Below, piece by piece: positions 1 to 64,000 of a stretch of 64,000 nt of DNA; the stretch's first letter is position 1, and every line of letters begins with the position of its first letter. The notes under the pieces were generated by a model. That model searched no databases and was not told the origin of the DNA. It saw only the letters and a program-made list of their open reading frames with translations. Where the stretch lies: NCBI GenBank assembly GCA_964658305.1, contig OZ210884.1, forward strand, positions 6,200,001 through 6,264,000, written 5' to 3'. Source of the stretch: Leptogorgia sarmentosa (lineage: Eukaryota). A program made the translations under genes and the position numbers.

Positions 1-279
1 TTTTCAATATTGATGAAAACAGGATAATTGAATATTATCAACAACATTTTATATAATACTTTTTATAACATTGTTCATTCCTATTTGTAATAATTCCTAT
101 TTTATAGCAGGCTCATCATTTTTGGCTTAACCCATTTAATTATTCAGCATGTACAGTTATAATCATGTTACTAAGTGGTGTGATAATTAATGTTGGCTAG
201 ATTAATTATTTACTCTGAGAAATAGACCTTGTGAGATAAGCTAGAAGAATCATCAGGTTAATTGATTTCGCTTTTTCAG

Positions 280-3200
280 GTGCAAAACGCATAGAACTGT
301 GCACTTGTCTGGGGGAAGGAGGAACAACACCAAGTTTTGGTAAGATATGTACTTCTCAGTCCAGTGACATAGGCAAGAGGTATATGACGTCTCGCTAAGT
401 GCAAAATCAAAGATCTATATGAGCGAAATCCTGGAACATCTTACAAGGCAAAATTTTTTTACCCTTCAAGTTCAGGAAGCGAGGAACATTGTTGAGGGAT
501 AGTACAAGATAGGATAAATAGGATAGTACAGGAACATGGTTAAGGAACATAGTTGAGGACTATGGTTGAGAATCATGTTTGAGGAGGATGATTCAGAAGC
601 ATATGTTTGAGAAGCATGGTTGAGGAGTATGGTTGAGGACCATGCTTGAGGAGCATGATTGAGGAGGATGGTTAAAGAGCATGCTTGCAGAGGATGCTTG
701 AGGAAGATGGTTAAAGAGCATGCTTGAGGAGGATAGTTAAAGAGCATGCTTGAGGAGGATGCTTGAGGAGGATAGTTAAAGAGCATGCTTGAGGAGGATG
801 CTTGCGGAGGATGCTTGAGGAGGATGCTTGAGGAGGATGCTTGAGGAGCATGCTTGAGGAGGATGCTTGAGGAAGATGGTTAAAGAGCATGCTTGAGGAG
901 GATAGTTAAAGAGCATGCTTGAGGAGGATGCTTGAGGAGGATGCTTGAGGAGGATGCTTGAGGAGGATGCCTGAGGAGGATGCTTGAGGAGGATGCTTGA
1001 GGAGGATGCTTGAGGAGGATGCTTGAGGAGCATGCTTGAGGAGGATGCTTGAGGAAGATGGTTAAAGAGCATGCTTGAGGAGGATAGTTAAAGAGCATGC
1101 TTGAGGAGGATGCTTGAGGAGGATGCTTGAGGAGGATGCTTGAGGAGGATGCTTGAGGAGGATGCTTGAGGAGCATGGTTGAGGAGGATGCTTGAGGAGC
1201 ATGATTGAGGAGGATGCTTGAGGAGGATGCTTGAGGAGGATGCTTGAGGAGCATGCTTGAGGAGGATGCTTGAGGAGGATGCTTGAGGAGGATAGTTAAA
1301 GAACATGCTTGAGGAGGATGATTGAGGAGGATGCTTGAGGAGGATAGTTAAAGAGCATGCTTGAGTAGGTTGCTTGAGGAGGATGGTTGAGGAGCATGGT
1401 TGAGGAGGATGGTTAAATAGCATGCTTGAGTAGGATGCTTGAGGAGGATGCTTCAGGAGGATGGTTAAAGAGCATGCTTGAGGAGGATGGCTGGGAAGCA
1501 TTGACTGAGGGGCATGGCTTCGAAGCATGGTTAAAGAAGATAGTATTCAATGGTATTAGGAGTATTTTTTTCCTTAGGTTTATTCAAAGTGATCAAGCGT
1601 GCTATTTCCCTCCCAGTTTTTGTTATGATCAGGCCAAGAGGTGGGGATTTTCTTTACACTGATGCAGAGTTTGACGTAATGATTGAAGATTGTAAACAAC
1701 TTATTGACGCTGGAGCTGATGGCATTGTTTTTGGTATTCTAACAAAGTAATTAATTATCTCAAGAATAATTTTTATATTAAGAAGAAATATTTTAGTTCA
1801 AAGCCGTTAGTTAATTGCACGTACTGCATATCCAAGCTGTTAAAGCTGTTGAAAACTCCACGTGCTGCTCCAATTGGCAAGTGTCAAGTTGTCGAACGTT
1901 TAAGTGCATGTGACACTGAAAATAATTACTGTACAGTGATCAAGATAAGATTGTACTTTCTTTATAGGAAAGGGGAAATTGATGTTACGCGTTGTCAAAA
2001 ATTACTAGGTAACGCCTAATTGTTCTTACAAAATGGGCATTTAATACATGAGAAATTACTGGGAAGTGTCGTAGTAGTATGAGAAATTACTGGGAGCATG
2101 CTTGAGGAGGATGCTTGAGGAGGATAGTTAAAGAACATGCTTGAGGAGGATGATTGAGGAGGATGCTTGAGGAGGATAGTTAAAGAGCATGCTTGAGGAG
2201 GATGCTTGAGGAGGATGTTTGAGGAGGATAGTTAAAGAGCATGCTTGAGGAGCATGCTTGAGGAGGATGTTTGAGGAGGATAGTTAAAGAGCATGCTTGA
2301 GGAGGATGCTTGAGGAGGATGCTTGAGGAGGATGCTTGAGGAGCATGCTTGAGGAGGATGCTTGAGGAAGATGGTTAAAGAGCATGCTTGAGGAGGATAG
2401 TTAAAGAGCATGCTTGAGGAGGATGCTTGAGGAGGATGCTTGAGGAGGATGCTTGAGGAGCATGCTTGAGGAGCATGCTTGAGGAGGATGCTTGAGGAGG
2501 ATGCTTGAGGAGGATGCTTGAGGAGGATAGTTAGAGAACATGCTTGAGGAGGATGATTGAGGAGGATGCTTGAGGAGGATAGTTAAAGAGCATGCTTGAG
2601 TAGGTTGCTTGAGGAGGATGGTTGAGGAGCATGGTTGAGGAGGATGGTTAAATAGCATGCTTGAGTAGGATGCTTGAGGAGGATGCTTCAGGAGGATGGT
2701 TAAAGAGCATGCTTGAGGAGGATGGCTGGGAAGCATTGACTGAGGGGCATGGCTTCGAAGCATGGTTAAAGAAGATAGTATTCAATGGTATTAGGAGTAT
2801 TTTTTTCCTTAGGTTTATTCAAAGTGATCAAGCGTGCTATTTCCCTCCCAGTTTTTGTTATGATCAGGCCAAGAGGTGGGGATTTTCTTTACACTGATGC
2901 AGAGTTTGACGTAATGATTGAAGATTGTAAACAACTTATTGACGCTGGAGCTGATGGCATTGTTTTTGGTATTCTAACAAAGTAATTAATTATCTCAAGA
3001 ATAATTTTTATATTAAGAAGAAATATTTTAGTTCAAAGCCGTTAGTTAATTGCACGTACTGCATATCCAAGCTGTTAAAGCTGTTGAAAACTCCACGTGC
3101 TGCTCCAATTGGCAAGTGTCAAGTTGTCGAACGTTTAAGTGCATGTGACACTGAAAATAATTACTGTACAGTGATCAAGATAAGATTGTACTTTCTTTAT

Positions 3201-5271
3201 AGGAAAGGGGAAATTGATGTTACGCGTTGTCAAAAATTACTAGGTAACGCCTAATTGTTCTTACAAAATGGGCATTTAATACATGAGAAATTACTGGGAA
3301 GTGTCGTAGTAGTATGAGAAATTACTGGGAGTGTCGTATACTGGGACGTAGCTGGTTTAATAATACCACTTTTAGTCTGTAAGTAGACAAATGGTGATTG
3401 GTCCTATAAGTTGGTTCGAAAAAACTTGGTTCCATAACTACTCTCGTCTTGTACGTAGCTTCTGATTAAAATCTAGAAAAGAATCTTCATCCACTTTATA
3501 ATTAAAGGGACTAAATGTGGGAAACAAAATCCATTCCCATAAAACTGCTACTTTGGAAAAATGACACAAAAATGGCTATGGATATATTAAGTGATCCTCG
3601 AATTAGCTTGTTTGTGAATTTTTGTTTTTCACTCTACAACCTGCAGTTTTGATGTGATTGTAATGACACCAAGGTTTGTCCAGGTCAAGTTCTCGAAAGG
3701 ACAACCCTCCCTTGTAGACCGATAAGCCGCCACATTTGAATGATGCTCTTCCTCCTTTTCTTTTCCAGATATTATAAAACCACTTCCGGTGACGTTTCAT
3801 CGAGGTACGAAACAAATAGAGTTTACTGATTGTTCATTTTTATCCAATTGCCTCGTTTTCATGATCGTTTGTTACTCGCATTTCGTGGACAGTAGGGTTA
3901 AAGATATAAGTTTATAATTTAGTTAAGTTCTACAAGAAACAATTGCGTAAAAAATAGGAATTTAGCTACATAAAATTCGTACGTGCATCAAACAACCCGT
4001 CCTTGTTATTAACTACTGTATTGACTTGTTGTTTCTTTTCCCTCGTTTTAAAGTGCTTTTGGCCGTTTCAGAAATTTTTATTTATATTTAGCATGATTTT
4101 GTAATATATTTGAGAGCTCCAAACCCTATTGGTAAATACCTTCGTTATATCATTGACCCCAGCATTTGACATGGTCCCAGATCAGAGTGCAGCTTTAGAA
4201 GTCATAATAAACCTTGGATTTGATCGAGTTCTCACAAGTGGTGGAAAAGCCGACGTGCTTCAAGGGGCATCTCATGTGAAAGATCTTGTGGATCAGGTAT
4301 TTATCGAATATTGAATATTCGTTATTTACATAGAAGGAGATTCAGCCTTTTATCGGGTAGGTCGTGTCATATAGGCTTTTGCTTATCTAACCATTAAGCT
4401 CAACGCCTCCCGGCCGAGGGTGACAGTGTTATATAAAATCGAGGTTAAAGAGGCAATAAGAATATTAAAAAGGAGCATGTATATGGTTGAGAAACATGGT
4501 GGAGAAGCATGGTTAAGCACCTTAACCATGCTCCTCATTAAAGAACATAGTATTCAAGGGTGATACTGCTATAAAACCGAGGAGATTTAGGAGGCAATAG
4601 GAATATGAAGAATTCTAATCGGGGTATTGGGAGTAATGCTAAAAATATCTGGAGTTGTGCAATATTGTTGACTCGAGCCAATCATCAACTGCAATTTTTC
4701 GTTGACTAAACTGATTTATATAATAATTTATATTTAAGTAATAATTTTTAGTTTAACTAATAATTTATATTATAATTTATATCAATATAATAATAATTAA
4801 TAGCAATTGATCACCATTACGAAGATGAATTTTTTTGTTTTGCAGGCAGAAAAGCGGATACTAATAATTCCAGGCAAGTCAAAAAACACTTTTGAACCAG
4901 CTAGGACACGATAGCTATAATTGTATTTGGTGTTGAAAATGTAATGAATTGAAATTTTGCCCCCCCCCCCCCCCGCGCATGTCAAAGTCCCACTTTCCGA
5001 TCCAGCGATTCTTTCAAGGGCAAACTTGTCATTTCTTCAATTTGCTCACTTGTTAGGAGGCGGTATTAATGAAGAAAACTTGTCAGAAATATTAAAGGTG
5101 ACTGGAGTGAAAGAATTTCACGGCTCTGCAAGAGTTTATGTTGCTTCTCAAATGGAGTATAGCAACAGCTGTGTTTCAATGGGAGGCACTGGGGACGAGT
5201 ATCGATATATGGTAGCCAGTTTAGAAAGAATAAAACAGCTGACTGTGATAGCAAAGGATTTTCTACAATGA
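280..5271 (+). CDS. cutC: Copper homeostasis protein CutC homolog, 5' exons outside the window. Exons: 280-339, 1578-1746, 1968-2008, [duplicates 2813-2981, 3203-3243], 3769-3804, 4163-4296, 4846-4873, 5057-5271
   Basis: The spliced translation gives GAKRIELCTCLGEGGTTPSFG / PVFVMIRPRGGDFLY...GADGIVFG / PLPVTFHRAFD...GFDRVLTSG / PGGGINEEN...EFHGSAR, the recognisable CutC motifs. All exons join in frame at AG/GT sites except one GC donor. Confidence 0.93.
480..1500. repeat. 13-bp minisatellite (GAGGAGGATGCTT and variants) in a cutC intron
   Basis: Dozens of directly visible tandem GAGGAGGATGCTT / GAGGAGCATGCTT / GGATAGTTAAAGAGCATGCTT units. These explain the repetitive minus-strand 'LLKHPPQASSS' ORFs. 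Confidence 0.95.
2095..2735. repeat. Second block of the 13-bp minisatellite, part of the 1235-bp tandem duplication
   Basis: Same units as 480-1500. It is followed by a repeat of the 1500-2095 sequence at an offset of 1235 bp. Confidence 0.93.
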
Positions 5272-5751
5272 TGTAAATAAGAATGATTTTCTCGGAGTAG
5301 GATAAACAAAACTGGAACAGCTTTTTTATACCCTATACGAATCCTGAAGAGACCCCTCCAGAGTAAAATGATTTCATAATGCGCCTGTAATTTCTAATTT
5401 GGACAACGCTAATTTCTAATTTGGACTTCATTTTCATCTTTTATATATGGCTTTATTTCACTCTCTGAATTTGAATTTGAATTAGAATTAGAATTATAAG
5501 TACGTGCTTCAGTTGATGTTTAAATCTTGATCCATTGTTACAACCGATAACAAGCCGAAATCTGCTGGGATGATATTCGGGATTTTTCATGAATATGAAA
5601 ATCCATTCAATATTTCGTGTCCAAAGCGCTCACGGAGATGTCATTGCTTTATTCTATACCTGAAGATTGAACCGTCGTAGTACAACAAGCGAGTGGACCT
5701 TCTTGGTCATTTTACACGGGGCTTGTTTGCAATGGTAGCGCTGAAAGACGG

Positions 5752-6831
5752 TCAACGGTGCCGATTGAGTTTTAACAATTTCACAAACGAATTTCGGAAT
5801 CTGCTACATCTCAAAGCATAGCAGAAGAAGTTTATACTAGAATTCATCAGAGTAAATAAGACACTGACGTCTTCAATGCAATGACGGGCGCTGCAACTAC
5901 AATCTTCACAGAAGCTTACCACGTACATCATTATCGTTGAGGGGCCATAAAAACAGACCAGAGCTATGAGAACGGTGAGAAACATTTTAGTAACTTTTGC
6001 TTCCACCAGTTGCTTGCTGTTAATGATTGCATTTCCTGAACTTATATTTGTGTGGACAGTCAGTAACTGCTTTGGAGCATGCAACGAGTTTTCTGTTGAT
6101 GCAGAAGTTCCCTCATGGAACAGCTGTCTGTTTTGATTGATAGTATTGGGCGAATTTGTCTTTCTTGTGACAGCTGAAGAAATTTCGTGTCGCGATCGCG
6201 ACAGAACAGCTACGCAGCTGCCATTGCGGCATCTCATTTTACTTACGCCGATTTTGCGCTTCATTAACGTGAAAGTTATACAAATTGTTATCACGCCCAC
6301 AGCAATCGCGGTATTTGCATATATGAATGCATATGTAGAAAAACCAACATTAAGATTAATGTTTGGTAAACTGAAGGATATCAACCAAATTATTACTATT
6401 GTCAGTACGACCCGTTTATTCGTAACTTTGGTGCGATAAGTGTTTGGTTTCCGTACAGCAAGGTACCTTTCAACTGCAAGGCTTGACACACTAAGAATAG
6501 ATGCCGTACACGAGATGAAATATACTATGTATATTGCTAATGATTCTTCAGCACCAACTCCACTCATCTCCAAACCTTCTTTGATGTGAAAATAAACAGC
6601 GAGGGGCTGTGCGATTACACCAACAATCAAATCAGCTACAGCTAAATTTACCACCAACCAGTTGAAAGGAGTTCGTAGGTTTTTGTTTGGATCCAAAACA
6701 ACAGCTAGGATAACGAGGATATTTCCAGGGATATTTGTGAATATTAAAATGGTGATCACACTTGCTGTGAAATAGGACATTTCCGTAGGTGGTTTAATAG
6801 ACCGACATGTCGTTTCAAAAGTATTAAGCAT
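5752..6831 (-). CDS. Class A (rhodopsin-like) orphan GPCR, 359 aa, single coding exon
   Basis: Seven hydrophobic segments. Motifs: GNILVI (TM1), NLAVADL (TM2), ERY (TM3), W..S.SLP (TM4), CFYGP (TM6) and NSSINFFCY (NPxxY variant). A splice acceptor (tttcttccag) lies 10 nt upstream of the ATG, implying a 5'UTR intron. Confidence 0.92.
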   Translation of the reverse strand: MLNTFETTCRSIKPPTEMSYFTASVITILIFTNIPGNILVILAVVLDPNKNLRTPFNWLVVNLAVADLIVGVIAQPLAVYFHIKEGLEMSGVGAEESLAIYIVYFISCTASILSVSSLAVERYLAVRKPNTYRTKVTNKRVVLTIVIIWLISFSLPNINLNVGFSTYAFIYANTAIAVGVITICITFTLMKRKIGVSKMRCRNGSCVAVLSRSRHEISSAVTRKTNSPNTINQNRQLFHEGTSASTENSLHAPKQLLTVHTNISSGNAIINSKQLVEAKVTKMFLTVLIALVCFYGPSTIMMYVVSFCEDCSCSARHCIEDVSVLFTLMNSSINFFCYALRCSRFRNSFVKLLKLNRHR

Positions 6832-9463
6832 ATTCTCAATCTGGAAGAAATTTACAATTATTGAAACATATTTACGATTGATTTATGATATCTAATTTTA
6901 GACTATACATATCTATCAAGAATATTATATTCATGGTCAAGTGTCTAAATATCCTACGAGAAATTGATGAATATAGTAGCTATATGATTCGTTCCACATG
7001 CATATATTGGAAGCCGAAATACGTGAAAAGCAATTGGTAAAAACGGCGTACGATGACATCATCAAGGTTTATGAAGTTAACAGTTTCCTGTTAGCAATTC
7101 ATTGATTTAACCTGTATATATCGGGACTTATACAAACGCGAAGAGGAGATCAGTTATCAGTGAAAGCCGTTCAAACCGTTCAAAGCCGTTCCGTTTCAAG
7201 CCATTTTCTTTAATTTCGCTGATATTGTCTCCTTGCAAAAATCATTTTTATATACCTCGTTACATGCGTTAACTTCCAAACACCACAGAGATAGAAATAA
7301 ATTACTCTGAAATTATGCAGGTTGCATTTGACTTAGTTCTCAGGTCACCGAATAGTGTTCTTAGTCCAATTATACAGCCAGCCACTCCTTTGCTTGCTCC
7401 TGCTAAGACGAAGGTCGAATAAAGATGCACTTGACGAGTTCACTTCACGTCTGTTTTCCAATAATAAAAGACATGCATGCATGTTTTCGTGCTCATGACA
7501 TGAATACAGGTGTACAAATATTATTGTTATGTAAAAGTCAAATAAATGGTTTGTTCTCACTTTCCGCAATTCATTTCCCAAGCAATTTCAATTTCCTCCG
7601 ATTAATTTTACTATTTAATTTAACCATATATGTTTTAATATAGGGCGAATGCGCGTGCATTATTATAATTATTCCACTCAGGAAAGAAATTAGTGTACGT
7701 TGTTAATTTTATAGTAGGATAAGCAATCAACATTCTGAAGCAACTTGCAGCCTATTTTAGGAATGCTGAAGGAATCTGAACGAAATGTACAGTTACCTAT
7801 ACTGCCCAAAAGTCTAAATACTGTCCTACTCGTTGGCAAAAACAGACCCTCCTCTTTACTTATATTTAATGAGATAATATTCCCGCCCCCGCTCGTTTTA
7901 ACAGCAACAAAATCATTTATACCATGTCTATACATCCCGTTTAATGAAGAAATAGTTGTAATTTCATTTGATATAGGTGATTAAAAATTGCGAGGAAATG
8001 TTGCAAGTATATTACAAGTATATTATTATAGCTACTGAATTTTGTCACCTGTATTTAGACTTTTGAGCAATAACTGTAGCTCTTTAGTGGAAGGTCCGTT
8101 TACATTTTATGCAATTTTTGATGCGATATTCTCCTGATATAAGTGACAATATTGACATTTATAGGGTTTAAATGCGAATGTCCCTCAGAAAGTCTTATCG
8201 TGGATTTATCCCCCATCGTTTCTATGATTCTGGATGCAGTTTATTTCTGGATATATTAATTGGTTTGACGAAGTGCAGCTGTGTCTCGTTTAATAACTTT
8301 GATATTCACTCGTGTTTTAATGAATAAGTCGAAATAAGAAATGTGTTGTTTGCTTTAATTACGTCGATCACTTCTGAATTGATTACCCATACTTTTGTTA
8401 ACCCATTTGTGCACTATATATAATTAAAAAAACTATATTAATTACAAAATTCGTTCTTCCTGTTATAATTTCGATCTCAATGTCCTTTTCTGTTCAAGTA
8501 CTAGTGGTTCAAATTCATCTTATTTCTATTTTTACTTGTTCATTTCAACGTCAGGTTATTGAACGTGAAAAATGAGCAATTTGCGGTTGCTTTTGAATAC
8601 GCCGTATCATGCTCCATTCACACGCAAAGAAACTGAATAGAGTGAATCTACACGAGCCGATTTTTATGAGGCAAGAATGCTTGAACATGGATTGGCAAAA
8701 AATAACAGCTAAAAATGCCAGTATATCAGTTGCCCAATGTGTATTAGCTATCTGTTTATATACAAGAAATTGTCGCAAATGAAAAGTATGGTGGTGACAT
8801 GTTGATTTTCAGGGATCGGATTCAAATCTGTCGCAATAATTGTCAACTGAAAATACTTTCACTGCTCACATCAGTTTATTCAAAATTGTGATTGAATGGC
8901 AGTGTCTTCAGCGTTTGTCGCCAGTACCAAAAGTACCAATCAGGTACGTTGCTTATTTTTCTTAATATTATTTTTCTAGAATAAATTCCCCAGTGGCTGG
9001 TTGTTCGTAGCCCGTTTAGCATAAACTGCATGCAGATAAGTCAATTTTAAATCACACTCCCATTCGTCTTGTTAAAAACGAAGTATATGAATATCAGTAA
9101 ATTTTAAACACTAAAAAGATCGTAAATAATAACCTGAATAAAATTATAAAACAATTATTGAACTCGGCTGTCGCAAAGTACCGTGATTTTTCAGTGGCTC
9201 GCTATTTGCCTCTACCTTCGCAAATAATTGAATCTGCTCACCACTGATAAGCACGATACATCCCTCACTCTCAGTCAGTAAGTTATTATGAACTGTTTGC
9301 CTCGTCGCTATGACAACTAGTTTATACCAACATTGAAGCCTTGAAGCTATTGTTAGATTAAGATTACCTCCTGCAGGTGGAAAGAGGAGGTTGCCATTTA
9401 TGCCCACGCTGTTTGTCCAATTTTGCTGCAAAAACGTTCTAGGATCCTCTCCGTTTGCCAAAC

Positions 9464-9700
9464 TGGGGCCAGTTGTTCGTAGCCCGCTTAAACGGCGGAT
9501 AGCTAAGTCAATTTTAAATCACACTCCATATATTCGTTTTGTGAAAAACGAAACATAAACTTTAAATTTGTAGCTGCATACATAAGTGTTCCTTTCAGAC
9601 TGACTTTTATTTTGATCGTTCAATTAACACATTGACTTGCATGATATTGCGGACTTATCCACCGTTTAGGCCAAATGAGCTACGAACAACAGGCCCCTGG
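9464..9700. mobile_element. MITE-like element; related partial copy at ~8990-9110
   Basis: Terminal inverted repeats ggggccagttgttcgtagc ... gctacgaacaacaggcccc; no ORF. Confidence 0.6.
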
Positions 9701-9830
9701 AGCTTAACTTTTCAATAACACTATAGGTATAGCTATATCTTATATGCTCATAATTAAGGGAAAAAACCATTTGCATAAACATTTAAATAGTTTACATGCA
9801 CTTACTTTGATCCGGTAATTAAGCCCGAAT

Positions 9831-11237
9831 AAGTATAGAAATTGTCAAAGGTTAAATTTTTTAAATTGTTGGTCAGGCTCTAGTTGCCGGCAAAAATATT
9901 CTAGAACACACTGCCCTTCGTGTGATACGCAATTATATAACTGAACATTTGGTACACGCACTTGGACTGAATCAAAAAGTTTCAGGAACAAACACGGCTC
10001 ATTATGAGTCGTGTCCGATGCCTCACAGATTGTGGAACACCGAAACTATGCCAGAGTGCTCAAACTGCGCACGCGCAGTGAGCGTTGCACTATGGCTTGC
10101 AACATAGTCTTGTCCGAGTAGAGTGCTCAACACCGCCTCGTACACAATTCTAAAGCGTTTTGAATACCCGGGAGTTTATGTAGCCTTGAGTGAAATTATA
10201 TCTCAAACCGGTTTTCACAAATGCTTGACATAATTGGCACTCCTAACACTTACCAGTATAAAAATATCCTTAAAAGCCCTGCATGCGAGAATAGTTAAAA
10301 TGACGTTATACGTGGGCAGACAACACGCCATTGCACGTCAACTTTGACGTCCCACCTCCGTGTCGTGGATCTAAATTTATCTATTTACCTAGAAATTTCA
10401 GATAGAAAGTGTAGTGCTGCAAAATGTGTATATGTTTCTTTATTAAAACAATGATAAAACAATGAAAAAATCACATTACAGATAATAATATTTAACAATT
10501 AGTCGTCGAAGGCGAGGTGATTACACAAGCAGAAACAAATCATAGCTAAGAACCAACAATCGCGTGCAAAAATTGTTGAGACTTACTATTTGTCCACCTT
10601 TCCCCCTGTCTGGCCCTGAACCAATGTTGTACCAACGATATCACACCATCTGGTTTGATAAAAATTCTACGCAACACTGTTAATGGGAAGGGGGGAAGGG
10701 GGGGGGGGGTTAATTAAAATAAAAATTAAGAAGATCTGTTTAAAGGTGTCAAAATGAGAAAAGATTTTCGAAGTAGGCAAAGTCTCGTTATTTTTGCATT
10801 TGATTATAGAAATTATGAGTAGCTAGATTTTCGGATCACATGAATAGTCTGAATATGCATAAAAAAGTTACGGTTACTTAACGCCCGCTATGCCATAGTA
10901 TTTGCTACGCAGATACAAAAATTTCAACTGCATGAACGTCACTTTGATCTGTGTACAATTCTATAACGTATTGAGTATATTTGAGTACCCAATCATCAAG
11001 CCTTCATTGCAATTCACTCAGGCCGGCCGGTTTTCCAACTCACACTAGACAAGTAGCTACTTGACATAATTGGCGCCCCTATAACAATTCACAGTATAGA
11101 AATTGTCAAAGGTTAAATTTTTTAAATTGTTGGTCAGGCTCTAGTTGCCGGCAAAAATATTCTAGAACACACTGCCCTTCGTGTGATACGCAATTATATA
11201 ACTGAACATTTGGTACACGCACTTGGACTGAATCAAA
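9831..11237. repeat. ~145-bp direct repeat at 9831-9975 and 11093-11237
   Basis: agtatagaaattgtcaaaggttaaattttt...cttggactgaatcaaa occurs twice. Confidence 0.85.
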
Positions 11238-11552
11238 TTGCAAGGTAGGTTTTATATATTTTAACTCTTCTATACGTACTTAAATTATCCTCAAAGTTCC
11301 CCATATTTGACTGAATGATCCATGTGCACAAAGTTGGGCAAAGAAAATACAGTTCCACTGCATGACGCAGTCCGCGTCTATAAACTCAGGCAAACAGACG
11401 GACCGCGTGTGGCCCTTTGGAAGGATGATCTGTGTGCGGGCGAAAGTGTTACATAAGAAGAAATATCGTATATAAATATTATTTTTACATATAGCTCGTC
11501 CAAGTATTTTGCCCTGTATTTATATTCTCATATGGCAGATCTATCAGACAAA

Positions 11553-12211
11553 CTAGAAATACATATATGCAGCAACCCCTCGCCATACTAACCAATTAAT
11601 GCAACTATATTTTTGGACAGTTGGTGAACCATTTGTTATCCGTACGTTATTAGGACTAAGATAAACTTGAATTTATTGCGAAATACTGCATTTATTTTCA
11701 TGAAACTTTTTATTTAAATATTCAAGTCAGTCTTTGATATACGAGTTTCCGGCCAATGTTCGCTCGTTTTAGCCTTAGGGTAAAATTTGTAAATATTTTG
11801 TGAAGCCTTGCATTTAAAAACATAAATATATACTCTGGAATTGAACCGTATGCGGCTACGGCCGGCGACCTTTCATACAAATAGTAAATATACGCAAAAC
11901 AAAAGTTCACTGCCAACAATATATTGACGAACTTATCGGTCCTGTGTGTCAATTCATGGTCGTTTCTTCCCCTTTCTCAGCGTTTTATATCTTCTGAGAA
12001 GGCTTTTCAAGTCTTACAGCGTAGATATTGTCTTTGTTTTCGCCTTTCTAAAAGCTTTAAGCCTTTAAAAAGCTTCTTAAAAGCTTTAAAAAGCTTCGGC
12101 TCTTCATGATAGTCCGCCATATTTTTTGAGTTCAGTGATGACCACCCTTCGACGATGACCCAAAATAACGGCTAACGCCCGGACGGCGCTTCGCGCCGTG
12201 GCTCGGGGATT
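11553..12211. mobile_element. Non-autonomous dispersed repeat with a GC-rich hairpin at one end; second copy at ~57403-58130
   Basis: Both loci run from ctagaaatacatatatgc to gctaacgcccggacggcgcttcgcgccgtggctcggggat with high similarity. Confidence 0.75.
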
Positions 12212-13539
12212 ATCAGTCTTGACGGGTGATCTATCTCTAATTTGAATTGTGAATTTGTCAAAATTCTAAAAAACACTGTAAGGAACCGAATTCCATCCCA
12301 ATTATTACCTTATTCCTCTATTCACTATATTATTATATACAAAATTAGCTATACTTGCATAATATGTTATAAGATGGTTCACTTTGGCTTGAAACAGAAG
12401 TGCATGCAAAGTCATAAATTTCTCTTCCAAATTAAAAGCAAGTTAAGTTGAATTCTTAACGCGCCTGAATTCTTAATATCACTAATATGGTTCAGAATGA
12501 ACCTAGTGGCACGACGTTGCAACTGAATTGTAGTAATTTGTGTTAGATATTGAGACGCATGCACCAAGCACAACTTCTATATTCCACTTTTGCTTTCAGC
12601 AGCGCGTTGATCGTGTCAGAGGCATAACTGGCATTGATCGAAAAGCAGCTATCACAATTCTAATAAATTTCCTCATTTACCTTCTTGGAAAGATAAGAGA
12701 AACTGCAATAGCTATAATATGTATAAAGATTGGCTGTGACGTATAATTCTTTAAATCTACCTTTGCATGTGAATATAAAGTTTACATGCATGTTGACAGT
12801 CACTACAAAATTTTGACAGATTATTTTGCGTATATTATACGCTTTTAAAATTGCTAACTATACGCTTGTTCGATTAGCCACCTGCTCTGGTTTAAGAAGA
12901 GATATGCTAACCTTGAAAATATGTGTATTTTGTGTATGTATTTTAAAAATATATTTGTGTCGAATCTTATGCAGGGATATACCTGTTATTTCGTAACAAA
13001 TTTAATTGTCGCAGCTAAACATACAACTGGTAATACCTACAAACGGGTTGGATTAGAATAATTATGTTCACACAAGAAATCACGAGTAGCTAGATTTGGG
13101 ATCACATGATTATGCATAAAAAGTAAATTTGACTTTTATTTATGCTAAAACCAAGGAACAAAAAAATCATACTGCCAAAATACTTTAAATTTCTTGAGGT
13201 TTCAATAAATGGTTGATAATTTCCTTTCTATTCAATTACTATATGCGTGATTGCACACAATAGGATACAAAATATTGTACCTTAAAACTCAATCCTAGCT
13301 ATATAGGTTCGATTTGTAAGGTAAGGTTGAATTTGGTTACAGATAGTTGTAAATTCCCGTTAAAAGCATGTCTTCCAAGCTTCATTTACTTCGTGTTGGA
13401 TCACTCCAACACGTTCGTAAATTGTCTTAATGTTCTGCTATACAAACGAGCTTCCTAAGTGCCCAATTGTTTGTTGCGACTTAAACCTGAAATATGTCAG
13501 TTGCTTTCCTGGCACTTTTATGGAACTCAGCTTATTGAA

Positions 13540-13794
13540 GGGCCTACTCTGGGGTCTAAACTCGTCGCAAGTTTAGGCAGGTAAAAGCGAGTTAAGGGGA
13601 AATCTGAAAAATCATGCTATGTAGCAGGAGCGAGTAACGAGTTTGTGCGAGTTAAGGCGAGATTAGGCCAGTTTAGGCGAGTTTAGGCGAGTTTAAGCAA
13701 GTTTAGGCGAGTTAAGGGTAAAAGATCATTTCAATAGGCTGCGAGTTTAGGCGAGTTTGGGCGAGTTTAGGCGAGTTTAGACCCCAGAGTAGGC
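13540..13794. mobile_element. MITE with ~23-bp TIRs and internal 10-bp tandem repeats
   Basis: TIRs gcctactctggggtctaaactcg / cgagtttagaccccagagtaggc; internal (gagtttaggc)n; flanking direct repeat cttattgaa. Confidence 0.8.
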
Positions 13795-13848
13795 TTATTG
13801 AACAAGCTAGGAAGCGAGAAAGAAACTTTAATTACTATATCGCCCCAT

Positions 13849-14035
13849 CAGGGCCGTCGCTAGAACGTTAATTGGGGGGGTGCATATTCATATTTTGGCG
13901 TTCTGCCGACTGATTTCTTTAGAAATTAATTCATAAACAACTGATTTCAAAAGAAATCAGTCGGCAGAACGCCAAAATATGAATATGCACCCTCCTCCCC
14001 CCCCCCCCCCCAATTAACGTTCTAGCGACGCCCTG
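13849..14035. mobile_element. Palindromic hAT-like MITE with 8-bp TSD; related copies at ~41930-42072 and ~42220-42380
   Basis: Almost the whole element is an inverted repeat (cagggccgtcgctagaacgttaattggg...cccaattaacgttctagcgacgccctg), flanked by cgccccat on both sides. Confidence 0.85.
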
Positions 14036-14166
14036 CGCCCCATTGTATAATTTGGCAAATTCTATAATCATGAAAGGCATAGCGAAGAGAAGACATGTTG
14101 TCAACATTTAAGTTATTCATTTCTAATGCTTGAATTGTTTCCATTACAGATTTTCTGCATCAGAAA

Positions 14167-17100
14167 ATGATATATCTACATCTTTCAATATTTTTTGTGG
14201 TGTTCCTAAAGGCGAAATCAGGTAATCATAACTGTGAGGTACAACGTTTTGTCCACCATTCATTTTTTCTAGCCTCACCTTTTAGTGCCAAATAAGATAT
14301 AATTTGCTAATTTCTCGTTATCTTCTGATCAATTTTCTCCAACATTAATAAAACAAATTTTGGAATTTTACAAATTTTGAAAGATTCTTAGTCTCAAAAA
14401 TTAGTCCATAATATACACTAAATGTCTGCTCACCAGGGAGATAGTTATCAATCATTCGACGAGGTTTGGCAAAATATCATTGATTTGCTGTGCATAAAAT
14501 TGACCTGTTCGTCCCCTACAAATCACGACATTTTGCCCGAAAAGAGTTCAATAATTCCTTCATTATTCACTTGATAATATTCTCAATTTTGTTTGGTTAA
14601 TTACCTGCATTTTTGTTCTTCAAAGAAAGAGGAAAATCGTCTTCTAAAAGCTTCCGATAAAATTCCACTTGCCTCATAAAGTTTGCCGAATTTTTTTCTT
14701 ATAACAGGCAATGAAGTCAGACACCTGGAATAGTCCGCCTAATCCAACAATTCTTTTGCAATCTTATTTCTTTAGATAAGATATTTTATTTCCTCTTTAG
14801 CTTCTTGGATAAAAGTGCAAGGACAACTGAGACAATTGGATGTCAGTTCTTCGAATGTCTTTTGGGCTGTCGACAGTGAAGATTTTATATATATTGGTGA
14901 TGGAACAACACGGCAACTGGTTTCCGGACGTCTTACTCATGTTTCTACTGGTGGTTCGGGCATTTGGGGGGTCAATGTACACAACCACACCTATTGTCGC
15001 CGAGGAGTTACAGAAAGTATCCCGCAAGGAACAGACTGGTTATTCACTGACGGTGGGACAATCTCTGCGTAATATTAATCTAATCATTGTTTGTTCCTTT
15101 CCCTCTTCGATACAAATACCATATAGCGATTAAATAGTGGCCGTATATTTCATTTTCGACAATTGAATCACGGATTCGTATATTTATTTCCAACTATAGC
15201 AGATATTCACAAATGTTGAGGTCTATGTTTAACAATATCACATGGAGTTCAACTAGATCAATTAACTATATTCTTTAAACTTACTTCTACTTCTTGTCTT
15301 AGGCTGAGATGACACTCTCAAAGATAACATTACTAGTTTCAAAATATTTTTTTCTAGAAAATTTCATGATACAGATAGATTCAGGTCCTCCTGGAATAGT
15401 CTATGGTGTTACAACTGCAAACGATATAAAATGCAGAATCGGTTTCAACATTTCTTCGCCACATGGAACTGGTTGGAGAGACGTTCCTGGAACGATGAAA
15501 TATGTTTCATGTGGTCCACATGGATGTTGGGCTGTAAGCTCGAATAATACAATCTGGTTTCGTCATGGCGTAACTCCCGAAAAATGTGAAGGAAGTACCT
15601 GGACAAATGTAGTTGGGCAGTTAAAACAAATCGAGGTAAATTGTTAAGAAGTGGCCAATTGTTCTATGCATTGACGCTTGCTGCTTGGAGTAAACAGGAC
15701 GAACGCAATTACTAAATTTTTCATTTTGTTCTTCCTGTCATGCTCAAGATAGAAAATCGATTCTTTTTTCTCTTTTGTAGGTAAACAGTATGGGACAAGT
15801 GTGTGGAGTCAATACCGCCGGTGTATTATTTGTTCGTGATGGTATTACTGCCAGTAACCCAACCGGAACTATTTGGAGACTTTTAAACTCACCACGTTTT
15901 ATTCATGTGTCACCTGGAAGTGGTTCAATTTGGGGAATTGACTTTACGGATACTGTTTACTATTACATTGGTGAGTTATTTACAAATTAATTTCGTAAAT
16001 AAAATAGTTTAGGAAACAGTCGTAATTGTGCTAATGAACAACTTACAAACGAAATGGCAAGAACCTTTTAAAGCACGAAATCCCATCGGTGCGTCAATGC
16101 TGAGTACAGCTGAGAGTTTTGGAAGATTTTTTAGCTCTACTTTTTTAAACTTTCGTGCTGTCGATGAAATTACAATACTTATCAAAATGTTATACCTTGT
16201 TCTTTTCCAATAAATAGACAGTTACAAAGTCAAACCAACTTTTTAGATTCTGATCAATGTAGAGAAGGAGCACACAATTGTCATCACAACGCTTCGTGTG
16301 CGAATAATTTGGGGAATTCTTTCACTTGCGTGTGCAATCCTGGTTACACAGGAAATGGGAGCTTTTGTGAAGGTTAGTTACGACGCGACAAATTTAACAG
16401 CACGCCCTGTAAATCTCCTTAATGAACAGCGTATAACACTCAGCTGTATTTAATTGGTGAGATGACTTTGTGAGCTAAGGAAGTTTTTTTTCTCCTTCTA
16501 AAAATTATCATTGTGGCTGTATATATTCTGGGAACCCGAGGCTTCTAATAATACTTTATTAACCATCACACCAATCATCTTTTGCTCCGTTTTGTGTCTC
16601 TTCAATTTAAAAAATCCAATTTTTTCTATGACGTTTATTGTGTTCGGTTTCAGATCCTCAATTTAAACCTTTCAGATCTTGATGAATGTACAGCAGGAAC
16701 ACACAATTGCCATGATGACGCAACATGTAGCAATATAATGGGTTCTTACACTTGTCTCTGCAATCCAGGCTTCACAGGGAATGGGACATTTTGTGAAGGT
16801 TAGCTATAACGTCTTACAAATCAGCACGAAATATAATATTTGTTTTTGGTGGTATTGGATTGAGCACGTGCTACATACCTGCAATTTCTTTTTGTTTTCA
16901 ACATGTAACGTTGTAAATGCCGAAGCATATTTTTCTAGAGCATCTTGATTATAAGATCATTCAGCATTTCGTATAAATTACATTCAAACTCCACATGCAG
17001 TATCCTTACTGTTTACCATTTCCTGTTTTATTACGCCATTTTTATCCGCCTAATTCAGCGGATGTTTAAGTGAAAAGTACCCTAGTAAGGTTATTGGCAT

Positions 17101-20100
17101 CATAAAGTTTGGGGAATTATTTTGTGCATGGTAATAGCTCAGAAAGACATGAGCCAATCGGCACAGTTCACCAAATCAAACCCTTCTTTTGCAATCATAT
17201 TTGTTTAGAAAAGATATTTTATTTCTCCTTTAGCTTCTTGGATAAGAGTGCAAGGACAACTGCGACAATTGGATGTCAGTTCTTCCAATGTTTTTTGGGG
17301 TGTCGACAGCGAAGATCTTATATATTTTGGTGATGGAACAACACGGCAACTGGTTTCCGGACGTCTTACTCATGTTTCTATTGGTGGTTCGGGCATTTGG
17401 GGGGTCAATGTGCACAACCAAACATTTTTTCGCCGAGGAGTTACAGAAAGTATCCCGCAAGGAACAGACTGGTTATTCATTGACGGTGAGACAATCTCTA
17501 CATAATATTAATTTAATGATATTTCTTTAACTCTTGCATTTAGAAATACCATATAGCAATTAAATAGTGGTATATACATTCAAATTTCGCCAATGAAAAC
17601 ACGGATTCGTATATTTATTTACAATGATTGGAGATATTCACAAATGTTGAGGTCTATGTTTACCAATATCACATGGAGTTCCACGGGATCAATTAATTAT
17701 ATTCCTTAAATTTACTTCTTCTTTATATCTTACGTAGGTTGAGGTGACACCCTGAAAGATAACATTGCTAGTTTCAAAATATATTTTTCTAGATAATTTC
17801 ATGAAACAGATAGATTCAGGTCCACCTGGAATAGTCTATGGTGTTACAACTGCAAACGATATAAAATGCAGAATCGGTTTCAGTCCTTTTTCGCCACATG
17901 GAACTGGTTGGAGAGACGTTCCTGCAACGATGAAATATGTTTCATGTGGTCCATATGGATGTTGGGCTGTAAACTCGAATAATGCAATCTGGTTTCGTCA
18001 TGGCGTAACTCCCGAAAAATGTGAGGGAAGTACCTGGACAAATGTAGTTGGGCAGTTAAAACAAATCGAGGTAAATTGTTAAGAAGTGGCCAATTGTTCT
18101 ATGCATTGACGCTTGCTGCTTGGAGTAAAAAGGACGAACGCAATTACTAAATTTTTCATTTTGTTCTTCCTCTCATGCTCAAGATAGAAAATCGATTCTT
18201 TTTTCTCTTTTGTAGGTAAACAGTATGGGACAAGTGTGTGGAGTCAATACCGCCGGTGTATTATTTGTTCGTGATGGTATTACTGCCAGTAACCCAACCG
18301 GAACTATTTGGAGACTTTTAAACTCACCACGTTTTATTCATGTGTCACCTGGAAGTGGTTCAATTTGGGGAATTGACTTTACGGATACTGTTTACTATTA
18401 CATTGGTGAGTTATTTACAAATTAATTTCGTAAATAAAATAGTTTAGGAAACAGTCGTAATTGTGCTAATGAACAACTTACAAACGAAATGGCAAGAACC
18501 TTTTAAAGCACGAAATCCCATCGCTGCGTCAATGCTGAGTACAGCTGAGAGTTTTGGAAGATTTTTTAGCTCTACTTTTTTAAACTGTCTTGCTGTCGAT
18601 GAAATTACAATACTTATCAAAATGTTATACCTTGTTCTTTTCCAATAAATAGACAGTTACAAGGTCAAACCAACTTTTTAGATTCTGATCAATGTAGAGA
18701 AGGAGCTAACAATTGTCATCACAACGCTTCGTGTGCGAATAATTTGGGGAATTCTTTCACTTGCGTGTGCAATCCTGGTTACACAGGAAATGGGAGCTTT
18801 TGTGAAGGTTAGTTGCGACACGACAAATTTAACAGCACGCCCTGTAAATCTCCTTAATGAACAGCGTATAACACTCAGCTGTATTTAATTGGTGAGATGA
18901 CTTTGTGAGCTAAGGAAGTTTTTTTTCTCCTTCTAAAAATTATCATTGTGGCTGTATATATTCTGGGAACCCGAGGCTTCTAATAATACTTTATTAACCA
19001 TCACACCAATCATCTTTTGCTCCGTTTTGTGTCTCTTCAATTTAAAACATCCAATTTTTCTATGACGTTTATTGTGTTCGGTTTCAGATCCTCAATTTAA
19101 ACCTTTCAGATCTTGATGAATGTACAGCAGGAACACACAATTGCCATGATGACGCAACATGTAGCAATATAATGGGTTCTTACACTTGTCTCTGCAATCC
19201 AGGCTTCACAGGGAATGGGACATTTTGTGAAGGTTAGCTATAACGTCTTACAAATCTGCACGAAATATAATATTTGTTTTTGGTGGTATTGGATTGAGCA
19301 CGTGCTACATACCTGCAATTTCTTTTTGTTTTCAACATGTAACGTTGTAAATTCCGAAGCATATTTTTCTAGAGCATCTTGATTATAAGATCATTCAGCA
19401 TTTCGTATAAATTACATTCAAACTCCACATGCAGTATCCTTACTGTTTACCATTTCCTGTTTTATTACGCCATTTTTATCCGCCTAATTCAGCGGATGTT
19501 TGAGTGAAAAGTACCCTAGTAAGGTTATTGGCATCATAAAGTTTGGGGAATTTTTTTGTGGTAATAGCTCAGAAAGACATGAGCCAATCGGCACAGTTCA
19601 CCAAATCAAACCCTTCTTTTGCAATCATATTTGTTTAGAAAAGATATTTTATTTCTCCTTTAGCTTCTTGGATAAGAGTGCAAGGACAACTGCGACAATT
19701 GGATGTCAGTTCTTCCAATGTTTTTTGGGGTGTCGACAGCGAAGATCTTATATATTTTGGTGATGGAACAACACGGCAACTGGTTTCCGGACGTCTTACT
19801 CATGTTTCTATTGGTGGTTCGGGCATTTGGGGGGTCAATGTACACAACCAAACCTTTTTTCGCCGAGGAGTTACAGAAAGTATCCCGCAAGGAACAGACT
19901 GGTTATTCATTGACGGTGAGACAATCTCTACGCAATATTAATTTAATGATATTTCTTTATCTCTTGCATTTAGAAATACCATATAGCAATTAAATAGTGG
20001 TATATACATTCAAATTTCGCCAATGAAAACACGGATTCGTATATTTATTTATAATGATAGGAGATATTCACAAATGTTGAGGTCTATATTTACCAATATC

Positions 20101-23100
20101 ACATGGAGTTCAACGGGATCAATTAACTATATTCTTTAAATTTACTTCTACTTTATATCTTACGTATGTTGAGGTGACACCCTGAAAGATAACATTGCTA
20201 GTTTCAAAATATATTTTTCTAGATAATTTCATGATACAGATAGATTCAGGTCCACCTGGAATAGTCTATGGTGTTACAACTGCAAACGATATAAAATGCA
20301 GAATCGGTTTCAGTCCTTTTTCGCCACATGGAACTGGTTGGAGAGACGTTCCTGGAACGATGAAATATGTTTCATGTGGTCCATATGGATGTTGGGCTGT
20401 AAACTCGAATAATGCAATCTGGTTTCGTCATGGCGTAACTCCCGAAAAATGTGAAGGAAGTACCTGGACAAATGTAGTTGGGCAGTTAAAACAAATCGAG
20501 GTAAATTGTTAAGAAGTGGCCAATTGTTCTATGCATTGACGCTTGCTGCTTGGAGTAAACAGGACGAACGCAATTACTAAATTTTTCATTTTGTTCTTCC
20601 TGTCATGCTCAAGATAGATCAATTTTTTTTTCTCTTTTGTAGGTAAACAGTATGGGACAAGTGTGTGGAGTCAATACCGCCGGTGTATTATTTGTTCGTG
20701 ATGGTATTACTGCCAGTAACCCAACCGGAACTATTTGGAGACTTTTAAACTCACCACGTTTTATTCATGTGTCACCTGGAAGTGGTTCAATTTGGGGAAT
20801 TGACTTTACGGATACTGTTTACTATTACATTGGTGAGTTATTTACAAATTAATTTCGTAAATAAAATAGTTTAGGAAACAGTCGTAATTGTGCTAATGAA
20901 CAACTTACAAACGAAATGGCAAGAACCTTTTAAAGCACGAAATCCCATCGGTGCGTCAATGCTGAGTACAGCTGAGAGTTTTGGAAGATTTTTTAGCTCT
21001 ACTTTTTTAAAGTTTCGTGCTGTCGATGAAATTACAATACTTATCAAAATGTTATACCTTGTTCTTTTCCAATAAATAGACAGTTACAAAGTTAAACCAA
21101 CTTTTTAGATTCTGATCAATGTAGAGAAGGAGCACACAATTGTCATCACAACGCTTCGTGTGCGAATAATTTGGGGAATTCTTTCACTTGCGTGTGCAAT
21201 CCTGGTTACACAGGAAATGGTAGCTTTTGTGAAGGTTAGTTACGACGCGACAAATTTAACAGCACGCCCTGTAAATCTCCTTAATGAACAGCGTATAACA
21301 CTCAGCTGTATTTAATTGGTGAGATGACTTTGTGAGCTAAGGAAGTTTTTTTTCTCCTTCTAAAAATTATCATTGTGGCTGTATATATTCTGGGAACCCG
21401 AGGCTTCTAATAATACTTTATTAACCATCACACCAATCATCTTTTGCTCCGTTTTGTGTCTCTTCAATTTAAAACATCCAATTTTTTCTATGACGTTTAT
21501 TGTGTTCGGTTTCAGATCCTCAATTTAAACCTTTCAGATCTTGATGAATGTACAGCAGGAACACACAATTGCCATGATGACGCAACATGTAGCAATATAA
21601 TGGGTTCTTACACTTGTCTCTGCAATCCAGGCTTCACAGGGAATGGGACATTTTGTGAAGGTTAGCTATAACGTCTTACAAATCCGCACGAAATATAATA
21701 TTTGTTTTTGGTGGTATTGGATTGAGCACGTGCTACATACCTGCAATTTCTTTTTGTTTTCAACATGTAACGTTGTAAATGCCGAAGCATATTTTTCTAG
21801 AGCATCTTGATTATAAGATCATTCAGCATTTCGTATAAATTACATTCAAACTCCACATGCAGTATCCTTACTGTTTACCATTTCCTGTTTTATTACGCCA
21901 TTTTTATCCGCCTAATTCAGCGGATGTTTCAGTGAAAAGTACTCTAGTAAGGTTATTGGCATCATAAAGTTTGGGGAATTTTTTTGTGCATGGTAATAGC
22001 TCAGAAAGACATGAGCCAATCGGCACAGTTCACCGAATCAAACCCTTCTTTTGCAATCATATTTGTTTAGAAAAGATATTTTATTTCTCCTTTAGCTTCT
22101 TGGGTAAGAGTGCAAGGACAACTGCGACAATTGGATGTCAGTTCTTCCAATGTTTTTTGGGGTGTCGACAGCGAAGATCTTATATATTTTGGTGATGGAA
22201 CAACACGGCAACTGGTTTCCGGACGTCTTACTCATCTTTCTATTGGTGGTTCGGGCATTTGGGGGGTCAATGTGCACAACCAAACATTTTTTCGCCGAGG
22301 AGTTACAGAAAGTATCCCGCAAGGAACAGACTGGTTATTCATTGACGGTGAGACAATCTCTACGCAATATTAATTTAATGATATTTCTTTATCTCTTGCA
22401 TTTAGAAATACCATATAGCAATTAAATAGTGGTATATACATTCAAATTTCGCCAATGAAAACACGGATTCGTATATTTATTTACAATGATTGGAGATATT
22501 CACAAATGTTGAGGTCTATGTTTACCAATATCACATGGAGTTCCACAGGTTCAATTAATTATATTCCTTAAATTTACTTCTTCTTTATATCTTACGTAGG
22601 TTGAGGTGACACCCTGAAAGATAACATTGCTAGTTTCAAAATATATTTTTCTAGATAATTTCATGATACAGATAGATTCAGGTCCACCTGGAATAGTCTA
22701 TGGTGTTACAACTGCAAACGATATAAAATGCAGAATCGGTTTCAGTCCTTTTTCGCCACATGGAACTGGTTGGAGAGACGTTCCTGGAACGATGAAATAT
22801 GTTTCATGTGGTCCATATGGATGTTGGGCTGTAAACTCGAATAATGCAATCTGGTTTCGTCATGGCGTAACTCCCGAAAAATGTGAAGGAAGTACCTGGA
22901 CAAATGTAGTTGGGCAGTTAAAACAAATCGAGGTAAATTGTTAAGAAGTGGCCAATTGTTCTATGCATTGACGCTTGCTGCTTGGAGTAAACAGGACGAA
23001 CGCAATTACTAAATTTTTCATTTCGTTCTTCCTGTCATGCTCAAGATAGATCAATTTTTTTTCTCTTTTGTAGGTAAACAGTATGGGACAAGTGTGTGGA

Positions 23101-26100
23101 GTCAATACCGCCGGTGTATTATTTGTTCGTGATGGTATTACTGCCAGTAACCCAACCGGAACTATTTGGAGACTTTTAAACTCACCACGTTTTATTCATG
23201 TGTCACCTGGAAGTGGTTCAATTTGGGGAATTGACTTTACGGATACTGTTTACTATTACATTGGTGAGTTATTTACAAATTAATTTCGTAAATAAAATAG
23301 TTTAGGAAACAGTCGTAATTGTGCTAATGAACAACTTACAAACGAAATGGCAAGAACCTTTTAAAGCACGAAATCCCATCGGTGCGTCAATGCTGAGTAC
23401 AGCTGAGAGTTTTGGAAGATTTTTTAGCTCTACTTTTTTAAACTTTCGTGCTGTCGATGAAATTACAATACTTATCAAAATGTTATACCTTGTTCTTTTT
23501 CAATAAATAGACAGTTACAAAGTCAAACCAACTTTTTAGATTCTGATCAATGTAGAGAAGGAGCACACAATTGTCATCACAACGCTTCGTGTGCGAATAA
23601 TTTTGGGAATTCTTTCACTTGCGTGTGCAATCCTGGTTACACAGGAAATGGGAGCTTTTGTGAAGGTTAGTTACGACGCGACAAATTTAACAGCACGCCC
23701 TGTAAATCTCCTTAATGAACAGCGTATAACACTCAGCTGTATTTAATTGGTGAGATGACTTTGTGAGCTAAGGAAGTTTTTTTTCTCCTTCTAAAAATTA
23801 TCATTGTGGCTGTATATATTCTGGGAACCCGAGGCTTCTAATAATACTTTATTAACCATCACACCAATCATCTTTTGCTCCGTTTTGTGTCTCTTCAATT
23901 TAAAACATCCAATTTTTTCTATGACGTTTATTGTGTTCGGTTTCAGATCCTCAATTTAAACCTTTCAGATCTTGATGAATGTACAGCAGGAACACACAAT
24001 TGCCATGATGACGCAACATGTAGCAATATAATGGGTTCTTACACTTGTCTCTGCAATCCAGGCTTCACAGGGAATGGGACATTTTGTGAAGGTTAGCTAT
24101 AACGTCTTACAAATCTGCACGAAATATAATATTTGTTTTTGGTGGTATTGGATTGAGCACGTGCTACATACCTGCAATTTCTTTTTGTTTTCAACATGTA
24201 ACGTTGTAAATGCCGAAGCATATTTTTCTAGAGCATCTTGATTATAAGATCATTCAGCATTTCGTATAAATTACATTCAAACTCCACATGCAGTATCCTT
24301 ACTGTTTACCATTTCCTGTTTTATTACGCCATTTTTATCCGCCTAATTCAGCGGATGTTTCAGTGAAAAGTACTCTAGTAAGGTTATTGGCATCATAAAG
24401 TTTGGGGAATTTTTTTGTGCATGGTAATAGCTCAGAAAGACATGAGCCAATCGGCACAGTTCACCAAATCAAACCCTTCTTTTGCAATCATATTTGTTTA
24501 GAAAAGATATTTTATTTCTCCTTTAGCTTCTTGGATAAGAGTGCAAGGACAACTGCGACAATTGGATGTCAGTTCTTCCAATGTTTTTTGGGGTGTCGAC
24601 AGCGAAGATCTTATATATTTTGGTGATGGAACAACACGGCAACTGGTTTCCGGACGTCTTACTCATCTTTCTATTGGTGGTTCGGGCATTTGGGGGGTCA
24701 ATGTGCACAACCAAACATTTTTTCGCCGAGGAGTTACAGAAAGTATCCCGCAAGGAACAGACTGGTTATTCATTGACGGTGAGACAATATCTACGCAATA
24801 TTAATTTAATGATATTTCTTTATCTCTTGCATTTAGAAATACCATATAGCAATTAAATAGTGGTATATACATTCAAATTTCGCCAATGAAAACACGGATT
24901 CGTATATTTATTTATAATGATAGGAGATATTCACAAATGTTGAGGTCTATATTTACCAATATCACATGGAGTTCAACGGGATCAATTAACTATATTCTTT
25001 AAATTTACTTCTACTTTATATCTTACGTATGTTGAGGTGACACCCTGAAAGATAACATTGCTAGTTTCAAAATATATTTTTCTAGATAATTTCATGATAC
25101 AGATAGATTCAGGTCCACCTGGAATAGTCTATGGTGTTACAACTGCAAACGATATAAAATGCAGAATCGGTTTCAGTCCTTTTTCGCCACATGGAACTGG
25201 TTGGAGAGACGTTCCTGGAACGATGAAATATGTTTCATGTGGTCCATATGGATGTTGGGCTGTAAACTCGAATAATGCAATCTGGTTTCGTCATGGCGTA
25301 ACTCCCGAAAAATGTGAAGGAAGTACCTGGACAAATGTAGTTGGGCAGTTAAAACAAATCGAGGTAAATTGTTAAGAAGTGGCCAATTGTTCTATGCATT
25401 GACGCTTGCTGCTTGGAGTAAACAGGACGAACGCAATTACTAAATTTTTCATTTTGTTCTTCCTGTCATGCTCAAGATAGATCAATTTTTTTTTCTCTTT
25501 TGTAGGTAAACAGTATGGGACAAGTGTGTGGAGTCAATACCGCCGGTGTATTATTTGTTCGTGATGGTATTACTGCCAGTAACCCAACCGGAACTATTTG
25601 GAGACTTTTAAACTCACCACGTTTTATTCATGTGTCACCTGGAAGTGGTTCAATTTGGGGAATTGACTTTACGGATACTGTTTACTATTACATTGGTGAG
25701 TTATTTACAAATTAATTTCGTAAATAAAATAGTTTAGGAAACAGTCGTAATTGTGCTAATGAACAACTTACAAACGAAATGGCAAGAACCTTTTAAAGCA
25801 CGAAATCCCATCGGTGCGTCAATGCTGAGTACAGCTGAGAGTTTTGGAAGATTTTTTAGCTCTACTTTTTTAAACTTTCGTGCTGTCGATGAAATTACAA
25901 TACTTATCAAAATGTTATACCTTGTTCTTTTCCAATAAATAGACAGTTACAAAGTTAAACCAACTTTTTAGATTCTGATCAATGTAGAGAAGGAGCACAC
26001 AATTGTCATCACAACGCTTCGTGTGCGAATAATTTGGGGAATTCTTTCACTTGCGTGTGCAATCCTGGTTACACAGGAAATGGGAGCTTTTGTGAAGGTT

Positions 26101-29100
26101 AGTTACGACGCGACAAATTTAACAGCACGCCCTGTAAATCTCCTTAATGAACAGCGTATAACACTCAGCTGTATTTAATTGGTGAGATGACTTTGTGAGC
26201 TAAGGAAGTTTTTTTTCTCCTTCTAAAAATTATCATTGTGGCTGTATATATTCTGGGAACCCGAGGCTTCTAATAATACTTTATTAACCATCACACCAAT
26301 CATCTTTTGCTCCGTTTTGTGTCTCTTCAATTTAAAACATCCAATTTTTTCTATGACGTTTATTGTGTTCGGTTTCAGATCCTCAATTTAAACCTTTCAG
26401 ATCTTGATGAATGTACAGCAGGAACACACAATTGCCATGATGACGCAACATGTAGCAATATAATGGGTTCTTACACTTGTCTCTGCAATCCAGGCTTCAC
26501 AGGGAATGGGACATTTTGTGAAGGTTAGCTATAACGTCTTACAAATCCGCACGAAATATAATATTTGTTTTTGGTGGTATTGGATTGAGCACGTGCTACA
26601 TACCTGCAATTTCTTTTTGTTTTCAACATGTAACGTTGTAAATGCCGAAGCATATTTTTCTAGAGCATCTTGATTATAAGATCATTCAGCATTTCGTATA
26701 AATTACATTCAAACTCCACATGCAGTATCCTTACTGTTTACCATTTCCTGTTTTATTACGCCATTTTTATCCGCCTAATTCAGCGGATGTTTCAGTGAAA
26801 AGTACTCTAGTAAGGTTATTGGCATCATAAAGTTTGGGGAATTTTTTTGTGCATGGTAATAGCTCAGAAAGACATGAGCCAATCGGCACAGTTCACCGAA
26901 TCAAACCCTTCTTTTGCAATCATATTTGTTTAGAAAAGATATTTTATTTCTCCTTTAGCTTCTTGGGTAAGAGTGCAAGGACAACTGCGACAATTGGATG
27001 TCAGTTCTTCCAATGTTTTTTGGGGTGTCGACAGCGAAGATCTTATATATTTTGGTGATGGAACAACACGGCAACTGGTTTCCGGACGTCTTACTCATCT
27101 TTCTATTGGTGGTTCGGGCATTTGGGGGGTCAATGTGCACAACCAAACATTTTTTCGCCGAGGAGTTACAGAAAGTATCCCGCAAGGAACAGACTGGTTA
27201 TTCATTGACGGTGAGACAATCTCTACGCAATATTAATTTAATGATATTTCTTTATCTCTTGCATTTAGAAATACCATATAGCAATTAAATAGTGGTATAT
27301 ACATTCAAATTTCGCCAATGAAAACACGGATTCGTATATTTATTTACAATGATTGGAGATATTCACAAATGTTGAGGTCTATGTTTACCAATATCACATG
27401 GAGTTCCACAGGTTCAATTAATTATATTCCTTAAATTTACTTCTTCTTTATATCTTACGTAGGTTGAGGTGACACCCTGAAAGATAACATTGCTAGTTTC
27501 AAAATATATTTTTCTAGATAATTTCATGATACAGATAGATTCAGGTCCACCTGGAATAGTCTATGGTGTTACAACTGCAAACGATATAAAATGCAGAATC
27601 GGTTTCAGTCCTTTTTCGCCACATGGAACTGGTTGGAGAGACGTTCCTGGAACGATGAAATATGTTTCATGTGGTCCATATGGATGTTGGGCTGTAAACT
27701 CGAATAATGCAATCTGGTTTCGTCATGGCGTAACTCCCGAAAAATGTGAAGGAAGTACCTGGACAAATGTAGTTGGGCAGTTAAAACAAATCGAGGTAAA
27801 TTGTTAAGAAGTGGCCAATTGTTCTATGCATTGACGCTTGCTGCTTGGAGTAAACAGGACGAACGCAATTACTAAATTTTTCATTTCGTTCTTCCTGTCA
27901 TGCTCAAGATAGATCAATGTTTTTTCTCTTTTGTAGGTAAACAGTATGGGACAAGTGTGTGGAGTCAATACCGCCGGTGTATTATTTGTTCGTGATGGTA
28001 TTACTGCCAGTAACCCAACCGGAACTATTTGGAGACTTTTAAACTCACCACGTTTTATTCATGTGTCACCTGGAAGTGGTTCAATTTGGGGAATTGACTT
28101 TACGGATACTGTTTACTATTACATTGGTGAGTTATTTACAAATTAATTTCGTAAATAAAATAGTTTAGGAAACAGTCGTAATTGTGCTAATGAACAACTT
28201 ACAAACGAAATGGCAAGAACCTTTTAAAGCACGAAATCCCATCGGTGCGTCAATGCTGAGTACAGCTGAGAGTTTTGGAAGATTTTTTAGCTCTACTTTT
28301 TTAAACTTTCGTGCTGTCGATGAAATTACAATACTTATCAAAATGTTATACCTTGTTCTTTTTCAATAAATAGACAGTTACAAAGTCAAACCAACTTTTT
28401 AGATTCTGATCAATGTAGAGAAGGAGCACACAATTGTCATCACAACGCTTCGTGTGCGAATAATTTGGGGAATTCTTTCACTTGCGTGTGCAATCCTGGT
28501 TACACAGGAAATGGGAGCTTTTGTGAAGGTTAGTTACGACGCGACAAATTTAACAGCACGCCCTGTAAATCTCCTTAATGAACAGCGTATAACACTCAGC
28601 TGTATTTAATTGGTGAGATGACTTTGTGAGCTAAGGAAGTTTTTTTTCTCCTTCTAAAAATTATCATTGTGGCTGTATATATTCTGGGAACCCGAGGCTT
28701 CTAATAATACTTTATTAACCATCACACCAATCATCTTTTGCTCCGTTTTGTGTCTCTTCAATTTAAAACATCCAATTTTTTCTATGACGTTTATTGTGTT
28801 CGGTTTCAGATCCTCAATTTAAACCTTTCAGATCTTGATGAATGTACAGCAGGAACACACAATTGCCATGATGACGCAACATGTAGCAATATAATGGGTT
28901 CTTACACTTGTCTCTGCAATCCAGGCTTCACAGGGAATGGGACATTTTGTGAAGGTTAGCTATAACGTCTTACAAATCTGCACGAAATATAATATTTGTT
29001 TTTGGTGGTATTGGATTGAGCACGTGCTACATACCTGCAATTTCTTTTTGTTTTCAACATGTAACGTTGTAAATGCCGAAGCATATTTTTCTAGAGCATC

Positions 29101-32100
29101 TTGATTATAAGATCATTCAGCATTTCGTATAAATTACATTCAAACTCCACATGCAGTATCCTTACTGTTTACCATTTCCTGTTTTATTACGCCATTTTTA
29201 TCCGCCTAATTCAGCGGATGTTTCAGTGAAAAGTACTCTAGTAAGGTTATTGGCATCATAAAGTTTGGGGAATTTTTTTGTGCATGGTAATAGCTCAGAA
29301 AGACATGAGCCAATCGGCACAGTTCACCAAATCAAACCCTTCTTTTGCAATCATATTTGTTTAGAAAAGATATTTTATTTCTCCTTTAGCTTCTTGGGTA
29401 AGAGTGCAAGGACAACTGCGACAATTGGATGTCAGTTCTTCCAATGTTTTTTGGGGTGTCAACAGTCAAGATTTTATATATTTTGGTGATGGAACAACAC
29501 GGCAACTGGTTTCCGGACGTCTTACTCATGTTTCTATTGGTGGTTCGGGCATTTGGGGGGTCAATGTGCACAACCAAACATTTTTTCGCCGAGGAGTTAC
29601 AGAAAGTATCCCGCAAGGAACAGACTGGTTATTCATTGACGGTGAGACAATATCTACGCAATATTAATTTAATGATATTTCTTTATCTCTTGCATTTAGA
29701 AATACCATATAGCAATTAAATAGTGGTATATACATTCAAATTTCGCCAATGAAAACACGGATTCGTATATTTATTTATAATGATAGGAGATATTCACAAA
29801 TGTTGAGGTCTATATTTACCAATATCACATGGAGTTCAACGGGATCAATTAACTATATTCTTTAAATTTACTTCTACTTTATATCTTACGTATGTTGAGG
29901 TGACACCCTGAAAGATAACATTGCTAGTTTCAAAATATATTTTTCTAGATAATTTCATGATACAGATAGATTCAGGTCCACCTGGAATAGTCTATGGTGT
30001 TACAACTGCAAACGATATAAAATGCAGAATCGGTTTCAGTCCTTTTTCGCCACATGGAACTGGTTGGAGAGACGTTCCTGGAACGATGAAATATGTTTCA
30101 TGTGGTCCATATGGATGTTGGGCTGTAAACTCGAATAATGCAATCTGGTTTCGTCATGGCGTAACTCCCGAAAAATGTGAAGGAAGTACCTGGACAAATG
30201 TAGTTGGGCAGTTAAAACAAATCGAGGTAAATTGTTAAGAAGTGGCCAATTGTTCTATGCATTGACGCTTGCTGCTTGGAGTAAACAGGACGAACGCAAT
30301 TACTAAATTTTTCATTTTGTTCTTCCTGTCATGCTCAAGATAGATCAATTTTTTTTTCTCTTTTGTAGGTAAACAGTATGGGACAAGTGTGTGGAGTCAA
30401 TACCGCCGGTGTATTATTTGTTCGTGATGGTATTACTGCCAGTAACCCAACCGGAACTATTTGGAGACTTTTAAACTCACCACGTTTTATTCATGTGTCA
30501 CCTGGAAGTGGTTCAATTTGGGGAATTGACTTTACGGATACTGTTTACTATTACATTGGTGAGTTATTTACAAATTAATTTCGTAAATAAAATAGTTTAG
30601 GAAACAGTCGTAATTGTGCTAATGAACAACTTACAAACGAAATGGCAAGAACCTTTTAAAGCACGAAATCCCATCGGTGCGTCAATGCTGAGTACAGCTG
30701 AGAGTTTTGGAAGATTTTTTAGCTCTACTTTTTTAAACTGTCTTGCTGTCGATGAAATTACAATACTTATCAAAATGTTATACCTTGTTCTTTTCCAATA
30801 AATAGACAGTTACAAAGTTAAACCAACTTTTTAGATTCTGATCAATGTAGAGAAGGAGCACACAATTGTCATCACAACGCTTCGTGTGCGAATAATTTGG
30901 GGAATTCTTTCACTTGCGTGTGCAATCCTGGTTACACAGGAAATGGTAGCTTTTGTGAAGGTTAGTTACGACGCGACAAATTTAACAGCACGCCCTGTAA
31001 ATCTCCTTAATGAACAGCGTATAACACTCAGCTGTATTTAATTGGTGAGATGACTTTGTGAGCTAAGGAAGTTTTTTCAGATCCTCAATTTAAACCTTTC
31101 AGATCTTGATGAATGTACAGCAGGAACACACAATTGCCATGATGACGCAACATGTAGCAATATAATGGGTTCTTACACTTGTCTCTGCAATCCAGGCTTC
31201 ACAGGGAATGGGACATTTTGTGAAGGTTAGCTATAACGTCTTACAAATCTGCACGAAATATAATATTTGTTTTTGGCGGTATTGGATTGAGCACGTGCTA
31301 CATACCTGCAATTTCTTTTTGTTTTCAACATGTAACGTTGTAAATGCCGAAGCATATTTTTCTAGAGCATCTTGATTATAAGATCATTCAGCATTTCGTA
31401 TAAATTACATTCAAACTCCACATGCAGTATCCTTACTGTTTACCATTTCCTGTTTTATTACGCCATTTTTATCCGCCTAATTCAGCGGATGTTTCAGTGA
31501 AAAGTACTCTAGTAAGGTTATTGGCATCATAAAGTTTGGGGAATTTTTTTGTGCATGGTAATAGCTCAGAAAGACATGAGCCAATCGGAACAGTTCACCA
31601 AATCAAACCCTTCTTTTGCAATCATATTTGTTTAGAAAAGATATTTTATTTCTCCTTTAGCTTCTTGGATAATAGTGCAAGGACAACTGCGACAATTGGA
31701 TGTCAGTTCTTCCAATGTTTTTTGGGGTGTCGACAGCGAAGATCTTATATATTTTGGTGATGGAACAACACGGCAACTGGTTTCCGGACGTCTTACTCAT
31801 GTTTCTATTGGTGGTTCGGGCATTTGGGGGGTCAATGTGCACAACCAAACATTTTTTCGCCGAGGAGTTACAGAAAGTATCCCGCAAGGAACAGACTGGT
31901 TATTCATTGACGGTGAGACAATCTCTACGTAATATTAATTTAATGATATTTCTTTATCTCTTGCATTTAGAAATACCATATAGCAATTAAATAGTGGTAT
32001 ATACATTCAAATTTCGCCAATGAAAACACGGATTCGTATATTTATTTACAATGATAGGAGATATTCACAAATGCTGAGGTCCATGTTTACCAATATCACA

Positions 32101-35100
32101 TGGAGTTCCACGGGATCAATTAACTATATTCTTTAAATTTACTTCTACTTTATATCTTAGGCTGAGATAACACTCTCAAAGATAACACTACTAGTTTCAA
32201 AATAAATTTTCTAGATAATTTCATGATACAGATAGATTCTGGTCCACCTGGAATAGTCTATGGTGTTACAACTAAAAACGATTTAAAATGCAGAATCGGT
32301 TTCAGTATTTCTTCGCCACATGGAACTGGTTGGAGAGACGTTCCTGGAACGATGAAATATGTTTCATGTGGTCCACATGGATGTTGGGCTGTAAGCTCGA
32401 ATAATACAATCTGGTTTCGTCATGGCGTAACTCCCGAAAAATGTGAAGGAGGTACTTGGACAAATGTAGTTGGGCAGTTAAAACAAATCGAGGTAAATTG
32501 TGAAGGAGTGGCCAATTGTTCTATGCATTAACGCTGGCTGCTTGGAGTAAACAGGACGAACGCAATTACTAATCTTTTCTTTTCGTTCTTCCTGTCATGC
32601 ATGGTCAAGATAGAAAATCGATTCTTTTTTCTCTTTTGTAGGTAAACAGTATGGGACAAGTGTGTGGAGTCAATACCGCCGGTGTATTATTTGTTCGTGA
32701 TGGTATTACTGCCAGTAACCCAACCGGAACTATTTGGAGACTTTTAAACTCACCACGTTTTATTCATGTGTCAGCTGGAAGTGGTTCAATTTGGGGAATT
32801 GACTTTACGAATACTGTTTACTATTACATTGGTGAGTTATTTACAAATTAATTTCGTAAATTAAATATTTTAGGAAACAGTCGTAGTTAATTGTGCTAAT
32901 GAACAACTTACGAACGAAATCGCAAGAAACTTTTAAAGCAGGAATTCCCATCGGTACGTGAATGCTGAGTGCAGCTGAGAGTTTTGGAAGATTTCTTAGC
33001 GCTACTTTTTTAAACTTTCTTGCTGTCGTTGAAATTACAAAACTTATCAAAATGTTATACCTTGTTCTTTTCCAATAAATAGACAGTTACAAAGTTAAAC
33101 CAACTTTTTAGATTCTGATCAATGTAGAGAAGGAGCACACAATTGTCATCACAACGCTTCCTGTGCGAATAATTTGGGGAATTCTTTCACTTGCGTGTGC
33201 AATCCTGGTTACACAGGAAATGGGAGCTTTTGTGAAGGTTAGTTACGACGCGACAAATTTAACAGCACGCCCTGTAAATCTCCTTAATGAACAGCGTATA
33301 ACACTCAGCTGTATTTAATTGGTGAGATGACTTTGTGAGCTAAGGAAGTTTTTTTTCTCCTTCTAAAAATTATCATTGTGGCTGTATATATTCTGGGAAC
33401 CCGAGGCTTCTAATAATACTTTATTAACCATCACACCAATCATCTTTTGCTCCGTTTTGTGTCTCTTCAATTTAAAACATCCAATTTTTTCTATGACGTT
33501 TATTGTGTTCGGTTTCAGATCCTCCATTTAAACCTTTCAGATCTTGATGAATGTACAGCAGGAACACACAATTGCCATAATGACGCAACATGTAGCAATA
33601 TAATGGGTTCTTATACTTGTCTCTGCAATCCAGGCTTCACAGGGAATGCGACTTTTTGCGAAGGCTAGTGATTTTTATGCTCAAAAGACTGCAGAAAAAG
33701 CTTGGTGTAAAATAGGAAAGAAAATTGCTGAAACCATTGAAACTGTGATTTCGTTTTTTCTAGTTTATTGTCTAAACGTTATTTTCACATTTTTTTCTTA
33801 CCATTTTATAGATCTTGATGAATGCACTGATGGTACACACAATTGTCACAATATATTTGCAACATGTCAAAACAGAGTTGGTTCATTTGAATGTAGTTGC
33901 AATGACGGATTTTCTGGAGATGGTGTTAGTTGCGAAGGTAAGTAACGAAATAATGTTCAATCAGGCTTTTGAGTTAATTTCGTCTGTGATCTAAGTTTAT
34001 ATTTATCTCTTAGTCCATTAGGTTATTTGGAATAAAGTGAAAAATTACTTTAAATTAGCCATTTTTGTTTCTACGTGTAAATCACCAAGTGACGTTTATA
34101 CTGGAAAATGCTAAATTACTATAAAGGCTGCTGTATAGCCTTAGAATAAAGGAAGGAGTCAAGGAGAACATGTACATTTACTTTCCCTTATAATATGATT
34201 GTCATTATTTATTAGTTCATTATCAAATGTGGTTTTTACGGCGGTTTACACTTACTTTTTATAGATCTTGATGAATGCACTGATGGTACACACAATTGTC
34301 ACAATACATTTGCAACATGTCAAAACAGAGTTGGTTCATTTGAATGTAGTTGCAATGACGGATTTTCTGGAGATGGTGTTAATTGCGAAGGTAGGTAGCA
34401 ACAAATTAATGTTCAATGCATGCTGTTGAGTTAATTTCGTCTGTGATGTAATTACTAATTATAGTTCATTATCAAATGTGGTTTTTACGGTTTACACTTA
34501 CTTTTTATAGATATTGATGAATGCACTGATGGTACACACAATTGTCACAATACATTTGCAACATGTCAAAACAGAGTTGGTTCATTTGAGTGTAGTTGCA
34601 ATGACGGATTTTCTGGCGATGGTGTTAATTGCGAAGGTAGGTAGCAACAAATTAATGTTCAATGCAAGCTGTTGAGTTCATCTGCCCTGTGATCTAAGTT
34701 TATATTTATCTCTTAGCCCATTAGGTTATTTATAATAAGGTGAAAATATGATTTATCGTCGTTTAATTAATGGTAAAAACACATTATTTTCACGATTGAG
34801 TGTTATACATAATTATATGCAATTTAAACCTTTCAGATCTTGATGAATGTACAGAAGGAACACGCAATTGCCATGACGACGCAACATGTACCAATATAAT
34901 CGGTTCTTACTTCTGCACCTGCAATCCTGGCTTCACAGGGAATGCGACTTTTTGCGAAGGTTAGTGATTTTTATACTCAAAAGTTGGTGCAAAATAGGAA
35001 GGAAAATTGCTGAAACCATTGAAACTGTGATTTCGTTTTTTCATAAGTTTATTGTCTAAACGTTATTTTCACATTTTTTCTTACCATTTTATAGATCTTG

Positions 35101-38100
35101 ATGAATGCACTGATGGTACACACAATTGTCACAATACATTTGCAACATGTCAAAACAGAGTTGGTTCATTTGAGTGTAGTTGCAATGACGGATTTTCTGG
35201 TGATGGTGTTAATTGCGAAGGTAAATAAAAGCATCATTCAATAAAACTAAAACAATCATTCCCAAGCTGTTTGACCATTCATCTTAACCAACCTGGCTTA
35301 ATGCCCGATCTCTTTTTAGTATTCGTTATACAATAGCTAGTGATTTAATAATTATTATGCATGTTATGTATTTGTACTTGCCCCGGACCTAAAAATCAGA
35401 CCTAAACTTGTCATTTCGTCCTCTGACAGCAAGCGCCAATACGATTTACGTAGTGCTAACAAATCAATGGTTGAGATTCTAAGTATCACTTGCGTATTTC
35501 TATGCCAAGGATTAATGTTAACATGTCGTTATAGACATTGATGAATGTATCAGCGTTCAGGATAACGATTGTGCGGCAGACGCTATATGTGATAATCAAA
35601 TTGGAACCTATCAGTGTGTTTGTAGAAATGGTTATCAAGGCGATGGAAAAACTTGTGGTGAGCGTGTGTATTTTGCATGGAAAAGAAACTAAAAACAAGT
35701 TATTTTAGAACGTAAATGGTGATTTGAAGACAAATTGGACTTGAATATTAAAAAAAAGCGAATCATATTGAACATTTCTTCCAGCAATCCAGATATCGTC
35801 TCCTCTTTTTTGTAGACGATATAAATGAATGTTCAGATCCACCGGTAAAATGTGTGGGTGAAGGTCAAGGATGTACAAATTTCCCTGGGACATACCAGTG
35901 TTACTGTACCAGCGCCGGAGAGTATCTCAATGACGATGGATCCGAGTGCCTTGGTATGTATGGGCATAAAGTAATCACATGCAGGGGTCTAACTGCATGC
36001 GTGCATCTGATTGGATGACGACCAAATTTGAACTTGCCGAGCATGCGTAGTTGATCTTTTTTTGCCAGCCCGCATTAAAAAAGTGGGTGCATAAAATGCC
36101 ACTTTTTAATATTTAGTTAGACCTCTGTCTGATATACACTCTGTGGTATAGGTGATTCCGAATTTACGCTCTACAATAAAAATACAATCCTTTCTCCTCC
36201 GTTAAAATTACTGTGTTTTAGCGGTTTAGCCCAATGATGATGAGCTAAAACTAGAATTTAACTGGGCAAATGATCATTTTAATTTGGTCCGCCAATTTTG
36301 AAGTCTGAAGTGAGATTCAACTGCAATCTATTCTTATTTACTATAAGTCTATAATTTCATTTCCCTAACACGCATGTATTATTCATTTAATATCTTCTTA
36401 GGTGCGACTGCGTCTGTGCAAGGGCAATTATCAATACAACAACCGTTTTTACCGGAATATTCTGATCCAACGAGTCTGCAATACTATCAATTTACTCAAA
36501 GGATAATAACGGAGGTACAACCTTTCCTAATTTGTAAAAAGCATATACCGCGTCGAAGGAATTGAACTTATTATTATTTTTGTGTTTAGTATACTTTTGA
36601 TTTATCTCTATTTTCCGTATTTTTATATATTTACTAACAACTTAAGTGCGTCTACTACGACGAACTAACTTTCAAGTTCGTGTCTTACTAAGCGAACTTA
36701 AGTTTGGTAGTTCTTCCAGACGAATTGTCCATCTCTACTCTCTAGGTATAAACACAGCCATTGTTTAGTTGTTGCCCGTCGGGCAACATTGCATTTAATT
36801 AGGGTCATGTGACCACAAATTGGCCAATCACAATTACCATTGCTGTATATAACAATTTTGTTTGTTTTTGTAGCTGGTTAATCTCTGTTTGGCTTCTCCA
36901 ATATTGCGGCTTATCTTTGAGAAAATCATTATTTTAGGGCTAACGTGAGTATTGTCTGACGCTCCGCCTATAAGTTTCGTAAAGCTTCATCTATTAGCTT
37001 ATATATTACTAGATTTCTATCGCAGTAGCTAGGTAATAGTTTCATTTGAGGACCACAGGTTTGTCAATTCATTGTAAGGTGCTCGCGAAATATAGTTTTT
37101 ATCTTATCATAATGAATTACAACCATATGGATCATCGGGATAATTTTCATTTCATTTTAATCAATTTCTTATTTCTCCCATATTTTCAGTGAAGGATCGA
37201 TCATAGTCGATTTTCAGTTAATATTGAACGACACAACTGGAGCAGACACTAACGTTGTGACAAATGAGTTCGTGCGCTCTGCGAATATGACAAGTAACAG
37301 CACATTTTTGGGGAGTAGTCAATTCAATTTTCGAGGTAACTAATCTATGACATGCTCAATACACGTCACCAGTACTTTATTATTATACAAGGTATCTGGT
37401 TCAGTGCTAGGCTAAGACTGGGTTAAAATTTAACCATTTGTGCGTTTCCGCACGTTTGTTTACTGTTACGCCTGAATGTGAAACGCTCCCAACCTTATGC
37501 CCAGGCTCTTGATCCTCGCTCCTTGATCTTTCCGTAGCGGGGAGCGAGGATCAAGATCCTGGGTACGAGGTTGAAACGCACCTGGGATTCAAACTTCTGC
37601 TGATATTCCGCAGAGAGATATCATGATAACTGTAGAGAAAAATTTGAAATATGGTTAGAATTTAGTTTGTCGAATCTATACGAACTAAATTATACGAATA
37701 AATAGAAATTCGTATTTACATGCGCGCACATCACATTGTGCATCTAATTACATCATACAACCAGTCAATTGCATTTCCTGGCCAATGCGAGCGCTGAACT
37801 AGCTGCTTGTAGCAAGATTTTTTTCAGATCATGTACATAAATACACTAAAATGGTTCTGTTATACTCTCTTAGATTTCGATGAGTGCAACCCGGGTGAAA
37901 ATATCAGCACACCATGTGGTAACAATGCGACATGTGTGAACACAATGGCGAGTTATGAATGCGTGTGTAATGAGGGATTTGTCAAGAATCACTCCAGTTG
38001 TATACGTAAGTATCTCAACATACCCTGATAATACAAGGGATAAAGAAATATGTTGTATAATTATTGAAAATAGGACAAGATTAGGGTCAAGAGACACTAA

Positions 38101-39890
38101 CAAAATCACGGCAAGAAATCCTGTTTGTAGGCTTTGTTGGGAATATAATCTAAGGGAAGTTGGAAATCAAAGCAAAGTTGGAAATCAAAGCAAAGTTAAA
38201 CTGATGTTACACTGGCCGATTTTCAACGACGATTCGCAATGCAAAAGAAGTTGCATGAGATTTGATTGGCTTGGCAGCCGTTGCCGTGCGAATTGTAAAT
38301 CATTCCGTGTAACATCAGCTTTAATTGGAATAAAAAATGAGAAGGCGTATTTCATGATAATAAATACAGAAAATCTCGCCATCAAATGACCAGTCGGTCC
38401 CATACCACTCCTTCCCCTTCCCCTCTCTCCTGAACTAAGGGAAGTGCCGCATGTGGGAAAGAGGTTGTTTTTTGGGCATTATCAATTTTTTAATCTACTT
38501 TACGTTTTCTTTTGTTAGTTTCCCTGGAACCTGGTAAGTATCCTTCGGATGCCGTTCTTTAAAACTCTTATCAATATTTATACAGCATGAGCATTTTTCT
38601 TCAGTACGAAACTGTTATTGATGAAATAGCTGTAAATAATGATAATAAATAGCTGTAAATTATTTCTTCAATAACACAAAATTAATCGTAACAATCTGGT
38701 TAAGTTGGGAAAAAGAGCCGGAAACGAAAGTTTTAACCTGGCACGTGCGTGATTATTCGATTATACTCAGGAATACCCTCAATGCAAAATCAAAGTTCAA
38801 AATACGCGCGTGTTATACCAATTCGCTATTTATTCATTAATAAAACGTTCGTCCGATCCAGATAAATTGAATAAATATTTCATGTTTTATTCATAATCTC
38901 ATCCAATCTATGTAGACTCACAAAATATTTATCTTTTAATAAATTTACTGACAGACTTGCTATATCTTTACCACAGCCATCAACAAACGTGAATTCGACG
39001 AAATCAGATATCTACTCAGCGCAGTTGTTGGTTGGCTAACTCTGTGTTTTCTCATCACCTTCATCTTGATCGTCGTTGCTTCATTCAGGTAAGGTCAAGG
39101 TGGGGATGTCAGAGCCACAGGTGAAGGTGTACCCATTGCCCTTTGTAATTACAAACCTCCGGCGGCGAATGCGAGATTGATATCTGTTTGAAAACAAGCA
39201 TTTTGAATTAGATCCATTAATGATTGCTTTCAAAATAGGCCACGTATCATCATTACAGCACCTTATTGATTCTCAGTTTTCTCGTAAATGCGTTCTGAAT
39301 AAATTCCTATATTATTCGAATCCCGTTTGGGTTTTTTTGTGACCTTCTCATTCTCAAAAATTCCATAACTTTTCGATACGAAGGTGGACACGTTGCCACC
39401 AGCCACTTCCAGTATCTTTGGATCCAGCCTCCGGCCACTCCCGTTATCTTTGGATCCAGGTGTTCGAGACATGCCTTACTTAGTGAAATATGACTTGTAA
39501 ACAAGAAAAATTCTTTGTCAGACAACATGATGGTAGAAAAGATTACAAAATACTAGTTTTGTTCTTTTAATTTGCATAACGAAAATTCATAATATTATTT
39601 ACAAGAATTTCAAGACCCCTACTCTATCCCAAAATATTAAGGTGAATTCAATATAATTCATTTTTGGACTATACATTATTCTATTACCTGGATATACCTT
39701 TAAATATTATTACACATTAAATATTTTAATTGTTTATAGTTTACTTGAAAGCAAGGCAGCATATTCTGTCAAATATGGAAGACAAATAAGATTCAGACCT
39801 CGTGCCCTTACTGTACCTGGCAAGACAACTAACCCAGTTATGGGTTATTACTATTCTAACAAAGTAACCTGCAAAAATACACAAATGTAA
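14167..39890 (+). CDS. Giant type I membrane protein, ~3,140 aa: signal peptide, 8 x (tectonin/tachylectin-like propeller + 2 Ca-binding-type EGF), 7 EGF, SEA, EGF, TM, cytoplasmic tail
   Basis: Signal exon 14167-14221 ([19 protein letters not shown]). Unit 1 exons: 14801-15052, 15358-15635, 15781-15970, 16247-16372, 16676-16798 (969 nt), repeated 8 times; tectonin-type motifs W..V.GQLKQI, VWGVN, R.GVT...P.GT.W. EGF exons (D[LI][DN]EC...): 33812-33937, 34265-34390, 34511-34636, 34837-34959, 35095-35220, 35535-35657, 35816-35953. SEA exons 36402-36514, 36874-36944, 37190-37335 (EGSIIVDF). EGF 37874-38005, microexon 38519-38533, TM exon 38977-39088, last exon 39740-39890, AATAAA at 39951. Exon phases are consistent throughout. 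Confidence 0.85.
14740..33663 (+). repeat. Intragenic tandem array of 8 units of ~2.43 kb (exons plus introns)
   Basis: Equivalent ORFs start at 14815, 17248, 19678, 22110, 24541, 26973, 29404 and 31675. Periods are 2430-2433 bp, except the last (2271 bp), which reflects an ~160-bp intron deletion near 31078. Confidence 0.97.
37490..37573. mobile_element. Small palindromic MITE in an intron; related fragment at ~53798-53831
   Basis: caaccttatgcccaggctcttgatcctcgctcc ... ggagcgaggatcaagatcctgggtacgaggttg, flanked by aaacgc(t/a)cc. Confidence 0.65.
38198..38323. mobile_element. MITE; inverted second copy at ~40900-41032
   Basis: TIRs ctgatgttacac / gtgtaacatcag at both loci. The ORF track shows the shared [16 protein letters not shown] translation on opposite strands. 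Confidence 0.75.
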
Positions 39891-42800
39891 CCACGTAAAT
39901 AAGTAACCTACAAAAATACACAAATGTAACCACGTAAAATAATTCATTGTAATAAAAAAGACGGCGAATGTAGCTAGCTACATTTTAGCACAATGTAGAC
40001 AAGGTCATGTAAAAAAGCTGCGGGTATACGCGGGTACAACCCGTGCATGGGAAGGTTTGAAGTCACTAAGGAAGGTTTCAGCAGAATAGTGCTAAATCTG
40101 TAGAAACTTGGAATAAGAATTAGCCAATTATATATTTTGCAATTTGAAAGCCAACTATATTCTGGTTGAAATTCTGGTCATTTTTTATTATTTTTTAAAA
40201 AATTCCCTCACAGACGTACTAAGATTTTGCTAAGATTTGTTACCTAGCAACGGTGACCTCCCAGAACCAACTTACTGGCAAAACAACAAGAACTTGGACG
40301 TGTTAATTGAGCACGTGCGTTATTTATGCTTTCCTTTGGTGCGACTCGACCCACGTTTTTGGTTTGTTTAATTTGAGGTACGTATAGTAGAAAAAACGTA
40401 TAAGCAGCAACCTGCACTGGCCACATATTTAAGTTTTATATATTTTATATTCTATCCTTCTGTCGTCAGTCTTAGCAGTGTATTTAGATTTCGAAATGAA
40501 AAGAATTTTACTAAATTGAGACTTAATTGGTTGTAGCTTCACGAATCATGCACGAATAGCATGAGAGCTAGGCAGTAAGGTCTCAAAATCAGTTACATAT
40601 TATTCTCAGTGGCGCCAATGGTTATTCTTGAATATAAAAATTCCTTTATTGTGTCAACTGTGTCGAATGGTCCATTGAGCCCGCCGCACACGAGCGCACC
40701 TGTAGCGCGTTATTCGTGACGTAAGTTGGATCGACAAAATTTCCTTGTGCTTTCTTATTTTAAAAGATTGAAAATTTCGACAGTTTGCGAGTGGTTATAT
40801 GTCTTATATGTCTGCATGCGGTATGGAGGTCACAACCTCTGAAATTGAGCGCAATCAATCGACGCATTACGGACCAAATCTTGATCTTTTTTTGTCTGTT
40901 AAGCTGATGTTACACGAAATGATTTTTAACGATAGTTTGCACCGCAACGGGCTGCTTAACCAATCACATCTCTTGCAACTTAATTTGCATTGTGAATCGT
41001 CGTTGAAAATCGGCCAGTGTAACATCAGCTTTATATGATAATCTATGTTCACTGGGCTTTTTACAAATTTTGAAAGTTTTTTACCGACTGCTTATAAGAA
41101 AGGTTTTATTTTTTCTCTGTTGTTTCGGTATTTCAACATCTACACTTTCGATATCGGAAACAAACATTTCATATTTTTGTATATTAGATTACATACTAAC
41201 ATACATCTTAGTTAAAACATTCGTAAACATGTGTATATGTACATGGCCTAATTTGTTTTTCTACGTTCTCGATCTAATATACTTTTCAAAAGATTTTTTT
41301 CAACATTGTAATTGTCTATCTCGCTTTCTGTTATACTTGATCATGATCACATAGGAAAACATTTACGTAAAATAAAAAATGGCGATAATATTGGATGTTT
41401 GTCCAAGTAAAGAGTCAAAATCAATATTGGTTGAAATTCCGGTCATTTTTCATTATTATTTGAAAATTTTCTGTAACGTTTATTGAATACACAACAACAG
41501 TCTTTATAGCTCCTAACAAGAACAACAGCACATGTATTTCGAGCGTTCTGATTGGTCACTCAATTATGCCTAATAACGTCACAATTTCCTCACAGACGTA
41601 CTACGATTTGGCGATTTTACAATCTTTCTTGCCTGTTACCTAACAACGGTGACCTCACCAGAACCAACTTCCGGACGTTAGTTATGCTCTAGTACTCTTC
41701 TGTGAAACTGTCACAACATTCATCACGACATTCCTCACACATTCTTCAGCAGATCCACAGTAGTTATTTATGCTTTCCTTTGGTGTGATGGACCCACGTT
41801 ATTGGTTAGTTTAAAGGTACGTAGCTATAGTAGCAGAAACATATAAACAGCAACCTACACTGGTCACATATTTGAGTTATATATTTTATATTCCTTCTGT
41901 CGTCAGTATTGTATTTAGGTTTCAGAATGCAGAGGCCACGTAAGATCAATAATTGGGGGGGGGGGTCATATTCATATATTCGTGTTCAAAGACATTGAAA
42001 ACAATTTATTTCAAAGGAAATCAGTAATGCATGAATATTAAGCCCCCAATTATCGATCTTCCGCGACCACTGGAATGAAAAGAATTTTACTAAATTGAGA
42101 CTTAATTGGTTGTAGCTTCACGAATCATGCACGAAAACTGTCAATAGTCACAGCAATAATAGCATGATAGCTAGGCAGTAAGATCTCAAAATCAGTTACA
42201 TATACGTACTATTTATTCTCAATGGCGAAACTAGAGCGTTATAATTGGGGGAGTGGGCTATATTCATATATTAATGTTCTGCCCGACTGATTTCTTTTCA
42301 AATTTTAGCTGATTTCAAAATAAATCCATCGGGGGGAACACGAAATATTAATATATCCCCCCCCCCCCGATTAAGAGATTTCACTGAAGAGTTTTCTTTG
42401 TACAGTTCTTGAGAGCGCGTATTTTGCGATATATGTGAATTTGCGTCTTCGTTGCTCCGCTTCTGCGATTTTTCGAGTAATATAGCACCTCTCGGAACGG
42501 CTTTTCTGATTGGCTGTTGCCTACCAATCACATTGTTTTGCATATTATTACTTCCACCTCCTTTGTCTTTAGGGTCAGGGTTATTGTTTGGGTTGGCTAA
42601 CCTAAGCCAATCAGAAAACTTCTTCCGAGAGGTGCTACAATGCCCGATTTTTCTACCTACATAATTCACGCTAAAATCTTACAAAATTTTTTTCAAATGC
42701 GTAATAGTCTAAAGAACAATGACTTTTGAGATTCTGAGTAATTTCACATTTTGGACTGAGATACCCGGTCTCTCGTTTCAGATTCTGAATTTGAACATGA

Positions 42801-42965
42801 ATTAATCTGAAAGAGTGAAAGTTGAATCTGGAACGGTAGATCCTCTCGTAGTTACGCCAATGGTTGTTCTTGAACATAAAAATTCCTTTATTGTGTACTG
42901 TCGACTGTATCGAATGCAAGGGTGAGTGAGTTAAAATATTTTTCTCAATGTAGATCGTCGGTTCG

Positions 42966-44252
42966 ATGAGAATGGAGAAACATGGCTGGATCACGAAATT
43001 TACTGCTCTTCGATTCTTCTTGGGTGGCATTGAAATTTACATTATTGCGCCTACAGCATGGTACTATATCAAATCCATGGGTCAGACAAAATTTTTTCTC
43101 GCTTTAGTCTTCACTGCCTACAACGTTGGCGCGATTATTGCTGGTCCTCTGTTCGGATTCTTAACAGATAAATTCGGAAATCCGAGGTTTATGTTTATTA
43201 GCTGTTGCGCAATGAAAGTCGTAGCTAATGTTATATACAGCATTAATCTTAGTGCATATTTCCCTTTGTTTGGAAGGCTGATGACTGGATTAAGTGGCGA
43301 TATAGCAATCCTTCTAGGGCAAGTTGCACTGCAGACAGAGGAAGAAAATCGCGGAAAAAACTTTGTGTTTTTGGAAGGTATATATTGTCTTGGAGCAGTA
43401 TTTGGTCCAGGAATTGGGAGTTTCATTTCATTCCGTGCGAATATATTAGGTTGGGAGATAGATGAGGGAAATTCGCCGGGAATTGTGTTGGCCATAATAT
43501 ATCTTATTTTTTTGATGGCATCGCTGTTATTACCTAAGGAAATCTGGGTGCCGAGCAACAAACAAAGTTCAACCGAAAAGGATTACGACGAAGGACTCGT
43601 TGATTATGAAAACAGTGATGATGAAACGCTTGCAGCACACCGCAATCCTGACGGGAAACTTAGTTACCTTTTGGACTCACGAATTTTATGTTTACTGTTC
43701 CTAATATTCTCTAGTGAAGTGTTTTCAAGCACGGCAACATTTTATGCTCCTATATTGGCACTGGATCATTTCCATCTAAAAGAGATCCACGTTAAGTTGT
43801 TATTCCTAAATTGCACTTTATTTACACTCCTACTTTTCATCTGTCTTCATTTGGTTTCAAAATATATCGAGGAAAGAAAACTTTTTGCATTTGCTTTGTT
43901 GATGGAAATAACTGCAATAATATTTCTAGCGTCATTGGCGTTCTTCTGGAATCAAGTCACTGATGTCCAGTATTACGTTCTACTTTTATACATCTGTCTG
44001 GGCATGCCGTATTTTGCGAATCCTTATGGAAATTCCATCCTTTCAAAGATCACGGATCCTAAGAATGCAACACTGGTTCAAGGCATATCACTGGCAACTG
44101 TACATTCGGCCATTGCATTATGTCGAGTACTGGTTAGTTTTGCATTTACGAAAACGAGCTTGTTATGTTACTGTTTTGGTATGGTCATTATGTGGTTGAT
44201 TGGTGTTATATGGTATGCTGTGTTGTATCGGAGAATGGTCCCAAGTGAATGA
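42966..44252 (+). CDS. Major facilitator superfamily transporter (MFSD8-like subgroup probable), 428 aa, intronless CDS
   Basis: About 12 hydrophobic segments in two halves separated by an acidic loop. MFS motif A-like GFLTDKFGNPR, GR..TG in TM4 and GAVFGPGIG in TM5. AATAAA follows the stop. Confidence 0.88.
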   Translation: MRMEKHGWITKFTALRFFLGGIEIYIIAPTAWYYIKSMGQTKFFLALVFTAYNVGAIIAGPLFGFLTDKFGNPRFMFISCCAMKVVANVIYSINLSAYFPLFGRLMTGLSGDIAILLGQVALQTEEENRGKNFVFLEGIYCLGAVFGPGIGSFISFRANILGWEIDEGNSPGIVLAIIYLIFLMASLLLPKEIWVPSNKQSSTEKDYDEGLVDYENSDDETLAAHRNPDGKLSYLLDSRILCLLFLIFSSEVFSSTATFYAPILALDHFHLKEIHVKLLFLNCTLFTLLLFICLHLVSKYIEERKLFAFALLMEITAIIFLASLAFFWNQVTDVQYYVLLLYICLGMPYFANPYGNSILSKITDPKNATLVQGISLATVHSAIALCRVLVSFAFTKTSLLCYCFGMVIMWLIGVIWYAVLYRRMVPSE

Positions 44253-44842
44253 ATAAAAAGTAAAAATTTACTTTATACATAGCCTATACGTTATGAATGT
44301 TTGTAGTTTTTTACGGAGAATAATAAATAAATGTGCAGAAATATGAATTTATTACGAGACTGGGTTTATCACATACTTTCCCTCAAGGGATAAAACTGAT
44401 ATCACCTCATCCCTCATATAACCTCTACAGGTTCCCTCCCTTTTCAGTGCTGACCTTATGTCACAACATCATTACCAATCGTTAATTTTTAACAAAACTA
44501 GAAACATGAAACCATGCCGCCCAGGCAATCCATGACATAGCTCCTTTTGATGAGATTAAGATTCTAATCAATAATTCGATATAATAACCAAAACATAAAT
44601 AATTTTCCAAACTAAACCCACTAACTTTATTCGACCAATCTGGTTATACATTCACAAACGGAATATGTTTTCATTTATCAACTACAATTGGTTTAATTAT
44701 TTTTACATAACAGTAAAAAATAAACCTGGTGCACTAAAAGTAATAAATGTTTACCGCAGTGTTCTTGCGATAATCTGTTCGCTTTTACATTCTAAAGTAC
44801 AACTAAGCTATTCCTCCAATGTTTTCATCTGAAGTGTATCAG

Positions 44843-47800
44843 TTACTTAGCTCCTTTTGGTTTAGTTACGACGGCGATTCTCTCTCGAACTGGAATATTG
44901 AACAATTCTTTATGTGTGCCGGGTGTTTGGCCACGCAAATCAAAATCGACATGCACTCCAGGCTGGAACACGAGGCAATGAGTGGAGCCACCAAAATGGA
45001 ACATACCAAGCTGGTCTCCCTTTTTCACGCGATCACCAGCCATCACTGTAATCTCGTTGGTGGACACTTCGGACATACCAATCGAGACAAAAACCATTAG
45101 ACCAATATCAGGATTATCAGCTTGGATGTAAACAATACCTCGAGCGGCAACTTGGCAGAGGTAGGCTTGGGATTCATTGGGTGACGCGGCATCAGTTTGG
45201 ATATCATAGGTTTGGGAATAATAAGAGCCATCCACCAACTCTGTTTGCAAGATCAAACCGGAAACTGGACTATGCCATCGATGATAGCTGGTCGCGCTCA
45301 AAAAGGCCTGGTAAACAGTACCACCGTAGAACCTCTGCGCCAGCTGATGATTGTTGAGCATGTGATCTAAATGATTTTTTAGAACTTGTCACACATACAG
45401 AAAACTGAGAAAAGTTTAGAAAAATCGACATTAAATTAGTGTTGTCAAACTAAAGTAGGAGTTCCTATTCAACTAACCCAGGATGAAACTACCAGCTCTT
45501 TGAAATCAGAGTTTACATAGCTTTTCAAAGGTACTGGTACCCAGGGTTGCCACTTGCGAGTATTAAATTTTGGCTATTTATCTTATTGCGAACTCTTTAT
45601 AACTCCTTATTATAACATTTGTAAATTAATCATCCTATGACATGTCACTATTATTAGCATTTATTTTGTAAAACTTTTATATATTTTACTGATCTATTTT
45701 AAACTAGTTATGTAAACTTGTGTTTTTCAGTTCGACTCTGAACTTCCATTAAAGTATTTTCTAATAAGTCAGAAATCAAATCAGTCAAGCCATCATTAGG
45801 CCAACAATGAAAAGGAAAAGTAATTACAAAGAAAAGAAAAGAGCGCTGCTAGCATTGCTAAAAAGTTTGGCTATTTATTCGAGTGATTTTTTATTGTACT
45901 TTTACTGGCATTTCAAATATTTTTCAATGTCTGGCATGTTTTAGGACTCTGCAATTATTAATAGTCGAGAAGTCTTGATGAATACTGAAATATTGTTTAG
46001 TGGAAACGTAAAGAATGCGTATTGCTTGACATACAGCGATAGCACTATCAATACACTGATTTTCCGCACAAGCTCTATGAACAGAATCTCGCCCCAAAAC
46101 GCAGGAAACGCATTTTAGGACTCTACTTTTCAAATTTCACCATGGGAATACAACCTCTGGCAGAATAGTACTAGTTGTAACTCCACCTAACGCCAAGTGA
46201 TCTGACGTCTGCCCCTCCCGTCCTAAAATTTCTAACCAAAAGCCTATAGAAGAACCTCAGGGCTCAGACATGTATACTGTATTATGCTAACAAAATCTGC
46301 TAGTTGTCCTTACCTAAGGAATATTGTTGATTCTTGATCCAGAACCAATCCTTTTTGTTCACATTACGTGCCAACTTGAAGGGTGCAGACTCACAGCAAT
46401 TTGCTATGACAGTATCATCATCAGGAGCTTCGACTGGACGAACTCCTTCGCGATATAATCTCACAAAGAAATCATCCCATGACTTGAATCCGTAATGTGT
46501 GGCCTTTGGATTACATTCAAATTCCTCGACAAAATTTGGCATGGCCTCCATCGCGTCTTTACCAAACCAGCCATGATGAGGATCATTAGTCAAAACATAA
46601 GTTGATGCTTTACTGGACAAAAATTTGCCCCAGTAATTCAAAATATCCTTGAATAATTTGTTGACCTATAAAATACGTATAGGAATACGTTGCTTTTAGT
46701 TATTTTAAAGGCTAATTTTACGAGCTCATAACTAGCAGCACTATTGGGGACTGACTGCATCTGATACTTGTACCTACTTTGTCATTCAGGAATGCAGCAA
46801 AGCCTGCAGGGGTAGCCATTGGCCAATTCAAGATGACGTTAATGGGAAACCCAACCAAACCAGTTTTGTTAAACTCAGGAGCTGTGTCCATGATCGCATT
46901 GATAATCAGAATCATAGTTTCCCAACAATCCACCACCACTGAGCCTCTTGGCATTGGCACTTTCTTCTGCTGCCAGAACATTTGATGAAAAAACATGTTG
47001 ATCTCTAGAAAAAGAAAGGTGATTAATTTACCTGCACCACGTTTATCATAGAGCTTTATATTTCACTTTACTATAGCGGGACAATAAATTGAGGATCGCG
47101 ACTTGACCTACATGGCCTGTAGCCAAAGTAGAAATATATCTTAGCTTGCTAGAGCAATCTGCGACTGCCTGTGCCCTAAGATGCACTAAAATACCGCTAT
47201 ATAATACTACTCATTTTGCAGAATCTTAGATTGTGGTCGATCTACGGTGCGTACAAAGACCATGCACCGTTTCCGCACAGTAGCTCAAATATTTCGGTAT
47301 GCAATCTGGGTTCTTTGAAATTTTGACTATTACACTTGTACCGAGTTGTTTGTATTGCAATTAACTAAGCGACGTCGAATTTATTTAAATATTTTACAAT
47401 ATGCCATGCACGCTGCTGAGCCATATACAGTGGTAAACAAGTACTTGTACTAAAAACCTCAGTCGGATATCTCACTTACAGACCTCAATATCTGTCAATA
47501 ATCCAGTTAAAATTGGCTGAATACAAAATCTGCGGTTTATCTCCACTTGACACAATTGTACGCAAAACATCGAAAGAACACAAAAAATACTTGTACCTTC
47601 TGCCAGCGGAAACGCCCACTGCGAAATCAGTTTTCAACTATAATCGATAGCGCCATCACATTCAAAGGGCGTGGTGGGTTTTTTGCCATCAATTTCTCAT
47701 GCAGAATTTTTATCTTGAATGCAACGAATCTCATCTTCAAGCATAAAGGAACTTGCACTCTATACTCGCTTGACAAAACTTATCTAGGTATAGCATTCCT

Positions 47801-48164
47801 CTGGACGATATATCATGCTATCTGCTGCACCTTTGTTGCAACCTGCGCAATTTGAATGCAATGCAAAGAACGTTCAATATGCTGTATTACCTGGGTCCGT
47901 AAGAATTGCATTCATCAATGCTTCAACAGGAGGATGAAGTCCTAGCTCGGAAGGATCAATGTCGGGACAGCAGGTATGCGGATGGCCTTTCATGGCTGTA
48001 TTTTCGTCTTCAGCGGGTGGATGTAGTTTCATCATCAGGTCATACTTTGCTTTATGCTTGGTCTTGAGGTCTTTGAGAAGACCAGCGAGCCATTTGTCAG
48101 TGACGCTTCTATCTGAAGGAAGCCATTGACCAATGGGTTGACGCTTTTTCTGTTTGGAGCTCAT
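44843..48164 (-). CDS. Phosphatidylserine-decarboxylase-family pyruvoyl enzyme of the soluble bacterial/fungal (PsiD-like) type, 458 aa. Exons 48164-47891, 47004-46778, 46665-46314, 45366-44843
   Basis: Four exons with GT-AG introns join in frame (1377 nt). Motifs: GQWLPSD..W, LVGFPIN..LNWPM.TPAG, YWGKFL.S, GFKSWDDFFVR, CESAP, YHRWHSPVSG, GMSEVST, and the self-cleavage motif GMFHFGG/STHCLVF. Confidence 0.88.
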
Positions 48165-48288
48165 GATTTTACACTTTGTGCTTCGCTGCTTGTTCAGTTA
48201 CAGAATGACGAATGGTGATCAAATGCCTGGACTTTAAGCTGCATCTTATCACTAACGCATGCGCAGTAATGTTGCGGTTACCAAGTGA

Positions 48289-48298
48289 TATTTATAGA
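48289..48298 (-). promoter_or_regulatory. Putative TATA box of the decarboxylase gene
   Basis: ctataaatat on the minus strand ~125 bp upstream of the ATG. Positional inference only. Confidence 0.35.
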
Positions 48299-50370
48299 GG
48301 TCTGTTGTCTTTTGCCATTGACTGTCTTTGGACATGCATGAGATGATAGATATCATACCTATTGTCTGCACATGTTTACAGTTTGATTTCTTGGTTATGC
48401 AATTATCCACATATGGATAAATAGCTGCGGGATCTTCTTAGGAAAACTCTCAGCACGAAACCCAGAATATCAAGTACTGCGGCATGCAATGTGAAATTAG
48501 GATATTTGATATTTTTCCATGTAGAAATTTACAAACTCCATCTTTTTGCATGGTCACCTGAGCTTCGTCTCAATGCTTATCTTGTTATCCTAGAATTTGA
48601 AATTTCCCCTGTGCAAAGCTGAAATTGCAATCTCTCACCACCTAGAAACTCATAAATTATTTGAATTGAATGAAATCAATATATTGACGTACGGTATACG
48701 TCAGGAAATGCATTTTAACAGTAAGTGGTTATCAACCAGTCCCAGTTGATTGGTGGACAACAATGTGGCTTAGTGCCACTTTGTCTGAGAATTGAAACTG
48801 CATTACAAAGAGTCATTCAACGCAGATTATGACAGATTAAGTTGCACATTACAGGGGGTAACTTTGCATTAAACAGGGGAAAATCTGAGGAATTAAAGAC
48901 AGGTTATTCTAGTGCAACCACAGCAAAACGTTTGGTCACCCCAAACTCGTAACTTTTGATAAAAATGGCAAATAGTGAAACAGCTGTAAATTCATGTTCC
49001 GTTGTGCCCTCAAGCTGTAAACCATCAGCAATGGCCAATGAGCTCACAATGAATGACGGGTATTCTAGGGTTGCAACTTGCAAGTGGCGTGAGGTTTCAA
49101 CTTTAAATAGCGGCACAACCATGAGACAGTTTTTGTAGCGAACGATATATTCAATTGCGGATCAGTTGCTCCACAGTTACTCTCGCTCGTGCATGCAGCA
49201 TAATCGTCGATACATTTTAGGTTGACTCCCACTGTTTTCAATATTAAAAACCTTTGGTGGAACCTCTGACTATTGACTATTGAGAGAGTTATATTGAGCA
49301 TTCCTTGAATAGCTTCGGTGAAACAAAATACTAGCACTACTAGCAGTAGCAGCGAAAAAGGCTTGCAGGCTTAATATGTAAGGTTTGTTTGTTTGGAAGA
49401 ACATTTTTAAAATTATTGTATATTAGCATACTATTGGTTAAAGAAGTACTCAGTATTATTCAGTGTATTGGGAGAACCTTGGTATATATTTGGCATTTAA
49501 TTCGCCTTCCTATCTGAAGTGTTAAAGACCTAGCTATTCAGCTTATAACTAAACAGAAAATTCTGAAATTTTAATGGATCACTTTACAAAATTTTCAGTA
49601 AACCGACTGAGAGGTGAAAACAAATGCTCAAATTAGTATTCGCTTAGGCGGGCAAACCAAGAAATATTATATGGCATTTGTACGTCATGTGGATAAAAAA
49701 CACAACTTAGTGCAGCGGGTTCATTTTGATCTCAGATTATCTCTTGGGAAAACACTGGGCTGGAGAGTCGAAATAGTGGAATATCAACACAATGTAACTG
49801 CATGAGCCTTGCACTCATTATTTTTATAGGGGGTCAGAGACAAAAGGAAATGATGAGTGATGTATACATAATTTGATTGTTCTGCAACGTGCATACTTGC
49901 ATGCTTGTGTGGAAATGCAGGTCTCGCTGCGCTGATTACAAGACAATTTCCATCACATCACAGTGAATTCACTGTTCTATCAGCAGACTGCCATGCATAT
50001 GTGTAGAAATGCAGGTCTTGTCGCGTTGATTACAAGACAATTTCCATCACTGCACTACTAGCTAAGTGGGTTCTTTCAACAAGATCGATATTCAGACGGC
50101 ATCAGTTCACAAAACTTGCGGTTTTTTGCCTCTTGAATATTTGAGACAAAAAATACTTCAAATGATTGACTGATATAAGACACGAGTGTTTACGTCTAAT
50201 AGTGCTTTTAAGAATTTGCATGAAATGTCACGAAAGCGAAGCGCCGAAGACACTGTGAACTGATGCAATAATTTTGACTCGGTAATTATTGAAAGGACCA
50301 CGTTTACACTGGCAACTTTTGCTGCAACCTGCAGTGCGGATTTTCCACCTTTGACGAATGTGAAAGATTA

Positions 50371-50522
50371 AAGCCGGTTTTCCACTAGCGATTTTTGTCG
50401 CGCGAAGCGAATATTTTCCATTGTCCTTAAGCTTTCGACTGGAACCATCTGGAACTAATTGCATCAAGACAAAAGAAAAAAATCGATTCGCGCGACAAAA
50501 GTCGCTAGTGGAAAACCGGCTT
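50371..50522. mobile_element. MITE, PIF/Harbinger-like
   Basis: TIRs aagccggttttccactagcgatttttgtcgcgcgaa / ttcgcgcgacaaaagtcgctagtggaaaaccggctt in a TTA/TAA context. Confidence 0.75.
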
Positions 50523-51600
50523 AAATCAGTGACGAATCCTCAGGTGATGCAGGCAAGGCCAGGAAAACATGCATTCACATTCGTTATTAATCCACTCGTT
50601 CACATCCATCACAAGACGAAAATCGCCTGATCATGAAATTAAAACGCAAGTGTAAACTGATCAACTATGATAACCTTGTTACGGTGATGTCAAGAATAGT
50701 ATTGTTGTATTGGAGCATGCGCAGTGTTTCAATCCTTATAAGGGTAGCCTCTACTATATCACAAACTAGATAATTGTCGTGGACGTGATAAGGAAGCAAC
50801 TATTTCACTAATTCTCAGAGGTCAACAACGACATTGGAAATTCCAATGCAGATGTGTCTGTACCCTGCCCCTGGGAAATACTCTAATTATTTATCTAATT
50901 ATTCAATCATTATGACAATATTAACGAATGCCAGAACGCAGTAGGATTTTTTTTTATCCGCCGGATAGATATTTCGCAACACTATCAATAAAGCATACAG
51001 ATGTTCTAGACAATAAAGAATAAGTTTCGCTATCGAAGTTTTGCGCAAAGACCTTTTGTCGGTTGCTTCCTTTCAGGGGCGTAGCCAGCCCTACAAAAGT
51101 GAGGGGGTCCATTCATGCAGTAGATCATATAGAGCTACAGTATACTCCGCATACAAATATGTCCAAACGTATTTCATGTATTTTAGGCGGGGATGTTATG
51201 AACTTGAAAATAATAAATGTTTCACAAGTGAACCATAAACAAAACAGCCTAATGTGTGTGTATATTAATGAAATAATATATTAATCAAATGTTTTGAATG
51301 CAATGGTGATTAGACTATGAGGAGGCGTACCCGATATTCCTTATATCCGCTTTTTTACTTGAATTTGGAGGAATTGAAAGACATGTTTTGAATAAAAGTG
51401 GGGGGGTCCGGACCCCTGATGTTGTTATTGACTGCCCACACTGCAGACATACTGAACTTCAATGCGTGCATTTCTCAGCCCGACTGTCCGTAGGTCCGTT
51501 GGTTGAAAACTCTTAGGCCGTACAAAGTTACCTCAAAGCCCCAACTGACATAGTTCTTACGTGATATTCAATCAAACACCGATACTTTATTTTGAGACAC

Positions 51601-51770
51601 CTGGGGTCGGTTGTATAAAACTCTTAACTATCCGTTCCGTAGTTAAGTGGTAGAAATTAAATTAAATTAATTTAAAATTGAAATACGCGTTTCTGATTGA
51701 TCAATTTTCGCACTTAACTATAGTTAACTATAGTTAACTTTAACTACCTTTTTATACAACCGGCCCCTGG
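51601..51770. mobile_element. MITE
   Basis: TIRs ggggtcggttgtataaaa / ttttatacaaccggcccc. Confidence 0.65.
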
Positions 51771-52333
51771 CTGGTATATATATACCATCTGCATACGTAC
51801 GCATGTTTCAACGTTTACGCCTCATCAGCGCAGCTTCGTCCATGTGCAGATAAGAGACATCAAAACAATTTTGCAGTAACAGGAACTAGCTTTTAGTGAA
51901 ATAACGTAAACATGGAATGTAGAAACGTGAGGAGGTTGACTGGATGACGTAAAAGATGATGGAGTTTAGCCGAGTAAAAAACAGTGCCAGCCTGCCAGGA
52001 CAACAAACAAGCCTGGTCAGTTGTCACCTTTTTTGAAACAAGTAAAACTAATATAGTTCCCTTGAAGTCCGCGGAGAAATAGAGTTCGCAAAAAGATAAT
52101 TTACGCAGTTGTGCGCGTTTTATTCCAAATAAAACAACGAATGCAGGAATGGAAACTTGATCCATCTATGACTTATACTGCCGATAAGTCGATGACAAGT
52201 GTTCGCTGCAGGCAATTCCGAAACAATAGACATTTCACCGGTTACACGCGCCTTCATCCGCACAGCATTTATACGAGTTGGTGTATTGCGATCAATTGAA
52301 TGTGTGACAGAAACATTTTCGTTCGGCAAGAGC

Positions 52334-53298
52334 ATGATACAGAGATACATCCAGTGTTTTTCTTTGCTGCTGTTTGTAACAACAACATGCGCAGAAGGTT
52401 CAGTATTGAACAAGCCACAAGTCTGCGCGAGTAATAACGCTGTCCTTGGCACAGAAATCAACATGAACGAGCAGAAGAAAACTCATATTCGTATCAGAAG
52501 ATCATAAAAACAATCGAAGATGTCTTGGTTGCGAATGGTGTGGTTGTGATTCGAAATCAGACGATGGACAGACATGCCCAGTGCAATTTCACAGAGAATC
52601 TCGGAGCGATAATTGTACTGCCTCAATCCTTCGAGAACAATGACCCAGAACCAGGGCTACCAGCTATTCAGAGAGTCACCAACTACTTCCACAATGGAAC
52701 ATGGAAGGGGGTTCGCCATTGTTTCGGATGTTATTGGCACAAGGACGGAAATTTCCATTCGTCCGACTACATAGCAAGTTTACTCTATGCTCAAAAGGTG
52801 CCCGGCCCTGCCAAAGCAACAATGTTTCTGGATAACTGCGTCGCTTACGATCTCATTCCTTCAGATCTAAAAGAACGGATCAAGGACACAATCTTCTGGG
52901 TGTCGGTTCGGGATATTCCAGATTTTAAAAACGGCACGGAAGAGGACTTGGCCCTTTTCCCAGAAGCTGCATTGCATCCCATATTCTACACTCACCCTGG
53001 TTCAGGACGTCGTTGTTTGTATATGACCAACACGATGGTGACGCTGCGACCCAAGAGTGTGGACGAAATGAGAGATCTACAGGCAGCCTGGGATATCATG
53101 ACCACTCAGGCACCTAAATATTACCACTATTGGACCTCAGGAGACATCGTTATTTGGGACAATCTGGCAGTCATGCACAAAGCAGGCAAGAAACGGACTG
53201 GATCTTCTCCCAAAGATCCAAGAATGCTCTTCAGGACTCAATATTATATCAGTAAGACTACAAGAGAAAATATTTTGGACCTTGACCTAAGAGCTTGA
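52334..53298 (+). pseudogene. TauD/TfdA-family dioxygenase copy 1, frameshifted near 52473 (pseudogene or sequencing error)
   Basis: The ATG at 52334 begins the same signal peptide as copies 2 and 3. aacgagcagaagaaaac here versus aacgagctggaagaaaac in copy 2 is a 1-nt deletion. The rest of the domain (52525-53298) is intact and has a different, longer C-terminus. Confidence 0.8.
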
Positions 53299-54794
53299 AC
53301 ATTGAAATTTTGAATTGAATACTTGAAACTATATATGATTTCCTTTGTTTTGTCTCATTACAAGCTACAAAATCTATTTTCCTGGGATTGAATGTTTCAA
53401 CCATTCAGTATGGCGAAGCGGCAAAATATAGTAGATATTCCGTGATCACAATGACACCGCGTGCAGTCCAAACATGTACATGTACAAATGTGTCAGTGCC
53501 GACACGCTAAAGTATCGTATTATAAGCTTTCATGACTATCTCGCATTCCGGAATTCGCGCGATCATATCAAATTGCATAATGAATTTAAACTTGACGAAA
53601 TATCATATCGCATTTTATCCTATTGCGTCCTTAAAATATAGACAGCGCTTTGCGATTGCTTGTAAAAAATGTGGCTTTCTAAAAACCAAATTTACTCTTT
53701 TCAAAACCATATTATAATAATATACTTATATACACTTAGTATATTCTATCCATTCATGCAGCATTTGCCTAGACGCTCAAGTGTATGATCGGTATCGGAG
53801 CGAGAGGATCAAGAGCCTGGGAACGATGTTGGATCGGTATGCGCGTAGCTTCAAAACAGAATACTTCAAACTATATATGATTTCGTTTGTTTTGTCTCGC
53901 GCTTGCTAACAAATCTATTTTCCTGGGATTGAATGTTTCAACCATTCTGTACGGCGAAGCGTCAAAATATAGTAGTTATTCCGTGATCACAATGACACCG
54001 CGTGCAGTCCAAACATGTACAAATGTGTCAGTGCCGACACGCTAAAGTATCGTAGGGAAAATATACGAGCAATTTTGTCAAGACATAAACCTCTTTCAAT
54101 CGCGACGTGTATAATATTCGCTCATTTCGCTGTGTGTGTTTAAGGTAATACAATGTATAATTTGCGTCATGATATTTCTGCTTTGATGATCTAAATTCCA
54201 TAGCAAACCTCCTTAATATCACATATACACAAGCTAACAGCACGAAGCTCTGATTGACTATAAGCTAACAGCACGAAGCTCTGATTGGCTACAAGCACGG
54301 TTACAGTTACAGTTATAAGATTATGGAGTTTAGCCTAATAGCGAACAGTGCCAGGACAAGAAACAGGGCAGTGAGGGCAGACAAGTGTATTCTTAATTGC
54401 ATAATACGCGTCGTTTATATTGACCTTCCTCTTGACCTTCGCGTGTACATTTCCGTCATTTTCGGGCCCAGTCACCTTTGAAAAAAGTTAAAACGAAGTT
54501 AAACCCGGCGAAAAAATTATAGTTCCCTTGAAATCCACCGAGAAATAAAGTTCGCAAAAAGATAATTTATACAGTTTTCCGCGTTTTATTCCAAATAAAA
54601 TAACGAATGCAGGAATGGAAACTTGATCCATCTATGACTTATCTAAATTGAGAACAAAAAATGCCGATGACAAGGCAATATATAAACAATAGACAGTTCA
54701 TATAACCGGTTACACACTTTCATCTGCACAGCATTTAAACGAGTTGGTGTATTGCGATCAATTGAATGTGTACAGATAAATATTCGGCAAGAGC

Positions 54795-55715
54795 ATGATA
54801 CAGAGATATATCCAGTGTTTTTCTTTGCTGCTGTTTGTAACAACAACATGTGCAGGAGGTTCAGTATTGAACAAGCCACAAGTCTGCGCGAGTAATAACG
54901 CTGTCCTTGGCACAGAAATCAACATGAACGAGCTGGAAGAAAACTCAGATTCGTATCAGACGATCATAAAAACAATCAAAGATGTCTTGGTTGCGAATGG
55001 TGTTGTTGTGATTCGAAATCAGACGATGGACAGACATGCCCAGTGCAAATTCACAGAGAATCTGGGAGCGATAATTTTAGTGCCTGAATCCTTCGAAACC
55101 AGTGACCCAGAACCAGGGCTGCCAGCTATTCAGAGGGTCACCAACTACTTCCACAATGGAACATGGAGGGGGGTTCGCTATTGTTTCGGATGTTATTGGC
55201 ACAAGGACGCAGATTACCATTCAGTCGACTACGTTGCAAGTTTACTCTATGCTCAAAAGGTGATAGGCCCTGCCAAAGCAACAATGTTTCTGGATAACTG
55301 TGTCGCTTATGATCTCATTCCTTCAGATCTAAGACAACGGATCAAGGGCACAATCTTCTTGGTGTCGGTTCGGGACATTCAATATTTTGAAAACGCCACG
55401 GAAGAGGACTTGGCCCTTTTCCCAGAAGCTGCATTGCATCCCATATTCTACACTCACCCTGGTTCAGGACGTCGTTGTTTGTATATGACCAACATGATGG
55501 TGACGCTGCGACCCAAGACTGTGGACGAAATGAGGGATCTACAGACAGCCTGGGATATAATGACCACTCAGGCACCTAAATATTACCACTATTGGACCTC
55601 AGGAGACATCGTTATTTGGGACAATCTGGCAGTCATGCACAAACCAGGCGAGAAACGGACTGGATCTTCTCCCAAAGATCCGAGGATGCTCTTCAGGACT
55701 CAATATTACATTTAA
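54795..55715 (+). CDS. TauD/TfdA-family Fe(II)/2-oxoglutarate dioxygenase copy 2, 306 aa, predicted signal peptide, intronless
   Basis: LGTEI, L..NGVVVIRNQ, WHKD (HxD), T.FLD...AYD, HPI...HP.SGRRCLY, W..GDIVIWDNLAVMH and R.L.R are the TauD-family motifs. The N-terminus MIQRYIQCFSLLLFVTTTCAG is hydrophobic. Confidence 0.9.
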   Translation: MIQRYIQCFSLLLFVTTTCAGGSVLNKPQVCASNNAVLGTEINMNELEENSDSYQTIIKTIKDVLVANGVVVIRNQTMDRHAQCKFTENLGAIILVPESFETSDPEPGLPAIQRVTNYFHNGTWRGVRYCFGCYWHKDADYHSVDYVASLLYAQKVIGPAKATMFLDNCVAYDLIPSDLRQRIKGTIFLVSVRDIQYFENATEEDLALFPEAALHPIFYTHPGSGRRCLYMTNMMVTLRPKTVDEMRDLQTAWDIMTTQAPKYYHYWTSGDIVIWDNLAVMHKPGEKRTGSSPKDPRMLFRTQYYI

Positions 55716-55983
55716 GACCGTGTTGTATTTCCTTATTTTTATTCTTTTTGCCTTATTTCTGACGTTTCTTACTTTGCCTCTAAAACAAGTATACAATTGA
55801 TTAGCCAATCAATTTAGAGCAAAAATCTGACAAATTCATCGAAATATACAGACAAGCCAAAAAGAAACAAGTATTTCTTTATTTCTATTACAGTAACATA
55901 GTTCATCGATGATATTACACATTTTAAAATTTTATGCATAAATTTTAACTGAATTCTTCGGGAAGGTACAATCAATCTCAGTC

Positions 55984-56220
55984 TCAACTGGACTCATCCC
56001 TTGCTCTGAAGCCGAAATGTAACGACAAAATCCACCAAACATGCAGTCTGCTGAAGGACTTCAGGTTTACAGGTTCGCGGTTTCTGAACAAGCCTTTGTC
56101 AAACAACTCTTCTTCCTCTTCAGTCAAAGCTCTGGCAGCTTCGGGTCGGTTTCCTTTCGCGTAGTCTTCAACTAACTGTCTCTTTCCGGCAAGAAGAACC
56201 TCTCTGGATTTGGCGAATTC
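55984..56220 (-). mobile_element. Degenerate Crypton-type (DUF3504-like tyrosine-recombinase-related) coding fragment
   Basis: The minus strand translates as EFAKSREVLLAGKRQLVEDYAKGNRPEAARALTEEEEELFDKGLF...VWWILSLHFGFRARDE*. This resembles the recalled GKGN.P..A..LT.EEE and HFG.R.R.E motifs of Crypton/DUF3504 proteins. Confidence 0.65.
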
Positions 56221-56940
56221 GGCAAATGTTCAAGGTTGAGTTGGACATGTTAAGTTGACGTTAAATACTGCGTTGAAATGATGTTAAAGTTGATCATGAA
56301 GTTGAAGTTGATTAAAGTTGATCGTTCATCACGCTCCCGTCGGGCAAGTTTACCTCCGTGTTTATTGGCACCGCGAAACTGCTTGGAATATATTTTTTTT
56401 ATCTTGTTCGTCTACATCTTCCGGGTAATAGCAACCACTTTCACTGTCACTATCACTGTACTGACTCCATATTTATTTTAAAGACATTTTTTATTTACTC
56501 TTTTGGCTGTTTTTCGCACAGGTCCGGTTGTATTTCACAGAGGGCCGGATGCAAATAAACGGCCCTCTGTGAAAGCCGTATTATGGCATCAGATTGCTTC
56601 ATTCTCATGGATAAAAAATAAACCGGTTATTGGTGTATTACGATCAATTAAACGTGTGACAGATATTTACTCGGGCTACCGTAGGTAGACCGAGTTAAAA
56701 AATGGGCTTCGATTTTCCTTTTTTTCAGTCGCGAGTTTGCAAAAAACACGCGTGGGCGACACGAAGTCCTTGAACCAATGAAAACCTTCGTTGAATCGTT
56801 TCACGCGTGGGTTCATGGTCATGCCACGCGCACTGCCAGTGGGTTCGTCATTTATAAACTTCATGTAGCCCGAGTGAACGCCTGATAGGCGTCTTGTTTC
56901 TTTTAGGAACCAGTGGCGTGGATCGAATCCACTGAGCTAT

Positions 56941-57075
56941 AAGGCCCGTTTCATACGTCGAATTTTGGTCGCATCGAATGCAATTCAAACAATAGATAAT
57001 GAAGTTAGTCATCTCATTATCCATTGTTTGAATTGCATTCGATGCGACCAAAATTCGACGCTTGAAACGGGCCTA
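56941..57075. mobile_element. Palindromic MITE
   Basis: aggcccgtttcatacgtcgaattttggtcgcatcgaatgcaattcaaacaat ... attgtttgaattgcattcgatgcgaccaaaattcgacgcttgaaacgggcct. Confidence 0.8.
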
Positions 57076-57402
57076 AGAAGACCTATAATAATCTATTAGT
57101 AGAATCATACTCGTATACTATTGCACATGCTGCAATTTGATTGGCTACTCTACTCGATATCTATTCCTCGATAGATAGCGAGTAGCAAAATATGTGAATT
57201 TTCGTTCAAGAAAATGTCTTCTGAGACGCGTTTTTAAATTATTTTTGGCAATATTTTCATGTTTAATCTCTAATTCTACTAAAACAATTAGATTACTCGC
57301 TCTCGATTTCTACGAGATGATAGTTGATTTGGGCTTCGCCCTCATCAACTATCATCTCATAGAAATCTCGAGCTCGTAATCTAATTGTTAATTATAATAT
57401 AT

Positions 57403-58130
57403 TACTAGAAATACATATATGCAACAACCCCTCGCCTTACTAACCAAATAATCAAAATATCAGCTTTTATCTTGGTTTTATTGGCATTTTTTTAATTTGG
57501 CGAACCATTTGTTATCCGTACGTTATTAAGACTATGATAAACTTGAATTTATTGCGAAATACTGCATTTATTTGCATGAAACTTTTTATTTAAATATTCA
57601 AGTCAGTCTTTGATATATGAGTTTCCGGCCAATGTTCGCTCGTTTTATGGTAAAATTTGTAAATATTTTGTGAAGACTTGCATTTAAAAACGTAAACTGA
57701 TACTCTGGAATTGAACGGTTAATAGATTAAATGCGGCTACGGCCGGCGACCTTTCATGCAAATAGTAAATATACGCAAAACAAAAGTTCACTGCCGACAA
57801 TATATTGACAAACTTATCCTGTGTTTCAATCCATAGTCGTTTCGTCCCATTTCTCAGCGTTTTATATCATCTAAGAGGGCTTTTTAAGTCTTACGCCCAG
57901 ATCTTGTCTTTGTTTCCCCTTTCCAAAGCTTTAAGAAGCTCCTTGAAAACTCTAAAAAGCTTCGGCTATTCATGATAGTCCGCTATACTTTAGAGATCAG
58001 TGATGACCTACGATGCACGATGACCCAAAATGGCGGCCAAATCGAGCAACTTTGGACTCGGCTAAGCGGAATTATTACCCTCGCCCCGGGCTAACGCCCG
58101 GACGGCGCTTCGCGCCGTGGCTCGGGGATA
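57403..58130. mobile_element. Second copy of the 11553-12211 dispersed element, just upstream of dioxygenase copy 3
   Basis: Direct sequence match along its length, with the same terminal hairpin. Confidence 0.75.
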
Positions 58131-58316
58131 ATATATGTACTCTATTATGGCTCAGTGATCTGACGACGTGTTTAGCTCAGTGGTCAATGGGTCAAGTATG
58201 AAAATCCGCCATTTTTTTGCTTCAACTTTTGATGCAGTGCACTCTCTCTAGTAAATCTTAGCTCAGTGATTGCGATCAATTAAACGTTTAGTAAAAAAAT
58301 TTTCATTCGCAAGAGC

Positions 58317-59237
58317 ATGATACAGAGATACATCCAGTGTTTTTCTTTGCTGCTGTTTGTAACAACAACATGTGCAGGAGGTTCAGTATTGAACAAGCCA
58401 CAAGTCTGCGCGAGTAATAACGCTGTCCTTGGCACAGAAATCAACATGAAAGAGCTGGAAGAAAACTCAGATTCGTATCAGACGATCATAAAAACAATCG
58501 AAGATGTCTTGGTTGCGAATGGTGTGGTTGTGATTCGAAATCAGACGATGGACAGACATGCCCAGTGCAATTTCACAGAGAATCTGGGAACGATAATTGT
58601 ACTGCCTCAATCCTTCGAGAACAATGACCCTGAACCAGGGCTACCAGCTATTCAGAGAGTCACCAACTACTTCCACAATGGAACATGGAAGGGGGTTCGT
58701 CATTGTTTCGGATGTTATTGGCACAAAGACGGAGATTTCCATTATGTCGACTACGTTGCAAGTTTACTATATGCTCAAAAGGTGATAGGCCCTGCCAAAG
58801 CAACAATGTTTCTGGATAACTGCGTCGCTTACGATCTCATTCCTTCAGATCTAAAAGAACGGATCAAGGACACAATCTTCTGGGTGTCGGTTCGGGATAT
58901 TCCAGATTTTAAAAACGGCACGGAAGAGGACTTGGCCCTTTTCCCAGAAGCTGCATTGCATCCCATATTCTACACTCACCCTGGTTCAGGACGTCGTTGT
59001 TTATATATGACCAACACGATGGTGACGCTGCGACCCAAGAGTGTGGACGAAATGAGAGATCTACAGACAGCCTGGGATATCATGACCACTCAGGCACCTA
59101 AATATTACCACTATTGGACCTCAGGAGACATCGTCATTTGGGACAATCTGGCAGTCATGCACAAAGCAGGCAAGAAACAGACTGGATCTTCTCCCAGAGA
59201 TCCAAGGTTGCTCTTCAGGACTCAATATTTCATTTAG
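58317..59237 (+). CDS. TauD/TfdA-family Fe(II)/2-oxoglutarate dioxygenase copy 3, 306 aa, predicted signal peptide, intronless
   Basis: Same motifs as copy 2 (WHKDG, DIVIWDNLAVMH, RLLFR); intact ORF. Confidence 0.9.
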   Translation: MIQRYIQCFSLLLFVTTTCAGGSVLNKPQVCASNNAVLGTEINMKELEENSDSYQTIIKTIEDVLVANGVVVIRNQTMDRHAQCNFTENLGTIIVLPQSFENNDPEPGLPAIQRVTNYFHNGTWKGVRHCFGCYWHKDGDFHYVDYVASLLYAQKVIGPAKATMFLDNCVAYDLIPSDLKERIKDTIFWVSVRDIPDFKNGTEEDLALFPEAALHPIFYTHPGSGRRCLYMTNTMVTLRPKSVDEMRDLQTAWDIMTTQAPKYYHYWTSGDIVIWDNLAVMHKAGKKQTGSSPRDPRLLFRTQYFI

Positions 59238-59432
59238 GACCTTGTTGTATTTCCTTATTTTTAATCTTTTTTACCTGATTTTTGAAATAAGAAACGTCAA
59301 CTTTGCCTTTGACATTACTATCCTTACATACTTTAGTTCCAACTTTTCTTACTTCACGTCTGATTTTTCTTACCTTATTCTGATCTTTCTTACCTTATTC
59401 TGATCTTTCTTACCGCGCCTTTCACATATCTT

Positions 59433-59625
59433 AAGCCCCGTTTACACTGGCGATTTTTAATGCGATTTCAGGAGCGTTGCTCTCCTTTTGAACGATGTGA
59501 AGGAGTAGATTACTCATCAAAGTTGTAAGAGATTTCATAACTTGGTACATTTATAACTGATCAACTCCTTCAAATCGTTCAAAGGGAGAAAACGCACCAA
59601 AAATCACCAGTGCAAACGGGTGTTT
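59433..59625. mobile_element. MITE in the 3' flank of dioxygenase copy 3
   Basis: TIRs cccgtttacactggcgatttt / aaaatcaccagtgcaaacggg. It is absent from the homologous flank of copy 2. Confidence 0.6.
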
Positions 59626-61135
59626 ACTTTGCCTCTAACTTTTACAATGCCTTATTTCTAACCTTTCTTACTTTGCCTCTAAAAGAAGTGAATTAATATA
59701 CAATTCATTAGCCAATCAATTTAGGGGGAAAATCTGACAAATTCATCGAAATATACAGACAAGCCAATAAAAAACAAGTATTTCTTTATTTCTATTACAG
59801 CAACATAGTTCATCATATTACACATTTTAAAATTTTATGAATAAGTTTTAACTGAATTCTTCAAGAAGGTAGAATCATGACAAAAATTTTCGGACACCTT
59901 AGCACTGAACTACATCCCAATAATTCTCGATTAAAGTTTTGATATTAATCGCAAAGACGGAAGGGTGTGGTCAGAATTGGAGAAGAATTTTGCCATGATT
60001 GTACTGAACTTCGCCTGCGTTGTTTGCATTTCTTTGCACGCGTCTTTGATCTCAGCAATATTTTTTACTTTTTTTCAGGAATAGCAATAGGCGTAGGATT
60101 TATCTTGTTAAGGACCAGATTTTTGTACTGTATGAAGTTCAAGGGCAAAGCTATTTTTGTTGATATCGTGAGGTATGCCGTCGTGTTAGTGTTTTGGCAC
60201 GTGTAGAAGAGTGTTGCCACGACCTGTTTCCATTTCTTGCGCGCTAAATTGATCGACTTGTTTAATGGTGCCTGTATACCTGAAAATATGTTAAATATTT
60301 CCCGAACTCTGCTCTGCCTCAGGAAAGGAAAATCAGACTGAACATTGGCGTTTGCAATGAGCAATACTGGCCGAAGTATTTTCTAAACGACTTACCTATT
60401 CAAAAAGCACTAGTACACGTGCTTAGCATACTTACCCTTCTTAACCCACGGAAAGTATTATACTTACAAACCAACGTTCACGACGTTCACGCAGCAGAAT
60501 ACGATATGCGTGATCAGGATATTTACCTTTATTTTTTTCCGGTCCGTAACTCCCGGTCCGTAACCTAAATAGAGCTTTCTGATTGGTTGCCGAGCGGTCC
60601 GTAACCTACTTTACGGACCGCTCGCATGCATTCTCGTAGATTTAATACAAATATAGTCAATGTTTTTGTTTTTTAAAACTGAATGACCGCTTATTAAAAT
60701 ACTCAAAACGAATTTAGGCGATAAAGAACACATGAAAGTCCATTTTATTATGCTACGGGATATTTTAGGGGGTATTTACAGCGACAAAAACAAAAGACAA
60801 AAGTCTCGTCAGTATCAACAAAGCAAAACAAAACATTCTCGGCGAAATATTTCGGTGTCTAATGCGTATTTTAACCATGTTTCTAACGTGAAACGACCGG
60901 AAAAATAAATAATCTTAACAAGTTTACCTTTTTCATCGTAATGTTGAGTGGAAATGCGTGAATATGGAAGAAAATGCGTCAATATTGAGGGGTTTTTCCT
61001 CACTTCGTCTTGGCTGTTTAGCAGCCATACTTGCAATGGAGTAGCAAAGTAAACAAACAAACTGATCTCAAAATCTAGTTCGCAACACTGGAATTTTTGA
61101 CGAATTTTATCATAACATCGAGGAAAAAAAATAAA

Positions 61136-61282
61136 TAAGTTATTTACCATTTAGGTCGGTCCGTACTGGAAAATATTTTGTCTCAGTCTCAAAAACGTCC
61201 CTCGGCCTTCGGCCTCGGGCCGTTTTTGAGACCTCGACAAAATATTTTCCAGTACGGACCTCCCAGCTGGTAAATAACATAT
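61136..61282. repeat. Long hairpin, probably the end of a non-autonomous element starting near 60520
   Basis: ttatttacca..ggtccgtactggaaaatattttgtc..gtctcaaaaacg / cgtttttgagac..gacaaaatattttccagtacggacc..tggtaaataa around a ggccttcggcc core. ggtccgtaac repeats occur at 60540-60605. Confidence 0.7.
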
Positions 61283-62659
61283 ATTTCTGAAACCACTCAA
61301 AATACTTACAAAAGAGCTTTCAGAACAATGTTTCTAAAGCACAACTCACAGGAAACCAGCAATTACGTCCAGGTAAAATAAAACTCGGTTTTCCACGATA
61401 AAACTATTTTCAAAGCACTTGAACCATATCGTAGCAGAGTTTTGTTTACCACGAGGCACAACATTCCGTCATAGAAATTTTCCGTGCTGGTGGGACACTT
61501 TGCTTTGCGTTTCTAAAAGAGAAAGTCTAAACAAACATTTTTAATGGAACTAATATTTGGCTGAATTTCTACATTATCTTATATCTTATCCTCAATCTCT
61601 TATCCCCACCCTAACCCCAAATCTATCTATCCTATTGGCTCACTTGACTAACCCCAGTGATCATCCTTTCGGGACAAAGTTCTATGGAAAATGCAATGTT
61701 TCATACATATGTGCACCCAGTGAATTTCTCGGGTATAATGCGGTTATTTCACTACATCGACGTTTTCAGCTTTGATGTGAATTAGCAGCAATAATATTAC
61801 ATTTAATTCAATCTACTCTCCCGTTTACAACTCCTCAGAATTTGGAGAAACAAGTGAGAGGTTAACTCTGTATTCGATACTTTTTCCAGAGAATTTTCAT
61901 GAACTCCCTTCTTTTTACCGTAGTAGCTAACAGAGTACGCCGTACTTTAAACCACCACAACCCAACGTTGACTAATTTGAAAGAAAGCTTCGTCCACACT
62001 AATCCAAGCTATCCAAACGTTGAAGCAATGCCATTTTGCTATTTCTTTTTCTATTTGTACAAAACTATGTTTGTCATTTACAAAGTGCAATGCCCTGTAA
62101 AAAATAATTACATACAATTTCAATTCTGTCATACGAAATATCTTTAGAATTACATGAGAATAAGAAAGTGCCATATTTACTGACGAACCGCAGATGAAGA
62201 AGAGATGTACAAAATTATAGCGAGGCGACAAAACGGACTTGACAACCAAAGATGCCCCGAAAATTCAGATTTCTACATGCTTCCTTTGTAGCATCGTTTT
62301 ACAATTTCAGTGTAATGATTTTCTATTCCTTCTCCTTCGACACGCACACATGTGCAGCTGATAGAAAGGAGAGCAACGCCACTAGAACTTACCATCACAC
62401 CCAACACATCTTCGCCTCGCGAACCGTCTGTGCCGATTGCATTCTCCTTTTCATTAGAACTGAACACGTCCAATTGAAGTTTTGTTATCACCCTAAAAAC
62501 TTACCAATGGCTAACCGCATGGTGACGTCTTGGTTTAACTTTCAAGCAAATCTTTTGTATTTCTCTTGTTGAATATATTCTATTTCTTCAGATTTCTTCT
62601 TCCATTCAGTGATGATACGTCGTCACCAAGATTCTGTCTTCCGGCTAGCCAAATACTGT

Positions 62660-63008
62660 GTTTTCCCCGGGATTGGCCATGAAGTCCAACGCAACTCTTG
62701 TTTCCCCGGGATGGGCCATGACGTCCAACGCAACTCTGTTTACCCGGGATGGGCCATGAAGTCCAACGCAACTCTTGTTTCCCCGGGATGGGCAGTGACG
62801 TCCAACGCAACTCTGTTTACCCGGGATGGGCCATGATGTCCAACGCAACTCTGTTTCCCCGGGATGGGCCGTGACGTCCAACGCAACTCTGTTTCCCCGG
62901 GATGGGCCGTGACGTCCAACGCAACTCTGTTTCCCCGGGATGGGCCGTGACGTACGACGCAACTCTGTTTTCCCCGGGATGGGCCGTGACGTCCGACGGG
63001 ACAACTCT
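62660..63008. repeat. ~37-38-bp GC-rich minisatellite, about 9 copies
   Basis: Tandem ccccgggatgggccgtgacgtccaacgcaactctgttt units. Confidence 0.95.
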
Positions 63009-64000
63009 TTGTGATTTCCTAGAAAAGCTGCTGGGACAAATCGTATTGCAATTTCACATCGAGCATGCAAGTACATGCATTTCATTTGTGTTAAACAAAC
63101 ATATATTTCGAATCAACATTTTCACATGGGGTAGAAATGTAGTACGATCCAGATATGACGACTAAGGAATTATATATTTCGACACAAAGGCGATTATAAT
63201 AAACGGACAATCACTACGACCAAACACTTCTAAAAAGTAATAAAATCATGCAAGTAACATCTTCTAAAATGAATTGAAAGTTTCGAGATTCTCTCTTGTA
63301 CGCGAGAAGACACAGTTCTTAAACGAAAGTTTCGTTAAAACCTCCTAAAATGTTATTTAAATCCTCTAACAGTGATCCGACTTCATTTCTAGGAGACCTG
63401 ATCTGACAACATCTCTCTGTAGGGAATCACGACACTTGTGTTATAAAAACTCTTGGCATTTTCATACGTCGCTACAGCCATTTCTTCAAACATCATTTCT
63501 GAACAACACCAAGCTTTCTACCAAGACTTAACGTCCATACGTCCACAACAGACTCGATTTACTAAATTCAGTACACGTTCAGCTAACTTCATAACAGCAA
63601 GTTCCGAGAATCTTCTGCAAGTTTTGCTGCTTTCAGGAAAGGGGTGGTTCCATGTATGGTACTTCCGTTTTTCACCAAAAAGACAAATTTCAAGTTCAGT
63701 TTGGGGGGTCGCATTTTCTCTACCACTTTCAAAATGGTTTATGAATTCCTACGCTAGTTTTAAATGTGATAATGTTCAAAGTTCATTCCAGGATCTTTCC
63801 TTAGTAGCGTCTCATTGTTCCACTTCGAGGGATGGTGGGGACAGGGGCGGCCCTGAAGGGATCACTACGACCAGAAATAGGTACAGGACGCCGGCTGGTT
63901 ATGACAGGTACGGTCATGGGAGGTGGATGTTGACTGATCATCCTAGGTGGCAGGGCAGAACCACGGCTGGGTGGGATCACTGTACGAGATCTGTCAATGG

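Follow-up and report, generated by a model that had tools for sequence, protein, structure and literature searches.

A PsiD/ADC1-type pyruvoyl decarboxylase gene in an octocoral: gene structure, predicted substrate and likely bacterial origin

The amine-making amino-acid decarboxylases of animals are mostly PLP enzymes, and the alkaloids of sponges and corals are usually credited to symbionts. A gene of the octocoral Leptogorgia sarmentosa, which lies in a window of 64,000 nucleotides (the whole stretch of DNA analysed here), raises the question of how an animal came to carry a pyruvoyl decarboxylase of a microbial type and which substrate the enzyme acts on. A sequence-only reading of the window had proposed a gene acquired by horizontal transfer or patchily retained, with a substrate other than lipid. 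The locus is an intact, spliced and transcribed gene of the PsiD/ADC1 family, and on balance we consider it somewhat more probable than not that its product is a decarboxylase of basic or polar amino acids and that it goes back to one old bacterial transfer.

Gene structure and transcription

The gene consists of four exons on the minus strand (48164-44843) and encodes a product of exactly 458 amino acids with a single terminal stop. Exon 1 (47891..48164) codes for residues 1-91, in which both the animal-type N-terminal insert and GQWLP lie, and a spliced contig covers it from position 48184. Intron 1 (47005..47890; 886 nt, phase 1) separates it from exon 2 (46778..47004), which encodes PSDC domain sequence and the LVGFPIN pocket loop; intron 2 (46666..46777; 112 nt, phase 0) is followed by exon 3 (46314..46665) with the end of the PSDC domain, the beginning of PF02666 and the triad residue Glu259 (46390-46392). 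Intron 3 (45367..46313; 947 nt, phase 1) precedes exon 4 (44843..45366), which holds the catalytic PF02666 core and runs to the stop codon. The 3' untranslated region (44603..44842, likewise on the minus strand) is given as far as the contigs reach, their ends lying at 44603-44639.

All three GT-AG introns are spliced out in Logan contigs from four runs belonging to three studies; the joints of introns 1 and 3 occur in all four runs and that of intron 2 in three of them, and a single contig of 1605 nt spans 48184-44639. Expression is read from these spliced joints; none of the runs listed as containing the gene is recorded as RNA, which tells neither for nor against expression. Alternative frame-keeping splice sites (12 combinations) were dropped because the contig joints fit the 458-residue model only. 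A second copy of the decarboxylase gene was not found within the 64-kb window. The neighbouring genes are of animal type by Pfam (rhodopsin GPCR, tectonin and EGF domains), and contamination of the window is ruled out by these neighbours, by the spliced introns and by a GC3 of 0.45 that falls within the 0.38-0.49 of the neighbours. The gene is intact, spliced, transcribed and octocoral-type. The protein length, the named motifs, the three introns and the argument against contamination put forward in the sequence-only reading are thereby borne out.

Predicted enzyme and its substrate

Pfam searches with the single-exon frames, the approach that had been suggested for this locus, recovered both the PSDC domain (PF12588; E 3e-19 and 3e-12) and PS_Dcarbxylase (PF02666; E 1e-25) above the curated cut-offs. 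The characteristic motifs are located at residues 12-16 (GQWLP), 141-147 (LVGFPIN), 150-154 (LNWPM), 312-318 (YHRWHSP) and 410-413 (GGST). His313 of the YHRWHSP motif (45266..45286, minus strand) aligns with His296 of the tryptophan decarboxylase PsiD, whose role has been described (PMC11929908), and GGST (44981..44992, minus strand), also present in the arginine decarboxylase Ao-ADC1 (PMC12904898), is the predicted self-cleavage site in which Ser412 would become the pyruvoyl group. The Glu-His-Ser triad is intact, with E259, H313 and GGST 410-413 matching E242, H296 and G401-S403 of PsiD, and between 357 and 371 of the 374 aligned rows retain the triad and GGS. By analogy with PsiD and Ao-ADC1, Glu259 and His313 would activate Ser412, and the Gly411-Ser412 bond would be broken to yield a beta chain of 411 residues and an alpha chain of 47 residues with an N-terminal pyruvoyl. 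The amine of the substrate would then condense with the pyruvoyl group to a Schiff base, CO2 would be lost and hydrolysis would free the amine product with no requirement for PLP. Trp14, conserved in 312 of the 374 rows, is likely an autoinhibitory plug like Trp27 of PsiD. A soluble enzyme is predicted: the Kyte-Doolittle mean over 19 residues peaks at 1.54 (residues 112-130), a value that speaks against a transmembrane helix, as supposed earlier, and the N-terminus is a short basic stretch that, judged by eye, does not resemble a leader.

The nearest homologue, a protein of the octocoral Dendronephthya with 73% identity (P0003), served as proxy for the window protein in the structural and PDB comparisons. 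The PDB sequences closest to P0003 are PsiD (E 8e-65) and Ao-ADC1 (4e-59), compared with 6e-12 for E. coli PSD, and in Foldseek the model of P0003, as distinct from the window protein itself, gave TM scores of 0.60-0.62 to PsiD and ADC1 and of 0.34-0.37 to PSD. All six NCBIfam lipid-decarboxylase models that match P0003 do so far below their cut-offs (at best 107 versus 371 bits), and a PF02666 protein from a bacterial locus that lacks a PSDC match is only 25% identical to P0003. In the ESM Atlas all matches belonged to large clusters of mostly bacterial proteins. The window protein is a member of the PsiD/ADC1-type (PSDC) family and not an animal PISD, as judged by comparison with PSD enzymes and lipid-decarboxylase models, in agreement with the earlier assignment to the GGS type.

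At the ten indole-contact positions of PsiD (L112/P114/Y117/F289/V292/Y338/L339/M373/T374/I376; PMC11929908), which are defined by PsiD and not by the arginine contacts of ADC1, the coral protein equals ADC1 at eight and PsiD at two; Y117, Y338 and L339 are replaced by N147, P347 and N348. This makes tryptophan unlikely, and the substrate is likely a free polar or basic amino acid, closer to arginine than to tryptophan. ADC1 has an Asp at the position of Asn348, and the exchange may remove a contact to arginine. Pocket identity is a weak predictor, since the L112A, F289A and Y338A mutants of PsiD retain activity on tryptophan, and the AlphaFold model of P0003 cannot inform on the substrate because its lid loop (334-354) and N-terminus (1-13) are of low confidence.

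Arginine or another basic amino acid is our tentative first choice of substrate and another polar or acidic amino acid a possible one of somewhat lower standing. We regard as improbable a decarboxylase of tryptophan or other aromatic amino acids that feeds tryptamine-type metabolites, as PsiD does. PsiD is the top PDB match in both sequence and fold and scores slightly above ADC1 overall, homologues carry the automatic NCBI name 'L-tryptophan decarboxylase-like', and several pocket residues of PsiD tolerate mutation; set against this are the few shared indole contacts and the Asn in place of Y117, whose mutation lowers PsiD activity. Moreover, Reynolds et al. (PMC6121855) describe tryptophan decarboxylation as a derived trait marked by GGSS, while the coral protein has GGST, and a Dendronephthya paralogue (P0063) with Tyr at the Y117 site and GGSS is the better candidate. 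Still less probable is a soluble or peripheral phosphatidylserine decarboxylase that makes phosphatidylethanolamine, the function assumed for sponge genes in 2016. Its amphipathic helical N-domain with one moderately hydrophobic stretch would suit such an enzyme, as would the PF02666 core with GGST, called a PSD autocleavage motif in PMC12904898; yet that same study found ADC1 to be without PSD activity, both assayed PSDC-type enzymes act on free amino acids, and the scores far under every PSD equivalog cut-off and the distance to the bacterial protein without PSDC weigh against it as well. Any other substrate, or none, is very unlikely. The earlier expectation of a non-lipid substrate is thus the likelier reading, although the pocket points away from tryptophan.

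Relatives in animals and bacteria and the origin of the gene

Among the matches listed, the nearest relatives are, in order, Dendronephthya, stony corals, the hydrozoan Clytia and demosponges, and multiple copies of the family are present in each of these groups (octocorals, stony corals, a hydrozoan, demosponges). Some 1100 prokaryote stretches, drawn from many phyla, also contain close relatives. In correction of the earlier view of a mainly microbial family, it is not rare in non-bilaterian animals. This spread, and a branching of the cnidarian rows that is roughly that of the species, mean that any transfer was ancient and not specific to this lineage. Unicellular holozoans were not named in any of three lists of the best 120 matches, in which few rows bear names (24 of 120 in one, 6 of 120 in another); cluster records gave an organism for 5 of 30 clusters.

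The cnidarian and sponge rows share an N-terminal insert that is lacking in bacteria. Measured from the conserved Trp to the Asp, the spacing is 39-45 residues in each of the 14 rows that have kept this Trp and are named as bacterial or lie in a bacterial clade; sponge-type rows have 49-63 and cnidarian-type rows 72-98. Two of the 21 sponge-type rows bear the name of a sponge, and the remainder could include other organisms. Three divergent rows of uncertain source (P0198, P0205, P0206) have long spacings too (52-59). The W27-D71 spacing of PsiD (44) fits the bacterial and fungal range of 39-45, the HMMER alignment of PsiD starting only at residue 47. The cnidarian and sponge inserts are located at the same site but are unlike in sequence, that of sponges being acidic.

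Part of this family has been noticed before. Three genes of Amphimedon queenslandica (Aqu1.212309, Aqu1.214640 and Aqu1.228146) were flagged as horizontally transferred in 2016 and read as lipid enzymes; in the available portions of that report Haliclona is the sole further host mentioned, and the word 'cnidaria' is absent from the main text (Conaco et al., PMC4784904). These genes probably belong to the PSDC family, whose sponge copies were thus probably flagged as transfers already; the family as such is present in public annotations. For the cnidarian copies our literature searches yielded nothing relevant, and PMC11350588 mentions neither pyruvoyl nor PsiD.

The introns are no mark of the family, a correction to the first description of this locus. 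According to the supplement of PMC4784904, three Amphimedon PF02666 genes are single-exon, and 15 of 18 coral-type contigs read straight through all three intron positions; the records of these contigs do not say if they derive from DNA or from RNA, and six of the 18 have more than 2 kb of upstream sequence, suggesting DNA. With both the Amphimedon and the stony-coral-type copies intronless, the introns of the octocoral-type gene were probably gained later.

Trees were built from 66 rows hand-picked from 374, which had already been thinned of most near-identical coral rows, using IQ-TREE with a quick mixture model and a careful LG+G4 model; they are not rooted on an outside family. When the columns of the insert are taken out, a branch of the mixture-model tree still sets the rows with the insert apart from the others (SH-aLRT 98), and the same split is recovered with LG+G4 (89/96) with one extra insert-bearing row included. 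The animal-type rows sit together among bacterial sequences and three named fungi fall away from them in both IQ-TREE trees, which favours one old transfer from bacteria to animals, whereas FastTree on all 374 rows renders the animal-type rows a grade rather than a clade. The gene likely goes back to a single bacterial gene that early animals acquired long ago. An intronless gene would have arrived before sponges and cnidarians split, the N-terminal insert would have been gained next with duplications in several lineages, and later the three introns would have been acquired on the line to the octocoral-type gene and the family lost from most bilaterians; the direction and number of transfers and the intron gain are what we infer from these data.

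Vertical descent, in which the ancestor of animals and fungi (or a still earlier one) already had the family and most lineages, nearly all bilaterians among them, lost it, appears unlikely to us. An AU test does not reject animals and fungi as one clade (p 0.195), basidiomycete copies have the same pocket and the branching order within the cnidarian rows is broadly that of the species. Together with the multi-copy presence in non-bilaterian animals, this branching agrees in part with broad animal presence in a species-tree topology, the pattern named beforehand as speaking against transfer. Against this descent stand the position of the fungi in both trees, the lack of the insert in the two fungal rows checked, the lack of named unicellular holozoans in the three lists of best matches, and the sponge copies, which are intronless and, in the case of Amphimedon P0370, 62-63% identical to named bacterial proteins. 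Two or more transfers, either into sponges and cnidarians separately from bacteria or into cnidarians from a sponge-like animal, we likewise consider doubtful: the long cnidarian stem, the dissimilar inserts, the nesting of cnidarians among sponge-type rows and an AU test that leaves a grouping of cnidarians with divergent non-sponge rows unrejected (p 0.271) would suit such a history, and a crinoid (Anneissia) copy nested within stony corals hints at mobility of the gene or else at a contaminated assembly. However, the common site of the inserts and the grouping of their bearers even without the insert columns argue for a single event. Of the two origins first proposed, bacterial transfer is therefore the likelier; the AU statistics do not reject common descent with fungi.

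Neighbouring genes and comparison with known systems

An MFS gene lies tail-to-tail with the decarboxylase, leaving some 350 nt between its stop and the 3' end of the decarboxylase transcript, and three TauD-type dioxygenase genes are found 4-11 kb upstream. Fungal clusters pair PsiD-type decarboxylases with MFS transporters or a 2-oxoglutarate dioxygenase (PMC6121855, PMC7383597), and these five genes could by this token constitute a small animal biosynthetic cluster that makes a hydroxylated amine. We deem this improbable: TauD or MFS matches were absent from 18 coral-type loci (at 2-9 kb too short to decide) and from 80 bacterial loci, and the TauD proteins begin with what by eye appears to be a signal peptide, while the decarboxylase looks cytosolic. 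Contig cover of the MFS gene, nil in two of the four runs and low in the other two, does not bear on the question. Around the bacterial members (80 loci, of which 75 ORFs passed a length filter) neighbourhood clustering found no conserved operon, the largest shared neighbour family occurring at five of the 80 loci. A Pfam scan covered 77 adjacent and 20 selected ORFs out of 352; among the 77 adjacent same-strand neighbours, one Orn/Lys/Arg decarboxylase, one pyruvoyl His decarboxylase, one deiminase-family protein and one amino-acid permease would suit a role in amino-acid decarboxylation, a set of four picked post hoc with no background rate.

A wider proposal, which we regard as speculative and unlikely in its entirety, is that sponges and cnidarians make biogenic amines by pyruvoyl decarboxylases of their own that stem from one bacterial uptake at the base of the animals. 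Its paralogues would have been re-tuned, with an ADC1-like default and a PsiD-like Tyr/GGSS form in octocorals, and would supply agmatine-, homoagmatine- and tryptamine-type alkaloid blocks, here possibly clustered with TauD enzymes and an MFS exporter. If true, a multi-copy, expressed pyruvoyl family auto-labelled as lipid enzyme or 'tryptophan decarboxylase-like' would represent an overlooked amine route, provide a short list of host enzymes for marine alkaloid precursors and offer a clean case in which an ancient transfer preceded intron gain in particular lineages. It would be only moderately surprising, given the existing public annotations and the probable earlier flagging of sponge copies.

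Compared to characterised enzymes, the coral protein is similar to the pyruvoyl arginine decarboxylase Ao-ADC1 of Aspergillus oryzae (PDB 9JER, 9JF5, 9JFN) in its PSDC and PF02666 domains, GGST motif and catalytic His (TM 0.62 and 35% identity for the P0003 model); it differs in the lid-loop Asn348 instead of Asp, in YHRWHSP instead of YHCWNAP and in the animal-type N-terminal insert. With the L-tryptophan decarboxylase PsiD of Psilocybe cubensis (PDB 8X4Q, 8ZIA) it shares the fold, the triad, 37-38% identity (P0003) and an N-terminal Trp whose distance to the conserved Asp-Pro is similar if the insert is left out of the count, in contrast to the indole pocket and the GGSS of PsiD; psi cluster genes were not found among the long ORFs of the window. 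The proposed ibotenate decarboxylase IboD of Amanita muscaria, 32% identical to PsiD (PMC7383597) and without biochemical demonstration of activity (PMC13609693), lends its automatic name to one Acropora homologue. Canonical PSD (E. coli, PDB 6L06, 7CNW) and the animal mitochondrial PISD have the catalytic beta-core and pyruvoyl chemistry in common with the coral protein, from which PSD departs in identity (about 22%), fold score and its LGST motif (PMC11929908). Uncharacterised PSDC proteins of bacteria (Desulfovibrionales, Bacteroidota, Acidobacteriota and others), labelled 'phosphatidylserine decarboxylase family', are 48-59% identical to P0003 over most of the length, and all of 75 loci have V142, N147, P347, N348, M382 and V385 unchanged; they differ from the coral gene in having neither insert nor introns, and some possess N-terminal leaders. 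Animal PISD is membrane-anchored and is not known to carry a PSDC domain. The Amphimedon candidates (PMC4784904) have PF02666, 430-432 codons and a Desulfovibrio top match, and differ from the coral gene in their single exon and their interpretation as lipid enzymes; Aqu1.212309, at 432 residues, equals P0370 in length and organism, a match made without accession, and P0370 groups with the coral gene.

Gene structure, transcription and neighbourhood

The 458-amino-acid protein proposed by the sequence-only reading, encoded on the minus strand (44843..48164) by four exons (48164-47891, 47004-46778, 46665-46314 and 45366-44843) with three GT-AG introns of 886, 112 and 947 nt, proved exact both in translation and at the contig joints. 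Twelve splice combinations keep the reading frame, and this one was chosen because public contigs show the joints, those of introns 1 and 3 in all four runs and that of intron 2 in three of the four (the runs stem from three studies); a single 1605-nt contig spans 48184-44639 of the transcript. The source runs carry no RNA label on record; contigs from which all three GT-AG introns are precisely missing are most readily interpreted as mRNA, and the gene is real and expressed. Both the PSDC (PF12588) and the PS_Dcarbxylase (PF02666) domains exceed the Pfam cut-off, and the hydropathy maximum is 1.54. According to Pfam its neighbours comprise a rhodopsin GPCR, tectonin and EGF domains, an MFS transporter and three TauD-family genes; no second decarboxylase copy was found within the 64-kb window.

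The single-exon MFS gene (plus strand, 42972-44252, 426 aa) and the decarboxylase face each other tail-to-tail, with about 350 nt between the MFS gene and the 3' end of the decarboxylase. The three tandem TauD/TfdA-family dioxygenase genes (plus strand, 52334-53298, 54795-55715 and 58317-59237) are apparently intronless, mutually 88-98% identical and have N-termini that resemble signal peptides by eye. Their closest PDB matches, all weak, are SdpA/TfdA-type enzymes and ScoE, their top Atlas clusters consist mostly of viral (tailed phage) or bacterial sequences, and they may represent a second transferred family. The third copy is covered by a 1029-nt contig; the first is frameshifted in the assembly near codon 46 (52471-52473), and since contigs of two of the four runs have one base more at this point, the frameshift reflects an allele or an assembly error. 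Duplicated tectonin-domain exons and an EGF-Ca exon (plus strand, 15303-15647, 32166-32531 and 33604-33945; Pfam) probably belong to tandem lectin-like genes. Tandem-repeat arrays occupy 1-4000, with strong G skew and repetitive ORFs, and 62645-63112. At 59768-60530, a region devoid of a long ORF, contigs of all four runs end at 60530, at least some extending past it, which suggests an exon of some further transcript.

Relatives and evolutionary origin

Among the best 120 matches to exon 4, 24 carried an organism name: 12 animal (Dendronephthya 4, Oculina 3, Acropora 2, Porites, Montipora and Anneissia), 10 bacterial and two fungal; additional searches brought Clytia, Amphimedon, Halichondria and Orbicella. 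The animal branch of the family (corals, Clytia, sponges) is broader and older than the sequence-only reading supposed. Prokaryote genomes contain approximately 1100 matching stretches, the best 80 deriving from many phyla. The host is likely an octocoral because the window protein groups with Dendronephthya in the trees at a support of 99-100. The crinoid Anneissia japonica, the only named bilaterian among the matches, nests within stony corals (97/92); its protein is 82% identical to that of Orbicella and 82-85% to coral-type proteins, and a tree forcing it outside stony corals was marginally rejected (p 0.04), which points away from vertical descent and towards a contaminated assembly or a transfer from coral to crinoid.

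In every cnidarian- and sponge-type row examined, an insert separates the GxWLP motif from PSDC. The spacing is 72-98 residues in cnidarian-type and 49-63 in sponge-type rows (only two of the 21 sponge-type rows are named sponges), compared with 39-45 in rows of the bacterial clade, while two fungi show 42-44; values of 52-59 also occur in three divergent rows of unnamed origin. With the insert columns removed, a single branch (SH-aLRT 98) separates 34 insert-bearing rows from the rest in a mixture-model tree, a quick and unrooted search of 66 hand-picked rows. An unrooted LG+G4 tree recovers the same split plus one divergent row, P0198 (89/96). Against this grouping, a 374-row FastTree arranges the animal-type rows as a grade. 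The horizontal origin put forward earlier stands in part: the best trees favour an old transfer, and we consider a single one from bacteria to animals somewhat better than an even bet. Several separate transfers appear unlikely; an AU test does not reject a separate cnidarian origin (p 0.271), yet the SH-aLRT 98 branch gathers the insert-bearing rows. Vertical retention we likewise hold to be improbable, given that the named fungi sit among bacteria in both the mixture-model and LG+G4 trees, although animals and fungi as one clade are not rejected either (p 0.195), and to this extent the transfer claim is weakened.

Three Amphimedon PF02666 genes are listed as single-exon, 1293-1299 nt (PMC4784904 supplement), and 15 of 18 metagenome contigs with the cnidarian-type motif are continuous across all three intron positions, one further being continuous in two frameshifted pieces and two truncated; six of the 18, with over 2 kb of upstream sequence, are probably genomic. 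In view of these intronless genes and contigs, the simplest reading is that the ancestor had no introns and that the lineage of the window gene gained three, the alternative being that retroposition in other lineages made intronless copies. The sponge end of the branch has probably already been noted as HGT: the available text of Conaco et al. 2016 describes three Amphimedon PSD (phosphatidylserine decarboxylase) genes as putative HGTs with Desulfovibrio as top match, reports a Haliclona homologue and takes the genes as lipid enzymes (PMC4784904). Aqu1.212309, whose length equals that of our Amphimedon protein P0370, is expressed there at 618 rpkm in adults versus 6 in larvae (PMC4784904). Our search, with most subscription journals outside its coverage, found no literature on cnidarian copies or a non-lipid role in animals.

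Active site and predicted substrate

The assignment to the PsiD/ADC1 family was borne out by sequence, fold and Pfam domains. The nearest solved structures by sequence are PsiD, the Psilocybe cubensis L-tryptophan decarboxylase, and Ao-ADC1 of Aspergillus oryzae; the AlphaFold model of the 73%-identical Dendronephthya homologue P0003, standing in for the window protein, gives TM scores of 0.60-0.62 to these two versus 0.34-0.37 to E. coli PSD. Every NCBIfam PSD equivalog scores far below its cut-off.

No conserved operon was found around the bacterial members. Their 77 adjacent genes, taken without background control, give only a hint to the substrate: one encodes an Orn/Lys/Arg decarboxylase and is preceded by an amino-acid permease gene, and others encode a deiminase-family protein, a second permease and a pyruvoyl histidine decarboxylase. 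Individual members adjoin a permease and an Orn/Lys/Arg decarboxylase (L013:1137-6236), a deiminase-family gene (L033:748-3925), a permease (L060:3-1995), and both a pyruvoyl histidine decarboxylase and another PF02666 gene (L068:1441-6228). IboD, another relative, is credited with ibotenate activity as a proposal only in the accessible text (PMC7383597, PMC13609693).

The activity of PsiD on tryptophan has been described as derived, with GGSS as its hallmark (PMC6121855). Two divergent Dendronephthya gigantea paralogues, P0063 and P0079, lack the GxWLP Trp, have Tyr at the position of PsiD Y117 and contain GGSS; P0063 scores 211 bits with PsiD versus 172 with ADC1. Both are better candidates for aromatic decarboxylases.

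The window gene is a further member of a known enzyme kind. PsiD has the triad E242-H296-S403 and is cleaved inside GGSS (PMC11929908); the triad is retained in the window protein as E259, H313 and S412. For PsiD, ten residues that contact the indole and a Trp27 with an autoinhibitory role are also described, and several pocket mutants are still active, a caution against reading too much into the pocket (PMC11929908). The residues of the window protein at these ten pocket positions are V142, F144, N147, F306, A309, P347, N348, M382, S383 and V385. This pocket is the family default, and since V142, N147, P347, N348, M382 and V385 are invariant in all 75 bacterial locus proteins, an ancient common substrate kept by selection is suggested. 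The predicted substrate is a free amino acid of polar or basic character, with arginine-type tentatively the single likeliest class. Ao-ADC1 cleaves at GGST and converts arginine to agmatine, without PSD activity as summarised in the available part of a review (PMC12904898). Only two of the ten pocket positions are identical to PsiD whereas eight are identical to Ao-ADC1, the lid-loop pairings P347/Y338 and N348/L339 following the profile alignment (single-sequence alignments put the gap elsewhere); the two differences from Ao-ADC1 are V/I and N/D, of which the second, Asn in place of Asp, may rule out arginine itself.
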